A stretch of 64,000 nt of DNA from Malacoraja senta. Lineage: Eukaryota. The position numbers were made by a program, and so were the translations under genes. Position 1 is the stretch's first letter, and the number at the start of each line of letters is the position of its first letter. The stretch lies in the NCBI GenBank assembly GCA_038087875.1, contig CM075989.1, positions 19,284,001 to 19,348,000 on the forward strand. The letters run 5' to 3'. The notes under the pieces are model-generated. The model made no database searches. It was not told the origin of the DNA and saw only the letters and a list, made by a program, of their open reading frames with translations. Shown piece by piece: positions 1-64,000 of the stretch.

Positions 1-22
1 AGGACAAAGTCGGGAGAGTGAT

Positions 23-219
23 AAAAAATGCTGGAGAAGCTCAGCGGGTGAGGCAGCATCTATGGAGAGAAGGAATAGGCGACGTTTCGGGTCGAGAGTC
101 TCGACCCGAAACGCCGCCTATTCCTTCTCTCCATAGATGCTGCCTCACCCGCTGAGTTTCTCTAGCATTTTTTGTCTACCTTCGATTTTACCAGCATCTG
201 CAGTTCTTTCTTAAACTGA
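23..219. mobile_element. Fold-back Penelope-derived short insertion
   Basis: 75-bp inverted arms (23-97 and 99-173); flanking direct repeat agagtgata at 15-23 and 220-228. Confidence 0.75.
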
Positions 220-547
220 AGAGTGATAGGTGGATACAGGCGGGGGGAGTTTGATAGGCAGATGGTTGGACAAAAGCCAGAGATGAAAAGACACAAAGTG
301 TGAGTAAGGATAGGAGGGGTGGAAATTGTGAAGCCAGAGGAAGGAATTAAGCTGGAAGCAGAAAAAAAATTGCTGGAGGAACTTGGTGGGTCAGACAGCA
401 TCTGCGCTGTGTCTCAAACTAAACTAAACCAAAGCCTCCTATCCTTCCTGTGATGGTGCGACAAGAACTCCACAAACACTCCAAATAGGCTTGTTGGATT
501 TTTGTACCACCGTTCTGAAATTAATACGTACTCCCTTCAAACCGCAG

Positions 548-702
548 AACTGAAGCCTCGTGGCGTTGCTGTCAACTTGATCCCTGGACTGCCGGCTTAC
601 ATCTTGTTTATGTGCGTACGCCACGCTGACTACATCAACGACGACCAAAGAGTGCGGTCGTTGCTGACGTCAACCATCAATGGCATCAAGAAGATCCTCA
701 AG
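548..702 (+). CDS. MYO5A: Myosin VA globular tail exon: (E)[51 protein letters not shown]
   Basis: Flanked by cag and gtatga; 155 nt (2+51x3); translation closely matches the recalled vertebrate MYO5A tail. Confidence 0.95.
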
Positions 703-713
703 GTATGACGGCT

Positions 714-1278
714 CTATAGACAACAGGTGCAGGAGGAGGCCATTCGGCCCTGCGAGCCAGCACCGCCATTCAATGTGATCATGGCTGATCATCCCCAATC
801 AGTACCCCGTTCCTGCCTTCTCCCCTGACTCTGCTATCTTTAAGAGCCCTATCTAGCTCTCTATTGAAAGCATCCAGAGAACCGTCCTCCACCGCCCTCT
901 GAGGCAGAGAATTCCACAGACTCGCCACTCTCTGTGAGAAAAAGTGTTTCCTCGTCTCCGTTCTAAATGGCTTACTCCTTATTCTTAAACTGTGGCCCCT
1001 GGTTCTGGACTCCCCCAACATCGGGAACATGTTTCCTGCCTCTAGTGTGTCCAAGCCCTTAACAATCTTATATGTTTCAATGAGATTGCCTCTCATCCTT
1101 CTAAACTCCAGAGTGTACAAGCCCAGCCGCTCCATTCTCTCAGCATATGACAGTCCCGCCATCCCGGGAATTAACCTTGTAAATCTACGCTGCACTCCCT
1201 CAATAGCAAGAATGTCCTTCCTCAAATTAGGGGACCAAAACTGCACACAATACTCCAGGTGTGGTCTCCCTAGGGCCC
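714..1278 (-). mobile_element. CR1-clade LINE 3' fragment (RT C-terminus plus 3' UTR)
   Basis: [12 protein letters not shown]...[14 protein letters not shown]...RTRGHSLRI...FFSQRVASLWNSLP. Confidence 0.9.
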
Positions 1279-1397
1279 CTTACAAGAACATTTACACATT
1301 GACCTAAATTGGGTCAATGATCTACTTAACCTATTCGTAAACCTTTCGGAATCAGAGAGGGTGACTTCTTGCCAGGGTGGGATTGATTTTTTTTTAA

Positions 1398-1700
1398 GGG
1401 CGGCTCAATGGCGCAGCGAAAGAGTTGCTGCCCCACAGTACCAGAGATCCGGGTTCGATCTTGACGATGGGTGTTAGTCTGCACGGAGTTTGTACGTTCT
1501 CCCCGTGACCGTGTGGGTTTTCCCCGGGTGCTCCGGTTTCTACCCACATTCCGACGACATGCAGCTTTGTAGGTGAATTGGCTTGTGTAAATTGTCCCCA
1601 GTGTGTAGGATAGGACCAGTATATGGGGACCGCTGGTGGGCGTGGATTCGCTGGGCCAAAGGGCCTGTTTCCACGCTGTATCTCTAAAACTAAAAACGAA
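1398..1700 (+). mobile_element. tRNA-derived V-SINE (HE1-like)
   Basis: A/B-box-like head (tggcgcagcg...ggttcgatc), V-domain ggagtttgtacgttctccccgtg, CR1-like tail ending in taaaac repeats. Confidence 0.8.
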
Positions 1701-1905
1701 AACTCTGAGAGATACAACATGGAAGAAGCCCTTCGGCCCATCGATTCCACGCCAGCCATCAATCACCTGTTCACACTAGTTCTATGCTGTTCCACTTTCT
1801 CATCCACTCCCTACACACAAGGGGAGATTTTCAGAGGCCAATTAACCTACAAACCTGCATATCTTTTGATGTGGGGTGGGGGGGGGGGGGGAACTGGAGC
1901 ACCCT

Positions 1906-2398
1906 CTAAGCTGGAAAGGGTGCAGAGTGGATTCATGAGGATGTTGTCAGGACTCAAGGGCCTGAGCTATAGGGAGAGGTTGAGTGGGTTAGAACTTTAT
2001 CCCTTGGAGCGGAAGAGGATGAGGGGTGATCTTATAGAGGTGTATAAGATTATGAGAGGGATTGATAGGGTGAATACACAGTGTTTTACCCAGAGTAGGG
2101 GAAACTAAAAACCACTTGACATAGATTTAAGGTGAGGGGGGGAAAGATGTAATAGGAACCTAAGGTGGAACTTTTTCGCACAAAGGGTGGTGGGTATGTA
2201 GAATGGATTCCAGAGGAGGTAGTTGAGGCAGGTACTGTCGTGTCATTTAAAAGACATTTGGACAGGTACATGGATAGGACTGGTTTAGAGGATATGGGCC
2301 AAATGCAGGCAGGTGGGACTAGTGTAGATGGGACATGTTGGTCGGCGTGGGCAAGTTGGGCCGAAGGCCCAGTTTCCACGCTGTATGACTCTGTCTCT
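1906..2398 (+). mobile_element. CR1-clade LINE 3' fragment (second subfamily)
   Basis: KLERVQ...GLSYRERL...MRGDLIEVYKIMRG...FKRHLDRYM, with frameshifts. Confidence 0.85.
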
Positions 2399-3359
2399 AT
2401 GACGCCCAGAGGAAACGCACGCAGTCGCGGGGAGAGCGTGCAAACTCCACACAGACAGCAGCCGAGGTCAGGGTTCGGTGATCTGATGTTTATCTGTTGA
2501 ACTAGCTAACCTTTGTAAGATCCTTTCAAGCAATGATGCACCAGAGCGAGAGGTAAATGGTAAATAAACAATGTGTAACATGAACTTGCGGGATGTGATA
2601 TTTATCCAACAGGTGGGCCAGATTGAAAAATGTGTGTGTGTCGGACTTTGCATTTGTCTCATTTGTTGGATTCAGTGGGATCTGGGTTATAGTTTGTTCA
2701 ATATATTGTGAACAAAGATTATTGACTTAATTTTAAACCCAAGATAAATAACACTGCATGAAGGGATGAATGCAAGACAATGCAGCTTGCAGTTGGAAAA
2801 ACATTTGCGTTTGAGTTTAGTTTAGTTTATTGTCACGTGTACCAAGATACAGTGAAAAGCTTTTGTTGCGTGCTAACCAGTCATGGGAAAGACAATACAT
2901 GATTACAATCGAGCCGTCCACAGTGTACGGACACACGACAAAGGGAATAACGAGAATATTGTTTGTTGTAAGAGAAAGCCAGTAAAGTTCCATCCAAGGG
3001 TCTCCAATGAAGTAGTTCAGGTCTGCTTGAAAACCATGACCTCCAGGTTCAAGAACAGCTTCCTCCCAGCAATAGTCAACTATTAACAACCGTACAACAC
3101 CAACCTCAACAACTATGATCTTCTGTGGACTATCTGTAGTTGCACAAAGGATTTTTTTTTTTTTGCATTAGTATTATGAACTTTAACGTTAAATGTTTTT
3201 GATTATTTGACTTTGCCTTTCCGGGCCTATTTAGCTTGTTTAATTGTTTCTGTTGGTACATTTGACAATGAAACACTCTTGGCCCTCGACTCTCTTCACA
3301 CACGTTGAATAAGTAAACCGAACAGTTGTTAGAGTGAGAGCATCTTTCGTGAAAGATAT

Positions 3360-3993
3360 TTAGAAACATAGAAACATAGATGCAGGAGGAGGCCATTCGG
3401 CCCTTCGAGCCAGCACCGCCATTCATTGTGATCATGGCTGATCGTCCCCTATCAATAACCCGTGCCTGCCTTCTCCCCATATCCCTTGATTCCACTAGCC
3501 CCTAGAGCTCTATCTAACACCCTCTTAAATCCATCCAGCGACTTGGCCTCCACTGCCTTCTGTGGCAGGGAATTCCACGAATTCACAACTCTCTGGGTGA
3601 AAAAGTTTTTTCTCACCTCAGTCTTAAATGGCCTCCCCTTTATTCTAAGACTGTGACCCCTGGTTCTGGACTCACCCAACATTGGGAACATTTTACCTGC
3701 ATCTAGCTTGTCCAGTCCTTTTATAATTTTATATGTTTCTATAAGATCCCCCCCTCATCCTTCTAAACTCCAGTGAATACAAGCCTAGTCTTTTCAATCT
3801 TTCCTCATATGACAGTCCCGCCATCCCAGGGATCAATCTCGTGAACCTACGCTGCACTGCCTCAATCACAAGGATGTCCTTCCTCAAATTAGGAGACCAA
3901 AACTGTACGCAATACTCCAGATGTGGTCTTACCAGAGCCCTATACAACTGCAGAAGAACCTCTCTATTCCTATACTGAAATCCTCTTGTTATG
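3360..3993 (-). mobile_element. CR1-clade LINE 3' fragment
   Basis: [19 protein letters not shown]...NFFTQRVVNSWNSLP; (tttctatg)n tail on the minus strand. Confidence 0.9.
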
Positions 3994-4077
3994 TATTTTC
4001 ACAAGAAAAAAATCCTCACGCTGACTTTAATATGTTTTCCTGATGTTCTTGTTTTTTCTCCTCGCCTTTCATTGCAG

Positions 4078-4167
4078 AAACGAAGTGATGATTTTGAAAT
4101 TGTGTCGTTCTGGTTGTCCAACACGTCGCGTTTCTTGCACTGTCTGAAGCAATATAGTGGTGAAGAG
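4078..4167 (+). CDS. MYO5A: Myosin VA exon: [30 protein letters not shown]
   Basis: Polypyrimidine tract plus cag, donor gtacgt; 90 nt, phase 0/0; FWLSN motif of myosin V tails. Confidence 0.95.
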
Positions 4168-4651
4168 GTACGTAGCGATTTGTACGATCAGTTGTGGAAA
4201 TGTATCTAATAAATACACAATGACTCGGTTTACTTAAATGCTCTGACTGCCGTTGAATCACCTTGCTTATTAGCAATATTAGAAGATGGACACAGGATGC
4301 TGGAGTAACTCAGCGGGACAGGCAGCATCTCTGGAGTGAAGGAATGGGTGGCGTTTCAGGTCGAACCGCTTCTTCAGACGATATAAGATAAATCAGTCTG
4401 AAGACGGGTCCCAACCTGAAACGTCACCTATCCATGTTCTCCATGGATGCTGCTTGACCTGCTGACTCCAGCACTTTGTGTCTTTTTTGTGTATTATCCA
4501 GCAACTGCAGTTCTTCATTTCGAAGGCAAATTGGTGTAAGATTTCATACTGTGTAAGGATTGGTTCTTAATTCCTGACAAACTGTTGGGATTTAATGTTT
4601 GATCAGATGGATTATACGCAACCATGGGTATTAATAAGCACACATTTTAGT

Positions 4652-4856
4652 TAGACAAAAGTGCTGGAGAAACTCAGCGGGTGCAGCAGCATCTATGGAG
4701 TGAAGGAAATAGGCAACGTTTCGGGCCAAAACCCTTCTTCAGACTGCCCGAAACGTTGCCTATTTCCTTCGCTCCATAGATGCTGCTGCACCCGCTGAGT
4801 TTCTCCAGCACTTTTGTCTACCTTCGATTTTCCAGTTTCTGCAGTTCCTTCTTAAA
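4652..4856. mobile_element. Fold-back Penelope-derived insertion
   Basis: Inverted arms 4652-4726 and 4746-4820; imperfect flanking repeat cacattttagtt / cacgttttggtt. Confidence 0.75.
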
Positions 4857-5013
4857 CACGTTTTGGTTACCTGTGAACTGTCGAATCAATTAGTGGATAG
4901 ATTTGGATGTCCCCAGATTGTAGATGTTAGAAGATCCATTACATTACTCGATTATTCACTCTATCCTGTTCACAGCAACCGGGTAATGTGAATAAAGAGT
5001 TAATCCTATGGAT

Positions 5014-5572
5014 CATAGAAACATAGAAAATACGTGCAGCAATAGGCTTCGAGCCAGCACCACCATTCAATATGATCATGGCTGATCATCCAGAATCAGT
5101 ACCCGGTTCCTGCTTTCTCCCCATATCCCTTGATTCCGTTAGCCCTAAGAGCTATATCTAACTCTCTCTTGAAAACATCCAGTTAATTGGCCTCCACTGC
5201 CTTCTGTGGCAGAGAATTCCACAGATTCACAACTCTGGGTGAAAAAGTTTTTCCTCATTTCAGTCCTAAATGGCCGACCTCTCATTCTTAAACTGTGACC
5301 CCCTAGTTCTGGACTCCCCCAACATCAGGAACATTTTTCCTGCATCTAGCCTGTCCAATCCCTTAAGAATTTTATAAGTTTCTATAAGATGCCCTCTCAT
5401 CCTTCTAAATTCCTGTGAATAATAAGCCCAGTCGATCCATTCTTTCATCATATGTCAGTCCCGCCATCCCGGGAATTAACCTGATGAATCTACGCTGCAC
5501 TCCCTCAATAGCAAGAATGTCCTTCCTCAAACTAGGAGACCAAAGCTGCACACAATACTCCAGATGCAGTCT
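5014..5572 (-). mobile_element. CR1-clade LINE 3' fragment
   Basis: HLEYCVQLWSP...RTRG; same family as 714-1278. Confidence 0.88.
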
Positions 5573-5868
5573 CCCAAGGGATCCCCCACCTTCTACAATG
5601 TAACGTGGTATTTTACACAGATGAGTTAAAAATTGAGCTATCAATGAACACCAGATCCAAATGTCTTTTAAAATAGCGTTCATGTTAAAATATATATATT
5701 TTTATTTTATTGATGGATAACTTCAATGCGACTGTTTATAGTCTGTGGCATGGTTTTCTTTTTTCTGGGTGAGTTGAATAGTGTGGTGAAGAATCTATTG
5801 TCAATGCAAGGCAGAATCTGTGGTCATGAGAATTGAACTAACAGTGATGTCTTTTCCATAATATTTAG

Positions 5869-6019
5869 GCATTCATGAAGCACAATACTCCACGACAGAA
5901 TGACCATTGCTTGAGGAATTTTGACCTTGCTGAATACCGGCAGGTCATAAGTGATCTCGCAATTCAGATCTACCAGCAGCTTACCAAGGTGCTGGAGAAT
6001 GCTCTACAGCCGATGATTG
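5869..6019 (+). CDS. MYO5A: Myosin VA exon: [50 protein letters not shown]
   Basis: Flanked by tag and gtgagt; 151 nt, phase 0/1; joins both neighbours in frame. Confidence 0.95.
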
Positions 6020-6089
6020 GTGAGTCGAGGCAGTTTAGAGACAAGAAAGTGAAAATGAGTTTTAAGTACAAATATTCTTACCAGTGTTT

Positions 6090-6672
6090 GGCGGCCCAGT
6101 GGCACAGCGGCACAGTTGCTGCCTCTCAGCGCCAGAGACCTGGGTTCAATCCTGCGTATAGGTGCTGTCTGTACGGAGTTTGTACGTTCTCCTTGTGACC
6201 GCATGAGTTTTCTCCAGGCGCTCCAGTTCCCCCCCACACTCCGAAGACATACAGCCATTGTAAGTTAATTGGCTTTGGTAACATTTTAAATTGTCCCTCG
6301 TGCGTATGATAGTGTTAGTGTACGGGGTGAAACTGAATGGACAAGGACACATTTAAGTTCTTTCATTTTAAGCGGGGCAACTGTCTCAGGCGTGGAAGCA
6401 GGTCATTCGGCCCACCGAGTCCACATCGACCATCGATCACCCGTCCACACTAGATCTGTGTTATTCCACTTTCGCGTCCACTCCCTACACACTAGGGCCA
6501 ATTAACCTACAAACCCGCGCGTCTTTGGGACGTGGGAGGAAACCGGAGCACCCGAAGGAAACCCGTGTGATCGATCACAGGGAGAACGTGCAAACTCCGC
6601 ACAAACAGCACCCGTAGTCAGGATCGAACCTGGGACTCTGGCGCTGTGCGGCGGCAGCTTTAACGGCCGCGC
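6090..6672. mobile_element. Two V-SINEs in inverted orientation (+ about 6090-6330; - about 6395-6672)
   Basis: tRNA-like heads and V-domains on opposite strands within one 740-nt intron. Confidence 0.75.
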
Positions 6673-6759
6673 CAATGTTTGTATCGACCTTCATTATTTT
6701 TCTGCAATGGGAAAATTGGAATGAAAGCCTCGTTACTAACAGTCTCGTGTCACAAATAG

Positions 6760-7042
6760 TTTCAGGTATGTTGGAACACGAGACTATCCAGGGAGTGTCG
6801 GGACTGAAGCCCACAGGTCTGCGGAAGAGGACCTCCAGTGTTGCAGATGAAGGGATGTACACTCTGGACTCCATCGTTCGTCAGCTCAATAACTTCCATT
6901 CAATTATGTGCCAGCATGGCATGGACCCTGAACTCATCAAGCAAATCGTCAAGCAGATGTTCTACATCATTGGCTCGGTCACCCTGAATAACCTGCTGCT
7001 CCGCAAGGATATGTGTTCCTGGAGCAAAGGAATGCAAATCAG
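6760..7042 (+). CDS. MYO5A: Myosin VA exon, start of the DIL domain: (V)[26 protein letters not shown]...[19 protein letters not shown](R)
   Basis: Flanked by tag and gtgagt; 283 nt, phase 1/2; contains the RKRTSS phospho-loop and the NNLLLR motif. Confidence 0.96.
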
Positions 7043-7189
7043 GTGAGTCATTAGAGTCGTACAGCACGGAAACAGGCCATTCGGCCCAACTTGTCCATGC
7101 CAACCAAGATACCCTATCTACACTAGACATCCCAGTATTTGGCCCATATCCCTCTAAACCTTTGTTTAAGAACTTAAGAGTTGAAGTGC

Positions 7190-7548
7190 TCAGCACTTCA
7201 ACTCCCCCTCCCATTCCAAATCTAATCTTTCTGTTCTGGGCCTCCTCCCTGGCCAGAGTGAGTCCCACTGCAAATTGGAGGAGCAGCACCTCATATTTCG
7301 CTTGGGTAGTTTACACCCCAGCGGTATGAACATTGACCTCCAATTTCAGGTAGTCCTTGCTTTCTCCCTCCTTCCCCTTCCCCTTCACAGCTCTCCCACA
7401 GCCTACTGTCTCCACCTCTTCCTTTCTTCTTCCCGCCCCCACCCCCACATCAGTCTGAAGAAGGGTCTCGACCCGAAACCTCACCTATTCCTTCGCTCCA
7501 TAGATGCTGCTTCACCCGCTGAGTTTCTCCAGCATTTTTGTCTACCCT
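7190..7548 (+). mobile_element. Penelope-like element 3' end: GIY-YIG C-terminus followed by the terminal repeat with a hammerhead-like motif
   Basis: HFNSPSHSKSNLSVLGLL...KLEEQHLIFRLGSLHPSGMNID, then a pyrimidine tract, then CTGAAGAAGGGTCTCGACCCGAAAC at 7455. Confidence 0.78.
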
Positions 7549-9174
7549 CTAAACCTTTCCTATCTATATACGGTCCAAATGTCTTTTAAATATTGTGACA
7601 GTGCCTGCCTCAACCAACTCCCCCGGCAGCTTGTTCCATATACCCACCACCCTCTGTATAAAAAAAAAAAAAATTCCCCTCGGGTTCCTTTTAAATCTTA
7701 CCTTAAACCCAAATCCTTAATTCTTGATTCCCCTTTTCTATTCGCGCTATCTATTCCCCTCGTGATTTTGTACACCTCTATACGATCATCCCTCACTCCT
7801 ATTCTCCAAGGAATTAAGTCCTAGCCTGCCCACCCTCTCCATATAGCTCACGTCCTTGAGTCCTGGCAACATCCTCATAAATCTTCTCTGCTCTCTTTCC
7901 AGCTTAATGGCATCTTTCCTACAGTATGGTGACCAAAAGAGAGCACAATACTCCGAATGCACACTCGCCAACATCTTGATGGCTTTTACCTTAAGATGAA
8001 ATGTCCTCCCAACCCCATCTCTCTTCCCCTCGTATAAAATACCACAAAAGATTTCTAAGTTAGTTCCAGTCTGAAAATTCACGGTTCCATCAGCTGTTTT
8101 GCAGTTTTGTGATGTATCTTAATGGCAAACTCGTTTTGTCTTAAAATTGCTAACTTGCCTGTAATGTCTTAATGGCGAACTAAGCAGTAGACAGACCCAA
8201 CTTCTGTTCTCAATTCTCTGAAGGCCAGCAGCCCAAAAGTCTTCTTCACCGCAATATCTATCTACGCACCAATTTTAGGGAACTATGTACTTGCACTCCT
8301 AGATCCCTCAGTTCTACACCACTACCCAGGGCTCTACCAGTCACTGTGAATGTCCTACCCTGGTTTGACTTCCCAAAATGTCTCATCTCGCACTTATCTA
8401 AATTACACTCCATTAGCCATTTCTCGGCCCACCTGCCCAACTAATCAAGATACTTTCTCAGCTGCTATTTCCCAATCCCATCGTTCTTCATAAGCTCATG
8501 TTCCAGAAGCAGAATTAGGCCATTTGGCCCATCATGTCTACTCCACCACTCAAACGTGGCTGATGTATCTTTCCCTCACAACCCCATTCTGCCTTCTCCC
8601 CATAACCCCTGACACCTCTTCTCCAAGGACTAAAGTCCTAGCTTGTCCAACTCTCCCTATAGCTCAGGCCTTCGAGTCCCGACAACATCCTTGTAAATCT
8701 TCCCTGCTCTCTTTCCAACTTGATGGAATCTTTCCTACAGCATGGAGACCAAAACTGAGCACAATACTCTGAGTGCAGACTCACCAACACCTTGTACACC
8801 TGTATCATCTTGAACAAACCGCCATTGTTCTTGATAGCTTTTACCTTGCACTAAACGTTATTCCCATATCATGTATCTTTACACTGTAAATGACATGATT
8901 GTAATCATGTATTGTCTTGCTGTCTGGTTAGCTCACCACAAAAGTTTTTCGCTGTACCTCGGTACACGTGGCAATAAACTAAACTGAAACTGAACTGAAA
9001 CCTCTTTCACCCTCTTAACAAACCACAGAAGATTTCTGAATTAGCTCCAGTCTGAAGGTTTGAGTTTCCATAAACCATTTTTTTCAGTTTTGTGGCATGT
9101 CTTAATAACAGACTAGTTTTGTCTCAAAATTGCTAACTTGCATTGGCGACCAACTGTTTTTCCTGGTTGTCCAG

Positions 9175-9349
9175 GTACAACGTGAGCCAACTGGAGGAGT
9201 GGCTGAGGGACAAGAACCTGCAGACCAGTGGTGCCAAGCAAACTCTGGAGCCTTTAATCCAGGCCGCCCAGCTGCTGCAGGTGAAGAAGAAGACTGATGA
9301 AGATGCAGAAGCTATCTGTTCAATGTGCAACGCTATCACTACTGCCCAG
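9175..9349 (+). CDS. MYO5A: Myosin VA DIL exon: [58 protein letters not shown]
   Basis: Flanked by cag and gtaagc; 175 nt, phase 2/0; branch-point-like CTAAC at 9133-9137. Confidence 0.96.
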
Positions 9350-10362
9350 GTAAGCCACAAACAAATAAGGACACAAAATGCCAGAGTAACTCAGCGGGAC
9401 AGGCAGCATCTCTGGAGAGAAGGAATCGGTGACGTTTCAGGTCGAGACCCAGGTGGATCTGTGTGTCACGAGCTGGTTGCAAGGACATGTTCACCAACGT
9501 ACAGATGTGTTGGCAGTGCCACCTTTTCCACAGTTTAAGACAAATATTAATATTTAGCAAAAGGGAGTTTCTGTGAGTGTAGTGACTGAGCTGGTGGAGT
9601 GATCTTCAGCCCAGCACATTCAAGACATCATCCTGCCTTCTGCTTCCAGCCATCAAAGATCTTTTGTGGTAAATAGATGAATATTTCAATGTGTAATTTT
9701 AAGGCAGAGATATAGATGGATTCTTGGTTAATAGGGGTGTCAGAGGTTGTGGGGAGAAGGCAGGAGAATGCGGTTAGGAGGGAGAGATAGATCAGCCATG
9801 ATTGAATGGTGGAGTAGACCTGATGGGCCAAACGGCCTAATTCTGCTCCTATCACTTATGACCTTATGTAATACTGAAGCACACACCTGAATAGAACGTG
9901 GAACAGTACCGTGTGTAGAAACAAAGAACTGCAAATGCTGATTTATACCAACGAGAAACACAGACTGCTGGAGTAATTCAGCGGGTCAAGCAGCATCTCT
10001 GGCAAAAATTGCATGGATTGCGTATCAGGTCTCTTGCACCTCCATCTTCACTTCAGTCTGAAGAAAGGTCCCGACCCACTTCATCACACATCCTTTTTCT
10101 CCAGAGATGTTGTTCGACCCCCTGAGTTATTCCAGCACTTTTCTTTTAAAATCTTTTTATTCTTTTTTTTTTTCGTAAACAAAAACAAAGCAACAAAAAA
10201 AACGAATAATGATAAACATAACAATAATATTGATACATAGGGATCAGGATTACATTAATAACAGGTATAACCTAAATATGAGTCCGGTGTCAAAATACAC
10301 ATTGAATATAGACCTCCTGGTCTCTATGTAAATATAGTTAAATGTTTAAAAGAAAACTTATA

Positions 10363-10872
10363 TACTGACAGTCATTCACTCCACAGAATACAGCGCATTG
10401 TCTCCAAGGCCTCTAGGATCATCAACTCTCCCCTTCCCTCAATCCATTCCATTTACCTCCAACGTACCTCAAAACGGGCAACAAAGATCATCTCGGACCC
10501 CTCCCATCCAGCAAACCACCATTTCCAGTCTCTCCCTTCAGGGAGGCGCCTTAGGTCACTTGCTACAAAATCCACCCGTTTTAAAAACAGTTTCTTCCCC
10601 TCAGCAATAAGAACACTTAATTCCCTCCAATAACTTTTTGACTTTGATGTATACAGTGTCTTGTCTATGGTTTTTGTCTGTTCTTTTGCACTATGTATTG
10701 TTGGTGAGATTTGTGATTTGTGATGTGGTATGGATGCACTTTATTATTATGATCTGTGTTGTTATTAGTGTTAATGTTGTAAAGCAGTGTACCATCATGT
10801 ACCGAACCCAATTACCACCAACCCTGGTCGTGTGGCAAATAAAGATTCTATCTATCTATCTATCTATCTATC
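10363..10872 (+). mobile_element. Rex1/Babar-like LINE 3' fragment with (TATC)n tail
   Basis: Reads ...LPSIHSIYLQR...KIISDPSHPANHHFQSLPSGRRLRSLATKSTRFKNSFFPSAIRTLN; AATAAA followed by (TATC)n. Confidence 0.75.
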
Positions 10873-11587
10873 TTAAAAAAAACAAAAAGATAAAAAGAAA
10901 AAAAAGGAAAAAAAGAGAAAAAAGGAAAAAACAAAACCCCCCTAAACTAGAAAAAAAAAGCAAAACAGAATCTGGGCTGCAAAGAATTTCAACAATTTAA
11001 GTCCCTGTTAGTCGTCAAGTCCGTTCCACTGTATAAAGGTAAAAGAATTATTATAACATTTGTGTCTATCTTTGGTAGAACAGTACAGCACAGGAACAGG
11101 CCCTTCGGCCCGCAATGTCCGTGCCAAACATGATGCCGTGTTAAACTGATCTCCTCTGCTTGCACGTGATCACTATCCCTCCATTCTCTGCATGTCCAGG
11201 TGCCGATCCAAAGGTCTATTGAACGTCACTATCGTATCTGCCTCCACAACCTCCACCCCTGACAGCACGTTCCAGCACCCACCACTCTCTGTGTACTTGG
11301 GCTGTGGGTAGAGTGATTCCATTAGATAATGGGTCTCTCTGACCCCAAACCTCCTTCATTCAGTTCAAGGGACGATTATAGATGGGGAGTGAGTTAATTA
11401 TGGTTTGCATTGTCTTCCCAACTGAAGCCAAACAATGCAGATGTCAGAATTGTGAAACAAAACAGCGGGTACTCAGCGGGTCAGGCAGCATCCGTGGAGA
11501 AAGAACCCACTAATGTTTCATTTCCAGGCCCTGATGAAGCATACTGGATCTAATAGGTTAACTTTTCTTTCCATAGATGCGACCATT

Positions 11588-12015
11588 AGACATAGGAGCA
11601 GAATTAGGCCATTCGGCCCTTCAAATCTACTCCCCCACTTAATCATGGCTGATCTATTTTTCCCTGTCAACTCCATTCTCTTGCCTTCTCCCCGTAACCT
11701 TTGACGCCCTTGCTAGTTAAGAACCTATCAATCTGCGCTTTAAAAATACCCAATGCCTTGGCCTCCGCAACCTTCTTTGGCAACGCATCCCATAGATTCA
11801 CCACCAGATTCTGGCTGAAGAAATTCCTCCTCATCCCTAGTCTAAAGGTGCATCCTTTTATTCTGAGGCTGTGCCCTCTGGTCCTAAACTCTCCCACTAC
11901 AGGAAACATCCTCTCCACATCCACTCTGTCCAGGGCTTTCATTATTCGGTGGGTCTCAATGAGATCCCCCACTCATCCTTCTGAACTCCAGCGAGTTCAG
12001 GCCCAGAGCCGCCAA
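11588..12015 (-). mobile_element. CR1-clade LINE 3' fragment
   Basis: GDLIETHRIMK...RTRGHSLRIKG...VVNLWDALP. Confidence 0.85.
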
Positions 12016-12278
12016 AGGCTTCTGTGCAGCTGAGTGCTTCAAGCTTTAAGATGTATTAGTTCAATAATGTTTTTCCAGCACATTGGCAGCAGCTCGTGTG
12101 AATCTTTTGATATTGGGAATGGCGTAATAATAGAAATGAATTAAGTGAGGATGTCATGAATAATTTCGTCAGGAAGAGTTGGATTCCAACAGGTAATCAA
12201 ATGAACTTATTCCCACAGGTTTTTCTGCATATGGTAAACCCATGTCATGGTAACTGCATTTCTTTGTTTCTTTGCCAG

Positions 12279-12359
12279 ATTGTTAAAGTCTTAAATTTAT
12301 ACACTCCCGTTAATGAATTTGAAGAACGTGTAACTGCCTCATTCATACGCACGATTCAG
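12279..12359 (+). CDS. MYO5A: Myosin VA exon: [27 protein letters not shown]
   Basis: Flanked by cag and gtaaga; 81 nt, phase 0/0. Confidence 0.96.
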
Positions 12360-14881
12360 GTAAGACTGTAATTCTCGTACCAATATTGGTGTGTTGCTTC
12401 TTTTATTTGTGTTGAGATGTGGCTCCCATTGACAAAGACAGTGCTACTGTGATCCCCTAAATGCCCTGCAGGAGGTGGCGATGAGCTCCCATCTCAAACC
12501 GCAGGGGCATAGTTTAGTTTCGAGATATAGAGCAGAAATGGGCCCTTCCGCCCACTGAGTCCGCACCGACCAGCGATCCCGCACACTGACACTATCCTAC
12601 ACACACTGGGGACAATTTTACATGAATACTATGCCAATTAACCTACAAACCTGTACGTCTTTGGAGTGTGGGCGGAAACCGAAGATCTCGGAGAAAACCC
12701 ACGCAAGTCACGGGGAGAGCGTACAAACTCCGTACAGACAGCACCCGTAGTCAGGATCGAACCCAGGATCTACCGCTGCGCCACTGTGTACCACCCTCTG
12801 AGTTCCTCTGGTGAATGTACTTCCATGGTGATATTGGGTGGGGAGTTCAAGCATTTAGACTCTACGACACTGAAGGAAGGGCAACACAAGAGCAACAGGT
12901 TAATTGGCTTCGGTATGATTGTAAATTGTCCCTAGTGTGTGTAGGATAGTGTTAGTGTGTGGGGATCGCTGGTCGGCGTGGGCCGAAGGTTCTATTTCCG
13001 CGCTGCATCTCTAAACTAATTTAAACACCTTAGTCGGGATGGTATTTGTTTTGGAGGGGACCCTCTATGTTGTGTTCTACTGGTTTGGAAGGTGCTGTTG
13101 GCACGGCCCAGTACACATTGGCAATAGACACACACAACAGCTCCATGGCACCAGGGGTGGAGGGAGCAAAGAGTTAGGGTGGATGGGCGTCAATCATTGG
13201 GGCTGATTCATTCTCCACCATATTAAGGGTCCATGTACTGTCAACAATTTTAACTTTGAAAACGCTACAAAAGGGACGTTGGCATGTTTAATAGGAACAC
13301 TTCATCATTAAGGCTTATTCAATTGAATCGATTGAAAGATGCAGCATTCAAACAGGCCCTTCGGCCCGCCGAGTCCATGCTGACCATCGATCACCCATTC
13401 ACACTAGTTCTATGTCATCCCACTTTCTCATCCACTCCCTGCACACGAGGGGCAATTTACAGAGGCCAATTGAACCTACAAAACCTGCACGTCTTTGAGA
13501 TGTGGGAGGAAACCAGAGCACCCGGAGGAAACCCACGAGGTCACGGAGAATGTGCAAACACCACGCAGTCAGAACCCGATGTCAGGACCAAACCTGAGTC
13601 TCTGGCACTGTGAGGCAGCAGCTCTACCAAGCGTGCCAGTCTACTTCTTTGGGGAAGTGTTACAGTATATTCAAGCCATCGAGCTGTACAGCATGGGAAC
13701 AGGTCTTTTGACCCACCTTGTCCACTTTATCAATGGGACTACCACTGATAGTTGAGTTATACTTTATCATGAATTTGTTAACATACATGTGACCTGAAAA
13801 AGTAAAAACACCATCTGATCTTTGAACTTCTTGCTGATTAACGATGGAATTTAAAAGTCAAAGTGCAGTCAAATTTAGACGTCATGCAAAATTGGACCCA
13901 AATTTGTGCCCACTCTCATGGATATGTTCCTTCAAAGCAAATGGGTAGTAATCAGTTATTCTAACATATTATTTCCTTTGGTAAACTATCAGGAAAACCT
14001 CTCATGAAAATATGTAGATTCTAGATTCAAGAGAGTTTATTGTCATGTGTCCCAGATAGGACAATGAAATTCTTGCTTTGTTTGCTTCAGCACAACAGAA
14101 TATAGTAGGCATAAATACAGAACAGATCAGTGTGACCATACACCATTGAATATATATATACACATACATAAATAAGCAGATAAAATGTAATGGGCTATTA
14201 ATGTTCAGAGTTTTGTTTGCGTTGAGTTTAATAGCCTGATGGCTGTGGGGAAGCAGCTATTCCTGAACCTGGATGTTGCAGATTTCAGGCTCCTGTACCT
14301 TCTACCTGAAGGCAGCCGGGAGATGAGTGAGTGGCCAGGATGGTGTGGGTCCTTGATGATGCTGTTAGCCTTGTAATATTGCATGTTCCCTTCTGACTAG
14401 AAATTAAAAAGTATGTATTTTGGTATGTTTTTCACAATCATCAGAATTTATAGATTAGTTTAGTTTTTAGAGGTACAGCTTGGAAACACCCCCCCCCCTC
14501 ACCGAGTCAATGCCAAGTCAATGCCTACTATTCCACCCTACACACTAAGGGCAATTTACAGAAGCCAATTAACCTATAAACCTGAACGTCTTTGGAATGT
14601 GGGAGGAAACCGGAGCACCCGGAGAAAACCCACGCGGTCACAGGGACACTGTACAAGCTCCGTACAAGACAGCACCCATAGTCAGGATCAAACCCGGGTC
14701 TCTGGCTCTGTAAGACAGCAACTCTATTTACCTTCCTTTCAATGTCTGAATTTTTTTTTTTTTTTTTTTTTTAAACGTACAGAGATCTGAAACCTATGGG
14801 GAGTATTTGTAAACTCCGATTGCGTTAAGACTCCGACAATACTAATCCATTAATTTTTTTTTATCCCCTCTCTCTCTCCAG

Positions 14882-15034
14882 GTGCGTTTACAAAATCGAA
14901 AAGACTCTCCGCAGTTGCTAATGGATGCGAAACACATATTCCCCGTCACGTTCCCGTTCAATCCATCTTCTTTAGCGCTTGAAAGCATTCAGATTCCAGG
15001 CAGCATGAACCTTGGTTTCCTGTTACGTGTGTGA
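14882..15034 (+). CDS. MYO5A: Myosin VA terminal coding exon: [50 protein letters not shown]
   Basis: Strong polypyrimidine tract plus cag; 153 nt ending in TGA; matches the recalled MYO5A C-terminus ([29 protein letters not shown]). Absent from the ORF track. Confidence 0.96.
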
Positions 15035-17275
15035 GGAGAAGGTTCTGGAAAACTAGCGATCACATCCATCCGTTACACACAGCTAGAGCAGTGGCGAAGC
15101 ATCTGTTAACAAGGAATGTACATTGAAAATAAATGCCAAACACTTTCATGCAACTCCAGTAAATATCCAGTGATGACTGCTCTTGTGCAGTTTCAGTGAA
15201 TATACTTCAAATTTACAACTGTAAATTAGGTCACACCATACCCGTTAGATATCTACCTAAGGGGAATACAACTGCCTGATATAGCATCATTTTGTCGAAT
15301 AACTCTTATGTAAGGTCTATATACAAATGATGTAGAATACAAAGCTCTGTTAGAATATAATCTAGAGATTACATTGTTGGTGTTTACATAGCCAATTATG
15401 ATGGTAATCTGTCCAGTGTCCCTTTAATATGTTGAGCTGCACACATTTGACAGCAGACAGTGTAACGTCAAGATGTCACTAAAAATATAACACGTCTCCA
15501 TTATGCATTTATCAAGCCCGTTTTAAACTGATTCACATGTAGTTAACATTTTAAGGTCCAATTCTGGCAAAGCACAAAAGCGCTGAAAAGTAATCAAATT
15601 CTCAGATGGATATTTGGCAACAGATTAAAAATATAGCCAGTTGAAAAAAAACTTTTTTTTTTTTTGCAGTATTTGGCACAATATCGTTTGGCCTTTTAAA
15701 TACTCTCCTGTTGGAATCTGTGGAGACTTCACAATACAGGACTTGCTCTTTAATTTGTTTGTTACTGTGTATATTAGGGTTAAAGATGACAATTGTAAAC
15801 AAGCTGAGTAGAAGTATTTTTTTTTTCTCCAGTATTTTCAGCATTTTTCAGTATTTAGTGACGTTCGAGTCAAGTTACATGCAGGTTGCAGTAGTTAAGA
15901 TGCAGGCATCAATCTCACTAGACAGCTTTCATTCCACTGTCCCAATGGCTTCGGATGTTGTTCTATAGAATCAATTCTGGGAGGTCTTACTTTAAAGGAC
16001 AATAGGTACTCTGAATTATAAATTTGATTTAAAATGTCACTTCATGGTGGCCAAAATGTATACACTTGTTCTACCCTTCATTGTTTACATATTTTAAGTT
16101 ATTTAATTCATGAACCAACCAGCCAATTTCAGAAATCTGGTTTCAGGACAATGGTTTACAAGTCTCTATGGTGTATTATATGTGCCTATTTATAGTCCTG
16201 GTAATATATAACTGAAAGGTGTATGGTATTTCAAAGTCTCACAGGGTAGAAGTTAATATAATACCCTGTATACATCTACAGAGTCCTTTATTTCATCCAC
16301 AAAGATTATTGAAAACAAATCAGACTATATATTAAAGATAGACACCAAACGCTGAAGTAACTCAGCGGGACAGGCAGCGTCTCTGGAGAGAAAGAATGGG
16401 TGACATTTCGGGTCGAGACCCTTCTTCAGATTGAAACATTGACTGAAACTATACTGAATATTTGATTTGCTCATGACATGTAGTGGATTTTGCAGTTATA
16501 CACATTTCAGTCTTTACGTCTTAACGGACAAAGTTCCCCAGAGCCTTACAGATGTTTGCTCAATTCACCGAAAATAACATATTTCAAAAGCATAATAAGC
16601 TTTGGGCAATCTTTAAAAAAAAAAAAAAGTGGCTTTTTGTCAAGAGAGCAGAAACTGCGTAGACAGAACGGATTTAAGTTTAAAAAAAAACATTGTCTGG
16701 GAAATTGGTAAAGTCCAAGTTACTGGTTGCCGCTCCTCAACACTGTCTCCTCCCAAAACCAGTACTTTCATTTTAAGCCATTTTGACAAATTCTGGGTTT
16801 AGAAAGTGAAACTTTAGAATTGATTTAGAATACGATGAGTAACTAAATTGCTGAACAAAATATGAAGGTCATATTCCTTTGAAATATCATTTATGCACTT
16901 TATAGTTTTGCCCCACATATATATCGTCTCAAGTTTTCTGCTTTATATGGCTTTTTACTTCTTTGTATCATAAAACGTACGTACATTACTCGCGGTTAGT
17001 GTTAAGAAGCTAGAGATATTTAAATTATCGGCAGTGGTCATGGAAGAAAACGTGTGTTGCTATAGTATGTTGTTGAGGGACATTGACCTGAAAACCTATT
17101 GTGTTTAACCAGGTAGTAAACACTAAGTATGATATTGATGTACAGAAAAATTCAGAAAACACTAGTCTTTCCCGTTTGTAGCAATTAGTCATTGTGTGCA
17201 TTATGGCAAATGTATATTGACTTAGGAAATTAATGTCCAACTTGTAAAAATAAAAATTTCAACACTATGAACTGG
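15035..17275 (+). other. MYO5A: Probable MYO5A 3' UTR
   Basis: AT-rich, repeat-poor stretch after the stop; AATAAA at 15128-15133 and at 17249-17254, the latter followed by a T-rich tract. The end is inferred. Confidence 0.55.
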
Positions 17276-17391
17276 CTTCTTTTTTATGGTTTAAATCTGT
17301 CGAATTTGTAAATTTATTTATGAATGCAAGCATTGCAGAAAAATACTACTTGGCTGCAATACTAATGAATTGTCATTTCAGGTGGCATTTA

Positions 17392-17423
<32 letters not shown>

Positions 17424-19769
17424 CTTTATTAATCCCTTTTCAGGGGAAATTCAGATGTCCTTGCAGCACACGAATACAAATACAACATAGCATTAAAGAA
17501 GAAGTTTAACATTAAAACATAAAAACATCCCCCCACAATGGTTCCCACTGTAGGGGAAGGCACAAAGTCCAGTCCCCATCCCCATGTTCACCCATAGTCG
17601 GGCCTATTGAGGCCTCCACAGTCACCGCTACGGAGGCCCGATGTTTCAGGCCCTCTCGCCGGGTGATGGTGCTCCGGATTCGGGAGAACCCTCTCAGCGG
17701 CTTGGGGTGTCTGGAACGGCCGCTTCCTAACCGGAACATTTAAAGTCGATACTGAGTCTGAAGTTAGTGTGTAATGCATGAGTGGGGTCATTAATTAGGA
17801 GGGGTCAAGGAAAGAGTGTTCACGTCGCGGCCCTGTTTCCACCAATCTTTCCACCGCCACGCACAAGAAGCGCAAGATAGACGCCATTGTATGCAAATGC
17901 CGAGACGTGTGTTCAGCTCTGGCTGAACAATTTCTAATCTTGTGACATGGACTCGATAAGATTAATTAGCAACAAAAAACAAAAAAAACCGGGTGGAGGA
18001 ACTCAGCGGGTCAGTCAGCAATCTGTGGAGGGAATGGACAGCTGGTATTCCAGATTGGGAACCCTTCTTCAGACTGATGGAGATGGGGGGGGGGAAGAGA
18101 AAGTTGGAAAAGAGAGATGGGGGTGGGGCAAAGCCTCAAGTGATAGGTGGATACAGAGAGGGGGAGGGGGGTGGCAGATGTGGAGTGAATGACAAAGGGT
18201 AGAGGTGAAAAGGAAACAAAAAGTTATCAGATAAGAATTCCCTTATCCCCTATGGGAATCCTCTATTTCCCTTTTATCATCCTCTTTCTCCTCTTCTCCC
18301 CTCGCCCCTTTCCATCCACATCCATCCATCTGGCTTTACAGTACCCTCCTCTTTCCTAATCAGTAAAACAACAAAAAAGCCCCTCTTTATCTTTAAACTC
18401 TAATCCCTTTGCAATGAAGGCCAAATTGCAGTTTGCTTCCTGAGCTCGTTGAACCTGCCCGCTAGGTTTTTGTAATTCACGCACTAGACAGTGCACATAG
18501 ATCCCTCCACTTCATTCAGTCGCAGCCTCTCGCCATCTACATAATAATCTGCCTTTATGACTTCTCTGACCTTACACATCCCGACATTAAAGTCCATTTG
18601 CAAGTATTCTGTCCACTCACTCCATCTACATCTGCCTATGTCCCATTGTAGAATCATGGTACCCTTCATAACAAACAAAAAAAGACACAAAGTGCTGGAG
18701 TAACTCAGAGGGTCAGGCAGCATCCCTGGAGAACATGGATAGGTGATGTTTCGGTTCATGACCCTTCATCAGACTGATTATTGTGGTGAAGAGAGAGATG
18801 GGGGCAGGACGAAGCCTGGTGAGTGATAGGTGGATACAGGTGCGGAGGGGGTTCGATTGGTAGATGGTTGGACAAAAGCCAGAGATTAAAAGACAAAAAG
18901 TGTGAGACCTTTATCCAACCATCTGCCAACCTTCCAACTTTACCCCAACCACAGTGAAGAAGGATCCTAACACAAATTGTCACCTATTGTCACCTTTGAT
19001 GTACGGGTGTCAAGAGTTGTGGGGTGAAGGCAGGAGAATGGAGTTGAGAGGGAAAGATAGATCAACCATGTTTTGAATGGCGGAGTAGACTTGATGGGCC
19101 AAATGGACCAATTCTGCTGCTACAACATATGAACCATCATTGTTCCCCAGAGATGCTGCCTGACTCGCTGAGTTACTCCAGCACTTTGTCTTTTTGTTGT
19201 TGTTGCATAAACCAGCATCTACAGTTCCTTGCGCACCCTTCATTGCAAACGGGACGATTCTAACAAAAGTGGCTCTGACCTGAAACATCATCTCTATTTC
19301 TCCTTCCACAGATGTTGCTTGATCTGCTGGATGTTCCACCATTTTGTGGGGGGGGTTTCAGCATCTGCAGTGTTTTAATTTTTCAACGACAGTGAATTGC
19401 CCCCCTGACTAACAACACGTCCTGACCTATGCACTCCACAACAGACAGCTTGGGTCCTGGACCCAATCACCACACTTCTCGCATTAAGAGAGTCTCCAAG
19501 GCATCAGATAATTGCTCCAATTTGCTGACATACCCAACTCAAGCACACCTCATCCTTAAATTATATTGCACTTTAGCAATGTTGAATAAAGACACAAAAT
19601 GCTGGAGTAACTCACCAGGACAGGCAGCATCTCTGGATAGAAGAAGTGGGTGACATTTTGGGTCAAGACCCTTCTTCAGACAGTCAGGGGAGAGGAAAAC
19701 GAGAGATATGAAAGGGTAAGGTGTGAAAACAAGAGATCAAAGGGAACTAAGTTGAAACTCTGAATAGGC

Positions 19770-20085
19770 AACTGAACACCTACGCTCAGTCTGCCTTGGC
19801 CTCCCAGTTGCCAAACATTTTAACTCCCCTTCCCACTCCCACACTGACTTTTCTGTCCTGGGCCTCCTCCACTGTCAGAGTGAGGCCAAATTCAAATTGG
19901 AGGAACACCTCGTATTTACACCCCAGTGGCATGAATATTGATTTTATATCCAGCTTCAAGTAACCCTTACATCCCCTTTCTCTTTGTCCCTGCCCCACCA
20001 TAGTCCTCTTGCTAATTTCACCATTTGTATTCCTTTGTTGGCACCACCACCCAGCCAACAATGGACCATTGTGGGCTCCACCTTT
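19770..20085 (+). mobile_element. Penelope-like GIY-YIG C-terminal remnant
   Basis: LPVAKHFNSPSHSHTDFSVLGLLHCQSEAKFKLEEHLVF...PSGMNIDF. Confidence 0.75.
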
Positions 20086-20089
20086 CCAA

Positions 20090-20499
20090 GAGTCAAGAGT
20101 GTTTTAATGTCATATGTCCCGGACGGGGACAATGAAATTCTTACTTGCTGCAGCACAACAGAATATGTGAATATGTAAACATAGTTCATAATGGGGGAAA
20201 AAATAAAAAGTTCAATAAATAGTGCAATAATAATATAGTGTTTTGCAGTTCAGAGCTCAGAGCTTATTCGTTGTGTTTAATAGCCTGATGGCTGTGGGGA
20301 AGAAACTGTTCCTGAACCTGGACATCACAGTTTTCAGGCTCCTGTACCTTCTTCCTGATGGCAGTGGTGAGATGAGTGTGTGGCCAGGAGGATGGTGTGG
20401 GTCCTTGATGATTTTGGCTGCCCTTTTGAGGCAGCGACTACGATAGATCCCTTCGATGGTGGGGAGGTCAGAGCCGGTGATGGCCTGGGCAGTGGTCAT
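20090..20499 (-). mobile_element. Rex1/Babar-like LINE 3' fragment
   Basis: LPTIEGIYRSRCLKRAAKIIKDPHHP...LPSGRRYRSLKT...RFRNSFFPTAIRLLN; related pieces near 3030, 14230, 27210, 37700 and 52350. Confidence 0.8.
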
Positions 20500-20936
20500 T
20501 ACTTTTTGTAGCTCATCGATGCAGGCTCTGCTTTTGTTCTGTACCTTCCCATACCTCTAGTTTCCCACTCCCTGACTCTGTCTGATGAAAGGTCACCTAA
20601 TCCTTCTCTCCAGAAATGCTGCCTAACCCGCTGAGTTACTCCAGCATTTTGTGTCTGTCTTTGCTGTTCATTATTACACTGCCAAGTGGCAATAGGTTGA
20701 TGCAAGATCACTAAGTTATGTTGCTGTAACATCTTACAAATTATGTTTTTGAGAGAAAAAAACGTTGCCTTTCTTAAAAGAAAGAGATCGTGTTTTCTTT
20801 TGAAGGACATTATTTTCAATGTGTCGGAAAGAACTGCAGATGCTGGTTTAAATCGAAGGTAGATTTCGAAAATGCTGGAGTAACTCAGCGGGACAGGCAG
20901 CATCTCTGGAGAGAAGGAATGGGTGATGTTTCAGAC

Positions 20937-20970
20937 GGTCTGAAGAAGGGTCTCGACCCGAAACGTCACC
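20937..20970 (+). ncRNA. Candidate minimal type I hammerhead ribozyme (best-preserved copy)
   Basis: ggt-CTGAAGA-A-GGGT(CTCG)ACCC-GAAA-CG-TC-acc: both catalytic boxes, stem II, palindromic ACGT in place of stem III, 3-bp stem I (ggt/acc). Confidence 0.65.
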
Positions 20971-21559
20971 CATTCCTTCTCTCCAGAGAAGCTGCCTGTC
21001 CCACTGAGTTACTCCAGTATTTCTGTGTCTGGTCTACTCGCGGGCTGTGAAAGTTAATACTGTTATCCGATTTGAGGTCTTTGTAAACGGGATACAAGGC
21101 ACAGGCGTCGTGGACTTTTTAAGAAGATGGAATGACATGTTATTAAAATTGATTTAATACGACTATTTAAACGGCACGAAGACAAAGCAAGTTACTGCTA
21201 AAATACTCTCTGCTAAGCTTTTTACACACAAATTCGATAAACTTTTGGGGACTTACTAATGTTACTTTGTAATGTTACTTAAAGCATTACAGCCAATTTA
21301 GTGGGACTTGCATGGATCTTGCAAAGTTACGCAAGTGTGACTGTGGTGTATTTAATCTGGAGTGATATGTTATATTTTAAATGCTAAATTGCCTTATCTC
21401 ACGCCTCACTTGCACACCGTGTCCTTATCAGAAGTTTGAAGGGTTAAATGCGAGTGTTTTTTTTCCCTCACTGCCTTGTTCCGACCTACCTGCCACTTAC
21501 AGGAGTTAGTTACAGGCACTCCCTCGGTCACGAGGTCGTGTCTGCAAGAGAGAGATTCA

Positions 21560-21725
21560 GACTTGGGGAAGCTGAGCCGGATTGCTTTCCGTGTGTTTGT
21601 GTGTCTAAAACAGGCAGAGAGAGAGAGAGAGGGGACTGGGAAGGCGGGGCAGGTGGATTTGAGCGTCCAGCCCGGACCATGAACCAGTCTCCCCGGCGCT
21701 TGTTGGAACAACCTTCCCTGTGACC
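21560..21725 (+). promoter_or_regulatory. MYO5C: Putative MYO5C proximal promoter / 5' UTR
   Basis: Locally GC-richer unique sequence; (GA)n run, GC box GGCGGGGC at 21643-21650, E-box CAGGTG at 21650-21655, directly upstream of the ATG. Confidence 0.5.
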
Positions 21726-21752
21726 ATGGCAGTGGCTGAACTGTACACCAAG
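21726..21752 (+). CDS. MYO5C: Myosin VC first coding exon: MAVAELYTK
   Basis: Kozak context gaccATGG, 27 nt, donor AAG|gtaact. Human MYO5C begins MAVAELYTQ and MYO5A begins MAASELYTK; position just downstream of MYO5A matches the known tandem. Confidence 0.88.
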
Positions 21753-22375
21753 GTAACTCCATTCTCTGCACTTCCTCTGCGCTCCCGCACCAAAGCTAAA
21801 CAAGTTTTTGATTCCCCTATGCATGATTGTGTTTATGATTTGACTGGCTTGTGTGGAACGCAAAGCATTTCACTGCAAGCAGGTGTAGGTGACAATAAAA
21901 CAGCAATTGAACAGAAACCTTTACAGTTGAATCCTGCATTAAAGTGGCAATGCAAGGAACGTTTCCAACCACACTGCCCCATGTAGTTTCCAAGTGAGTT
22001 GAACTTGTTGCTGGGAAGTGGGTCAGGTGCTCGATTTCACCTGACATATGCAACGCGGCTGTGAAGTTGTCTTTATGTTTGAAGGTTCGGTGTTGTTAAA
22101 GCAACTTTTTAATCCATGGCTTTCCCTGTGGTCGGTGTGACTGTCTGTCGGGGAGAGTGGTGGCTTTTCACGCGTGTTCGGGTGCATTGGCAGAGAGTCA
22201 GAGGCATGACGTTAGCTGGCTGCTGGAACAGGATGCTGCAGCAGTGAGAGCGAGCGGCTGTTTCCCTCTGAATGGACAGTTCAACAATACATTGAGCCCT
22301 CGTTTGACGGGAGGGAGGGTGTAAAAGGGACTTGGGAGCGCCGGTGCAGGATCCCCAAAAAGTTAATTTGTGAAT

Positions 22376-23047
22376 CAATAGACAACAGGTGTAGGAGTAG
22401 GCCATTTGGAGCCAGCACCGCCATTCAATGTGATCATGGCTGATCATCCCCAATCAGTACCCCGTTCCTGCCTTCTCCCCATTTCCCCTGACTCCGCTAT
22501 TTTTAAGAGCCTCTCTCTTGAAAGCATCCAGAGAACCTGCCTCCACCGTCCTCTGGGGCAGAGAATTCCACAGACTCGCCACTCTGTGGAAAAAAAAAGT
22601 GTTTCCTGGTCTCCGTTCTAAATGGCTTACTACTTATTCTCAAACTGTGGCCCCTGGTTCTGGACTCCCCCAACATCTGGAACATGTTTCCTGCCTCTAG
22701 TGTGTCATAGCCCTTAACAATCTTATATGTTTCAATGAGATTCCCTCTCATCCTTCTAAACTCCAGGGTGTACAAGCCCAGCTGCTCCATTCTCTCAGCA
22801 TATGACAGTCCCACCATCCTGGGAATTAACCTTGTAAACCTACTCTGCACTCCCTCAATAGCAAGAATGTCCTTCCTCAAATTAGGGGACCAAAGCTGCA
22901 CACAATACTCCAGGTGTGGTCTCACTAGGGCTCTGTACAACTGCAGAAGGACCTCTTTGCTCCTATATTTGATTCCTCTTGTTATAAAGGCCAACATGCC
23001 ATTCGCTTTCTTCACTGCCTGCTGTACCTGCATGCTTACTTTCATAG
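22376..23047 (-). mobile_element. CR1-clade LINE 3' fragment in MYO5C intron 1
   Basis: [49 protein letters not shown]... Confidence 0.92.
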
Positions 23048-23360
23048 GTACACAAAAATGCTGGAGAAACTCAGCGGGTGCAGCAGCATCTATGGAGCGA
23101 AGGAAATAGGTAACGTTTCGGGCCGAAACCCTTCTTCAGACTGATGAACCAGGATCCCCAGATCCGATACGATACGAATACAGATTTGATACGAATCGAC
23201 TCGGTAGTAAGGAAGGTGAATGGGATGCTAGCATTTATTTTTCGAGAGGTGGGCGCGGCTGTAAAGTTGGTTCGATCCTGACCACGGGTGCCGTCTGTAT
23301 GGAGTTTTGTACGTTCTCCCCGTGACCTGCGTGGGTTTTCCCCGGGATCCCTGGTTTTCT

Positions 23361-24550
23361 CCCACACTCCAAAGACATACAGGTGTGTAGGTATACCATC
23401 GGTCTATTTCCACTCACCGATTGCTGGAAGCGCAGGAGGTTGAGGGGGTGATCATATGAAGGTGTAGCAGATTATAGGGGAAATAGTGGTCCATAGAACA
23501 CAGATTTAAGGTGAGAGGGGAAAGATTTACTAGGAACCAGAGTTTTTCACACAGAGGATGGTAGCATACAGGTGTGTAGGTATACAGGTGTGTAGGTATA
23601 CAGGTGTGTAGGTATACAGGTGTGTAGCTATACAGGTGTGTAGCTATGCAGGTGTGTAGCTATGCAGGTGTGTAGCTATGCAGGTGTGTAGCTATGCAGG
23701 TGTGTAGCTATGCAGGTGTGTAGCTATGCAGGTGTGTAGCTATGCAGGTGTGTAGCTATGCAGGTGTGTAGCTATGCAGGTGTGTAGCTATGCAGGTGTG
23801 TAGCTATGCAGGTGTGTAGCTATGCAGGTGTGTAGCTATGCAGGTGTGTAGCTATGCAGGTGTGTAGGTATGCAGGTGTGTAGGTATGCAGGTGTGCAAG
23901 TATACAGGTGTGCAGGTAGAATTGGCAGGTAGAAATCCCACACTCCAAAGACATACAGGTGTGTAGGTATACCATCGGTCTATTTCCACTCACCGATTGC
24001 TGGAAGCGCAGGAGGTTGAGGGGGTGATCATATGAAGGTGTAGCAGATTATAGGGGAAATAGTGGTCCATAGAACACAGATTTAAGGTGAGAGGGGAAAG
24101 ATTTACTAGGAACCAGAGTTTTTCACACAGAGGATGGTAGCATACAGGTGTGTAGGTATACAGGTGTGTAGGTATACAGGTGTGTAGGTATACAGGTGTG
24201 TAGCTATACAGGTGTGTAGCTATACAGGTGTGTAGCTATATACAGGTGTGTAGCTATACAGGTGTGTAGCTATGCAGGTGTGTAGCTATGCAGGTGTGTA
24301 GCTATGCAGGTGTGTAGCTATGCAGGTGTGTAGCTATGCAGGTGTGTAGCTATGCAGGTGTGTAGCTATGCAGGTGTGTAGCTATGCAGGTGTGTAGGTA
24401 TGCAGGTGTGTAGCTATGCAGGTGTGTAGGTATGCAGGTGTGTAGGTATGCAGGTGTGTAGGTATGCAGGTGTGTAGGTATGCAGGTGTGTAGGTATGCA
24501 GGTGTGCAGGTATACAGGTGCGCAAGTATACAGGTGTGCAGGTAGAATTG
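23361..24550 (+). repeat. Tandem duplication (unit of about 576 bp), each copy holding a 16-bp minisatellite CAGGTGTGTAG(C/G)TAT(G/A)
   Basis: Sequence from 23361 recurs at 23937; arrays at about 23565-23917 (about 22 units) and 24141-24543 (about 25 units). Confidence 0.95.
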
Positions 24551-25471
24551 GCTTGGTATAATTGTAAATTGTCCCTAATATGTGTAGGATGGTGTTAGTG
24601 TGCGGGGATCGTCGGTCAGTGCGGACTCGGTGGGCCGAAGGGCCTGTTTCCGCGCTGTATCTCTAAATTAAACCAAATAACTAGTATGTAATGCTGAGGC
24701 TTTATAAGGTGCTGGTCAGACTGCATTTGGAGTATTGTGTGCAATTTTGGGCCCCATATTGAGGAAGGATGTGCTGGTGCTGGAGATGGTCTAAAGGAGA
24801 TTGACGAGAATGATCCCAAGAATGATTGGGTTAATGTATGATGAGCGTTTGATGGCACTGGGCCTTTGCTCACTGGACTTTAGAAGGGTGAGGGGGGAAC
24901 ACATTGATACACCGAATAGTGAAAGGCCCGGATAGAGTGGACGTGGAGAGGATGTTTCCACTAGTGGGAGAGTCTAGGACCAGAGGCCATAGGTCTCAGA
25001 ATTCCTTCTCTCCATGGGTGCTTCCTCACCTGCTGAGTTTCTCCAGCATTTTGTGTCCACCTGGCAAGTGATAGATTAGCACAGGTGAAGGAGGGAGGGT
25101 ACTTGGCAGTGAAAATGGCACCAAGGACTTTGGATGTTTTTTTGCACAAGCATTAGGTTTATTAATTAATTTTATTTTTATGATATGTTATCTCCCATAT
25201 AGACACTAGGAACTGCAGATGCTGTGGGGGGGTTTTAAGCCAAAAAATGCTGGGATAACTCAGTGGTTCAGGCAGCATCTCTGGAGAACATGAAGAGATG
25301 ATGTTTCAGGTCAGGATCCCTTTTCAGAATCTTTAGTCTGAAGAAGGGTCCTGACCCGAAATGTTCCTTCCACAGATGCTAATATATATTCACCCTTCTT
25401 CAGACTGTTTAAACACATTTTCTCATCCCAATCACGAGTACCTATTCAAGTTCATGATGAGCACCCTCCTT

Positions 25472-25778
25472 TGTTTAGTTTGGGTTAGAAATATAGCGTG
25501 GAAACGGGCCCTTCGGTCCACCGAGTCTACGCAGACCAGCCATCCCCGTACACTAACACTATCCTATACACACTAGAGACAATTTTACGGGTATACCAGG
25601 CCAATAAACCTACAAACCTGGACGTCTTTGGAGTGTGGGAGAAAACCGGAGGGAGGTCCCTGAGAAAACCCACGCAGGTCACGAGGAGAATGTACAAACT
25701 CCATACAGACAGCACCTGTGGTCGGGATCGAACCCAGGTCTCTGGCGCTGTAAGGCAGCAACTCTACCACTGTGCTAC
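25472..25778 (-). mobile_element. V-SINE (HE1-like)
   Basis: Full head, V-domain and tail; similar copies at about 12510-12790, 13335-13635 and 14455-14727. Confidence 0.8.
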
Positions 25779-26148
25779 CTAGTCCTTGCTGTGAAGAACT
25801 TGCTATGACATGAGTGACATGCCGACTGAGGTTCCTTTCCTTGTCGATCTTCTCAGTGGAATGGTTTCACCTTGTCATCCCATTGTAGCCCGGCCTGTTT
25901 AGCAATGGTGACTCACTCAATCACTGCACCTTTTCATCTGCGGTGATCTCAAGTCTTTTACACTTGCCACTTTTCTATGACTCATCTACAAACCACACCT
26001 AGGCAACACTATTCACAGACTGCACGGGGCCACTTTCCCAAACATTTATGGCAGTCACTTAGTTTAGTTTAGAGATACAGCGCAGAAAAAGGCCCTTCGG
26101 CCCACTGAGTCCATGCCGACCAGGGATCCCCACACACAGAGGTCTCAT

Positions 26149-26348
26149 NNNNNNNNNNNNNNNNNNNNNNNNNNNNNNNNNNNNNNNNNNNNNNNNNNNN
26201 NNNNNNNNNNNNNNNNNNNNNNNNNNNNNNNNNNNNNNNNNNNNNNNNNNNNNNNNNNNNNNNNNNNNNNNNNNNNNNNNNNNNNNNNNNNNNNNNNNNN
26301 NNNNNNNNNNNNNNNNNNNNNNNNNNNNNNNNNNNNNNNNNNNNNNNN
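26149..26348. other. Scaffold gap of exactly 200 N
   Basis: Run of Ns with a round length, typical of a placeholder gap. Confidence 0.99.
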
Positions 26349-26641
26349 AACACATCCAATAAAGTGGTTTGTGACTTCCATTGTAACAGTACAGATAATA
26401 TCAGGACAACATGGTTTTCATTCCAGTCTTCTGCTTGCTTGAAGTACAAGGGATTTTATTTAAAACACTTACACAAGACTGGCCCACTGTCTAATAGGTG
26501 CTGGGGTTCTAAATGACTAGTACCAATAATTTATCACAATTATGTATTGTGCATTATTTTATTTCCATTAATTAGCTGAACATGTACCATTCGCCAGAAA
26601 CCCCCCCCCCAGAAAATATGTCCTAAGGAATACAAAGGTTG

Positions 26642-26795
26642 CTAACAGCGCGCTGAAAAATGAGGGTTTGTTGGAAACTCTGTATAAGATTTTAATTCAT
26701 ACGCAGCACCGCTGTCCACTTCCATCGACTTCCGAGAAAAAAGGAGCCTGACATCTCTGTGGAGGTAGATCTTCCCAGATTTTGAACTCTGGAAC
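26642..26795 (-). CDS. ATOSA: ATOSA/FAM214A terminal coding exon: (R)FQSSKSGKIYLHRDVRLLFSRKSMEVDSGAAYELKSYTEFPTNPHFSARC*
   Basis: Acceptor tag, stop TAG; 154 nt (1+51x3); matches the recalled FAM214A C-terminus. Absent from the ORF track. Confidence 0.95.
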
Positions 26796-29700
26796 CTAGA
26801 TTAAGTGCAAAACAAGCTGATTAAACATCCAGCAGATCTCAAGCTATTAGAAACAAAGTTAGCATCAGATTTGTCTACGCACCTTTCACACAAAGGGTGT
26901 ATGGACCAAGCTGCCAGAGGAGGTAGTTGTGGCAGGGACTATTGCAATGTTTAAGAAACATTTAGACAGGTACATGGATATGACAGGTTGAGAGGGATAT
27001 GGGCCAAACGCAGGCAGGTGGGACTAGTGTAGATGGGACAAGTTGGGCCGAAGGGCCTGGTTCCACTCAGTATGACTCTACGACCTACTTGGAAACATAG
27101 ATATTAATGATCTTGATAACTTTTGGTATGCTTCCCAAAAGAGTAGTTATGACCCATAACTCAAAGAAAGTAGTATTACACAGCTGCCTTTACTGAAGAA
27201 TATACATTTGAATGTTGAAGTCACCATTACACTCGGATGCATCACAGCATGGTTTGGGAACAGCTCCATCCAAATCTACAAGAAATTGCAGAGTCGTGGA
27301 CGTACCCAGACCATCATACAAACCAAGCTCCCTTCCATTGACTCTTTTTACACTTCACAGTGCCTTGGCAGGGCCACCACCATAATCAAGGATGTCTCAC
27401 CCGTCACTCCCTCTTCTCCCTTCTCCCATCATGCAATAGGGACAGAAGTGTGAAAACGCCTACAACCAGAATCAGGGACAGTTTCTTCCCAGCTGTATCA
27501 GGCAACTGAACCATCCTACCAACGACTAGAGAGTGGTCCTGAACAACTATCTACCTCATTGGAAACCCTCAGACTATCTTTAATCGGAATTAATCTTGCA
27601 GTAAACATTATTCCCTTTATCATGCATCTGTACACTGTGGATGGCATGATTGTAAACATGTATAGTCTTTTCACTGACTGGTTAGCATGAACATAAGCTT
27701 TTCACTCTCCCTCAGTACATGTGACAATAAACTAAACTAAACAAATTTGGCTGAGGTAAGTCTTTAGTTCAACACATGTTCCGGAAGACCATACAATTCA
27801 TTGGGCACTGAATTTATATTGGATTTATCCCAAAATACAGAATTTATGTCAATTTGGCATCATGGATATTGTGGGATATAGTTTTTCTACACAGAGAGCA
27901 AACCAGTTCTTGGATTTTCAGACCTTGTACTCCAATAGCATTTTCTGCCTTTATCAACAAGACCAAAAAGCTGCATCACCTGCTGTCTTCATGCTTTTTA
28001 AACAACTTTCAACTCATTTTTCTATTTATTCTCCTTTATCCTTCAATTATCCAGTGTGGAACTTGAAAATGGCCAAAATCCATGTCGACTACATCCAATA
28101 TATTCCCCTTATTAATTAAGTCTACAAATATAGCCCGACATAACCATTCATTTTTTGGCAAATTCCAAGTTATTCCTGTCTACTGCCATTGACTGGTCTT
28201 TAAAATGTTCCCACAAATGGCATGAATGCCTGCAATTACCCAGACCAAAATAAAGTAAAATCCGAGCCACACTCGGTTTTTGGCTCACATAAACACTAGG
28301 TGGAATTTTAATCATTCCAAGCACATGGTATAATTTCTTTCTCGTTTCCCTTCGAATCCTAACAGACATCCGGTTGAACCCTGGAAACACATCATCCCCT
28401 TGCCAAATGTATCTTTCTAAAAATTATTTAATCATGATATCATTCAACTTGCTGTCACCTAAGTCAGCATTCATCATCTCTTAGATATCCCTTTCTTCTC
28501 TAAAACACCAAACATCAAATTTCGTGCTACTTTCATTTTGAGCATTATCTGCTAATTAACAACGTGGAATTTTGCAATGTTCTGGCCTATATTAAGATGT
28601 CAATGAACATCACTCATACAGTCCAAATGTCTTAATGTTATTGAAGCACAAGGAATTACAGCTGCTGGAATCTTGAGCAAAGAAAACAAACTGCTGGAGG
28701 AACTCAGATGGTCATGCAGCATCTGTGGAGGGAACTAACTGACAGGCAACGTTTCGGGTCGAGACCATTTAGACAGAGATGTGCTGTTTCGGGTCAGGAT
28801 CCATTTTAGGACTCTAAAGAAGCGTGCTGACCCTAAATGTCATCTGCCCATTCCCTCCATGAATGTTGCCTGACCCGATTATTCCTCCAGCACTTTTGTA
28901 TTTTGGTTTTAAATGTGTCATTGGTGTCTTGGGACCTTTCTATGTATAAATTTCATCAGTAATATGAAAATGACAATTGGCAGGAAGTACTTTGGGATCT
29001 GTTGAGATTTTATAAGGTGCTCCAAAAGTGCACGATTTTTAATACATTGAGAAACCATCGTAAATCCACATGGTGCTGTGAATTTCTTCTTCTGTCTCGG
29101 CAGTTTTCTGCAGTTCTTGTCCACGTGAGTAAGCTGTCACGTTTAATTAATGTGGACCTGGACCAGTGAAACCATTACCAGCAGTTTGATTGAAAATGCT
29201 GGATCTAAACTCAGTGTTGTAAAGTTGTACGTTTTGCAATTGCAGAAAATTGTTTCCCTTGAGGCTCGTGCGAAGTCTTGAGAATTACATAAATCTCTTT
29301 TTATTTGAAGTTAAAATCTCAGATTGCTTCCAAAACGGATCTGAAAGAAGGGCTGCATCAAACTTAAATATATGAAATATAAGGCACATCCACAACTGCT
29401 GCAGGGACTTTGCCTACTTTCTATCTTATATTTGGGGTGTATTTTAACAAACCTTAAAATTTAAGGCTATGGCATTTAACCTCGAGTCCAACTGCATATG
29501 TAGTTGTAGGAAGGAATGTAGGAAGACCTGCTGGTTTACACCGAAGATAAAAGCAAAATGCTGGAGTAACTCAGCGGGACAGGAAGCATCTCTGGAGAGC
29601 AGGGATGGGTGGCGTTTTGGGTCGAGACCCTTCTTCAGACTTCTGAAGAATGCAGAATTCTCCATCATTGTGTATACCTACATATGATCTAATTATATAT

Positions 29701-31315
29701 AATCAGCATTTGTTACACATTCCGTAATATCTCTAAGTAACAGAAATAGACAATAGACAATAGGTGCAGGAGTTGGCCGTTCGGCCCTTCCAGCCAGCAC
29801 CGGCATTCACTGTGAACATGGCTGATCATCCACAATCGGTACCCCGTTCCTGCCTTCTCCCCATATCCCTTGGTTCCGCTATCTTGTATTGAGGTTAACA
29901 AATATTTTATCTTTATATACTCGATTATGGTTCATTATATCTTGCAAGCATTAATCAAATCACCCATTAACTTTCCAAGTTCCAAGGAAGCCTTCATGAT
30001 TTAATCCTTTGAATCCAGGTAAGAACGCTATATTCCAAAAAGTCTGGTATTCCAAACTATTTGCAGTACTTTAAGGATTTAGACCATGACAAATACTCCT
30101 TGTATTTCATCCACTAAATATTAAATATATTTATTACTATTTTTGGTAATTTTCTTCATCCATCCACAGAATTTAAGTAAGGTCTGTAACCACTCTCCCT
30201 CCCAAATGTCTCTTTATATTTCCACTAATTTTAGCTTTTTTACTATTTAGAAAATATTTTTTGTCTTTTCAGCTCAAATTTAATGGGCACACCTAAGTGC
30301 TAAACACAAAGCGCTGGAGGAACTCATTGGATCAAGCAACGTTTGTGGAGGAATGGACAGGTGATATTTCAGATCAATACCGTTCTTCAGACTGATGCAC
30401 GTACAAGTATCTAGTTACCACAATTTTATCCATTTGGTTAATTTATTTACATTTCAGTGCTTCTACCTACATTGATTTCACCATTACCTAACTTTCTGTC
30501 AGCAGCAAAGCTATACATTGCTTTTCATTTCATCATTGAAGTGATTTTTAAAAAAATATTGTGAATAGTTGTGCACCCAAGCCATATCTTCATGGCAAAG
30601 AGTAACATCCAGTCAACTACCAGTGGCAAAAATGATGAGGTTTCGAAGTGCTGGAGGAACTCAGCGTGTCAGGCAGCATCTGTGGAGGGAATGGGCAAAC
30701 TAATTTTCAGATGGAGACCCTTCTTCAGACTTTCCAGAACAGTCTGAAAAAGGATCCCAACCAAAATGTCGTCTGTCCATTCCCTGGCCAAAAAGTAAAA
30801 TAATTTTACTACGTATAGGAAGGAACTGTAGATGCAGGTTTAAACAGAACATAGACACAAAAAGCTGGAGTACCTCTGGAGAAATGGAATAGGTGCTGTT
30901 TCGGTCGAGACTCTTCTTCAGACTTATCGCATTTTAAGCAGATTCCAAGCTAATGTCAAAAATTGCACAGGCATTTTTTTTCAGTGATCAATGCGATGAA
31001 CTAATTAAAATATTTTTGCATGGAAGTTGTCCGTTTTAAATTCAGAACATTTGAATGCTTTACCACTGGCATTCTAAAGAAGGGTCCCGTTCCAAAATAT
31101 TGACTATTCCATCCACAGATGCTGCCAGACCTGCTGAGTTCCTCCAGCACTTTGTGTTTTGATCAAGATTCCAGCATCTGCAGCTTCTTATGCCAATAAG
31201 CTAAACCACGTTGTTTTGTGTGGAAATCAAAAATAAGTTAACAGCTATAATTAGCTACTTATTCTACCGATGTCAATGGCAGCGTACTGTAAAACGATTC
31301 TATTTCTTCCGTTAC

Positions 31316-31515
31316 CTCAAGTGTACGAGGTAGCGAAGTATCCTTTCTTCAGTCTGTATTACGTTTTCTTTATTGGCATGTCCAACAGCTTCACGTTTCA
31401 CAGGAACGGAGAACGTCCTCTGTCGTAGGAATGTCTGGTGATTGGCTGGCATCTCTCTCAAGTCATAAATCACGACAAACATCTTAACCACTGTCTTGTT
31501 AGGATTGAATAAGGT
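31316..31515 (-). CDS. ATOSA: ATOSA exon: TLFNPNKTVVKMFVVIYDLREMPANHQTFLRQRTFSVPVKREAVGHANKENVIQTEERILRYLVHL(R)
   Basis: Flanked by cag and gtaac; 200 nt, phase 0/2. Confidence 0.95.
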
Positions 31516-32299
31516 CTGAAACAGAATTTACATTTGAAACTTATAAACATTGTCACATGGGTAAAAGCGCGGCATAAAATGTTTTTGCAGGTCCTGAGCG
31601 AATGAGACGAGTGGCAGAATTAATGTGCACAAAATGGAACTGCTCTTTTAAAAATCTGATATAATACCTGCCTACATGGCAAAAAAAATCTACTTCTAAT
31701 AATGCTAATTATTAATGACAGCATGATATTGTAACGTTTCCAAATTCCAGAAACAGATATGATATCTGGTGACGGGGGTCGAGGAAGCGGCGGGGAGAGG
31801 AGTTGGAGCGAAAGTGGGAGAAATGGATGACTACTGGGTTGGGGGGGGGGGGGGCACAGGAAAGAGAGGGGGGGGTGGGGGGGGGGGTTGGTGGGGCATA
31901 ACTTAAAATTGAAGAATTCGATGTTCATTCAACTGCAATATATCTGAAGGGAGGACTCCCGAACAAAATCATCGCCTGTCCATGCCCTCCACTCCTGTAT
32001 GGCCCGCTGAATTTCTCCAGCAGTTTGTGTTTTGTTCAAGATGCCAACATCTCCAATTCCACGCGTCTGTGATTTCTGTTTTCTCCCAGACTTTCATGGT
32101 CACCAACTATGGCTGGGCATGAGAAAGCTCTGCCGCTTTGCCAATGCTTCTTAAAGCCAGAAAACAAAACAGATATTGTTCAGCACTCCGAGACTTGTGC
32201 TGGAGAGAGTTCCTGCATTTGCTCCACACATTAATGTGGTGATAATCTGTGAGGGAATTCGCAGGCCGGAGGAGCCGCAGAGCCCCCGGCCCCACGCGC

Positions 32300-32727
32300 T
32301 GTGCATCGGGGACAGGTGTCGAACTCATGCTGCCTTCATGCTGCTCGTTTTCTCTGCTCCCACAACCAGATGCATGCCACACGGTGCATTGATTAACCTG
32401 TCAGAAGTAAGAGGGTGCAATGGGAGCTGTGCTCCGTTACCAGTCAACCGAGGTACGCGTTGCAAGGAAGACGCAGGTGCAGTGGCACCCGCTGTTTCTG
32501 CATTAAACACCCGGAGGCCTCGTTTTGGTGTGGCCGCTGCAAACCCGATGCTCAATGCAATGTTCTTCGAGTGTTTTACTGTTGGTTCTCTCCCTGCTGC
32601 CGCCACCTTTCCGCTGCCTAATGCGGTGTTGCACGCTGCCTGTCAACCTCTATCACGAACGGACGTCTCAGTCCGCTATAACCAAAATCCGTTATAAAGA
32701 GGTCCATAATAACGAGGGTAGACTGTA
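32300..32727 (-). mobile_element. Possible pogo/Tigger-like DNA transposon fragment (one end only)
   Basis: Minus strand reads TA|CAGTCTACCCTCGTTATTATGGACCTCTTTATAACGG from 32727; CpG-rich interior; no partner TIR found, and the left boundary is uncertain. Confidence 0.45.
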
Positions 32728-34962
32728 TTCTTAAAACCAGTATCAATGATACGGACTCCTAGTCTTATTTTCATTCTCAAATCTTAACATGGACAATAGC
32801 ACTATGGCACCATTGCATTTAAACCAAACGTGCACATATTTTTTTCTTTAAAATAATTCTCAATTTTAAGTTCTTGAGCCAATTTATTCCATCATTAATA
32901 CTAATCTTTCTCGGGACCATTGATAGAGACTATCCATGGGTGCCTGTGTTTTGAGCCTGCTTTAAGTGGAGTGCTGATTTTCTGTTCCTGTTGTGTCCCT
33001 GAAATGGGCCGGGTCGGCCTTCCCAGCAGTTCCGTTTCACAACTACAGTAACTGCTGAAAACAATTAACTGCAACGAATGAAATGATTTACTGGAATACG
33101 GCTCTCGGAGTGATCTAATTTAATAAAGACTCAGGAGAAATTTCTTCTCTCCTGGGACAGAGTGTGTGGAATCTTTACTCTAGGGAGTTGTGGATGTCAA
33201 GTTATTAAGTAAACTCAAAGCTGAGATGGATACATTTTTGGACCATAGGGGAATTAAGGGTTATGGGGATCACACAAAGAAATGGAGTTGTAACCAATGA
33301 TCAGATCAGCAACGATCTACTGAATGATGAAGCAGACTCTAGGGGCCATAGGGGCCTCATGCTCCTATTTCTTATGTTCTTATAACTTGGCTTGGTTGAC
33401 AGGACCAAGCCAGACAGTTGTCATATTCAAGCCTAGTACTGAAGAAATGTTGTAACAGGATGATGCTTCAACCCGAGCCCCTGACAGCCTTCAGGTGGAT
33501 GTGGAGAAATTTCATACGGAGGGTGGTGGGTATATGGAATTAGCTGCTAGAAGAGGTAGATGAGGTAAGGCCAACAATTAAAAGACATTTGGATGGGTGC
33601 ATGGACTGGAAAGGTTTAGAGGGATAGCGGCCCAATGTGGGCAAATGGGATTAGCTTTGATAGAGCATCGTGGTTGGCATGGATGAGTTGGGCCTAAGGA
33701 CGTGTTACCGTGCTGTTTAACCCTATTTACAGAGAAGCGTGGAATTTTCTGAACACCATCATCAACTTAGTTCACTCAAGAGAACACAATTAAAATAGAT
33801 TGTTCTTATTTCTGAAAACAAATTCATTTCCGTGCCATCCTCTGAATTAATCGTTCCTGTGCTTCAAAGATAGTCGTTTGCGCTTGGATATTCTTCAAGA
33901 TCATAATGTGTTACTAATTAACATGTTCTTTGCTTAACAAATTGGCAAAACAATTTTATGAGGCAATGTAGCACCATTCAGCTGAGATAATGAATCACTG
34001 CCTTTCAACACCTGTATCCCGATTAATGCAGAACATGTTACTAATCTATTGTTTTTTAGCAATACCCTGTTGCAACATGTGGGGAAAACACATGAGTATC
34101 TGAAATAAATTGCACTTCACTGACTAATTTCTAGCCAAAATTACAGTACATTTTGCATCGAGTAATTAAACAGGGAAACAGGCCCTTTGGGCCAACTCGC
34201 CCATGCTGACTGAGATGCCCCATCTCAACTAGTCACATTTTCCCATGTTTGGCCCATTTCTCTCCAAATTTTCCTGTCCATGTACCTGTCCAAATATCTT
34301 TTAAATGTTGTAATGTACCTGCCTTATCTACTTCCTCTGGCAGCTTGTTCCACATACCCACCACCCACTGAGTGAAAAAAGTTGCTTTTCTGGTCCCCAT
34401 TAATTCTTTCCCCTCTCAACTTAAACCAATGCCTCCTAGTTCTTGATTCCCCTACCCTGGGGAAATAGACTGTGCATGCACTCTATCTATTCCACTCATA
34501 ATTTTATGTGCCACTATAAGAGGTGTACAAGGATGCAAAGAGTTTTGTCAATTAACTATTGAAATAGAGGAAGAATTTGACAACCAATCCTGTTTCTACC
34601 TGAACATTGAATCTAGAAACAACTTTTGTGTGTGGGAAAGAACTGCAGATGCTGGTTCACACCAATGATAGACGCAAAAAGCTGCAGTAACTGAGTGGGT
34701 CAGGCAGCATCTCTGGAGAAAAGGAATAGGTGATGTTTCAGGCCAAAACACTTCTTCAGACTGAGATGTCAGGGAAGAGGGAAACTAGAGGTATGAAAAG
34801 GTTCAGAACAAATCAGAGCCAGCACCGTGGAGCCCAAATGGACATCAACAATGTAGTCATCAATACTTCGTGGTGTCTCTTCACAATATCACAGACTGTC
34901 AAAAGCTCTGTAGGCATAAAGAGGCATCAGTAAAATCAGATAACAATTCTAGCCTGACTTAC

Positions 34963-35031
34963 CACTTGTATTGTTCCTGATGGAGGCACTCGATAGCCTC
35001 GTTTTCCCAAGGATTCCAAATTAATCACACC
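34963..35031 (-). CDS. ATOSA: ATOSA exon: GVINLESLGKRGYRVPPSGTIQV
   Basis: Flanked by tag and gtaagt; 69 nt, phase 0/0. Confidence 0.95.
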
Positions 35032-35277
35032 CTATAAACAAATAATCCTCAATTCAGAACAGATAGTTTCAAACAAGAAGTTGCAATTCTCAACAAAAAA
35101 AAATCAAGTGACTCATTTCAAAAGAATCAATTTCAACATACCCATAAAGAAACAAAATTCAACAAATGAATAAATGAGTGATTTACCAGTCTGAGAGACA
35201 CGGGTCCTAATCAATTAGTGCTACACCATGACCTTGGTCACAAGTCTTTAACTACAGGAATGTGTAAGAACACATAC

Positions 35278-35436
35278 CATGTAGGGTGATGGTGCATTAT
35301 CATCAGAGACACTGTAGAACCAGACTTCAACTGGAAGAGTCATGTGACTGGGACAGAACGTTCCACTTGCTCCCACCTCGGCTGTGAAACCATCAACTGC
35401 TCCTAATGGTTCCAAGCGGAAATTCAAGATAGATTC
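35278..35436 (-). CDS. ATOSA: ATOSA exon (DUF4210 region): ESILNFRLEPLGAVDGFTAEVGASGTFCPSHMTLPVEVWFYSVSDDNAPSPYM
   Basis: Flanked by tag and gtatgt; 159 nt, phase 0/0. Confidence 0.95.
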
Positions 35437-35788
35437 CTAGAACGTTAAGATATATCAATGTTAAGAGTCGCAAGGCAGCTTAGACTGACTCACAATATTT
35501 TTTATTTCTTCTGTATATGGATTCATAGAGCTGTACAGTACAGAAACAGGCCAATTGGCCCACCTTGTCAATGCTAACAAAGATGGCATTTTGGGCTGGT
35601 CCCATTTACCTGCATTTTGCCCCATATTCCTCCAAACCTTTTCTATCCATACTACTGCTTTTTAACAATAAACCACAACATATCTGATTCTTGCTCCAGT
35701 CTTGCAAACATTTAAATATCCCATTACTTGATGAGACATTGGTATAACAAATCTATTTAATATTCACCACTAGTAATACACCAAGTTA

Positions 35789-36279
35789 AAGGCCTGTCTC
35801 ACGAGTCTGCGGTCATTGGCGGCGAAACAGGAAGAATCTACCGCTCCTGGGCCGCCATAGACCGCGCACTCGGTCAAACGCACAATTCCGGGGCCGTGCG
35901 GCGTTGTTCCCAACACCGCACGGTGCTAAAATAAAACCAACACTGTTCAAAAATATGTTCCTACCGCACAGCCTCCGCCAGTGAGGCACGAGTGCAGCAC
36001 GGCCGCCGCCACAGCCGCCGCTAGTGAGTCACGTGTGCGGCACGGCCGCCGCCACAGCCACCGCCAGTGAGGCACGACCGCCGCCAGTGAGGCACGTGTG
36101 CGGCACGGCCGCAGCCACAGCCCCGCGATCTGAAAGCCGAAACAGCAAGCTCGTGGAACCGGCCGTACTTGGTCCCCCCCGCAGCAACCGTGCGGCGCTC
36201 TCGTGGTTGCCGTGCGGTCCCCTCTTCCGGCAACGCCGCGCTTCACCGCCAACGACCGCAAACCCGTGGGACAGAGCCT
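35789..36279. mobile_element. PIF/Harbinger-like MITE
   Basis: Imperfect TIRs of about 40 bp (AAGGCCTGTCTCACGAGTCTGCGGTCATTGGCGGCGAA vs reverse complement AGGCTCTGTCCCACGGGTTTGCGGTCGTTGGCGGTGAA); TTA on both flanks; GC-rich internal tandem repeats. Confidence 0.8.
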
Positions 36280-36282
36280 TTA

Positions 36283-36968
36283 TGCTTTCTTTCAGCTTCG
36301 GACGATAGCTAAAATAAAACAATTCCTCCAGTTTGATGACCTTGAAAAGATCATCCACGCATTCATCTCCTCCCGCCTAGATTACTGCAACTCCCTTTAC
36401 ACTGGCATCAGCCAATCTTCCCTGTCCCGCCTGCAACTGGTCCAAAACGCCGCAGCGAGACTCCCGACGGGCACCCGAAAAAGGGACCACATCACCCCGA
36501 TCCTGGCCTCTCTCCACTGGCTCCCTGTGCGGTTCCGTATAAACTTCAAGATCCTCCTCCATGTCTACAAAGCCCTCAATGGGCTTGCCCCCACCTACAT
36601 AAAAAGTCTTCTCACCCACCACTCCACCTCCAGGCCCCTCAGATCGGCCGACTTGGGGTTGCTGAATATCCCACGGTCTAGGCATAAGCTCAGGGGCGAC
36701 CGCGCCTTTGCGGTTGCAGCCCCTAGACTGTGGAACAGCATCCCCTTTCCCATCAGAACTGCCCCCTCCATCGACTCTTTTAAGTCAAGTCTAAAGACGT
36801 ATCTATACTCCCAAGCCTTTCCTGACGTCCTGTGAGTGAGGGCTACATGTATATATGTATGTAGTTTGTTTTGTTTGTGCTATTCTTATAACAAATGTAA
36901 AGCACTTTGGCCAACGAGAGTTGTTTTTTTAAATGTGCTATATAAATAAATGTGACTTGACTTGACTT
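36283..36968 (+). mobile_element. L2-clade LINE, 5'-truncated, with an uninterrupted ORF2 C-terminus
   Basis: IHAFISSRLDYCNSL...LQLVQNAAARL...HITPILASLHWLPV...GDRAFAVAAPRLWNSIP; 3' end tgtaaagcactttg...aataaa plus (gactt)n. Confidence 0.88.
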
Positions 36969-39900
36969 CTCATACTGCGCAGAGTTCTCCAATTTCAGGC
37001 AACCTGTTCTCCCTCTGTCCCTTTTCATCTCTTTCTGATCTACCCAGGTCCTCTCACACAATCCCTTCTTTTCAACCCCACCTCCAATCACCCAGTTCCT
37101 TTTCCCTCCCCCACCCAACCATTCTTTTGCATCAAAAGAATTTACACAAGACTTCAAATATAATGTATTCAAAATTCTACTCTAAAATAAACTATTTACA
37201 ACAATATTAAATACCCAAGGATAAAAATAGTCAGTGCTTTATTTGTGATGGTACGTGTCGGTACATGGTAGCGGCACCCCTCAAATTAAAAAAAAAGATT
37301 TTTACCATTTTTAATATTACAAAACGATTACTAAAGTTTAAAAAAATAACATCTATTAATTTAATTTGGCAGTCAGGTCCAAAAAGAGCTTAAACAGGAT
37401 ATAGGATGACAATCCACTATACCAATAGAAAGGAACAAGATCAGTTTATAGTGTTTAATTTGTAACTAAGGTACAAAACAGATGTGGACCGAGCATTTTC
37501 CATTTTTGCTTAACAAGTACTAATATTGTGAAAAGATTGCAATGTTAATCATCATTCAATGAAAATGCAGCAGGCTCATATTTGGTTAAATTAAAAAACA
37601 TTTGCTCAACTGAAGACTGAATTGAATCAAAACTGATGCAATTAGGTTCCTTGGTACAATATCTGTTCAATTATGATTTTTGTTGGTACTGTTAAGGCCT
37701 TGCAACCATTGAAAGGATCTATAGGTGACACTGCCTCAAAAAGGCAGCCAATATCATCAAAGATCCACACCACCCTGGCCATTTCCCTACTACAATTGGG
37801 AAGAAGGTGCAGGAGCCTGATAACCGTGACCTCTGGGTTCAAGAACGGCTTCTTCCCAGCAACTATCAGGCTCTTGCTGCATAACACTGCCCTCAACAAC
37901 TATGATCTTATCTGGACTATGTCCTTTGTGGCACTATGGACTTTGATTTTTGCATTATTTTGGTTGCCTATTATCACAGTTATTAATTTATTGTATTTTT
38001 GATTATTATATATCTATCTGCATATTATTACAGTTACGGGCCTGTTAAGCTGCAGCAAATAAGAATTTCATTGTTCTGTTATTGGCAATTATAATTACAA
38101 CATGACATTAAATATACTTGACTTGTTTAGAAGTTCCAATACTGTCTGCTATTGCCATATTACCCTGTAGCACAGGATTTACACAAGACCCAGTAACTGT
38201 CTCACCTATAGTTTATAGCTTAGTGTGGGCTCTCACCGGTACTTTAATCAATTGTAATTTTCTCATGAGCACTTTAAGTGGATGAAAGGTGAACTGTTTA
38301 AAAGCCCTGGTACTCTGATCTGCTTTGTTTTCCTTTTGCTCTCTTGAGAAATTAACATTTCAAAGCCTCATTGTTAAAATAAATTAATACAAATGTAAAG
38401 GCGGCAACAACTAACCAAGAAATTAACCACATAAATAATGATGCAAATAATTTTAAAAACCGTTTAGATTACTATGGTTTGGTTCATATTAGATGTAGGT
38501 TAAAAAAAAACCATGTTGGATCCAATTTCATTGTTTCATATATTAGTCACGTAAAATGAGTAATGACCTCATCAGGTTATAAATATCTTCTGGGACATTT
38601 AATTTCGTAGCTTCCCAGTTACTGATGTTGGTTGAACATCCACTGACCGTGAATTGAATAGTTGCCATATAGCATGCAATGCTTTTACTGGGACCTATTC
38701 TTGACCAGTCACAGTTCTGCTGGCAAGGTTAAACAAAAGAACTAGGATTTAATAAATTGTAGAGTCCATTTGCCAACTGGAAATATAAATGATTAGGCTA
38801 TGGTATCATTATCAATGATGGATTTTGTATTTTAAAAAGGCAAAATATATGTATCAAAGTAAGACATGAACAGAATCTATAAGGAAAACACAATCTACTT
38901 ATGGGCAATTTGATGCAGGGAGACATTGATCTGCCATGTGGCATAATTTCTTATATTCCATGAACTATTTTTTTGCTCATTGTATCATTTCTAGACATAA
39001 TGATCTAACAAAAGCTTTCATTAATTTGCAGTGCAATTTAGGTCGTTAGATTGAAGAAACATTCTTCCTCAAACTTTCTCAAAATCTCATGCTAAGTCAT
39101 ACTCATAAGTTACTTTAACAGTTCAGTCCTAATATCAGTTCCTTGCGTGTGCCTGCCAACATCCCTGTTTATCCTAGCTGTTCGTGTTGTGCACGTCCAG
39201 TAACATTAATAGTAACTGTCAGTATCAATTCAATGTCACAATTAATGCTATATATGGCAGTCATTTTCTGGGGGAGGCAATAGGCCAGAATAATCAATTT
39301 GGTCGATGGCTTCAGGATATTAAGACCATGAACAGTGAGCCATGAACACTTAATTGGAGATCTGATAGAAATATATAAGATTAAGAAAGGCATTGAAAGG
39401 GTAGACAGTCAGAACCTTTTTTTCCCCAATCTGGAACTTTCAAAAACTAGAGGGCATAATTTTAGTGAGAAGAGCAAAGTTTAAAGGAGATGACTATGCC
39501 AAGATTGTTTTCACGGAGAGTGGTGGGTGCCTGGAACATGCTGGCAGGGGTAGTCTGGAGACAGATACAATAGGAGTACAATAGAGGCTTATAAATAGGC
39601 ATCGGTATGTACAGGGAATGGAGGGATATGGATTATGGGTAGGCAGAGGAGATTAGTTCCATCACAGTGAGGAGATGTTGGAGATCCACTGTGATGGATG
39701 TTTATGTAAACTGTGTTAAGTGTGGGTCTTGGTTTTTTTTTTGTAATGTAAAACTGTAGAAAATGCAATTTCGTTCAAACCAAGTTGTTAGAATGACAAT
39801 AAAAGGCATTCTATTCTATTTTTCTATTCTAGTTTAACTGGGCATCATAAAGTCAGAAGGAATACGAGTAGAATTAGGCCATTCAGCCCATCAAGTTGAC

Positions 39901-41387
39901 TCCGCCATTCAATCATGGCTGATCTATCTCTCCCTCCCAACCCCATTCTCCTGCCTTCTCCCCATAACCTCTGACACCTGTACTAATCAAGAACCATCAT
40001 GTTCAGCATGGACATTACGGGCTGTAGGACCTGCTCCTGTGCTGTACTGTTTGGTGTGGACAGGCGAGAGGACCCGAGGACACAAAGAACTGCACATCTG
40101 GAATCTTGAATAAAACACAAAGTGCTGGAGTAACTCAGTGGGTCAGTCAGTATCCCTGGAGGACATGGATAGATGATGTTTCAGATTGGAAACCTTGAAA
40201 GGAAGTGGGGTTTTGAGGTACTGAACATTCTCAATGGGAACTGGGAAAGGAAAGAGGAGATCTGATGAACAAGATGAAGAATTTTACAAAATAAAATGGA
40301 AATTATGTATTTCCATTGTTTGATAAATTAGTAGGGATATGCCATGAGTTTCGGATCAGCACCAATGGAACAAGATTGAGGCTGGGACAATATTTTTGTG
40401 TGCAGTGTCCATGTCACGTTTAAATAAAAAAATGTTTGGCAAATAAATATTAATATATGAGAGCAGGAGAAATGGGACCAAGTTAAAGTCCTTGCTGAAA
40501 GCAAACATAAAAGCATAATTGGCTGAATGTCCTCCAATTGTAGTGTAGAATATTTCATGCACTATTTTCTACCAGATTTTTTCTCGAATCCCTATTTAGT
40601 CATGGAAACATTTAAATTCCTTTGAGGTACTGTAAATTCTGAAAAGGCTTGGGATTCTCAAGAGTGGCAATTTGTTTTCAGTCACAACCAGTGCTTTTTT
40701 GTTAATAAAAATGTGCACACATATTAAAAGTTTAAAAAAAGGCAGAAACAAGAAATTGCAGATGCTTGTTTACAAAAGATAGACACAAAGTGCTGGAGTA
40801 ACTCGGTGGTCAGGACGCATCTAAATAACATGGATAGGTGACCTTTCAGGTGGGGACCCTTCAAAGAAATTGAGAAATTAGGAACTGCAGATGGTGGTTA
40901 ACAAAAAAAAGTTACATTTTCCAACATTTTTCCACCATCAAAATACCCCCCTTTTCTTTTTTGAATTTGTGATCAATCAACTTCTAATTTAACAAATGAA
41001 GAAACTAATAAAAAAGTAAATAATAATTCTAAAAACCTGAAAATCTACTTTGTAACTTTTTATAGAGGTGCCAGTACACTGCACTGATGTGTAATGTCAC
41101 AAAAAAAAACACTGGTCACAACAGCACAGAGCAATATAATTGTTGAAAATTGGTGTGATACATAATCCAAATTCTGAAGGAAGAGTTCTCCACTATTCTC
41201 CGAGTCTTCCTCCCTAAACTCCTGTGCTCTCCAGTTTAAATATAATCTACACCAAACATTCAGCAACTCATCAGTAATAGCTGTGGCACTGCTGGTTATC
41301 TTTAAAACAGCTATGCAACCTGTAAACTTGCTGCCAGCAGATCTGTGAAATAGTAGATATGAGTAAGTCCAAAGAGTCTTTAATTCT

Positions 41388-41696
41388 TTTAGTTTAGTTT
41401 AGATTAGAGATACGATGAGGAAATAGGACCTTCGGCCGACCGGGTCCGCGCCGACCAGCGATCCCCGCACATTAACACGATCCTACACACACTAGGGACA
41501 ATTTTTACATTTACCAAGCCAATTAATCTACAAACCTGTACGTCTTTGGAGTGTGGGAGGAAACCGAACTTCTCGGCAAAAGCCCACGCAGGTCACGGGG
41601 TGAACGTACAAACTCCGTACAGACAGCACCCGTAGTCGGGATCGAAGCCGAGTCCCCGGCGCTGCAAGCATTGTAAGGCAGCAACTCTATTGCTGC
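41388..41696 (-). mobile_element. V-SINE (HE1-like), CpG-rich copy
   Basis: tRNA-like head, V-domain and (ctaaa)n tail. Confidence 0.82.
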
Positions 41697-41842
41697 GTTC
41701 TCATTCTTATACAAAAAAATCATAAAACCCAAGAACAATCCTTCTATTGAACAAATAAAACCCCTTTCAAATGGCCTAAACACTGAATCAATTGTTTAAC
41801 CTCTTTCTTTCTGGATGATACATAGGCATTGCTAATCTGTAC

Positions 41843-41948
41843 CTCAAAGTTTCCAAGCAGGCTCAGACTGGTTGCTGGCGGAGCACTAAAACTCAGGAAC
41901 TGCTTCCCTTGGTCAGCATCATTCTCTGGTCTTAAATACCTCCTCTGG
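41843..41948 (-). CDS. ATOSA: ATOSA exon: (S)QRRYLRPENDADQGKQFLSFSAPPATSLSLLGNFE
   Basis: Flanked by tag and gtacag; 106 nt, phase 2/0; SLLGNFE motif. Confidence 0.92.
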
Positions 41949-43152
41949 CTATAAAGAAAAGAAAACATGTCATAAAACCAAGCAATTTGGCCTTTTGTTT
42001 GGTGGAGTCAACATCACAAAGAACAAAATCAATGAATCATGTAAAAGCTGTATAAATGGAATATATTGTTATAAATTAAATGCAAGAAACAACATTAACC
42101 CTTAATTAACTCAAATAAATGGATACTAATATCTCTAAATCCTGGGTTTTGACATACACGTCTCTCATTGAAATAGTTTCTCACAATCGTGAAATCAGTG
42201 CAACAGAAATGACAAAGATTAGAATATGCCACCTCTATACAGAATGGTGTTCACATCCCCTCCACCAGCTGGCAGTTCTTTCCATTTCTGTACTTCAACC
42301 TTTCACTGGGGATTGTTATGTTGGTAATGTGCACTGTTATTTTGCACAAATACAGGATCAAAAACAAAGTGCCTCAACATGAGAGGAAAACACTGCTGGC
42401 TTGCCAGCAGATGGTGCTCAACTCCATTCATTGGGCTTAAAAGCCAAGATATGAACCTAACATTGTACAATCTACAATTGTAGATTATAAGAACCTAGCA
42501 ATTGTAAAACACGGAGTTATCGTCTTAATACTGATTTTAGCAATTGCATGACGTCTCTCTCTAGAAAGAGGATATATGCGGATCTGGGCAAAGTTTGATG
42601 TGGACTTTTTATTAAAAAAGTGTTGCAGGTTGCAAATGATGAATTACATTGTAATTTATCCAGTAAATGTGAATTTTGTACTTGGGCACTCGCAGATTAA
42701 AATATGTCACAATGGAAAAAGTGGCATCAAAACATTCCAATTAAAATGAATTGGAGCGTTACAATAATAAATCTCAAAAACACGAGTTCCATGGCACATA
42801 CAACTCTCTGGGTAAACCAACCTAAAAACACCATTCCACTTACAGCTTTGTTTCAGTCTCTTGACTAGAAATTGTGTCTTGCTTAGGGCATTTAAGGAAA
42901 GAAGTCAATAGAGTGAAATTACCTCAGTTAAAACAATGATATTTGTTTTGAACAAAAACAGAACATTGCCAACTTATGTAATCGGCAATTGACTCTTCAA
43001 ACATTGTAAAATCCTGAAAAGCAATTCATTAGAGTTGATGAGCAAATTGCCAACTAAATTTGGTTTGCATCTGTATCAAAAGACTGACACTTGATTACTG
43101 TTGAATGCCACTTGTTTTTTTTTTCAAACTGTAGAAACAGACACAGAAATAC

Positions 43153-43232
43153 CTTTTGCAAGGTACCCCTTTTAGTCTTTGCAATGAAGTGTCCAGGTCA
43201 AAGTATCCCGATTGTTTTTTTCTTGGTGGAAC
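43153..43232 (-). CDS. ATOSA: ATOSA exon: VPPRKKQSGYFDLDTSLQRLKGVPCK(S)
   Basis: Flanked by aag and gtattt; 80 nt, phase 0/2; SGYFDLD motif; joins neighbours in frame. Confidence 0.88.
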
Positions 43233-46200
43233 CTTGGTGTACAACAAGATAAATTCTATTAACAATTAAGATATGCTGATTTACAGACTCTGACACTAAA
43301 CCACACCTATGATTGTAACAAACAAAATGTTCAACAATAATCCTTAGGTAATACCACAAAAGACTTTTAGATGATAAGGAAATGAAGAAAGATGGGGTTA
43401 GTGCAGGAAAACAGGGTTGAGGTAAGAAAATTAGCCATGGTCTTATTGAATGGCAAGGCTGCATGATTTAATAGTGCTTCTATTTCCTGTGTTTTATAAT
43501 ACATAAAGACTATTTTCTGATGCCATTAAAAATGGCCCAAACATGAAGCTCACTCACAACCAGATTCCACAGTTTATAGTTTAGTTTGAAACCTATATAG
43601 TGAAATAGAGCTTTCAATGGTACTTTTATAGGAATACAGATGTAGGTCATTCAGCTGCTGTCATTCAATTACATCATGGATTATCTGTAGCTCAATTCCA
43701 TTCACCTGCTTTTGATCTCTGTATCTGCGAATAGCCTTAGCAAACACAAATCTGCCAATCCTCTACGTGGAATTTTCAATTGACACAGCATTACTATCTC
43801 TTGCAGGGTGGGGAGGCAGACTGAGATAGTTCTGGATTTACAGAGTGAAAAAATAGTTTTCTGATTGCAGCCAATATAATGTAGATCAAATGCAAAAATT
43901 TCTCCTGTATTCTGGATTTCCCTGACAGCTTCTCTGTGTCTGTTTTACTGAATCCCATTACCATTTTAAAGACTGGGTCAAATAATTTTATAAAATCTAT
44001 TCCATCAGTCCACATAATGCAATTGTTCAAGTCCAGTTTCCAGTCTGGTGAATCTGCACTGCACTCCTCCATAATAGTCACATACTTCTGAATATGTGCA
44101 TAAAACTAAAATGAGTTCTCCAGACCGAGGCTAACCAAAGCTCCGTACACCTGAAACATCTCTTCCCTATTATTGTATTCCAAGACTCTTCAGATGTTGC
44201 ATAAAATTCCATTAGCCATTCCATCAGTCTACAAGAGACTGCAGATGCTGAAATCTTGAGCAAAAAACAAAGGTTGGAGGAACAGAGAGTCAGGCAGCAT
44301 CCGTGGAGGGAATGGACAGACAACATTTCGGGTCGGGACCTTTCTTCAGACTTCTTGTTCATCTTTTGCTTTAACTGATTATTTGCAAATGGTTCATCGA
44401 ATTATTTTGCTCCTCAGCAACACTTGACCTCTCACCATTGACATCAACTGAATTCTCCATCTCGGATCCAGAATGGATATAAACTCATATCGCCCTGCAC
44501 TTATTTCTATAAGCCATATTTTTATTAACTCATTCAATATTTCTTCCTACTTGCATTTACATGTTACTTGTAAATGTGACTTGTTATTTATAAACATAAC
44601 CTTTTGTTCCTTCATCCAAATCATTTACATAAATATGGTGAAGTGTTATCGCTGCAACCCAATCTCTTGAAAAAATATGATTCATCACATCTTAATAATT
44701 ACAGAATTGCCATGACACAGCACGTTAATTACCAAGTATTGGAAAGTGGAATTAGAATAGATGGGTACTTGATGCTTGACGTGAACATGGTAGGCTAAAG
44801 GGCCTATATTCATGCCGTATGATTCCATGAGAGCATTTACATTCTAATTTTAAAGTTAATTGGCCTCTGCAATTTGGTCTTAATGTGGAGAGAGTGGATA
44901 CGAAAGTGGGATAACAAAAAATTATTGTGAATGGGTAATGGATGGTCAGCATTGACTCGGTGGGCCGAAGGGACTGTTTTCATGTTAACACTAATGAACA
45001 TAAACAGGTAGAAATCAAAGTCTTGAGTATCTTTGATCCTAGTAATTTCTCCATCATCAATTTTATTTGTATGAAATCCAGTTAGCTCACCAAGACCAGC
45101 TTATCAATCCAAAGAAGAGTCCTGACCCAAAACGTTGCCTCTTCATTTCCCTCCACAGATGCTGCCTGACATGCTGAGTTCCTCCAGCACTGTATGTTTT
45201 GGCCAAGGTTCCAACATCTGCAGTTCCTTGCATCTCCAAGCTCACCTCTAGGCCTTGTTTTTGGTTCCCTTAGATTAATAGCGTTCTATTCTCTTTCCCT
45301 TTGACAATTATTTTTACCTATACCAAACACGTTACTGGCAAGCCTACAATGCCTTGTCTTTGTTGTCTCAACCGCAATTGTTTTAGTGCATCAACATTCA
45401 TCTTTATCAATCCTCTTCTCTTCATATATTTACAAACGGATGGCTATCGCTAGTATGTTTACAACTTCTCACAATTAACTTCTGCTAAGTTGACTGTGAG
45501 CTGGCTCATATATTATCCCATCAAATACTCTTCCTTCATCCTCTCAAATTTAATGTCAATTTCAGTCAATTGCTTATTTTAAGATAGTTTACTATTGTCA
45601 GATTTTTAATGGATTTATTCTCACCATCGCTGTCATTAAAATTTAGGTCAAATCTATTTTATTGTTGCACTAAAGTACCACATTCGACAAACCTACCCTG
45701 AAAGCATTCTGGGAACGCATCATTACTTACGTAGTTCTACTTACGTAGTATAGTAAGACCTGAGTGATCTCCTGGACAAGTGTCGATCGCCTGGATTGGG
45801 GTCGGAGAGGAATTTCCCGGATTTTTTTCCCGAATTGGACCTGGGTTTTTATCCGGTTTTTTGCCTCCCCCAGGAGATCACGCGGTTCTTGGGGTGGAGA
45901 GGGGTGATAGCGATATAAAGGGGAGGGTAGTGTCTTGTGTTCTGTGTCTTGTGTCTACTGTTTGTGGGTAAGGGTGTCTGTTTAGTGTTCAGCCATGAGC
46001 GAATGGCGGTGCGGGCTCGATGGGCCTGGTGGTCTACTCTCGCACCTACTTTCTATGTTTCTATGTTTCTATGTTTTAGTGAAAAGTAAAGCTCTTGCCA
46101 CAACATTGTCTTTTTTGTTAGATTATTCTATGCTCTCTATATTTACACATGACCCAGGAACATAACTCGTATTAGGAGATCTAAGCTCTTACAACTATTT

Positions 46201-47567
46201 TCTTTTTTCAAATTAGATCAAGGACATTCATTTATTTAAGCTTACAAGCAGCTGAATATTACATAAACCTTTCACAGTAATCTGCTTCACCCATTGCACA
46301 TCATAAGTACATTCACCTAGGTCTAACTGGATTGACTGAAGAGGCAGAATTCAGTATTAAAAATATTACCTGTCTAAAAAAATTCTTTCAATTATTCTCG
46401 GAGACTGGAAATTGAGGTACCTCACCATGAAATTGCCTGCTCAAAAATGCTGAAAACAGCAATGGTGAGCATTTCAAAATTTTTAAGTTGAAACTGAAAT
46501 TACATCATGTTTGCTTGCCAAACATAAAGAGGATGTCGAGTTTAATTTCCAGACTTTGATAAACAACCATAGCTGCATGACTCATAAATATCAAACTTTG
46601 TTAGCACTGACAGCATAGATGAACATTGAAAAGGATATCCACCAGAAAAAAACACTATATTTATTCATGACATTCAAAACCGTGGCTATACACAGTAACA
46701 CTGTTAAATTGTGCTACTGTGAAACAAGTTATTGAAGTATATGAAGGAAAAAAGTTGCTATTTTCCTATGACCAAGTTCAATATAAATGTAATTGGTGGC
46801 AATGGAATTTAAATTGTTCAAATCTCACTTCTGTGGTTGCAATAAAATTGCTTTGTTCCACGTAACTGCGTCACTTTGAAATAAGTTTTAAACTTTTTTA
46901 ATTCCCCTTGATGAACTGAAGCAAAGAGAAGAATCCACATGAACTTTCATGAAACTAGAACCGAACTAGTAACCACGTTTCATGAGAGACTCAGGATGTA
47001 GAATACAATTTTAATATTATCAAGCTGAATATAGTATTTCAATTATAGAGTCAGATGGCATGGAAACAGGTCTGTTGTCCTATTTGGCATGGAAACAAAC
47101 TTGTCCTATTTGCCAGAGTTTGGCCAACATACCTCCAAACTTTTCCTATCTATGTTACTTGTTCAAATGTCTTTTAAATGTTGTTATTGTACCTGCCTCA
47201 ATAACTTCCTCTGGCATATAGTCACCACCCACTGTGTGAAAAGGTTGGCCCTTAGGTTTGTATTAAATTTCCCCCCTTTCCTCTTAAACCTATGCCGCTA
47301 GTTCTTGATTCCGCTATGCTGGGAAAAAGACTGTCCATTCACCATATCTATTCCTCGCATGATGTTATACACCTCCGCCTTGTGTACTCCTTGCTAGCCT
47401 GATCTTTCCTCATACCTCAGCCCCTCGAGTCTTTGAAAATCTTCTCTGCACTCTTTCCATTTCTATTGCCATGTTGTACAGCTTTCATAAACAGTCAAAA
47501 GTTGTAAATTATATTCTTACTGAAAATATATATTTGTTTTATTCTACCATCAATGCTATTAACTTAC

Positions 47568-47696
47568 AGGACTTGAATGCAAGGGCAATCCAGTACATGG
47601 ATGAAAAACTTTTGTTGAAATCCCATCTAACGAACGGCGATTCTGCTTCTTCCAAAAGTTACCAGAAGGTCTCAGAGGAGATTTTGAAAAATTCTT
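47568..47696 (-). CDS. ATOSA: ATOSA exon: KNFSKSPLRPSGNFWKKQNRRSLDGISTKVFHPCTGLPLHSSP
   Basis: Flanked by cag and gtaagt; 129 nt, phase 0/0; FHPxTGLPLxSSP motif. Confidence 0.92.
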
Positions 47697-48619
47697 CTGC
47701 AAGAAAAATGTTTATTATTATCTTAATTTCAAATTTTAGAGCAGGATATTTTTAAAAATGTCTTTATTGGGACAGCGTGTTATGCAGGGATATTACAACT
47801 TAATAACATATGCCATTGTTCTTTATTTGAATTTACAATCCTCACTATAACTCTTTTGTTTACAAGCGATAAATAGCTTGAGTAAGATCAAATGAGTCTT
47901 TTGTCCGTGTGAACAAACAGCCGCAAAAAACTAACCATAAATGCAAGAGTGGATAGAAATTATTATTATTATGAGTTCTAAAATTAGAATGTTCATGCTG
48001 GGACATGATGTGGTGTGAGGTGGATTTTAACCAAAACTGAGTAGTTTGGGTTGGATGCAATAAGATTTCTCAGACCAAACCCTCAGTCCACACTTCTAGA
48101 ATTAGTGGAGGGAGAATGAAAAATAGATGATTATCAGATGGCAAATGGGATGGGAAATTCCAACCTTCATGTGGTCCACCCTGTTTCGACTAATACAATC
48201 AACCCAATGTGCACAAATTAGATCAAATAGAACAAGTTGACATACAACTTTTGGCTGTGCACGCCATACGCAAGAAGAAGATGGCAAATTTGACCTATTT
48301 TGGCCAATTGGACGAGTTTTCCAGGCCACTTGAAAAGTGGTGCTAATGGGAGTCAAAAACATCTGGGTCCAACAGGCTTGTGTTTCTCAGTGTCTTCTGA
48401 CTCACTCACTGAATCCATCTTACTTGCCTCCCAACAGCAACATAAGCCATCATTTCCTATTGACTAGACATTTTTGATCAACCACCCGTCTTCTTGAAAT
48501 TTCCGATGTCATTACCCTCCCTCTTTCTCTCTGCATCCCAGCTAGGGTCCAAAGATACAGGGGTCCCTACCGACAGCCTATTACACCTCAATCTTAATAT
48601 CTGCAGTTGGGAAATAAAA

Positions 48620-50350
48620 GCAAAAAAAAAAGTTAAATCAGGATTTTTTAAATCCGTTCGTGAAACATCCTTGGTAATGCCATAATTTATTCTCCTTTGC
48701 TAATTGCCCTTTAAGCAAGCAATCAGTTATGATCTTTTCATTATAGTGTAGACTCAATGATGTTTGTGATTCAGCCCTCGAATATCTAAGTCCACATGCT
48801 TTAACTGTGTATTGCAGTTCCATGACTGAGGGTGGAGGGATTTTGGATTTAGAATGAGGATGATGTAGATTTAGCAGTTTCCCATTTATCTTGTAGATCA
48901 ACTTCAATGTAGTTCCACTTTCTATATAGTCATTCTATTTCAGTGGGACGCTTGCTGAAGATGAGGTATAGTTCAGTGAGACTGAGAAAATAGTTAGGAT
49001 GATTTTGCAGTCTTCCAAACAGCATTCACCTCTGAGAGTGGGCCTTTTAAAGACTTGGTTCACATCAAGGCTTGCGTGCCATCATGCCATCGAAGCAAGA
49101 TGCAGACAAATTTTTGGAGGCAAACTTATCGTACAATGATGAAAGTAAAAACTTTTCAGAGGTCATAAAACAATCATATATTGTGGCTAATTCAGTTTCC
49201 GATATTTTTTTGGGAGTTAACACGTGTTGAAGATCATGTCCCTTGTGTCTCCATATAGAAAGAACATAATAGGATAGGTAAAATCCACAATGGTATTCAG
49301 GATTGTAGCTCTTTTGATACTCCAGAGGATAGAGGAGGACCATGGCTATGATTATTTCTCCCCTGCAGTAGACAGCATGAACCCTCTGTTGTTACCCCAA
49401 TTGGATATAGCTCCTTTCTTGGAGATGGTCATAATTATGGGATTTGAGGTTCCCAGGCATGTCTTCCCCTTCCCGGAAGTGAGAGATGAGGTTGCAAATG
49501 TGTAACTAAAGTTTCTCTCTGTTCAAGGTTTTACTGGTTTTATCATTTGCCTGCTGGCATCTTGTCAGTCTGGGATGGATTACTGTCGGATAGAATGAAG
49601 GTGAAAGGACTGGACGAGCTAGATGCAGGAAAAATGGTCCCAATGTTGGGGGAGTCCAGAACCAGGGGCCACAGTCTAAGAATAAAGGGGAGGCCAAAGA
49701 TGAGAAAATCTTTTTCACCCAGAGAGTTGTGAATTTGTGGAATTCTCTGCCACAGAAGGCAGTGGAGGCCAATTCACTGGATGAATTTAAAAGAGTTAGA
49801 GCTCTAGGGGCTAGTGGAATCAAGGGATTTTGGGAGAAGGCATGCATGGGTTACTGATTGTGGATGATCAGCCATGATCATAATGAATGGCGGTGGTGGC
49901 TCGAAGGGGTAAATGGCCTCCTCCTGCACCTATTTTCTATGTTTCTATGGAATAGTCATGGGTGAAGGGTTCTTCAAACTGTTCCTTCCCCCTTCCCAAC
50001 AGGTAGTGACTCTCTATTTTTGCTCTTGGTTAACTCTCCTCCATTCTTTGGACAGCAGTTAGACCTTTGCGTGTGTTTACTAAATGTAGTAATGACACAG
50101 TTGAACAATATGCACTTCATGGTTATCAGCAAGTTCCTGGGCATCCTTGCATTTGATCTTGACATCGTCTTGATTTGATGATTGGACATGCTCGTCCTTG
50201 ACAATATGCCAACATTTTCTCGCAAAGCCACCAGCCTTGTTTGGAATGGCCAGCTTCCACCACTGGGACATGTGAGTGCAGGCACAAGTCTTGCCTTTCC
50301 CTCAACAGTGTGTCCATGGCCACCTCATGCACTTTAATGGAACCTGGCAA
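48620..50350 (-). mobile_element. Highly degenerate RTE-clade LINE remnant, interrupted by a + strand CR1 fragment (about 49595-49949)
   Basis: KLIYKINGKLLNLHHPHSKSKIPPPSVMELQY resembles the RTE segment preceding YADD; AQELADNHEV resembles the RTE linker. Boundaries uncertain. Confidence 0.5.
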
Positions 50351-52911
50351 ACTGTCCTCTAAATTTGAATCAGGTGGAGATGGATGTGATGAGAATGATG
50401 AGTGCAAAGTGATTTTATTCTATTTGATTAATTACATTTATTTAAAATATTGTTTTTAATGGCATATCAATTTTTTTCAGTAATTTAGATTTGTTGTAAA
50501 TTCTATTTTTGATTAGAAAGATTTAACACATGAGCATTCTTTGTGAGTATTGAAGACATTCACAATCATTCAATCTCGACCACCTTGGCAGCAGCTAAGC
50601 CTGACGATGGTGTGGACTCATTGGCTATCAAGGCCATTTTAGACCTTGCTGATCACCTGAGACCTGGTCTTCCACAGCTTCAGCATTTACCTGGGAGCTC
50701 ACTGCAAAGATCTGGCTAATTGTTTCAAACACTGGTAAATACGTTTCACGCGACCACTGATAGTCATTTTATTTTGTACATGTGCATTTGTAAATTGCTT
50801 GAGAAAACTGATGGACAGATAGCTCTCACATGTCAACAGGTTGCACTTGCTTTGTTTTCAATAGTCCAGATGTTTCAGATTATTTTCAGTACAATTCGAA
50901 ACAGCTGAGATTTCTGAATCAAAGTTACGTTAAAAGAACTCAATGCCTAACCTCTTCTTCAATCCACTTGTACTTACAATGTCACGGGCGAAATGTGCCA
51001 AGCAAGCCCAAAATGTTGTGTGAACCACACTTAAGTAATTTAATAGCAACAATGACAATCATGATAGCACTCTGAATTAATTGTGTTGCAATACTACATC
51101 TGCATTGAAAATACAATTGCAAGAATATAAACAGTTTATATTGAAAATCTTCTTAATTCAAGAAATTTAACACAAATAGTCACCAACTTGTCAACATTCT
51201 CAAGCAACCCAAGCAGTTCCATCTACAGTTTGACTTCAGCTTTTATGAAGGTTCTCCAAGTCAGCAGAGCAATGGCTTGCTGGAGGACACAACAATGGCT
51301 TGCTGGAGGTCTCTAATTGCTTGGAGGACACAGCTCACTTTGGAAGCTAAAGACCGTACAGGACAAAGTTGGATTGATACTCCATCCAACGCCTTAATGT
51401 TGCATTCCATACATCCTGGCACATCATGGTTGCAGTGACCATCATCTAAAAATACAATGGAGCTGCTTGGGTTACTAAATGCATCTTGCACATTTAAGAT
51501 TTCTGCTATCCAAGAGGGCAAGGGATGGGACACCATAACCTGGAGGCTTCCCAAGTGGCATACCATCGGGATTTAAAAATACAAAATCATTCCTTCATCA
51601 TCACTAGGTGTGAATCTGGGAACTCTGTACCTTGCAGCACTGCAGACATACCTCAACTAGGTTAGCATTAGGTTAATGAGGTAGCTCACACCAAATTTTC
51701 AACGCAAATTAGGGTTAACAATGTGATTATCAGAAGCATGTGTTTCCCAAAATATAAAATAAATGTACAGGTGTGCATGGATTTTGATTTGGCATCCATT
51801 TCTTTTTTTAAAGGATGAATATCTAAGCAATGTCAATATCTAAGCCATTGTAACATTTCCTAAGGAAGACTTCCGAGAGTGCCGTACATACATTTTTCAT
51901 CAGGTAACAATATTATATTTAAATAAATAATAGGCTGCTTCAATTAACAATTTGAAAATTAACACAAAAGAAAATAGAATTATATGAATTAGCATTGCTT
52001 TTTTTGGAGTTGCGATGACCCTGACATCCTCCAAACAAGTGATTATGGTGAACATGTATGTTTGTGAGAATCCACATGTTTAGGGCTTTTATAACATTTT
52101 TTCAAGTTGTAAAACTCCACACAAGGTTGTGTGTCAAGCACCGAGGAACTATTTGCTGACTTTTATTGTCACAATTGCTCCTGGATATGGGTGCAATAAT
52201 ATGTATGTGTGCAGTGATACATTGAGTAGACAGCACCCTGAGCAGCATATACAAGCGGAAGGAGGGGGAAGGGCCGCCTCCTACCTGAATCTCAGAGGAA
52301 CAATATGGGTTCCAATAAATGTGTCCTCACTTGAATCTGTGAATATGCACATCACCAGATTCAGGGACAGTTTCTTCCCAGCTGTTATCAGGCAACTGAA
52401 TCATCCTACCACAACTAGAGAGCAGTGCTGAACTACTATCTACCTCTTTGGTGACCCTCGGACTACCCTTGATCGGACTTTGCTGGTTTTACCATGCACT
52501 AAAAGTTATTCCCTTATCATGTATCTATACACTGTAAATGGCTCAATTGTAATCATGTATTGTCTTTTTCTGCTGACTGGATAGCACGCAACAAAAGCTT
52601 TTCACTTGCACATGGTACAAGTGACAATAAACTAAACTGAACTGATCTGCTACTTCCTGCATCCATGACTGGACAGGACATAGAACACATTGGCAGAGTC
52701 GGTGGGAGTGATGATTGCAGTATTTGTCTCTAGCTCCTTCCAGATTAGTGTTGGGGAGACTTGCAACATTATTTAGATTACTGGGCACCCTGTGTAAACG
52801 AATTCAATGAGGCTCTCCATTCAAAGAGAAGTGGCTTTATTTAATTATCTCCACTGAGGGATTGACCGTTAGGGAGAACAATCTTCTTTGCCAAGGCTGC
52901 TTTGCTTTTGA

Positions 52912-53095
52912 AGGTAGACAAAAGTGCTGGAGAAACTCAGCGGGTGCAGCAGCATCCATGGAACAAAGGAAATAGGCAACGTTTCGGGTCGAAACCCTGA
53001 AGGGTTCACTCCATAGATGCTGCTGCACCCGCTGAGTTTCTCCAGCACTTTTGTCTACCTTCGATTTTCCAGCATCTGCAGTTCCTTCTTAAAAA
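52912..53095. mobile_element. Fold-back Penelope-derived insertion with a 15-bp TSD
   Basis: ctgctttgcttttga at 52897-52911 and 53096-53110; inverted arms inside. Confidence 0.85.
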
Positions 53096-53847
53096 CTGCT
53101 TTGCTTTTGAGTTGTGCATTTCTTGCTGCCCATTCTGAACCAAAATTAATTGAACTCCAATATGTAAAAGCAAAATACTGCTGCAAATACTGAATATGCA
53201 TTCGGCTGTTCTACCAAGCTGCATTTAACCTCCAGCCATCTTCTATTGCCTGGACCAAAGTCTTCACGTCAATTCATTTGCAGCAGAATTCATATATAAT
53301 CTCTGCACAGACAGTACCCATAATCAGGTTCGAACCCAGGTCTCTAGAGCCCTTTCTGAGGTGACTGGATGTTGCAATCATGACAATAACTGGACAGTAT
53401 ATTGTTGTTATTCTTTCTTCAAGCAGAAAATGGCCAGCAGTTAATTGTGCATCACTATCCCACTACATTTTCCGAGGCTATGAATTTAGCTCTCAAGCAA
53501 TCTAAAATTATTGAATGATTGCTGTGGAACAACAATCTCTTACCTAATCATCTCACTCATTCACGAATACCTCAATCATCTAATATCGGATTGAACATTA
53601 TTATTTTTTTTAAACATTGAAATTTCCCCCAAAGTACAGAATGACGTTCCCATTAGCTTCATTTGAGATGAAGATACAGCCTCCTATATTTGGAGTTTTA
53701 TGCAGACTTGTATATCATCAATAATGAACCTTATTATAACACTATCATCCTGATGTTAACAGTTTTCATGCACAGTCAAATTAAACTGCTTTCATTTGAG
53801 GCCAATAAAATTAACTACCGATGTTGGAAAAAGTAAAGCTTCCTTAC

Positions 53848-55441
53848 AGTTTGCATTTGAGATTCTCCAGGTCTTTCTCTGCAGTCTCCAATAAGTCTTC
53901 TTGGCATCGTTAAATTACGTAAGCAGTGCGATGAATCACAGCTCTGGATCTGCACGTCAATATTTTCTTGGTCTCCCTTCTTAAAACTGACAGTTTCATT
54001 TGTTTTTATTGTACCAGAATGGTCTTCGCTGGAAATATCCAATTTATTCCATTCATTTTTAGACCCAAACTTGCTGCAGTCTACACAGTCTGAATGCCAG
54101 GTACATGAGCATTCTATACTAACGGGCTTATTTTTTACATTGTTGACACCAGTTTCACTACGAGTGCCTGAGTCCAAGTTAATGGTATAGGAGCAGTCTG
54201 ATTTGTCTCTATCAAATGTATTTGTATTAATTTCTGAAGGATCATGATGTATGGGAGGGGTATGTTGTTTTAATTCAGAATAATCTGTAGAGTTCACAAT
54301 GTTCTTATGAAAGGAACCAGAACATGATGACTCGACTTTAGATTGTTTGTCAATTACACTGTTGCCAGATACTGCGCATTTCCAGTTCATTTTGCCGATG
54401 TAATTGACTTGTGATAGTTCTGATTTACCATGCTTACTTACAGTTCTTTCAGCAGTATGTTTTGTTTCAGATTTGCCAATTGTTTCAGGAAAGGAATCTG
54501 CAGAAGATAATTTTCTTTGTGTCTGTGGCTTAGGGGAAGTTTTTTTATCATTGTCAAGTTTAGCCTTTCTACATAACAAGAGTGGAGTATCGTGAGAAGG
54601 GGTTCTGCTCTTTTTTCTGTTATTTTCCAATAAAATGCTTTCAGTATGGGTGGCAGAACTACAGAGAGTCTCTTTCCTTGTACTTGGGCTTTCCTCTTCA
54701 AAAGAGCTCTGCAGTCGCTTTGCATTCGAACTTGACTCTTGTACCGTATTAAAATGGCTTCCAGAAACAGATGGAGGGCTTTGATCACAGTAACTCAGTT
54801 GTTGGGCAATTCGTGCAATCACTTCTTCCCTTTCCTGAAGCAAGCTTCCTATCAGAGGGTTCATTTCACCTGAAGAAATCTGGGAAGCTGAACTGCTGGT
54901 TTGATTGGAATCTGTCGCAGAAAATGACTTTAATGTTTTGACTGAATGGGTTTCACAACGATGGACTTTAGTTATTTCAGCAGTGTTTGTCCAATTACAT
55001 GGCTGAGTCTTAGTTTGTGAACTTCTGATTTCAGGTATTTTGTCAGCATCACTCAATGGTCCCATTTTGCTCGTTTCCAAGATCTCAGGAGAAGGGCATT
55101 TTCTTACGTTTATGGAACTTGTTGGCAACAATTCGTGGTTTCGAACAGCTGTATAAGACTGTTTGTTGTACCTCTGTTGGATCCCTGGTGTGTTGCTGTA
55201 CTCTTGCTCTTTTACATTGGTATGTTGATAAGCATCCTTCTCTTGACTGGGCATACTTTTCCCAAAGAAACTGAAGTTGGTGTGAATACTGCATGTTAAC
55301 AGCGGGTAACTTGGCTGCCTTGGCAAGGACAGAACGCTCACTCGCAAAGCCAGGCTGTGTGAAATATTAGGAACTGGAAACACATGTTCAACTGGAGGCT
55401 GATTAAAATTTAGCAACATGTCTTCATCTGTTGCACTTATT
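53848..55441 (-). CDS. ATOSA: ATOSA large internal exon (1594 nt): (R)ISATDEDMLLNFNQPPVEHVFPVPNISH...NPLIGSLLQEREEVIARIAQQL...GESQMQT
   Basis: Flanked by tag and gtaagg; 1+531x3 nt; accounts for the 534-aa ORF; conserved NPLIGSLLQERxEVIARIAQ motif. Confidence 0.93.
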
Positions 55442-55520
55442 CTAAATATAAAAAAAACAAATTTAAGATGTCACAAACAAATGCATTAGAATATTGTATG
55501 ATGCAATTTTTCAAACTTTC

Positions 55521-55871
55521 TTTTTTTTTTGTTGAAAATATTTTTTATTGGAGATAAGTACACAACATATTAACATCATTACCAGTCTTACATTTTTAAA
55601 TTGATAATATTGTCAATTATTATTACATTGTCTCCAATACCTTTTGCCTTTTTTGTTTTTTTTAAACTAGATAGAACTAAAAAGATAGATGAAGTAAAGA
55701 AAGAAAAGAGAGAGAAGAAAAGAGAGAGAAAGAAAAAAAAAAAGAAGAAAAAAACAAAAACAAAAAAGAAAACAAAAAAGAAAAAGATAGTTAAAGAAGA
55801 ATGGAAAAATTTATTAAAATAAAAAACTTCGTTCGAGATATATTCGTACATTTCAGTATAACATTTCATCC
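55521..55871 (-). mobile_element. 5'-truncated poly(A) retroposon (L1-like 3' end) with a 15-bp TSD
   Basis: atttttcaaactttc at 55506-55520 and 55872-55886; AATAAA and A10 tail on the minus strand. Confidence 0.8.
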
Positions 55872-55937
55872 ATTTTTCAAACTTTCAATTAACTTGGCGA
55901 CTAGTTTTGTGTATTTGTATTCCTGATTCCCACTAGC

Positions 55938-56075
<138 letters not shown>

Positions 56076-56759
56076 TTTCTGACATTAGCACATAACCTTA
56101 AAGTTAGTGCCAGGTTTTGGCCTCATCCAGTAAAGAAAGTAGTTTATTTCTCATTTACCCTATTTACCTTAAACACTGAAAACTATCATTCCTTAAATAA
56201 AGAGGCATTGGGGCCAAATGCATATTGTCATATACATTGGGGCCAAAACAATGACATTCTTACTTGTGTTAGCCTTACAGGCTGCTGCAGTATTCCCTTA
56301 GTTCTATATTTCAGTCAATCATATAGCATGGAAACAGGCCTTTCAACTCAATGTCCATGCAAACCAATTTGCCTCATCTAAGCTAGTCCCATTTGCCCAT
56401 ATTTGGCCCATATCCTTCTAAACCTTTCTTATCCAAGTACCCAGCCAAGGGTCTTTTAAATGTTGTTATTGTACCTGCCTTAACTACTTCCTCTGGCAGC
56501 TCATTCCACACACCCACTTATTTCAGAGTGAAAAAGTTGCCTCTTCAGGTTCCTACAAATCATTCCTCCCTCACAAACTTATATCCTCTAGCCCTTGACT
56601 CCCCTACCCTTAAAAAAGACAAAATATATGCCATTATGAACATAGGCATTAAATTTAAAAAAAATCTGGATTACATTCATAAGAAGGCATAATCAACTAT
56701 TTTAAGTTATCCAGAAACATAATTTTAAAATAATAATAATAATTCCAGATATCACTCAC

Positions 56760-56885
56760 CGGTACAGAATATTGCGTGGAACAGCACCTTGTGACGCACT
56801 CAGCCAAGCACTCAGCTGAGAAAAGAAGACATAAGAACGGACAGCCAGCAGAAGGCTTTTCTCCTCAATAAAACGATCTCCAGTT
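56760..56885 (-). CDS. ATOSA: ATOSA exon: TGDRFIEEKSLLLAVRSYVFFSQLSAWLSASQGAVPRNILY(R)
   Basis: Flanked by aag and gtgagt; 126 nt, phase 2/2; AVRSxxFFSQLSAWL motif. Confidence 0.94.
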
Positions 56886-58345
56886 CTTAAGATTAAAAAG
56901 AGGGAAATATTAATAATAGTTAGTACAAAGCATTATTAAAACTAAGCATCTGTTAAACATAGACACTAGTGAAACACTCTCAAAATCTAATTGTGTCATT
57001 GGACAATGAAAAATACTTGACTGGGGAAGTGAAGGGAATGGTAACTCTTGCTTGTCTTACTCAAACAAGAGTGATTCAGTTAAGAACGCAATTGGTGCCC
57101 AACGTGTCAATGATTTCATGATTTTGTTTTAAAGAAAGTAGATGTGCTACACATTAAAACTCTTCAACTATGCATTCATTAACCAAAAGACTTGGTAATT
57201 CTAATATATACCTGACAGTTTCCTCACTGACTGTTTTCAAGGTCTTTCAAAACTCTGCTGTAGTTGCCCCTTTCTCTTATCGTCCTGCGTGATAATTTAT
57301 AAGGGCACCTAGTTATGCAATACCGTGGTCACTTCTCGTCCAGGCCAAAAGTCCCCTCCATGACATCTGCATTTCTGTTCCAGAGATCATTCTCAGATTT
57401 AAATTGCTCCTCTACTCATGGCTGTATCTACAGCTGCCAATTACGTGTACCAAATAACCTCCCTACCTCTGCTTCTACCTTGAAGCCACCTCCATTAAAA
57501 CCAACTGATTGTTATGGGCCCACATAAAATTTTGCTTGGTAACCCTTCTTGGTGTCCTGTGGAATTAAAGACACCAAAGGTACTTGTATTTTCTTGAGGT
57601 GAGAGAAACTTATTTATTTTTACCCAAATTTATATTTAACCTCCTAATTTTTACTTTGGTTTTAATCGCAGTGCTGCAGAGTACTTGTTCAAATTAACTG
57701 AGATTTTTCTCAGAGAAAAATATTCCTCCCATTGCAAAAACTAAATGTATAAACCCAGGGAATCTGAACAGGAGGATAAAGCAATTTAATGGTAATGTGC
57801 CGGAAATTGTGGCATTGAACTATTACAAGTCATGTAAACACCTGTGAATTGAGATGCACAGCGATAAATTTAACTACCCAGGAGACTGCTACACATTTTA
57901 TTCAATACTATTTGGTAGAGCAGGCTATAAAAGACAGGGAAATACTTTAAAGATGCATTAAACGCTAAATGTAGTCACGTGGTTTCAGTAGCATGTGTAG
58001 CATTACACGTGTAGCAGTAGCATTATTTTACAATTTATCACAATGATTGCACCAAGAAATCTACATTGTACCTATAAAAGATGCTGTGTTTTTCTTGTTG
58101 TGAAACAAAATGAGTAAACCCACTGTAGCTGTAGTGTGCTGTGCCTGAACAAATTCCAACAAAATACATGGCCTGTAAGCTAATTCTTAGTCTCAGACAA
58201 TGGTTTCTGTATTTATATTCTTTGTTTCAACTGTATGGCATTATTCATTTTTTATACAAGACAAAAGGAAAAAATATATATAGATAATCATTGATTTTGT
58301 TAATATTTTTAAAGTATTTCATTACAGTGAAGAACAAAGACTTAC

Positions 58346-58551
58346 TGTTTGGGCAGTGGCTGTAAAGACCACCTTTCTAGCAGTAAAGCATCCTGTTTGA
58401 TAGCAGGGTCTTTTATATCACTTCCCTCGGTGGATGGACCATCTGCATCACTATAGCAACAGTCAGGAAGCAACATCACCTCAACCATGATGGAAATGTT
58501 ATTCCTCCACAGAACCAAAACCTGAGATTTGGTTCTTTTGGCCTGATAACA
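58346..58551 (-). CDS. ATOSA: ATOSA exon: CYQAKRTKSQVLVLWRNNISIMVEVMLLPDCCYSDADGPSTEGSDIKDPAIKQDALLLERWSLQPLPK(Q)
   Basis: Flanked by cag and gtaagt; 206 nt, phase 0/2. Confidence 0.94.
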
Positions 58552-58788
58552 CTGTCAAAACACAGGTGCGAAGGAAAAGAAAATTATTTTTTTTTTAAAC
58601 AGGACCAACATTTTCTAGAACCAATCAAATCTTATAATTTTGTGCCAGTAGATATGATGTTTATTTGAAAGAAAAGTTTAAGAAAAAATAGGAATTCTGT
58701 ACATTTCATTGTTCCATTTTGGAACATATGACAATAAAACACTCTTAAATTTTAATATATGGCGAGAACTTTAGTTATGAATCTATAC

Positions 58789-58973
58789 CTGCGGCACTTT
58801 TTCAGTGCATTCGTGCTTTGTACTTAAGGACTGTCCAAGCTGTGCTGGAGGGCAGTGAAACCCTTCTGTACGACCTTTCACAGAGCATTCTGGTGTCCGA
58901 CCCTCTGTGATTAGCAAGGTCAGAGAAAACAAAAACTCCTCTGCGTCATATTCAAAGTACTCATCTATAGTAT
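58789..58973 (-). CDS. ATOSA: ATOSA exon: (D)TIDEYFEYDAEEFLFSLTLLITEGRTPECSVKGRTEGFHCPPAQLGQSLSTKHECTEKVPQ; start-codon exon not found in the window
   Basis: Flanked by cag and gtatag; 185 nt, phase 1/0; matches the recalled FAM214A N-terminus after MKPDR. Confidence 0.94.
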
Positions 58974-61916
58974 CTGTAAAGAACAAACAGAGTCTACTTA
59001 ATGCACAGGATATCTATTAATCCTTTTTATTAGCTTTCAGTTTCAATGCATACAAATTGTTACAAGAAGCTGCTCAAAATACTAAACAACGCTACATGTT
59101 GTAGATGGCAGTTCCGCAAGTAAACAAAAACTCTCCACCCGTAATCATGGGTAATCATGAACAATTGGCACAAGACAAAAGATATGCAAGAAACTGACAA
59201 GGATTATTTGTGTTCATGCCAGCTGTTTGTGGGACAATTAAAATAGCCAAAATTACCAGGGGCTCTTTTAAATCACAAAATACAAGTTTCTGAATGTATT
59301 CCTTCATTACGTTTCACTTCAGGTGGCAGTTAGTCTACCCTCAGTAGACATTGAAAGATATGAACACGATCAGTTATAAAAGCCCTTGTTTCCTCGTTAA
59401 ATGTAATAATGTCCACACCCCATCATACATAGAGAAGGATTCATGATGAAAAAACAGTCGATCCTTTGTTACCAGCTGATACCAAACCTAGCCAATAATT
59501 AGCAGCAGGAATTAAAATTCTGCACTTCACGGCGATTATAACCGCAGCTGTCATTGTACATGTTGCGGAGCCCTTTCTGGGTTTTACTGTAAATTCTGCA
59601 ATGCCAATAAAACCACAGCAACATTTTATTCTGCAGCCACAATGATATATTGAGCAAGGTAAATATTTCAGAACATCATTGTAATCATTAAAATGTACAC
59701 AATATGAACAATTGTGTGTATGACAGTGTCATTTCCAGTTCAATTTGTAAAGAATACAATAGGAAATGTTATTCAGGAATAATTCCATGAGGAGTCCAGC
59801 TATTTCCATTCGTACTCCTAAAATGAGCATATACCTGAATATTTATGCAATCACTTTTGGATACTCCAAATTACATTGTCAATAGCATCTCATGAAGTTC
59901 AAACCATAATTTGTCTTGGCACAGTGATATTTAATTATGGCACGATTTTATATTATCTCTATACGCGTGTGAAAATTCTCCCGCATTTACCAGAATCTTT
60001 CAAATACACTTTACTTACATGACAGAAATACTGGATTCTACAGATGATTCCCCCCCCCCCCCCAATCTTAAATATCAAATCACAATGCTCAAGAATCTGG
60101 AGCAAATGACGTGCTGGAAGAACTCAGCAGGTCAGGCAGCATCTGTGTAGGAAATGGACAGATGACATTTCAAGGCACGACCTTTCTTCAGACTTCACAC
60201 CAAAAGCTAGATATAAAAAAAGTCCAGAGAGGGTAGAAGGTCCAGGAGGAGGGAGAGGAGGAGGAACGGTCCCAACCCGAAACATCACTTGTACATTGTC
60301 TCCACAGATGCTGCCCGATCTGATGAATTCTTCCAGCACTTTGCATTTCAATAACATGGATTTTTCTTTGAAGCTTCAATTTCCCAGTAACTTGGTCAAT
60401 TATGTCAAGTGCCTTCCACTTCTGAAAACCCAGAATTAATTCATCCCAGCCTCTACCCATTAGCTTCTGGACAACCAATAGGGTGGTGATAAATGGATGT
60501 ATTGAATTGTTTTTTCAATTGTTTATTATCTGCAGAATCTAACAATTGTGATATCCCATTGCTCTTTGTAATTTGCCTCGAATCCTTACAAAACCACCTG
60601 CTAATGGATATTAGGCATGGCTTGCGGTAGCATCTTTGCTCATGAGAAGATGGTGGGTTCGAGCGCTACTTTTCAGATTCCAAACTGTACTTGCCCTATT
60701 GTAACCAAGACCAAAAGTTATTTCAGTTTTCCACAAAATAAAACATCCCACAAAAGGCATCAAGTTCAATTCTAGGGCAAATTTGAAAATGAGTGGTCAG
60801 AGCATTACATGTTTAGTTGCCAGCAGACAAATTATGGGTTGGGTAATTGAGAAAGACAAGTGACGATGGATGTCGGAGGGGAGGAGTAATGCAATATTAT
60901 TTCTTGCTAATGTCAAAATATATTTGACATTCTTGCATACAAAAATTAATGGTTTGATTCAAATAGTTAAGTTGCTTTATTTCACGTTGACTGACCAAAG
61001 AATAACGGTTATGATGGATTCCATTTATTTCAATCAATACAACTTGTCTTTGCATAATAACAGACTGAACATACCAAACATCCTGAAATTATTTAATTAA
61101 AACACAGTTGGCTAGGATAACACCTCTTAGCTGTGCAGACTCATGCCTTTTTCTGTGTCTTCTTCACAAAAATGAAATAGAATGTGTTTTATAAAATAAT
61201 AAATATAAAGTTCTTCCACTGTTTACATATTATTTACTTGTGGGGGAATATCTTACATCTTTAAGTATTCTAAAAAATTTAGATGAATCCTGTTTAAAAT
61301 AATTAAATAAACTAATGATTTCATATCATGTAGGAAAGAACTGCAGATGCTGGTTTAAATCAAAGGCGATTCCAGCATTTTGTGTCTACCAATGATTTCA
61401 TATTCTTTGTTAGGATAGTATGCAAGATGTTCAAGTAATTACTATTCAATTGTAGACACCGTTTTTTTTGTTTTTTTTAATGTAGCAAAAAAGATAGCAA
61501 ATAATGAATGCGATTAATCAAATATTTTGGTGGAAGATTATTTTGCAGGTCATTAAGAGATCAGCCTCCGTGTCTGTTGATCTACCCAAATCAGCTGAAA
61601 TGAAAGACGTCTTAATTTAATACATCATAATAAAGAACACTTCAGTGAAATGCCATCCAAAACCATACATTCAAATCTTAGAGGAGCTTGAACTCAGAAT
61701 ATTTTACTCAGAAATAACAGAGACCCAACTGAGAAAACTTACATGAACCATTTGATCTACATAAAGTATGTAATTTTGTGCAAAGGTTTACATGACAACT
61801 GCACTTCCCAAAATAATCAGAAAAAGTTTATTGAATACAAATGTAATTATTGTATATAAAGTAATTTATACTACAGCTATTAAGTATACAGTCAGAATAA
61901 ACACTATTTAGGTGGC

Positions 61917-62129
61917 CACACAATGCTGGAGTAACTCAGGCAGCATCTCTGGAGAGAAGGAATGGGCGACGTTTCGGGTCGAGACCCTTCTTCAGTCTTC
62001 AGTCTGAAGAAGGGTCTCGACCTGAAACGTCACCCATTCCTTCTCTCCGGAGATGCTGCCTGTCCCGCTGAATTACTCCAGCATTTTGTGTCTACTTTCA
62101 ATTTAAACTAGCATCCGCAGTTCTTTCCT
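61917..62129. mobile_element. Fold-back Penelope-derived insertion with a 16-bp TSD and two back-to-back hammerhead cores
   Basis: acactatttaggtggc at 61901-61916 and 62130-62145; cores at 61968-61995 (-) and 62004-62031 (+). Confidence 0.85.
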
Positions 62130-63417
62130 ACACTATTTAGGTGGCAATTTTTGTTGTTATTTCTGGTATCAGTGCAATACTAACAGTAGATTTAGTTCAA
62201 GTGAAAAAGATAGTTGATGCTTATTGACGCATTGTGAGTCACAAACTGCACAAGTTTGGAACATGTGTTGGAAGGAACTGCAGATGCTGTACAGCAGGAC
62301 AGGCAGCATCTCTGGAGAGAAGGAATGGGTGACGTTTCGGGTCAAGACCCTTCTTCAGTCTGAAGTTACTCCAGCATTTTGTGTCTATCTTCAAGTTCAG
62401 ATCAGTCGGACACAATAATGTTTATGAGAGAGCATTGGTCTAGTTTGTGAATTCACACTGTACATTGCAAAGCAGCAATTCATAAACTTTGTAGATTGAA
62501 TATTAATACCTATATAGCTCTTGTGCTTAAACCTGTAACATAATAATTGAAGTCAATGGGGTTTACTAACAAGGATTTCTACAAGAAACTATTCAATGTT
62601 TTACCTTTAATTCTGAAGCTGATTTAGTCAAGTTTAATAATCGCCATCTTCTGTTTAAATGGTAGGCTGAAAGGTTTATTTTTTTTACTCTAGCATACAC
62701 CATCCAATTTGTTGTGTATCTTGATCATAATAAGAGTGGAGTTAGAGTCCATTCATTCTTCCTGCCTTCCACCATTCCATATCATAATGAGTCTTTACCT
62801 CAGCCACTTGACTGTACTCACCTCATATCCCTTAATAGCTGAAGATGTATTGATCTGCTTGAGTTTATTCAGTGACTGGGCCTCTTGCATAGAGAATTCT
62901 GAGGATTCTCTAATCTCTGGGTGAAGTTTCTTCATCTTCCAACTTGAATTGTCAACCTCCTATTTTGACACTGAGAACCCCGACACTGAGCAAGAGAAAA
63001 CAGTATTCCACAATCTATCCTATCAATCCACAGAAAAATTGTGCACGTTTTAATGTGATCACGTTTCATTCCACGAAACTCAAGTGCAGCGTATTGGTCG
63101 ATTTGCTTAAACAAGGTATGTGAAAAAGCAATGAGATGAGCAGCAATAATGAGTTTTAAATGACAAGGGAGCAAATTAGGTGATCACCATGTTATGTGTT
63201 GCTTTACTTACTAGTGCAAAGGTACACAAATGAACACATCATATGCTACATGATAAATCAATAAAATGAGTCATTTAGCTTTAAGCAATTCTGAGGACAC
63301 AAAAAAATACAGAGCACAAGGTGAACGAGGGTCTATATTTACTCTAGCAAATGACGAGTCAGTAACTATATATAATTGGAAAATAATTAACATAACGTTA
63401 TAATTATGTTGATTATT

Positions 63418-64000
63418 GCAAAGGCTACTGGGGAGACTTTAAACTAGAATGGTTGGGGGGAGGGACTCAAATAGAGAATGCTATTAGACAGTGTGTGAGG
63501 CAGGAGGCAGAGAAGGAAAGCACTCAGACCCAACATGTAGGGGGGAAAGAAGAAAACAATAATAAACAGATAATAAGAGGTGGTGGGGTTCTTAAATGGG
63601 TGATCAGAGAAACAGAGGGGTGTAAAATGCGGGCGGAAGCAATAGGTAGCAAGGTAAAAAGTAAAAGTGGCAGGCAGACAAATCCAGGGCAAAAATCAAA
63701 AAGAGCCACTTTTCAACATAATTGTATAAGGGGTAAGAGCGTTGTAAAAACAAGCCTGAAGGCTTTGTGTCTCAATGCAAGGAGCATTCGTAATAAGGTG
63801 GATGAGTTGAACGTGCAGATAGCAATTAATGATTATGATATAGTTGGGATCACGGAGACATGGCTCCAGGGTGACCAAGGCTGGGAGCTGAACATCCAGG
63901 GATATTCAATATTCAGGAGGGATAGAGAGAAAGGAAAAGGAGGTGGGGTAGCGTTGCTGGTTAGAGAGGAGATTAACGCAGTGGAAAGGAAGGACATTAG
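63418..64000 (+). mobile_element. CR1-clade LINE: end of ORF1 and start of ORF2 (APE endonuclease), running off the window
   Basis: AKATGETLN* followed by an open frame 63438-64000 containing LKALCLNARSIRNKVDEL...DIVGITETWL...GYSIFRRDR...GGGVALLVRE. Confidence 0.9.

Follow-up and report, generated by a model that had tools for sequence, protein, structure and literature searches.

The hammerhead motif at positions 20,937 to 20,970 of our window, a 64,000-nucleotide stretch of the Malacoraja senta genome, is best read as a minimal hammerhead ribozyme (min-HHR) in the pseudo-LTR (pLTR) of a Neptune-type Penelope-like element (PLE), with this particular copy being a short palindromic insertion whose ribozyme is predicted to misfold and is likely silent; we put the probability of this reading at roughly 80%. 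The association of min-HHRs with PLE ends has already been published (Cervera and de la Pena 2014, PMC4209133), and the motif carries little weight as a ribozyme discovery. What is added here is an extreme of copy number, with 56,799 intact motifs, and a genomic record that bears on what the hammerhead does for PLEs.

The letters that the initial annotation reported at 20940-20967 of the forward strand, CTGAAGA-A-GGGTCTCGACCC-GAAA-CG-TC, read exactly so in the window (Table 1). With at most one mismatch, the pattern CTGANGA-N13-GAAAC occurs 19 times in the window against 1.5 expected, and none of 100 shuffles reached 19. All 12 places listed for the repeat hold copies of the family, although several are decayed and the one placed at 4716-4743 was drawn one base wide (its C3 is 4742). 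Only five window copies retain the strict intact pattern (20940, 4742, 23139, 61995 and 62358); elsewhere, GAAA is missing (10058), G12 is gone (29638), a CCTC breaks the palindrome (7455), or GAAAT is found (16429 and 25338). The family is indeed the most abundant repeat of the window among dispersed repeats, as the 30 highest self-match peaks all belong to it, and its 42 pieces amount to about 4.3 kb. The proposed stem II stands in its conserved arms but not in its geometry: because a 5-bp stem with a 2-nt loop is sterically impossible, the stem is better read as 4 bp plus a tetraloop, which in this family is CUCG, UUCG, CCCG or CCUG. The GGGT-TTCG-GCCC subfamily is also present, as UUCG/GCCC copies at 4652..4825 and 23048..23144. 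Of the 2-3 bp suggested for stem I, two are found in the family but the third is not a family feature; among 50 long copies, pair 3 is present in 2% and pair 4 in 4%, and the third pair of the flagged copy stems from a junction base absent from the family consensus.

Table 1. Family features mapped in the window; positions are counted from its first letter, and a dot marks features spanning both strands.
Feature	Position	Strand	Remark
Minimal type I hammerhead motif	20938..20969	+	agrees with the published min-HHR consensus (PMC4209133, Fig. S3)
Stem I, GU/AC	20938-39 with 20968-69	+	
CUGAAGA core	20940-46	+	
Extra A	20947	+	
Stem II, GGGU/ACCC	20948-59	+	CUCG loop
GAAA	20960-63	+	
ACGU palindrome	20963-66	+	in the place of helix III
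Predicted cut	20967	+	after GUC
Short pLTR copy	20938..21030	+	hammerhead and 3' tail, -2 to +90 relative to C3
Inverted arm of the flagged insertion	20821..20936	-	tail +20 to +131 and remnant of core start
PLE GIY-YIG endonuclease, C-terminal fragment	7185..7340	+	5'-truncated element in a myosin V intron
Pyrimidine-rich 3' UTR, hammerhead (7455) and tail	7341..7546	+	belongs to the 5'-truncated element at 7185
Short pLTR copies, head-to-head pair	4283..4513	.	cores 4377 (-) and 4398 (+)
Palindromic insertion	4652..4825	.	UUCG/GCCC subfamily; core 4742 (-)
Solo short copy	16335..16434	-	start at -1
Solo short copy	23048..23144	-	UUCG/GCCC subfamily; motif intact
Solo short copy	29544..29642	-	G12 lost
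Head-to-head pair	61917..62126	.	cores 61995 (-) and 62004 (+)
Short copy	62292..62363	-	motif intact; core 62358

We assign the motif to the min-HHRs because it matches the published consensus (PMC4209133) and lies in a pLTR, not because of covariation in this genome. The core nucleotides C3 U4 G5 A6 N7 G8 A9, G12 A13 A14, A15.1-U16.1 and H17 are all represented, intact in 72 of 158 sampled copies, together with the extra base between A9 and G10.1, the G10.1-C11.1 pair, and a helix II of 4 bp with 88-93% of cells paired. Helix III is replaced by a palindromic 15.2/16.2 element, ACGU in all five subfamily consensuses with at least 15 members (k=9), which is predicted to form a 4-bp intermolecular helix of -3.1 to -4.1 kcal/mol. 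Helix I closes the cut site with only 2 bp, as do those of D. virilis, Culex and Oikopleura in the alignment of PMC4209133. Like the min-HHRs in that alignment, the motif combines CUGANGA-H, G10.1-C11.1 and GAAA-C-G-U-H with palindromic 15.2/16.2 and no helix III, and like them it occurs once per pLTR, mostly as dispersed singles with some opposite-strand pairs; by contrast, its helix II and helix I fall at the short end of the alignment, and the table and alignment consulted contain no cartilaginous fish. The canonical type I hammerhead of Rfam, with a 6-bp helix I and loop contacts, does not describe a motif with so short a helix I, and none of the 23 matches (E up to 5) from an Rfam scan of the window is to a hammerhead family, which is unsurprising when helix III is missing. 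The miRNA-like Rfam matches are palindromic insertions of the family. A generic hammerhead descriptor applied to 844 kb returned 73 matches (reversed control 0), 71 in the main family, and no other hammerhead family beyond two unrelated singletons. A candidate subfamily with a longer stem I (GUC/GAC) was rejected, as its 234 pattern matches mostly carry the motif of the main subfamilies and look like point variants.

The proposal that the motif belongs to a very high-copy, ribozyme-bearing Penelope family is borne out by its linkage to a reverse transcriptase (RT)/GIY-YIG reading frame, by the pLTR architecture and by the number of intact motifs. Upstream of the copy at 7455 lies a pyrimidine-rich stretch and, before that, the end of a GIY-YIG-type reading frame. 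A 52-residue piece of this endonuclease has 70,039 first-look candidates in the genome, and the motif lies 88-127 nt downstream of it in 27 of the 30 best loci, the other three comprising two with deletions in or through the motif and one that is truncated. An N-terminal piece gave 3,182 candidates. Among 14 of these taken at 7 kb, L102-L105 carry the motif at both ends, 3.84 kb apart and each time within direct repeats of 433-440 bp, and L098 and L107 carry a 5' motif. The full-length order is pLTR(HHR)-RT-Cys linker-GIY-YIG-pLTR(HHR); L102-L105 are near-identical (98% where tested), and thus do not represent four independent insertions and may be one segmental family. The RT-like frame has atlas neighbours (0.98) with RVT_1/HTH_animal, and Pfam recovers RVT_1 (E 0.0056) and GIY-YIG (E 0.0008), both with scores below the curated cut-offs; a PDB sequence search with the RT found no match.

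Between RT and endonuclease, the linker reads CNRRKCYTC (C-X4-C-X2-C), and a CX2-5CxxC linker is a mark of Neptune and Nematis PLEs (Craig et al. 2021, PMC8557442). By the definitions in that paper, the element classifies as Neptune- or Nematis-type, a clade set here by motifs only; Neptune and Poseidon are the only PLEs that have been reported in vertebrates. As in the Neptune endonuclease-bearing (EN+) PLEs it describes, an RT and the linker are followed by a C-terminal GIY-YIG domain with CCHH residues, and the element has pLTRs, an inverted 5'-truncated copy and an optional tail. The further hallmarks of EN+ PLEs are likewise present, namely a single RT-GIY-YIG coding region, and partial-tandem pLTRs with HHR, inverted 5' copies and a 30-40 bp tail (further PLE literature: PMC2377424, PMC3846280, PMC6155905). 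The frames are interrupted in all copies seen, with no uninterrupted full-length ORF among the loci fetched and a longest open frame of 764 aa. Two side observations concern the element itself. At 1950-3070 of locus L101, a PLE copy, an in-frame tandem repeat that encodes (NINTSSNP)n takes the place of the N-terminal region, recalling the asparagine-rich inserts known from Penelope ORFs of rotifers. In all subfamilies, whose 3' UTRs are otherwise different, a CTNAY-like pentamer (CTGAC, CTCAC, CTAAC or CTAAT) lies 5-8 nt ahead of CAG, too close for a usual branch point and possibly part of a promoter.

Genome-wide, an exact 42-mer of the repeat occurs 4,475 times, and intact core, stem II and NUH occur together in the 56,799 motifs mentioned above, with reversed controls of 0 in both searches. 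Fifty pieces of 10 kb, taken at round coordinates on large contigs, contain 149 tail copies, 90 of which span the motif; extrapolation from these 500 kb gives about 580,000 tail copies and about 350,000 motif-spanning copies. For comparison, about 4,000 min-HHRs in coelacanth and 9,000 in Xenopus were counted in PMC4209133 by a descriptor other than ours.

The boundaries of these copies offer a modest clue to mechanism. We anchored copies on the 3' tail rather than on the ribozyme, obtaining 406 matches at E < 0.1 in 844 kb (reversed control 0), of which 395 had full context; leaving out a duplicated stretch of the assembly and poorly aligned copies brought the set to 368, and dropping duplicates to 365. 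Their 5' ends concentrate at the ribozyme edge, with 119 of 365 at -7..0 relative to C3 (14.9 per nt); the density is 3.4 per nt over +4..+40, and only 0.6 per nt over -40..-8. Starts at the cut site are at background level: 3 of 365 copies begin at +28, immediately past the cut, and 10 no more than one base away from that position (p 0.57). The DNA ahead of the edge copies is not the element's pyrimidine tract (0.48 vs 0.81), and several of them cleanly interrupt other repeats. Target duplications (TSDs) of 7-15 bp flank 21 of the 97 edge copies that are solo, where controls averaged 1.0, compared with 4 of 75 copies with inner starts and 3 of 26 longer copies. At the other boundary, 3' ends fall at about +92 and +130 (143 of 365 at +88..98 and 70 of 365 at +125..133), and in runs of related organisms, too, loose ends are seen at -6, +92..94 and +128.

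These boundaries are reminiscent of PAc, a Poseidon element of Anolis carolinensis (Frangieh et al. 2024, PMC11167929). There, reverse transcription starts from two internal positions with uncut RNA as its chief substrate, and the ribozyme depends on the protein that the element encodes. Both 3' ends and the scarcity of cut-site starts agree with that scheme: as in PAc, two fixed 3' ends lie 30-40 nt apart in the tail downstream of the HHR, and there is no sign that cut RNA is used. In our element, copies begin just before the ribozyme instead of at its cut site, in agreement with the uncut-RNA template seen in vitro. The two elements nevertheless differ. The one studied here is of Neptune type with a Cys linker, and its ORF starts about 160 nt after C3, whereas the PAc ORF starts in stem II; moreover, the consulted sections of PMC11167929 do not describe for PAc such a sharp clustering of 5' ends at the edge of the ribozyme. 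A literature search by title and abstract start, with Repbase/Dfam and subscription journals outside its scope, likewise yielded no description of the family or of its 5'-end peak.

How might the short copies arise? They are likely to be short cDNAs copied from RNA that had not been cut. Within the autonomous element, folding of the motif would require dimerization, with the ACGU palindrome providing a 4-bp intermolecular helix III, as well as help from the element's own protein, by analogy with the anole PLE. With nicked DNA as primer, RT would start at two internal sites shortly after the ribozyme and copy uncut RNA as far as its probable 5' end, at the initiator-like TCAGTCT overlapping helix I. 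The initiator consensus is YYANWYY. Copying up to this start would produce mini-copies of 95-135 bp, template switches would yield their palindromic versions, and the dispersed copies would be passengers. Tentatively, and at somewhat less than even odds, we go further and suggest that the commonest product of the element is a self-standing cDNA of 95-135 bp that begins at the internal RT starts and stops where uncut RNA has its capped 5' end, at the helix-I initiator, as a Penelope counterpart of retroviral strong-stop DNA. If so, hundreds of thousands of insertions would map a transcription start, the ribozyme would not cut before copying, and the motif may have been kept for a role at the very 5' end of the RNA rather than for monomer release.

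Transcription start at TCAGTCT is the weakest step of this scheme: polyA reads of a related species cluster at no start or end, and stalling or template switching at the same place could give a similar edge. The short copies would then be ordinary 5'-truncated PLE insertions, with RT halting or switching template at the ribozyme edge because of the pyrimidine tract, a bound protein or the TCAG-T-CTGA micro-palindrome, and with no RNA starting there. We regard this as possible but doubtful. In its favor, 127 of 365 copies carry an inverted arm, many joined via GTC or GGGTC microhomology, and the spread of 5' ends over about 8 nt also suits stalling. So does the missing cap signature: the bases before solo copies are 5 G, 5 T and 2 C (n=12), and although G is common before GT at the 5' edge of copies, 8 of 14 G cases among 30 loci examined reflect inverted-arm microhomology, and no cap-derived extra G was seen in the solo copies. 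What speaks for an RNA end is that the peak recurs in all four upstream families despite their differing tracts (71/194, 18/66, 24/90 and 6/15), that 5' ends become so rare upstream of it, and that it persists in non-inverted copies with TSDs.

The edge could instead be a 3' splice site, with short copies derived from spliced RNA, as an intron ends at helix I in D. virilis Penelope. All families have a pyrimidine tract ending in CAG ahead of U-1, and the commonest subfamily has a GT donor-like site at the ORF end, which together with this precedent lends the idea some appeal. It is unlikely nonetheless. With the one donor candidate tested, the exact junction occurs in none of eight genomic copies that have a short distance from ORF end to motif; of 23 junction-pattern matches, the 10 examined either come from a subfamily whose UTR end is its own or have no adjoining ORF end; none of the 15 joints shown is of the GT..AG kind; and TSDs directly adjoin the 5' end, so that an upstream exon would have no place.

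Even less probably, the short copies would form a non-autonomous retrozyme or SINE in its own right, which spreads through its own self-cleaved circular RNA. Their own TSDs and very high copy number fit such a parasite, and non-LTR retrozymes, reported to derive from pLTRs, are similarly non-coding and carry a type I HHR (Li et al. 2026, bioRxiv 10.64898/2026.07.22.740005). Retrozymes, however, form tandem arrays of units each with an HHR. No such array occurs in the window, and the family's copies are instead scattered as monomers or palindromes; among 196 copies, there are only 6 same-strand neighbours at 400 nt or less. In addition, the boundaries lie away from the cut site, and short and long copies share the same subfamilies.

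Do the dispersed copies act as ribozymes? The initial annotation correctly placed copies inside pre-mRNAs: they lie in introns of the myosin-V-like and FAM214A-like genes and appear in the polyA RNA of a related species. Cleavage of host pre-mRNAs by these copies, whether each acts as a monomer or abundant copies pair up as dimers in trans, is nevertheless improbable. The abundance of intact motifs, transcription of the family on both strands inside other transcripts of the relative, the intermolecular helix permitted by the ACGU palindrome and the precedent of a 2-bp helix I in D. virilis Penelope would all allow it. However, introns of three genes show no strand bias (26 sense and 26 antisense copies), nor do core-intact intron copies (7 sense and 8 antisense; a small test of 15 copies in the same three genes). 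In polyA RNA of the relative (X24; about 6% of the run), the pLTR is matched by 9,959 reads, in roughly equal numbers on the two strands. Of these, 93% continue into unlike sequence, and read starts or ends pile up nowhere in the pLTR, cut site included; this negative is a weak one, because of fragmentation and because reads from many copies are mixed together. In published work, min-HHR monomers fail to cut and dimers do so weakly, and the anole HHR depends on the element's protein (PMC11167929). There is no sign of cutting in polyA reads, intron strands or copy 5' ends.

Single copies decay like neutral DNA, which further argues against active dispersed ribozymes. As the initial annotation cautioned, many are decayed: the catalytic G12, which lies in a CpG, is lost in 41 of 158 copies, and fewer than half of the cores are intact. 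Outside CpG, core identity in single copies is 0.944 compared with 0.918 in the tail (p 0.07), a difference biased towards the core by copy selection. Among the five subfamily consensuses, -4..+11 is invariant, and changes between them keep pairs (U-A to U-G; GUC to GUU). Covariation of stems I and II, proposed as evidence for the fold, takes the form of one-sided changes, and 423 of 500 shuffles reach its score; core conservation in excess of the tail, proposed likewise, amounts to 1 of 11 variable positions versus 16 of 58 (p 0.27, or 0.056 without the CpG-decayed G12). With core conservation not significantly above the tail and covariation not above shuffles, selection on the fold is not demonstrated within this genome.

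The setting of the flagged copy makes activity there especially doubtful. Its inverted arm, 20821-20936, is followed by a direct copy running from -2 to +90, and in RNA this arm is predicted to pair with 20960-21030, burying the core in a long hairpin of -134.7 kcal/mol. A hammerhead-compatible fold in this context is predicted to lie 16.6-20.7 kcal/mol above the ensemble. The construct initially suggested for cleavage assays, 20925-20990, is also predicted to misfold, its first 8 bases pairing with GAAACGUC and the hammerhead still 7 kcal/mol off; even in consensus mini-copies the fold is disfavored by a predicted 4-10 kcal/mol. All of these values come from nearest-neighbor folding, which ignores protein help and tertiary contacts.

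The flagged copy lies about 5.9 kb beyond the stop codon of a myosin-V-like gene, in its 3' UTR or in intergenic DNA. The last exons of this gene, which encode a Pfam DIL domain, occupy 540-15030 (+) of the window, with at least seven family copies in the introns; we take the gene to be MYO5A-like. Window positions 14267-26148 repeat, in inverted orientation and at 98.8-98.9% identity, the 12 kb immediately to the left of the window, ahead of a gap at about -350, and the flagged copy is therefore present twice in the assembly. The contig with the myosin Va-like 3' exons looks flipped and duplicated, and is likely an uncollapsed haplotig. A second myosin V gene, presumably MYO5C-like, lies 35-80 kb upstream on the minus strand, and exons of one gene with a 551-codon open frame at 53815-55470, which we assume to be FAM214A/ATOSA-like, span 31400-55470 (-). 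A weak Rfam match to the CPEB3 ribozyme lies at 17790-17852 (+), at 24.8 bits compared with a gathering score of 35 (E 0.03). The window also contains 3' ends of LINE reverse-transcriptase genes, presumably L2-like and CR1-like, at 36134-36835 (+), 779-1279 (-) and 22503-23135 (-), and a 16-bp minisatellite of about 61 copies at 23561-24538, inside a local duplication of 570 bp in which the two assembly copies are not alike.
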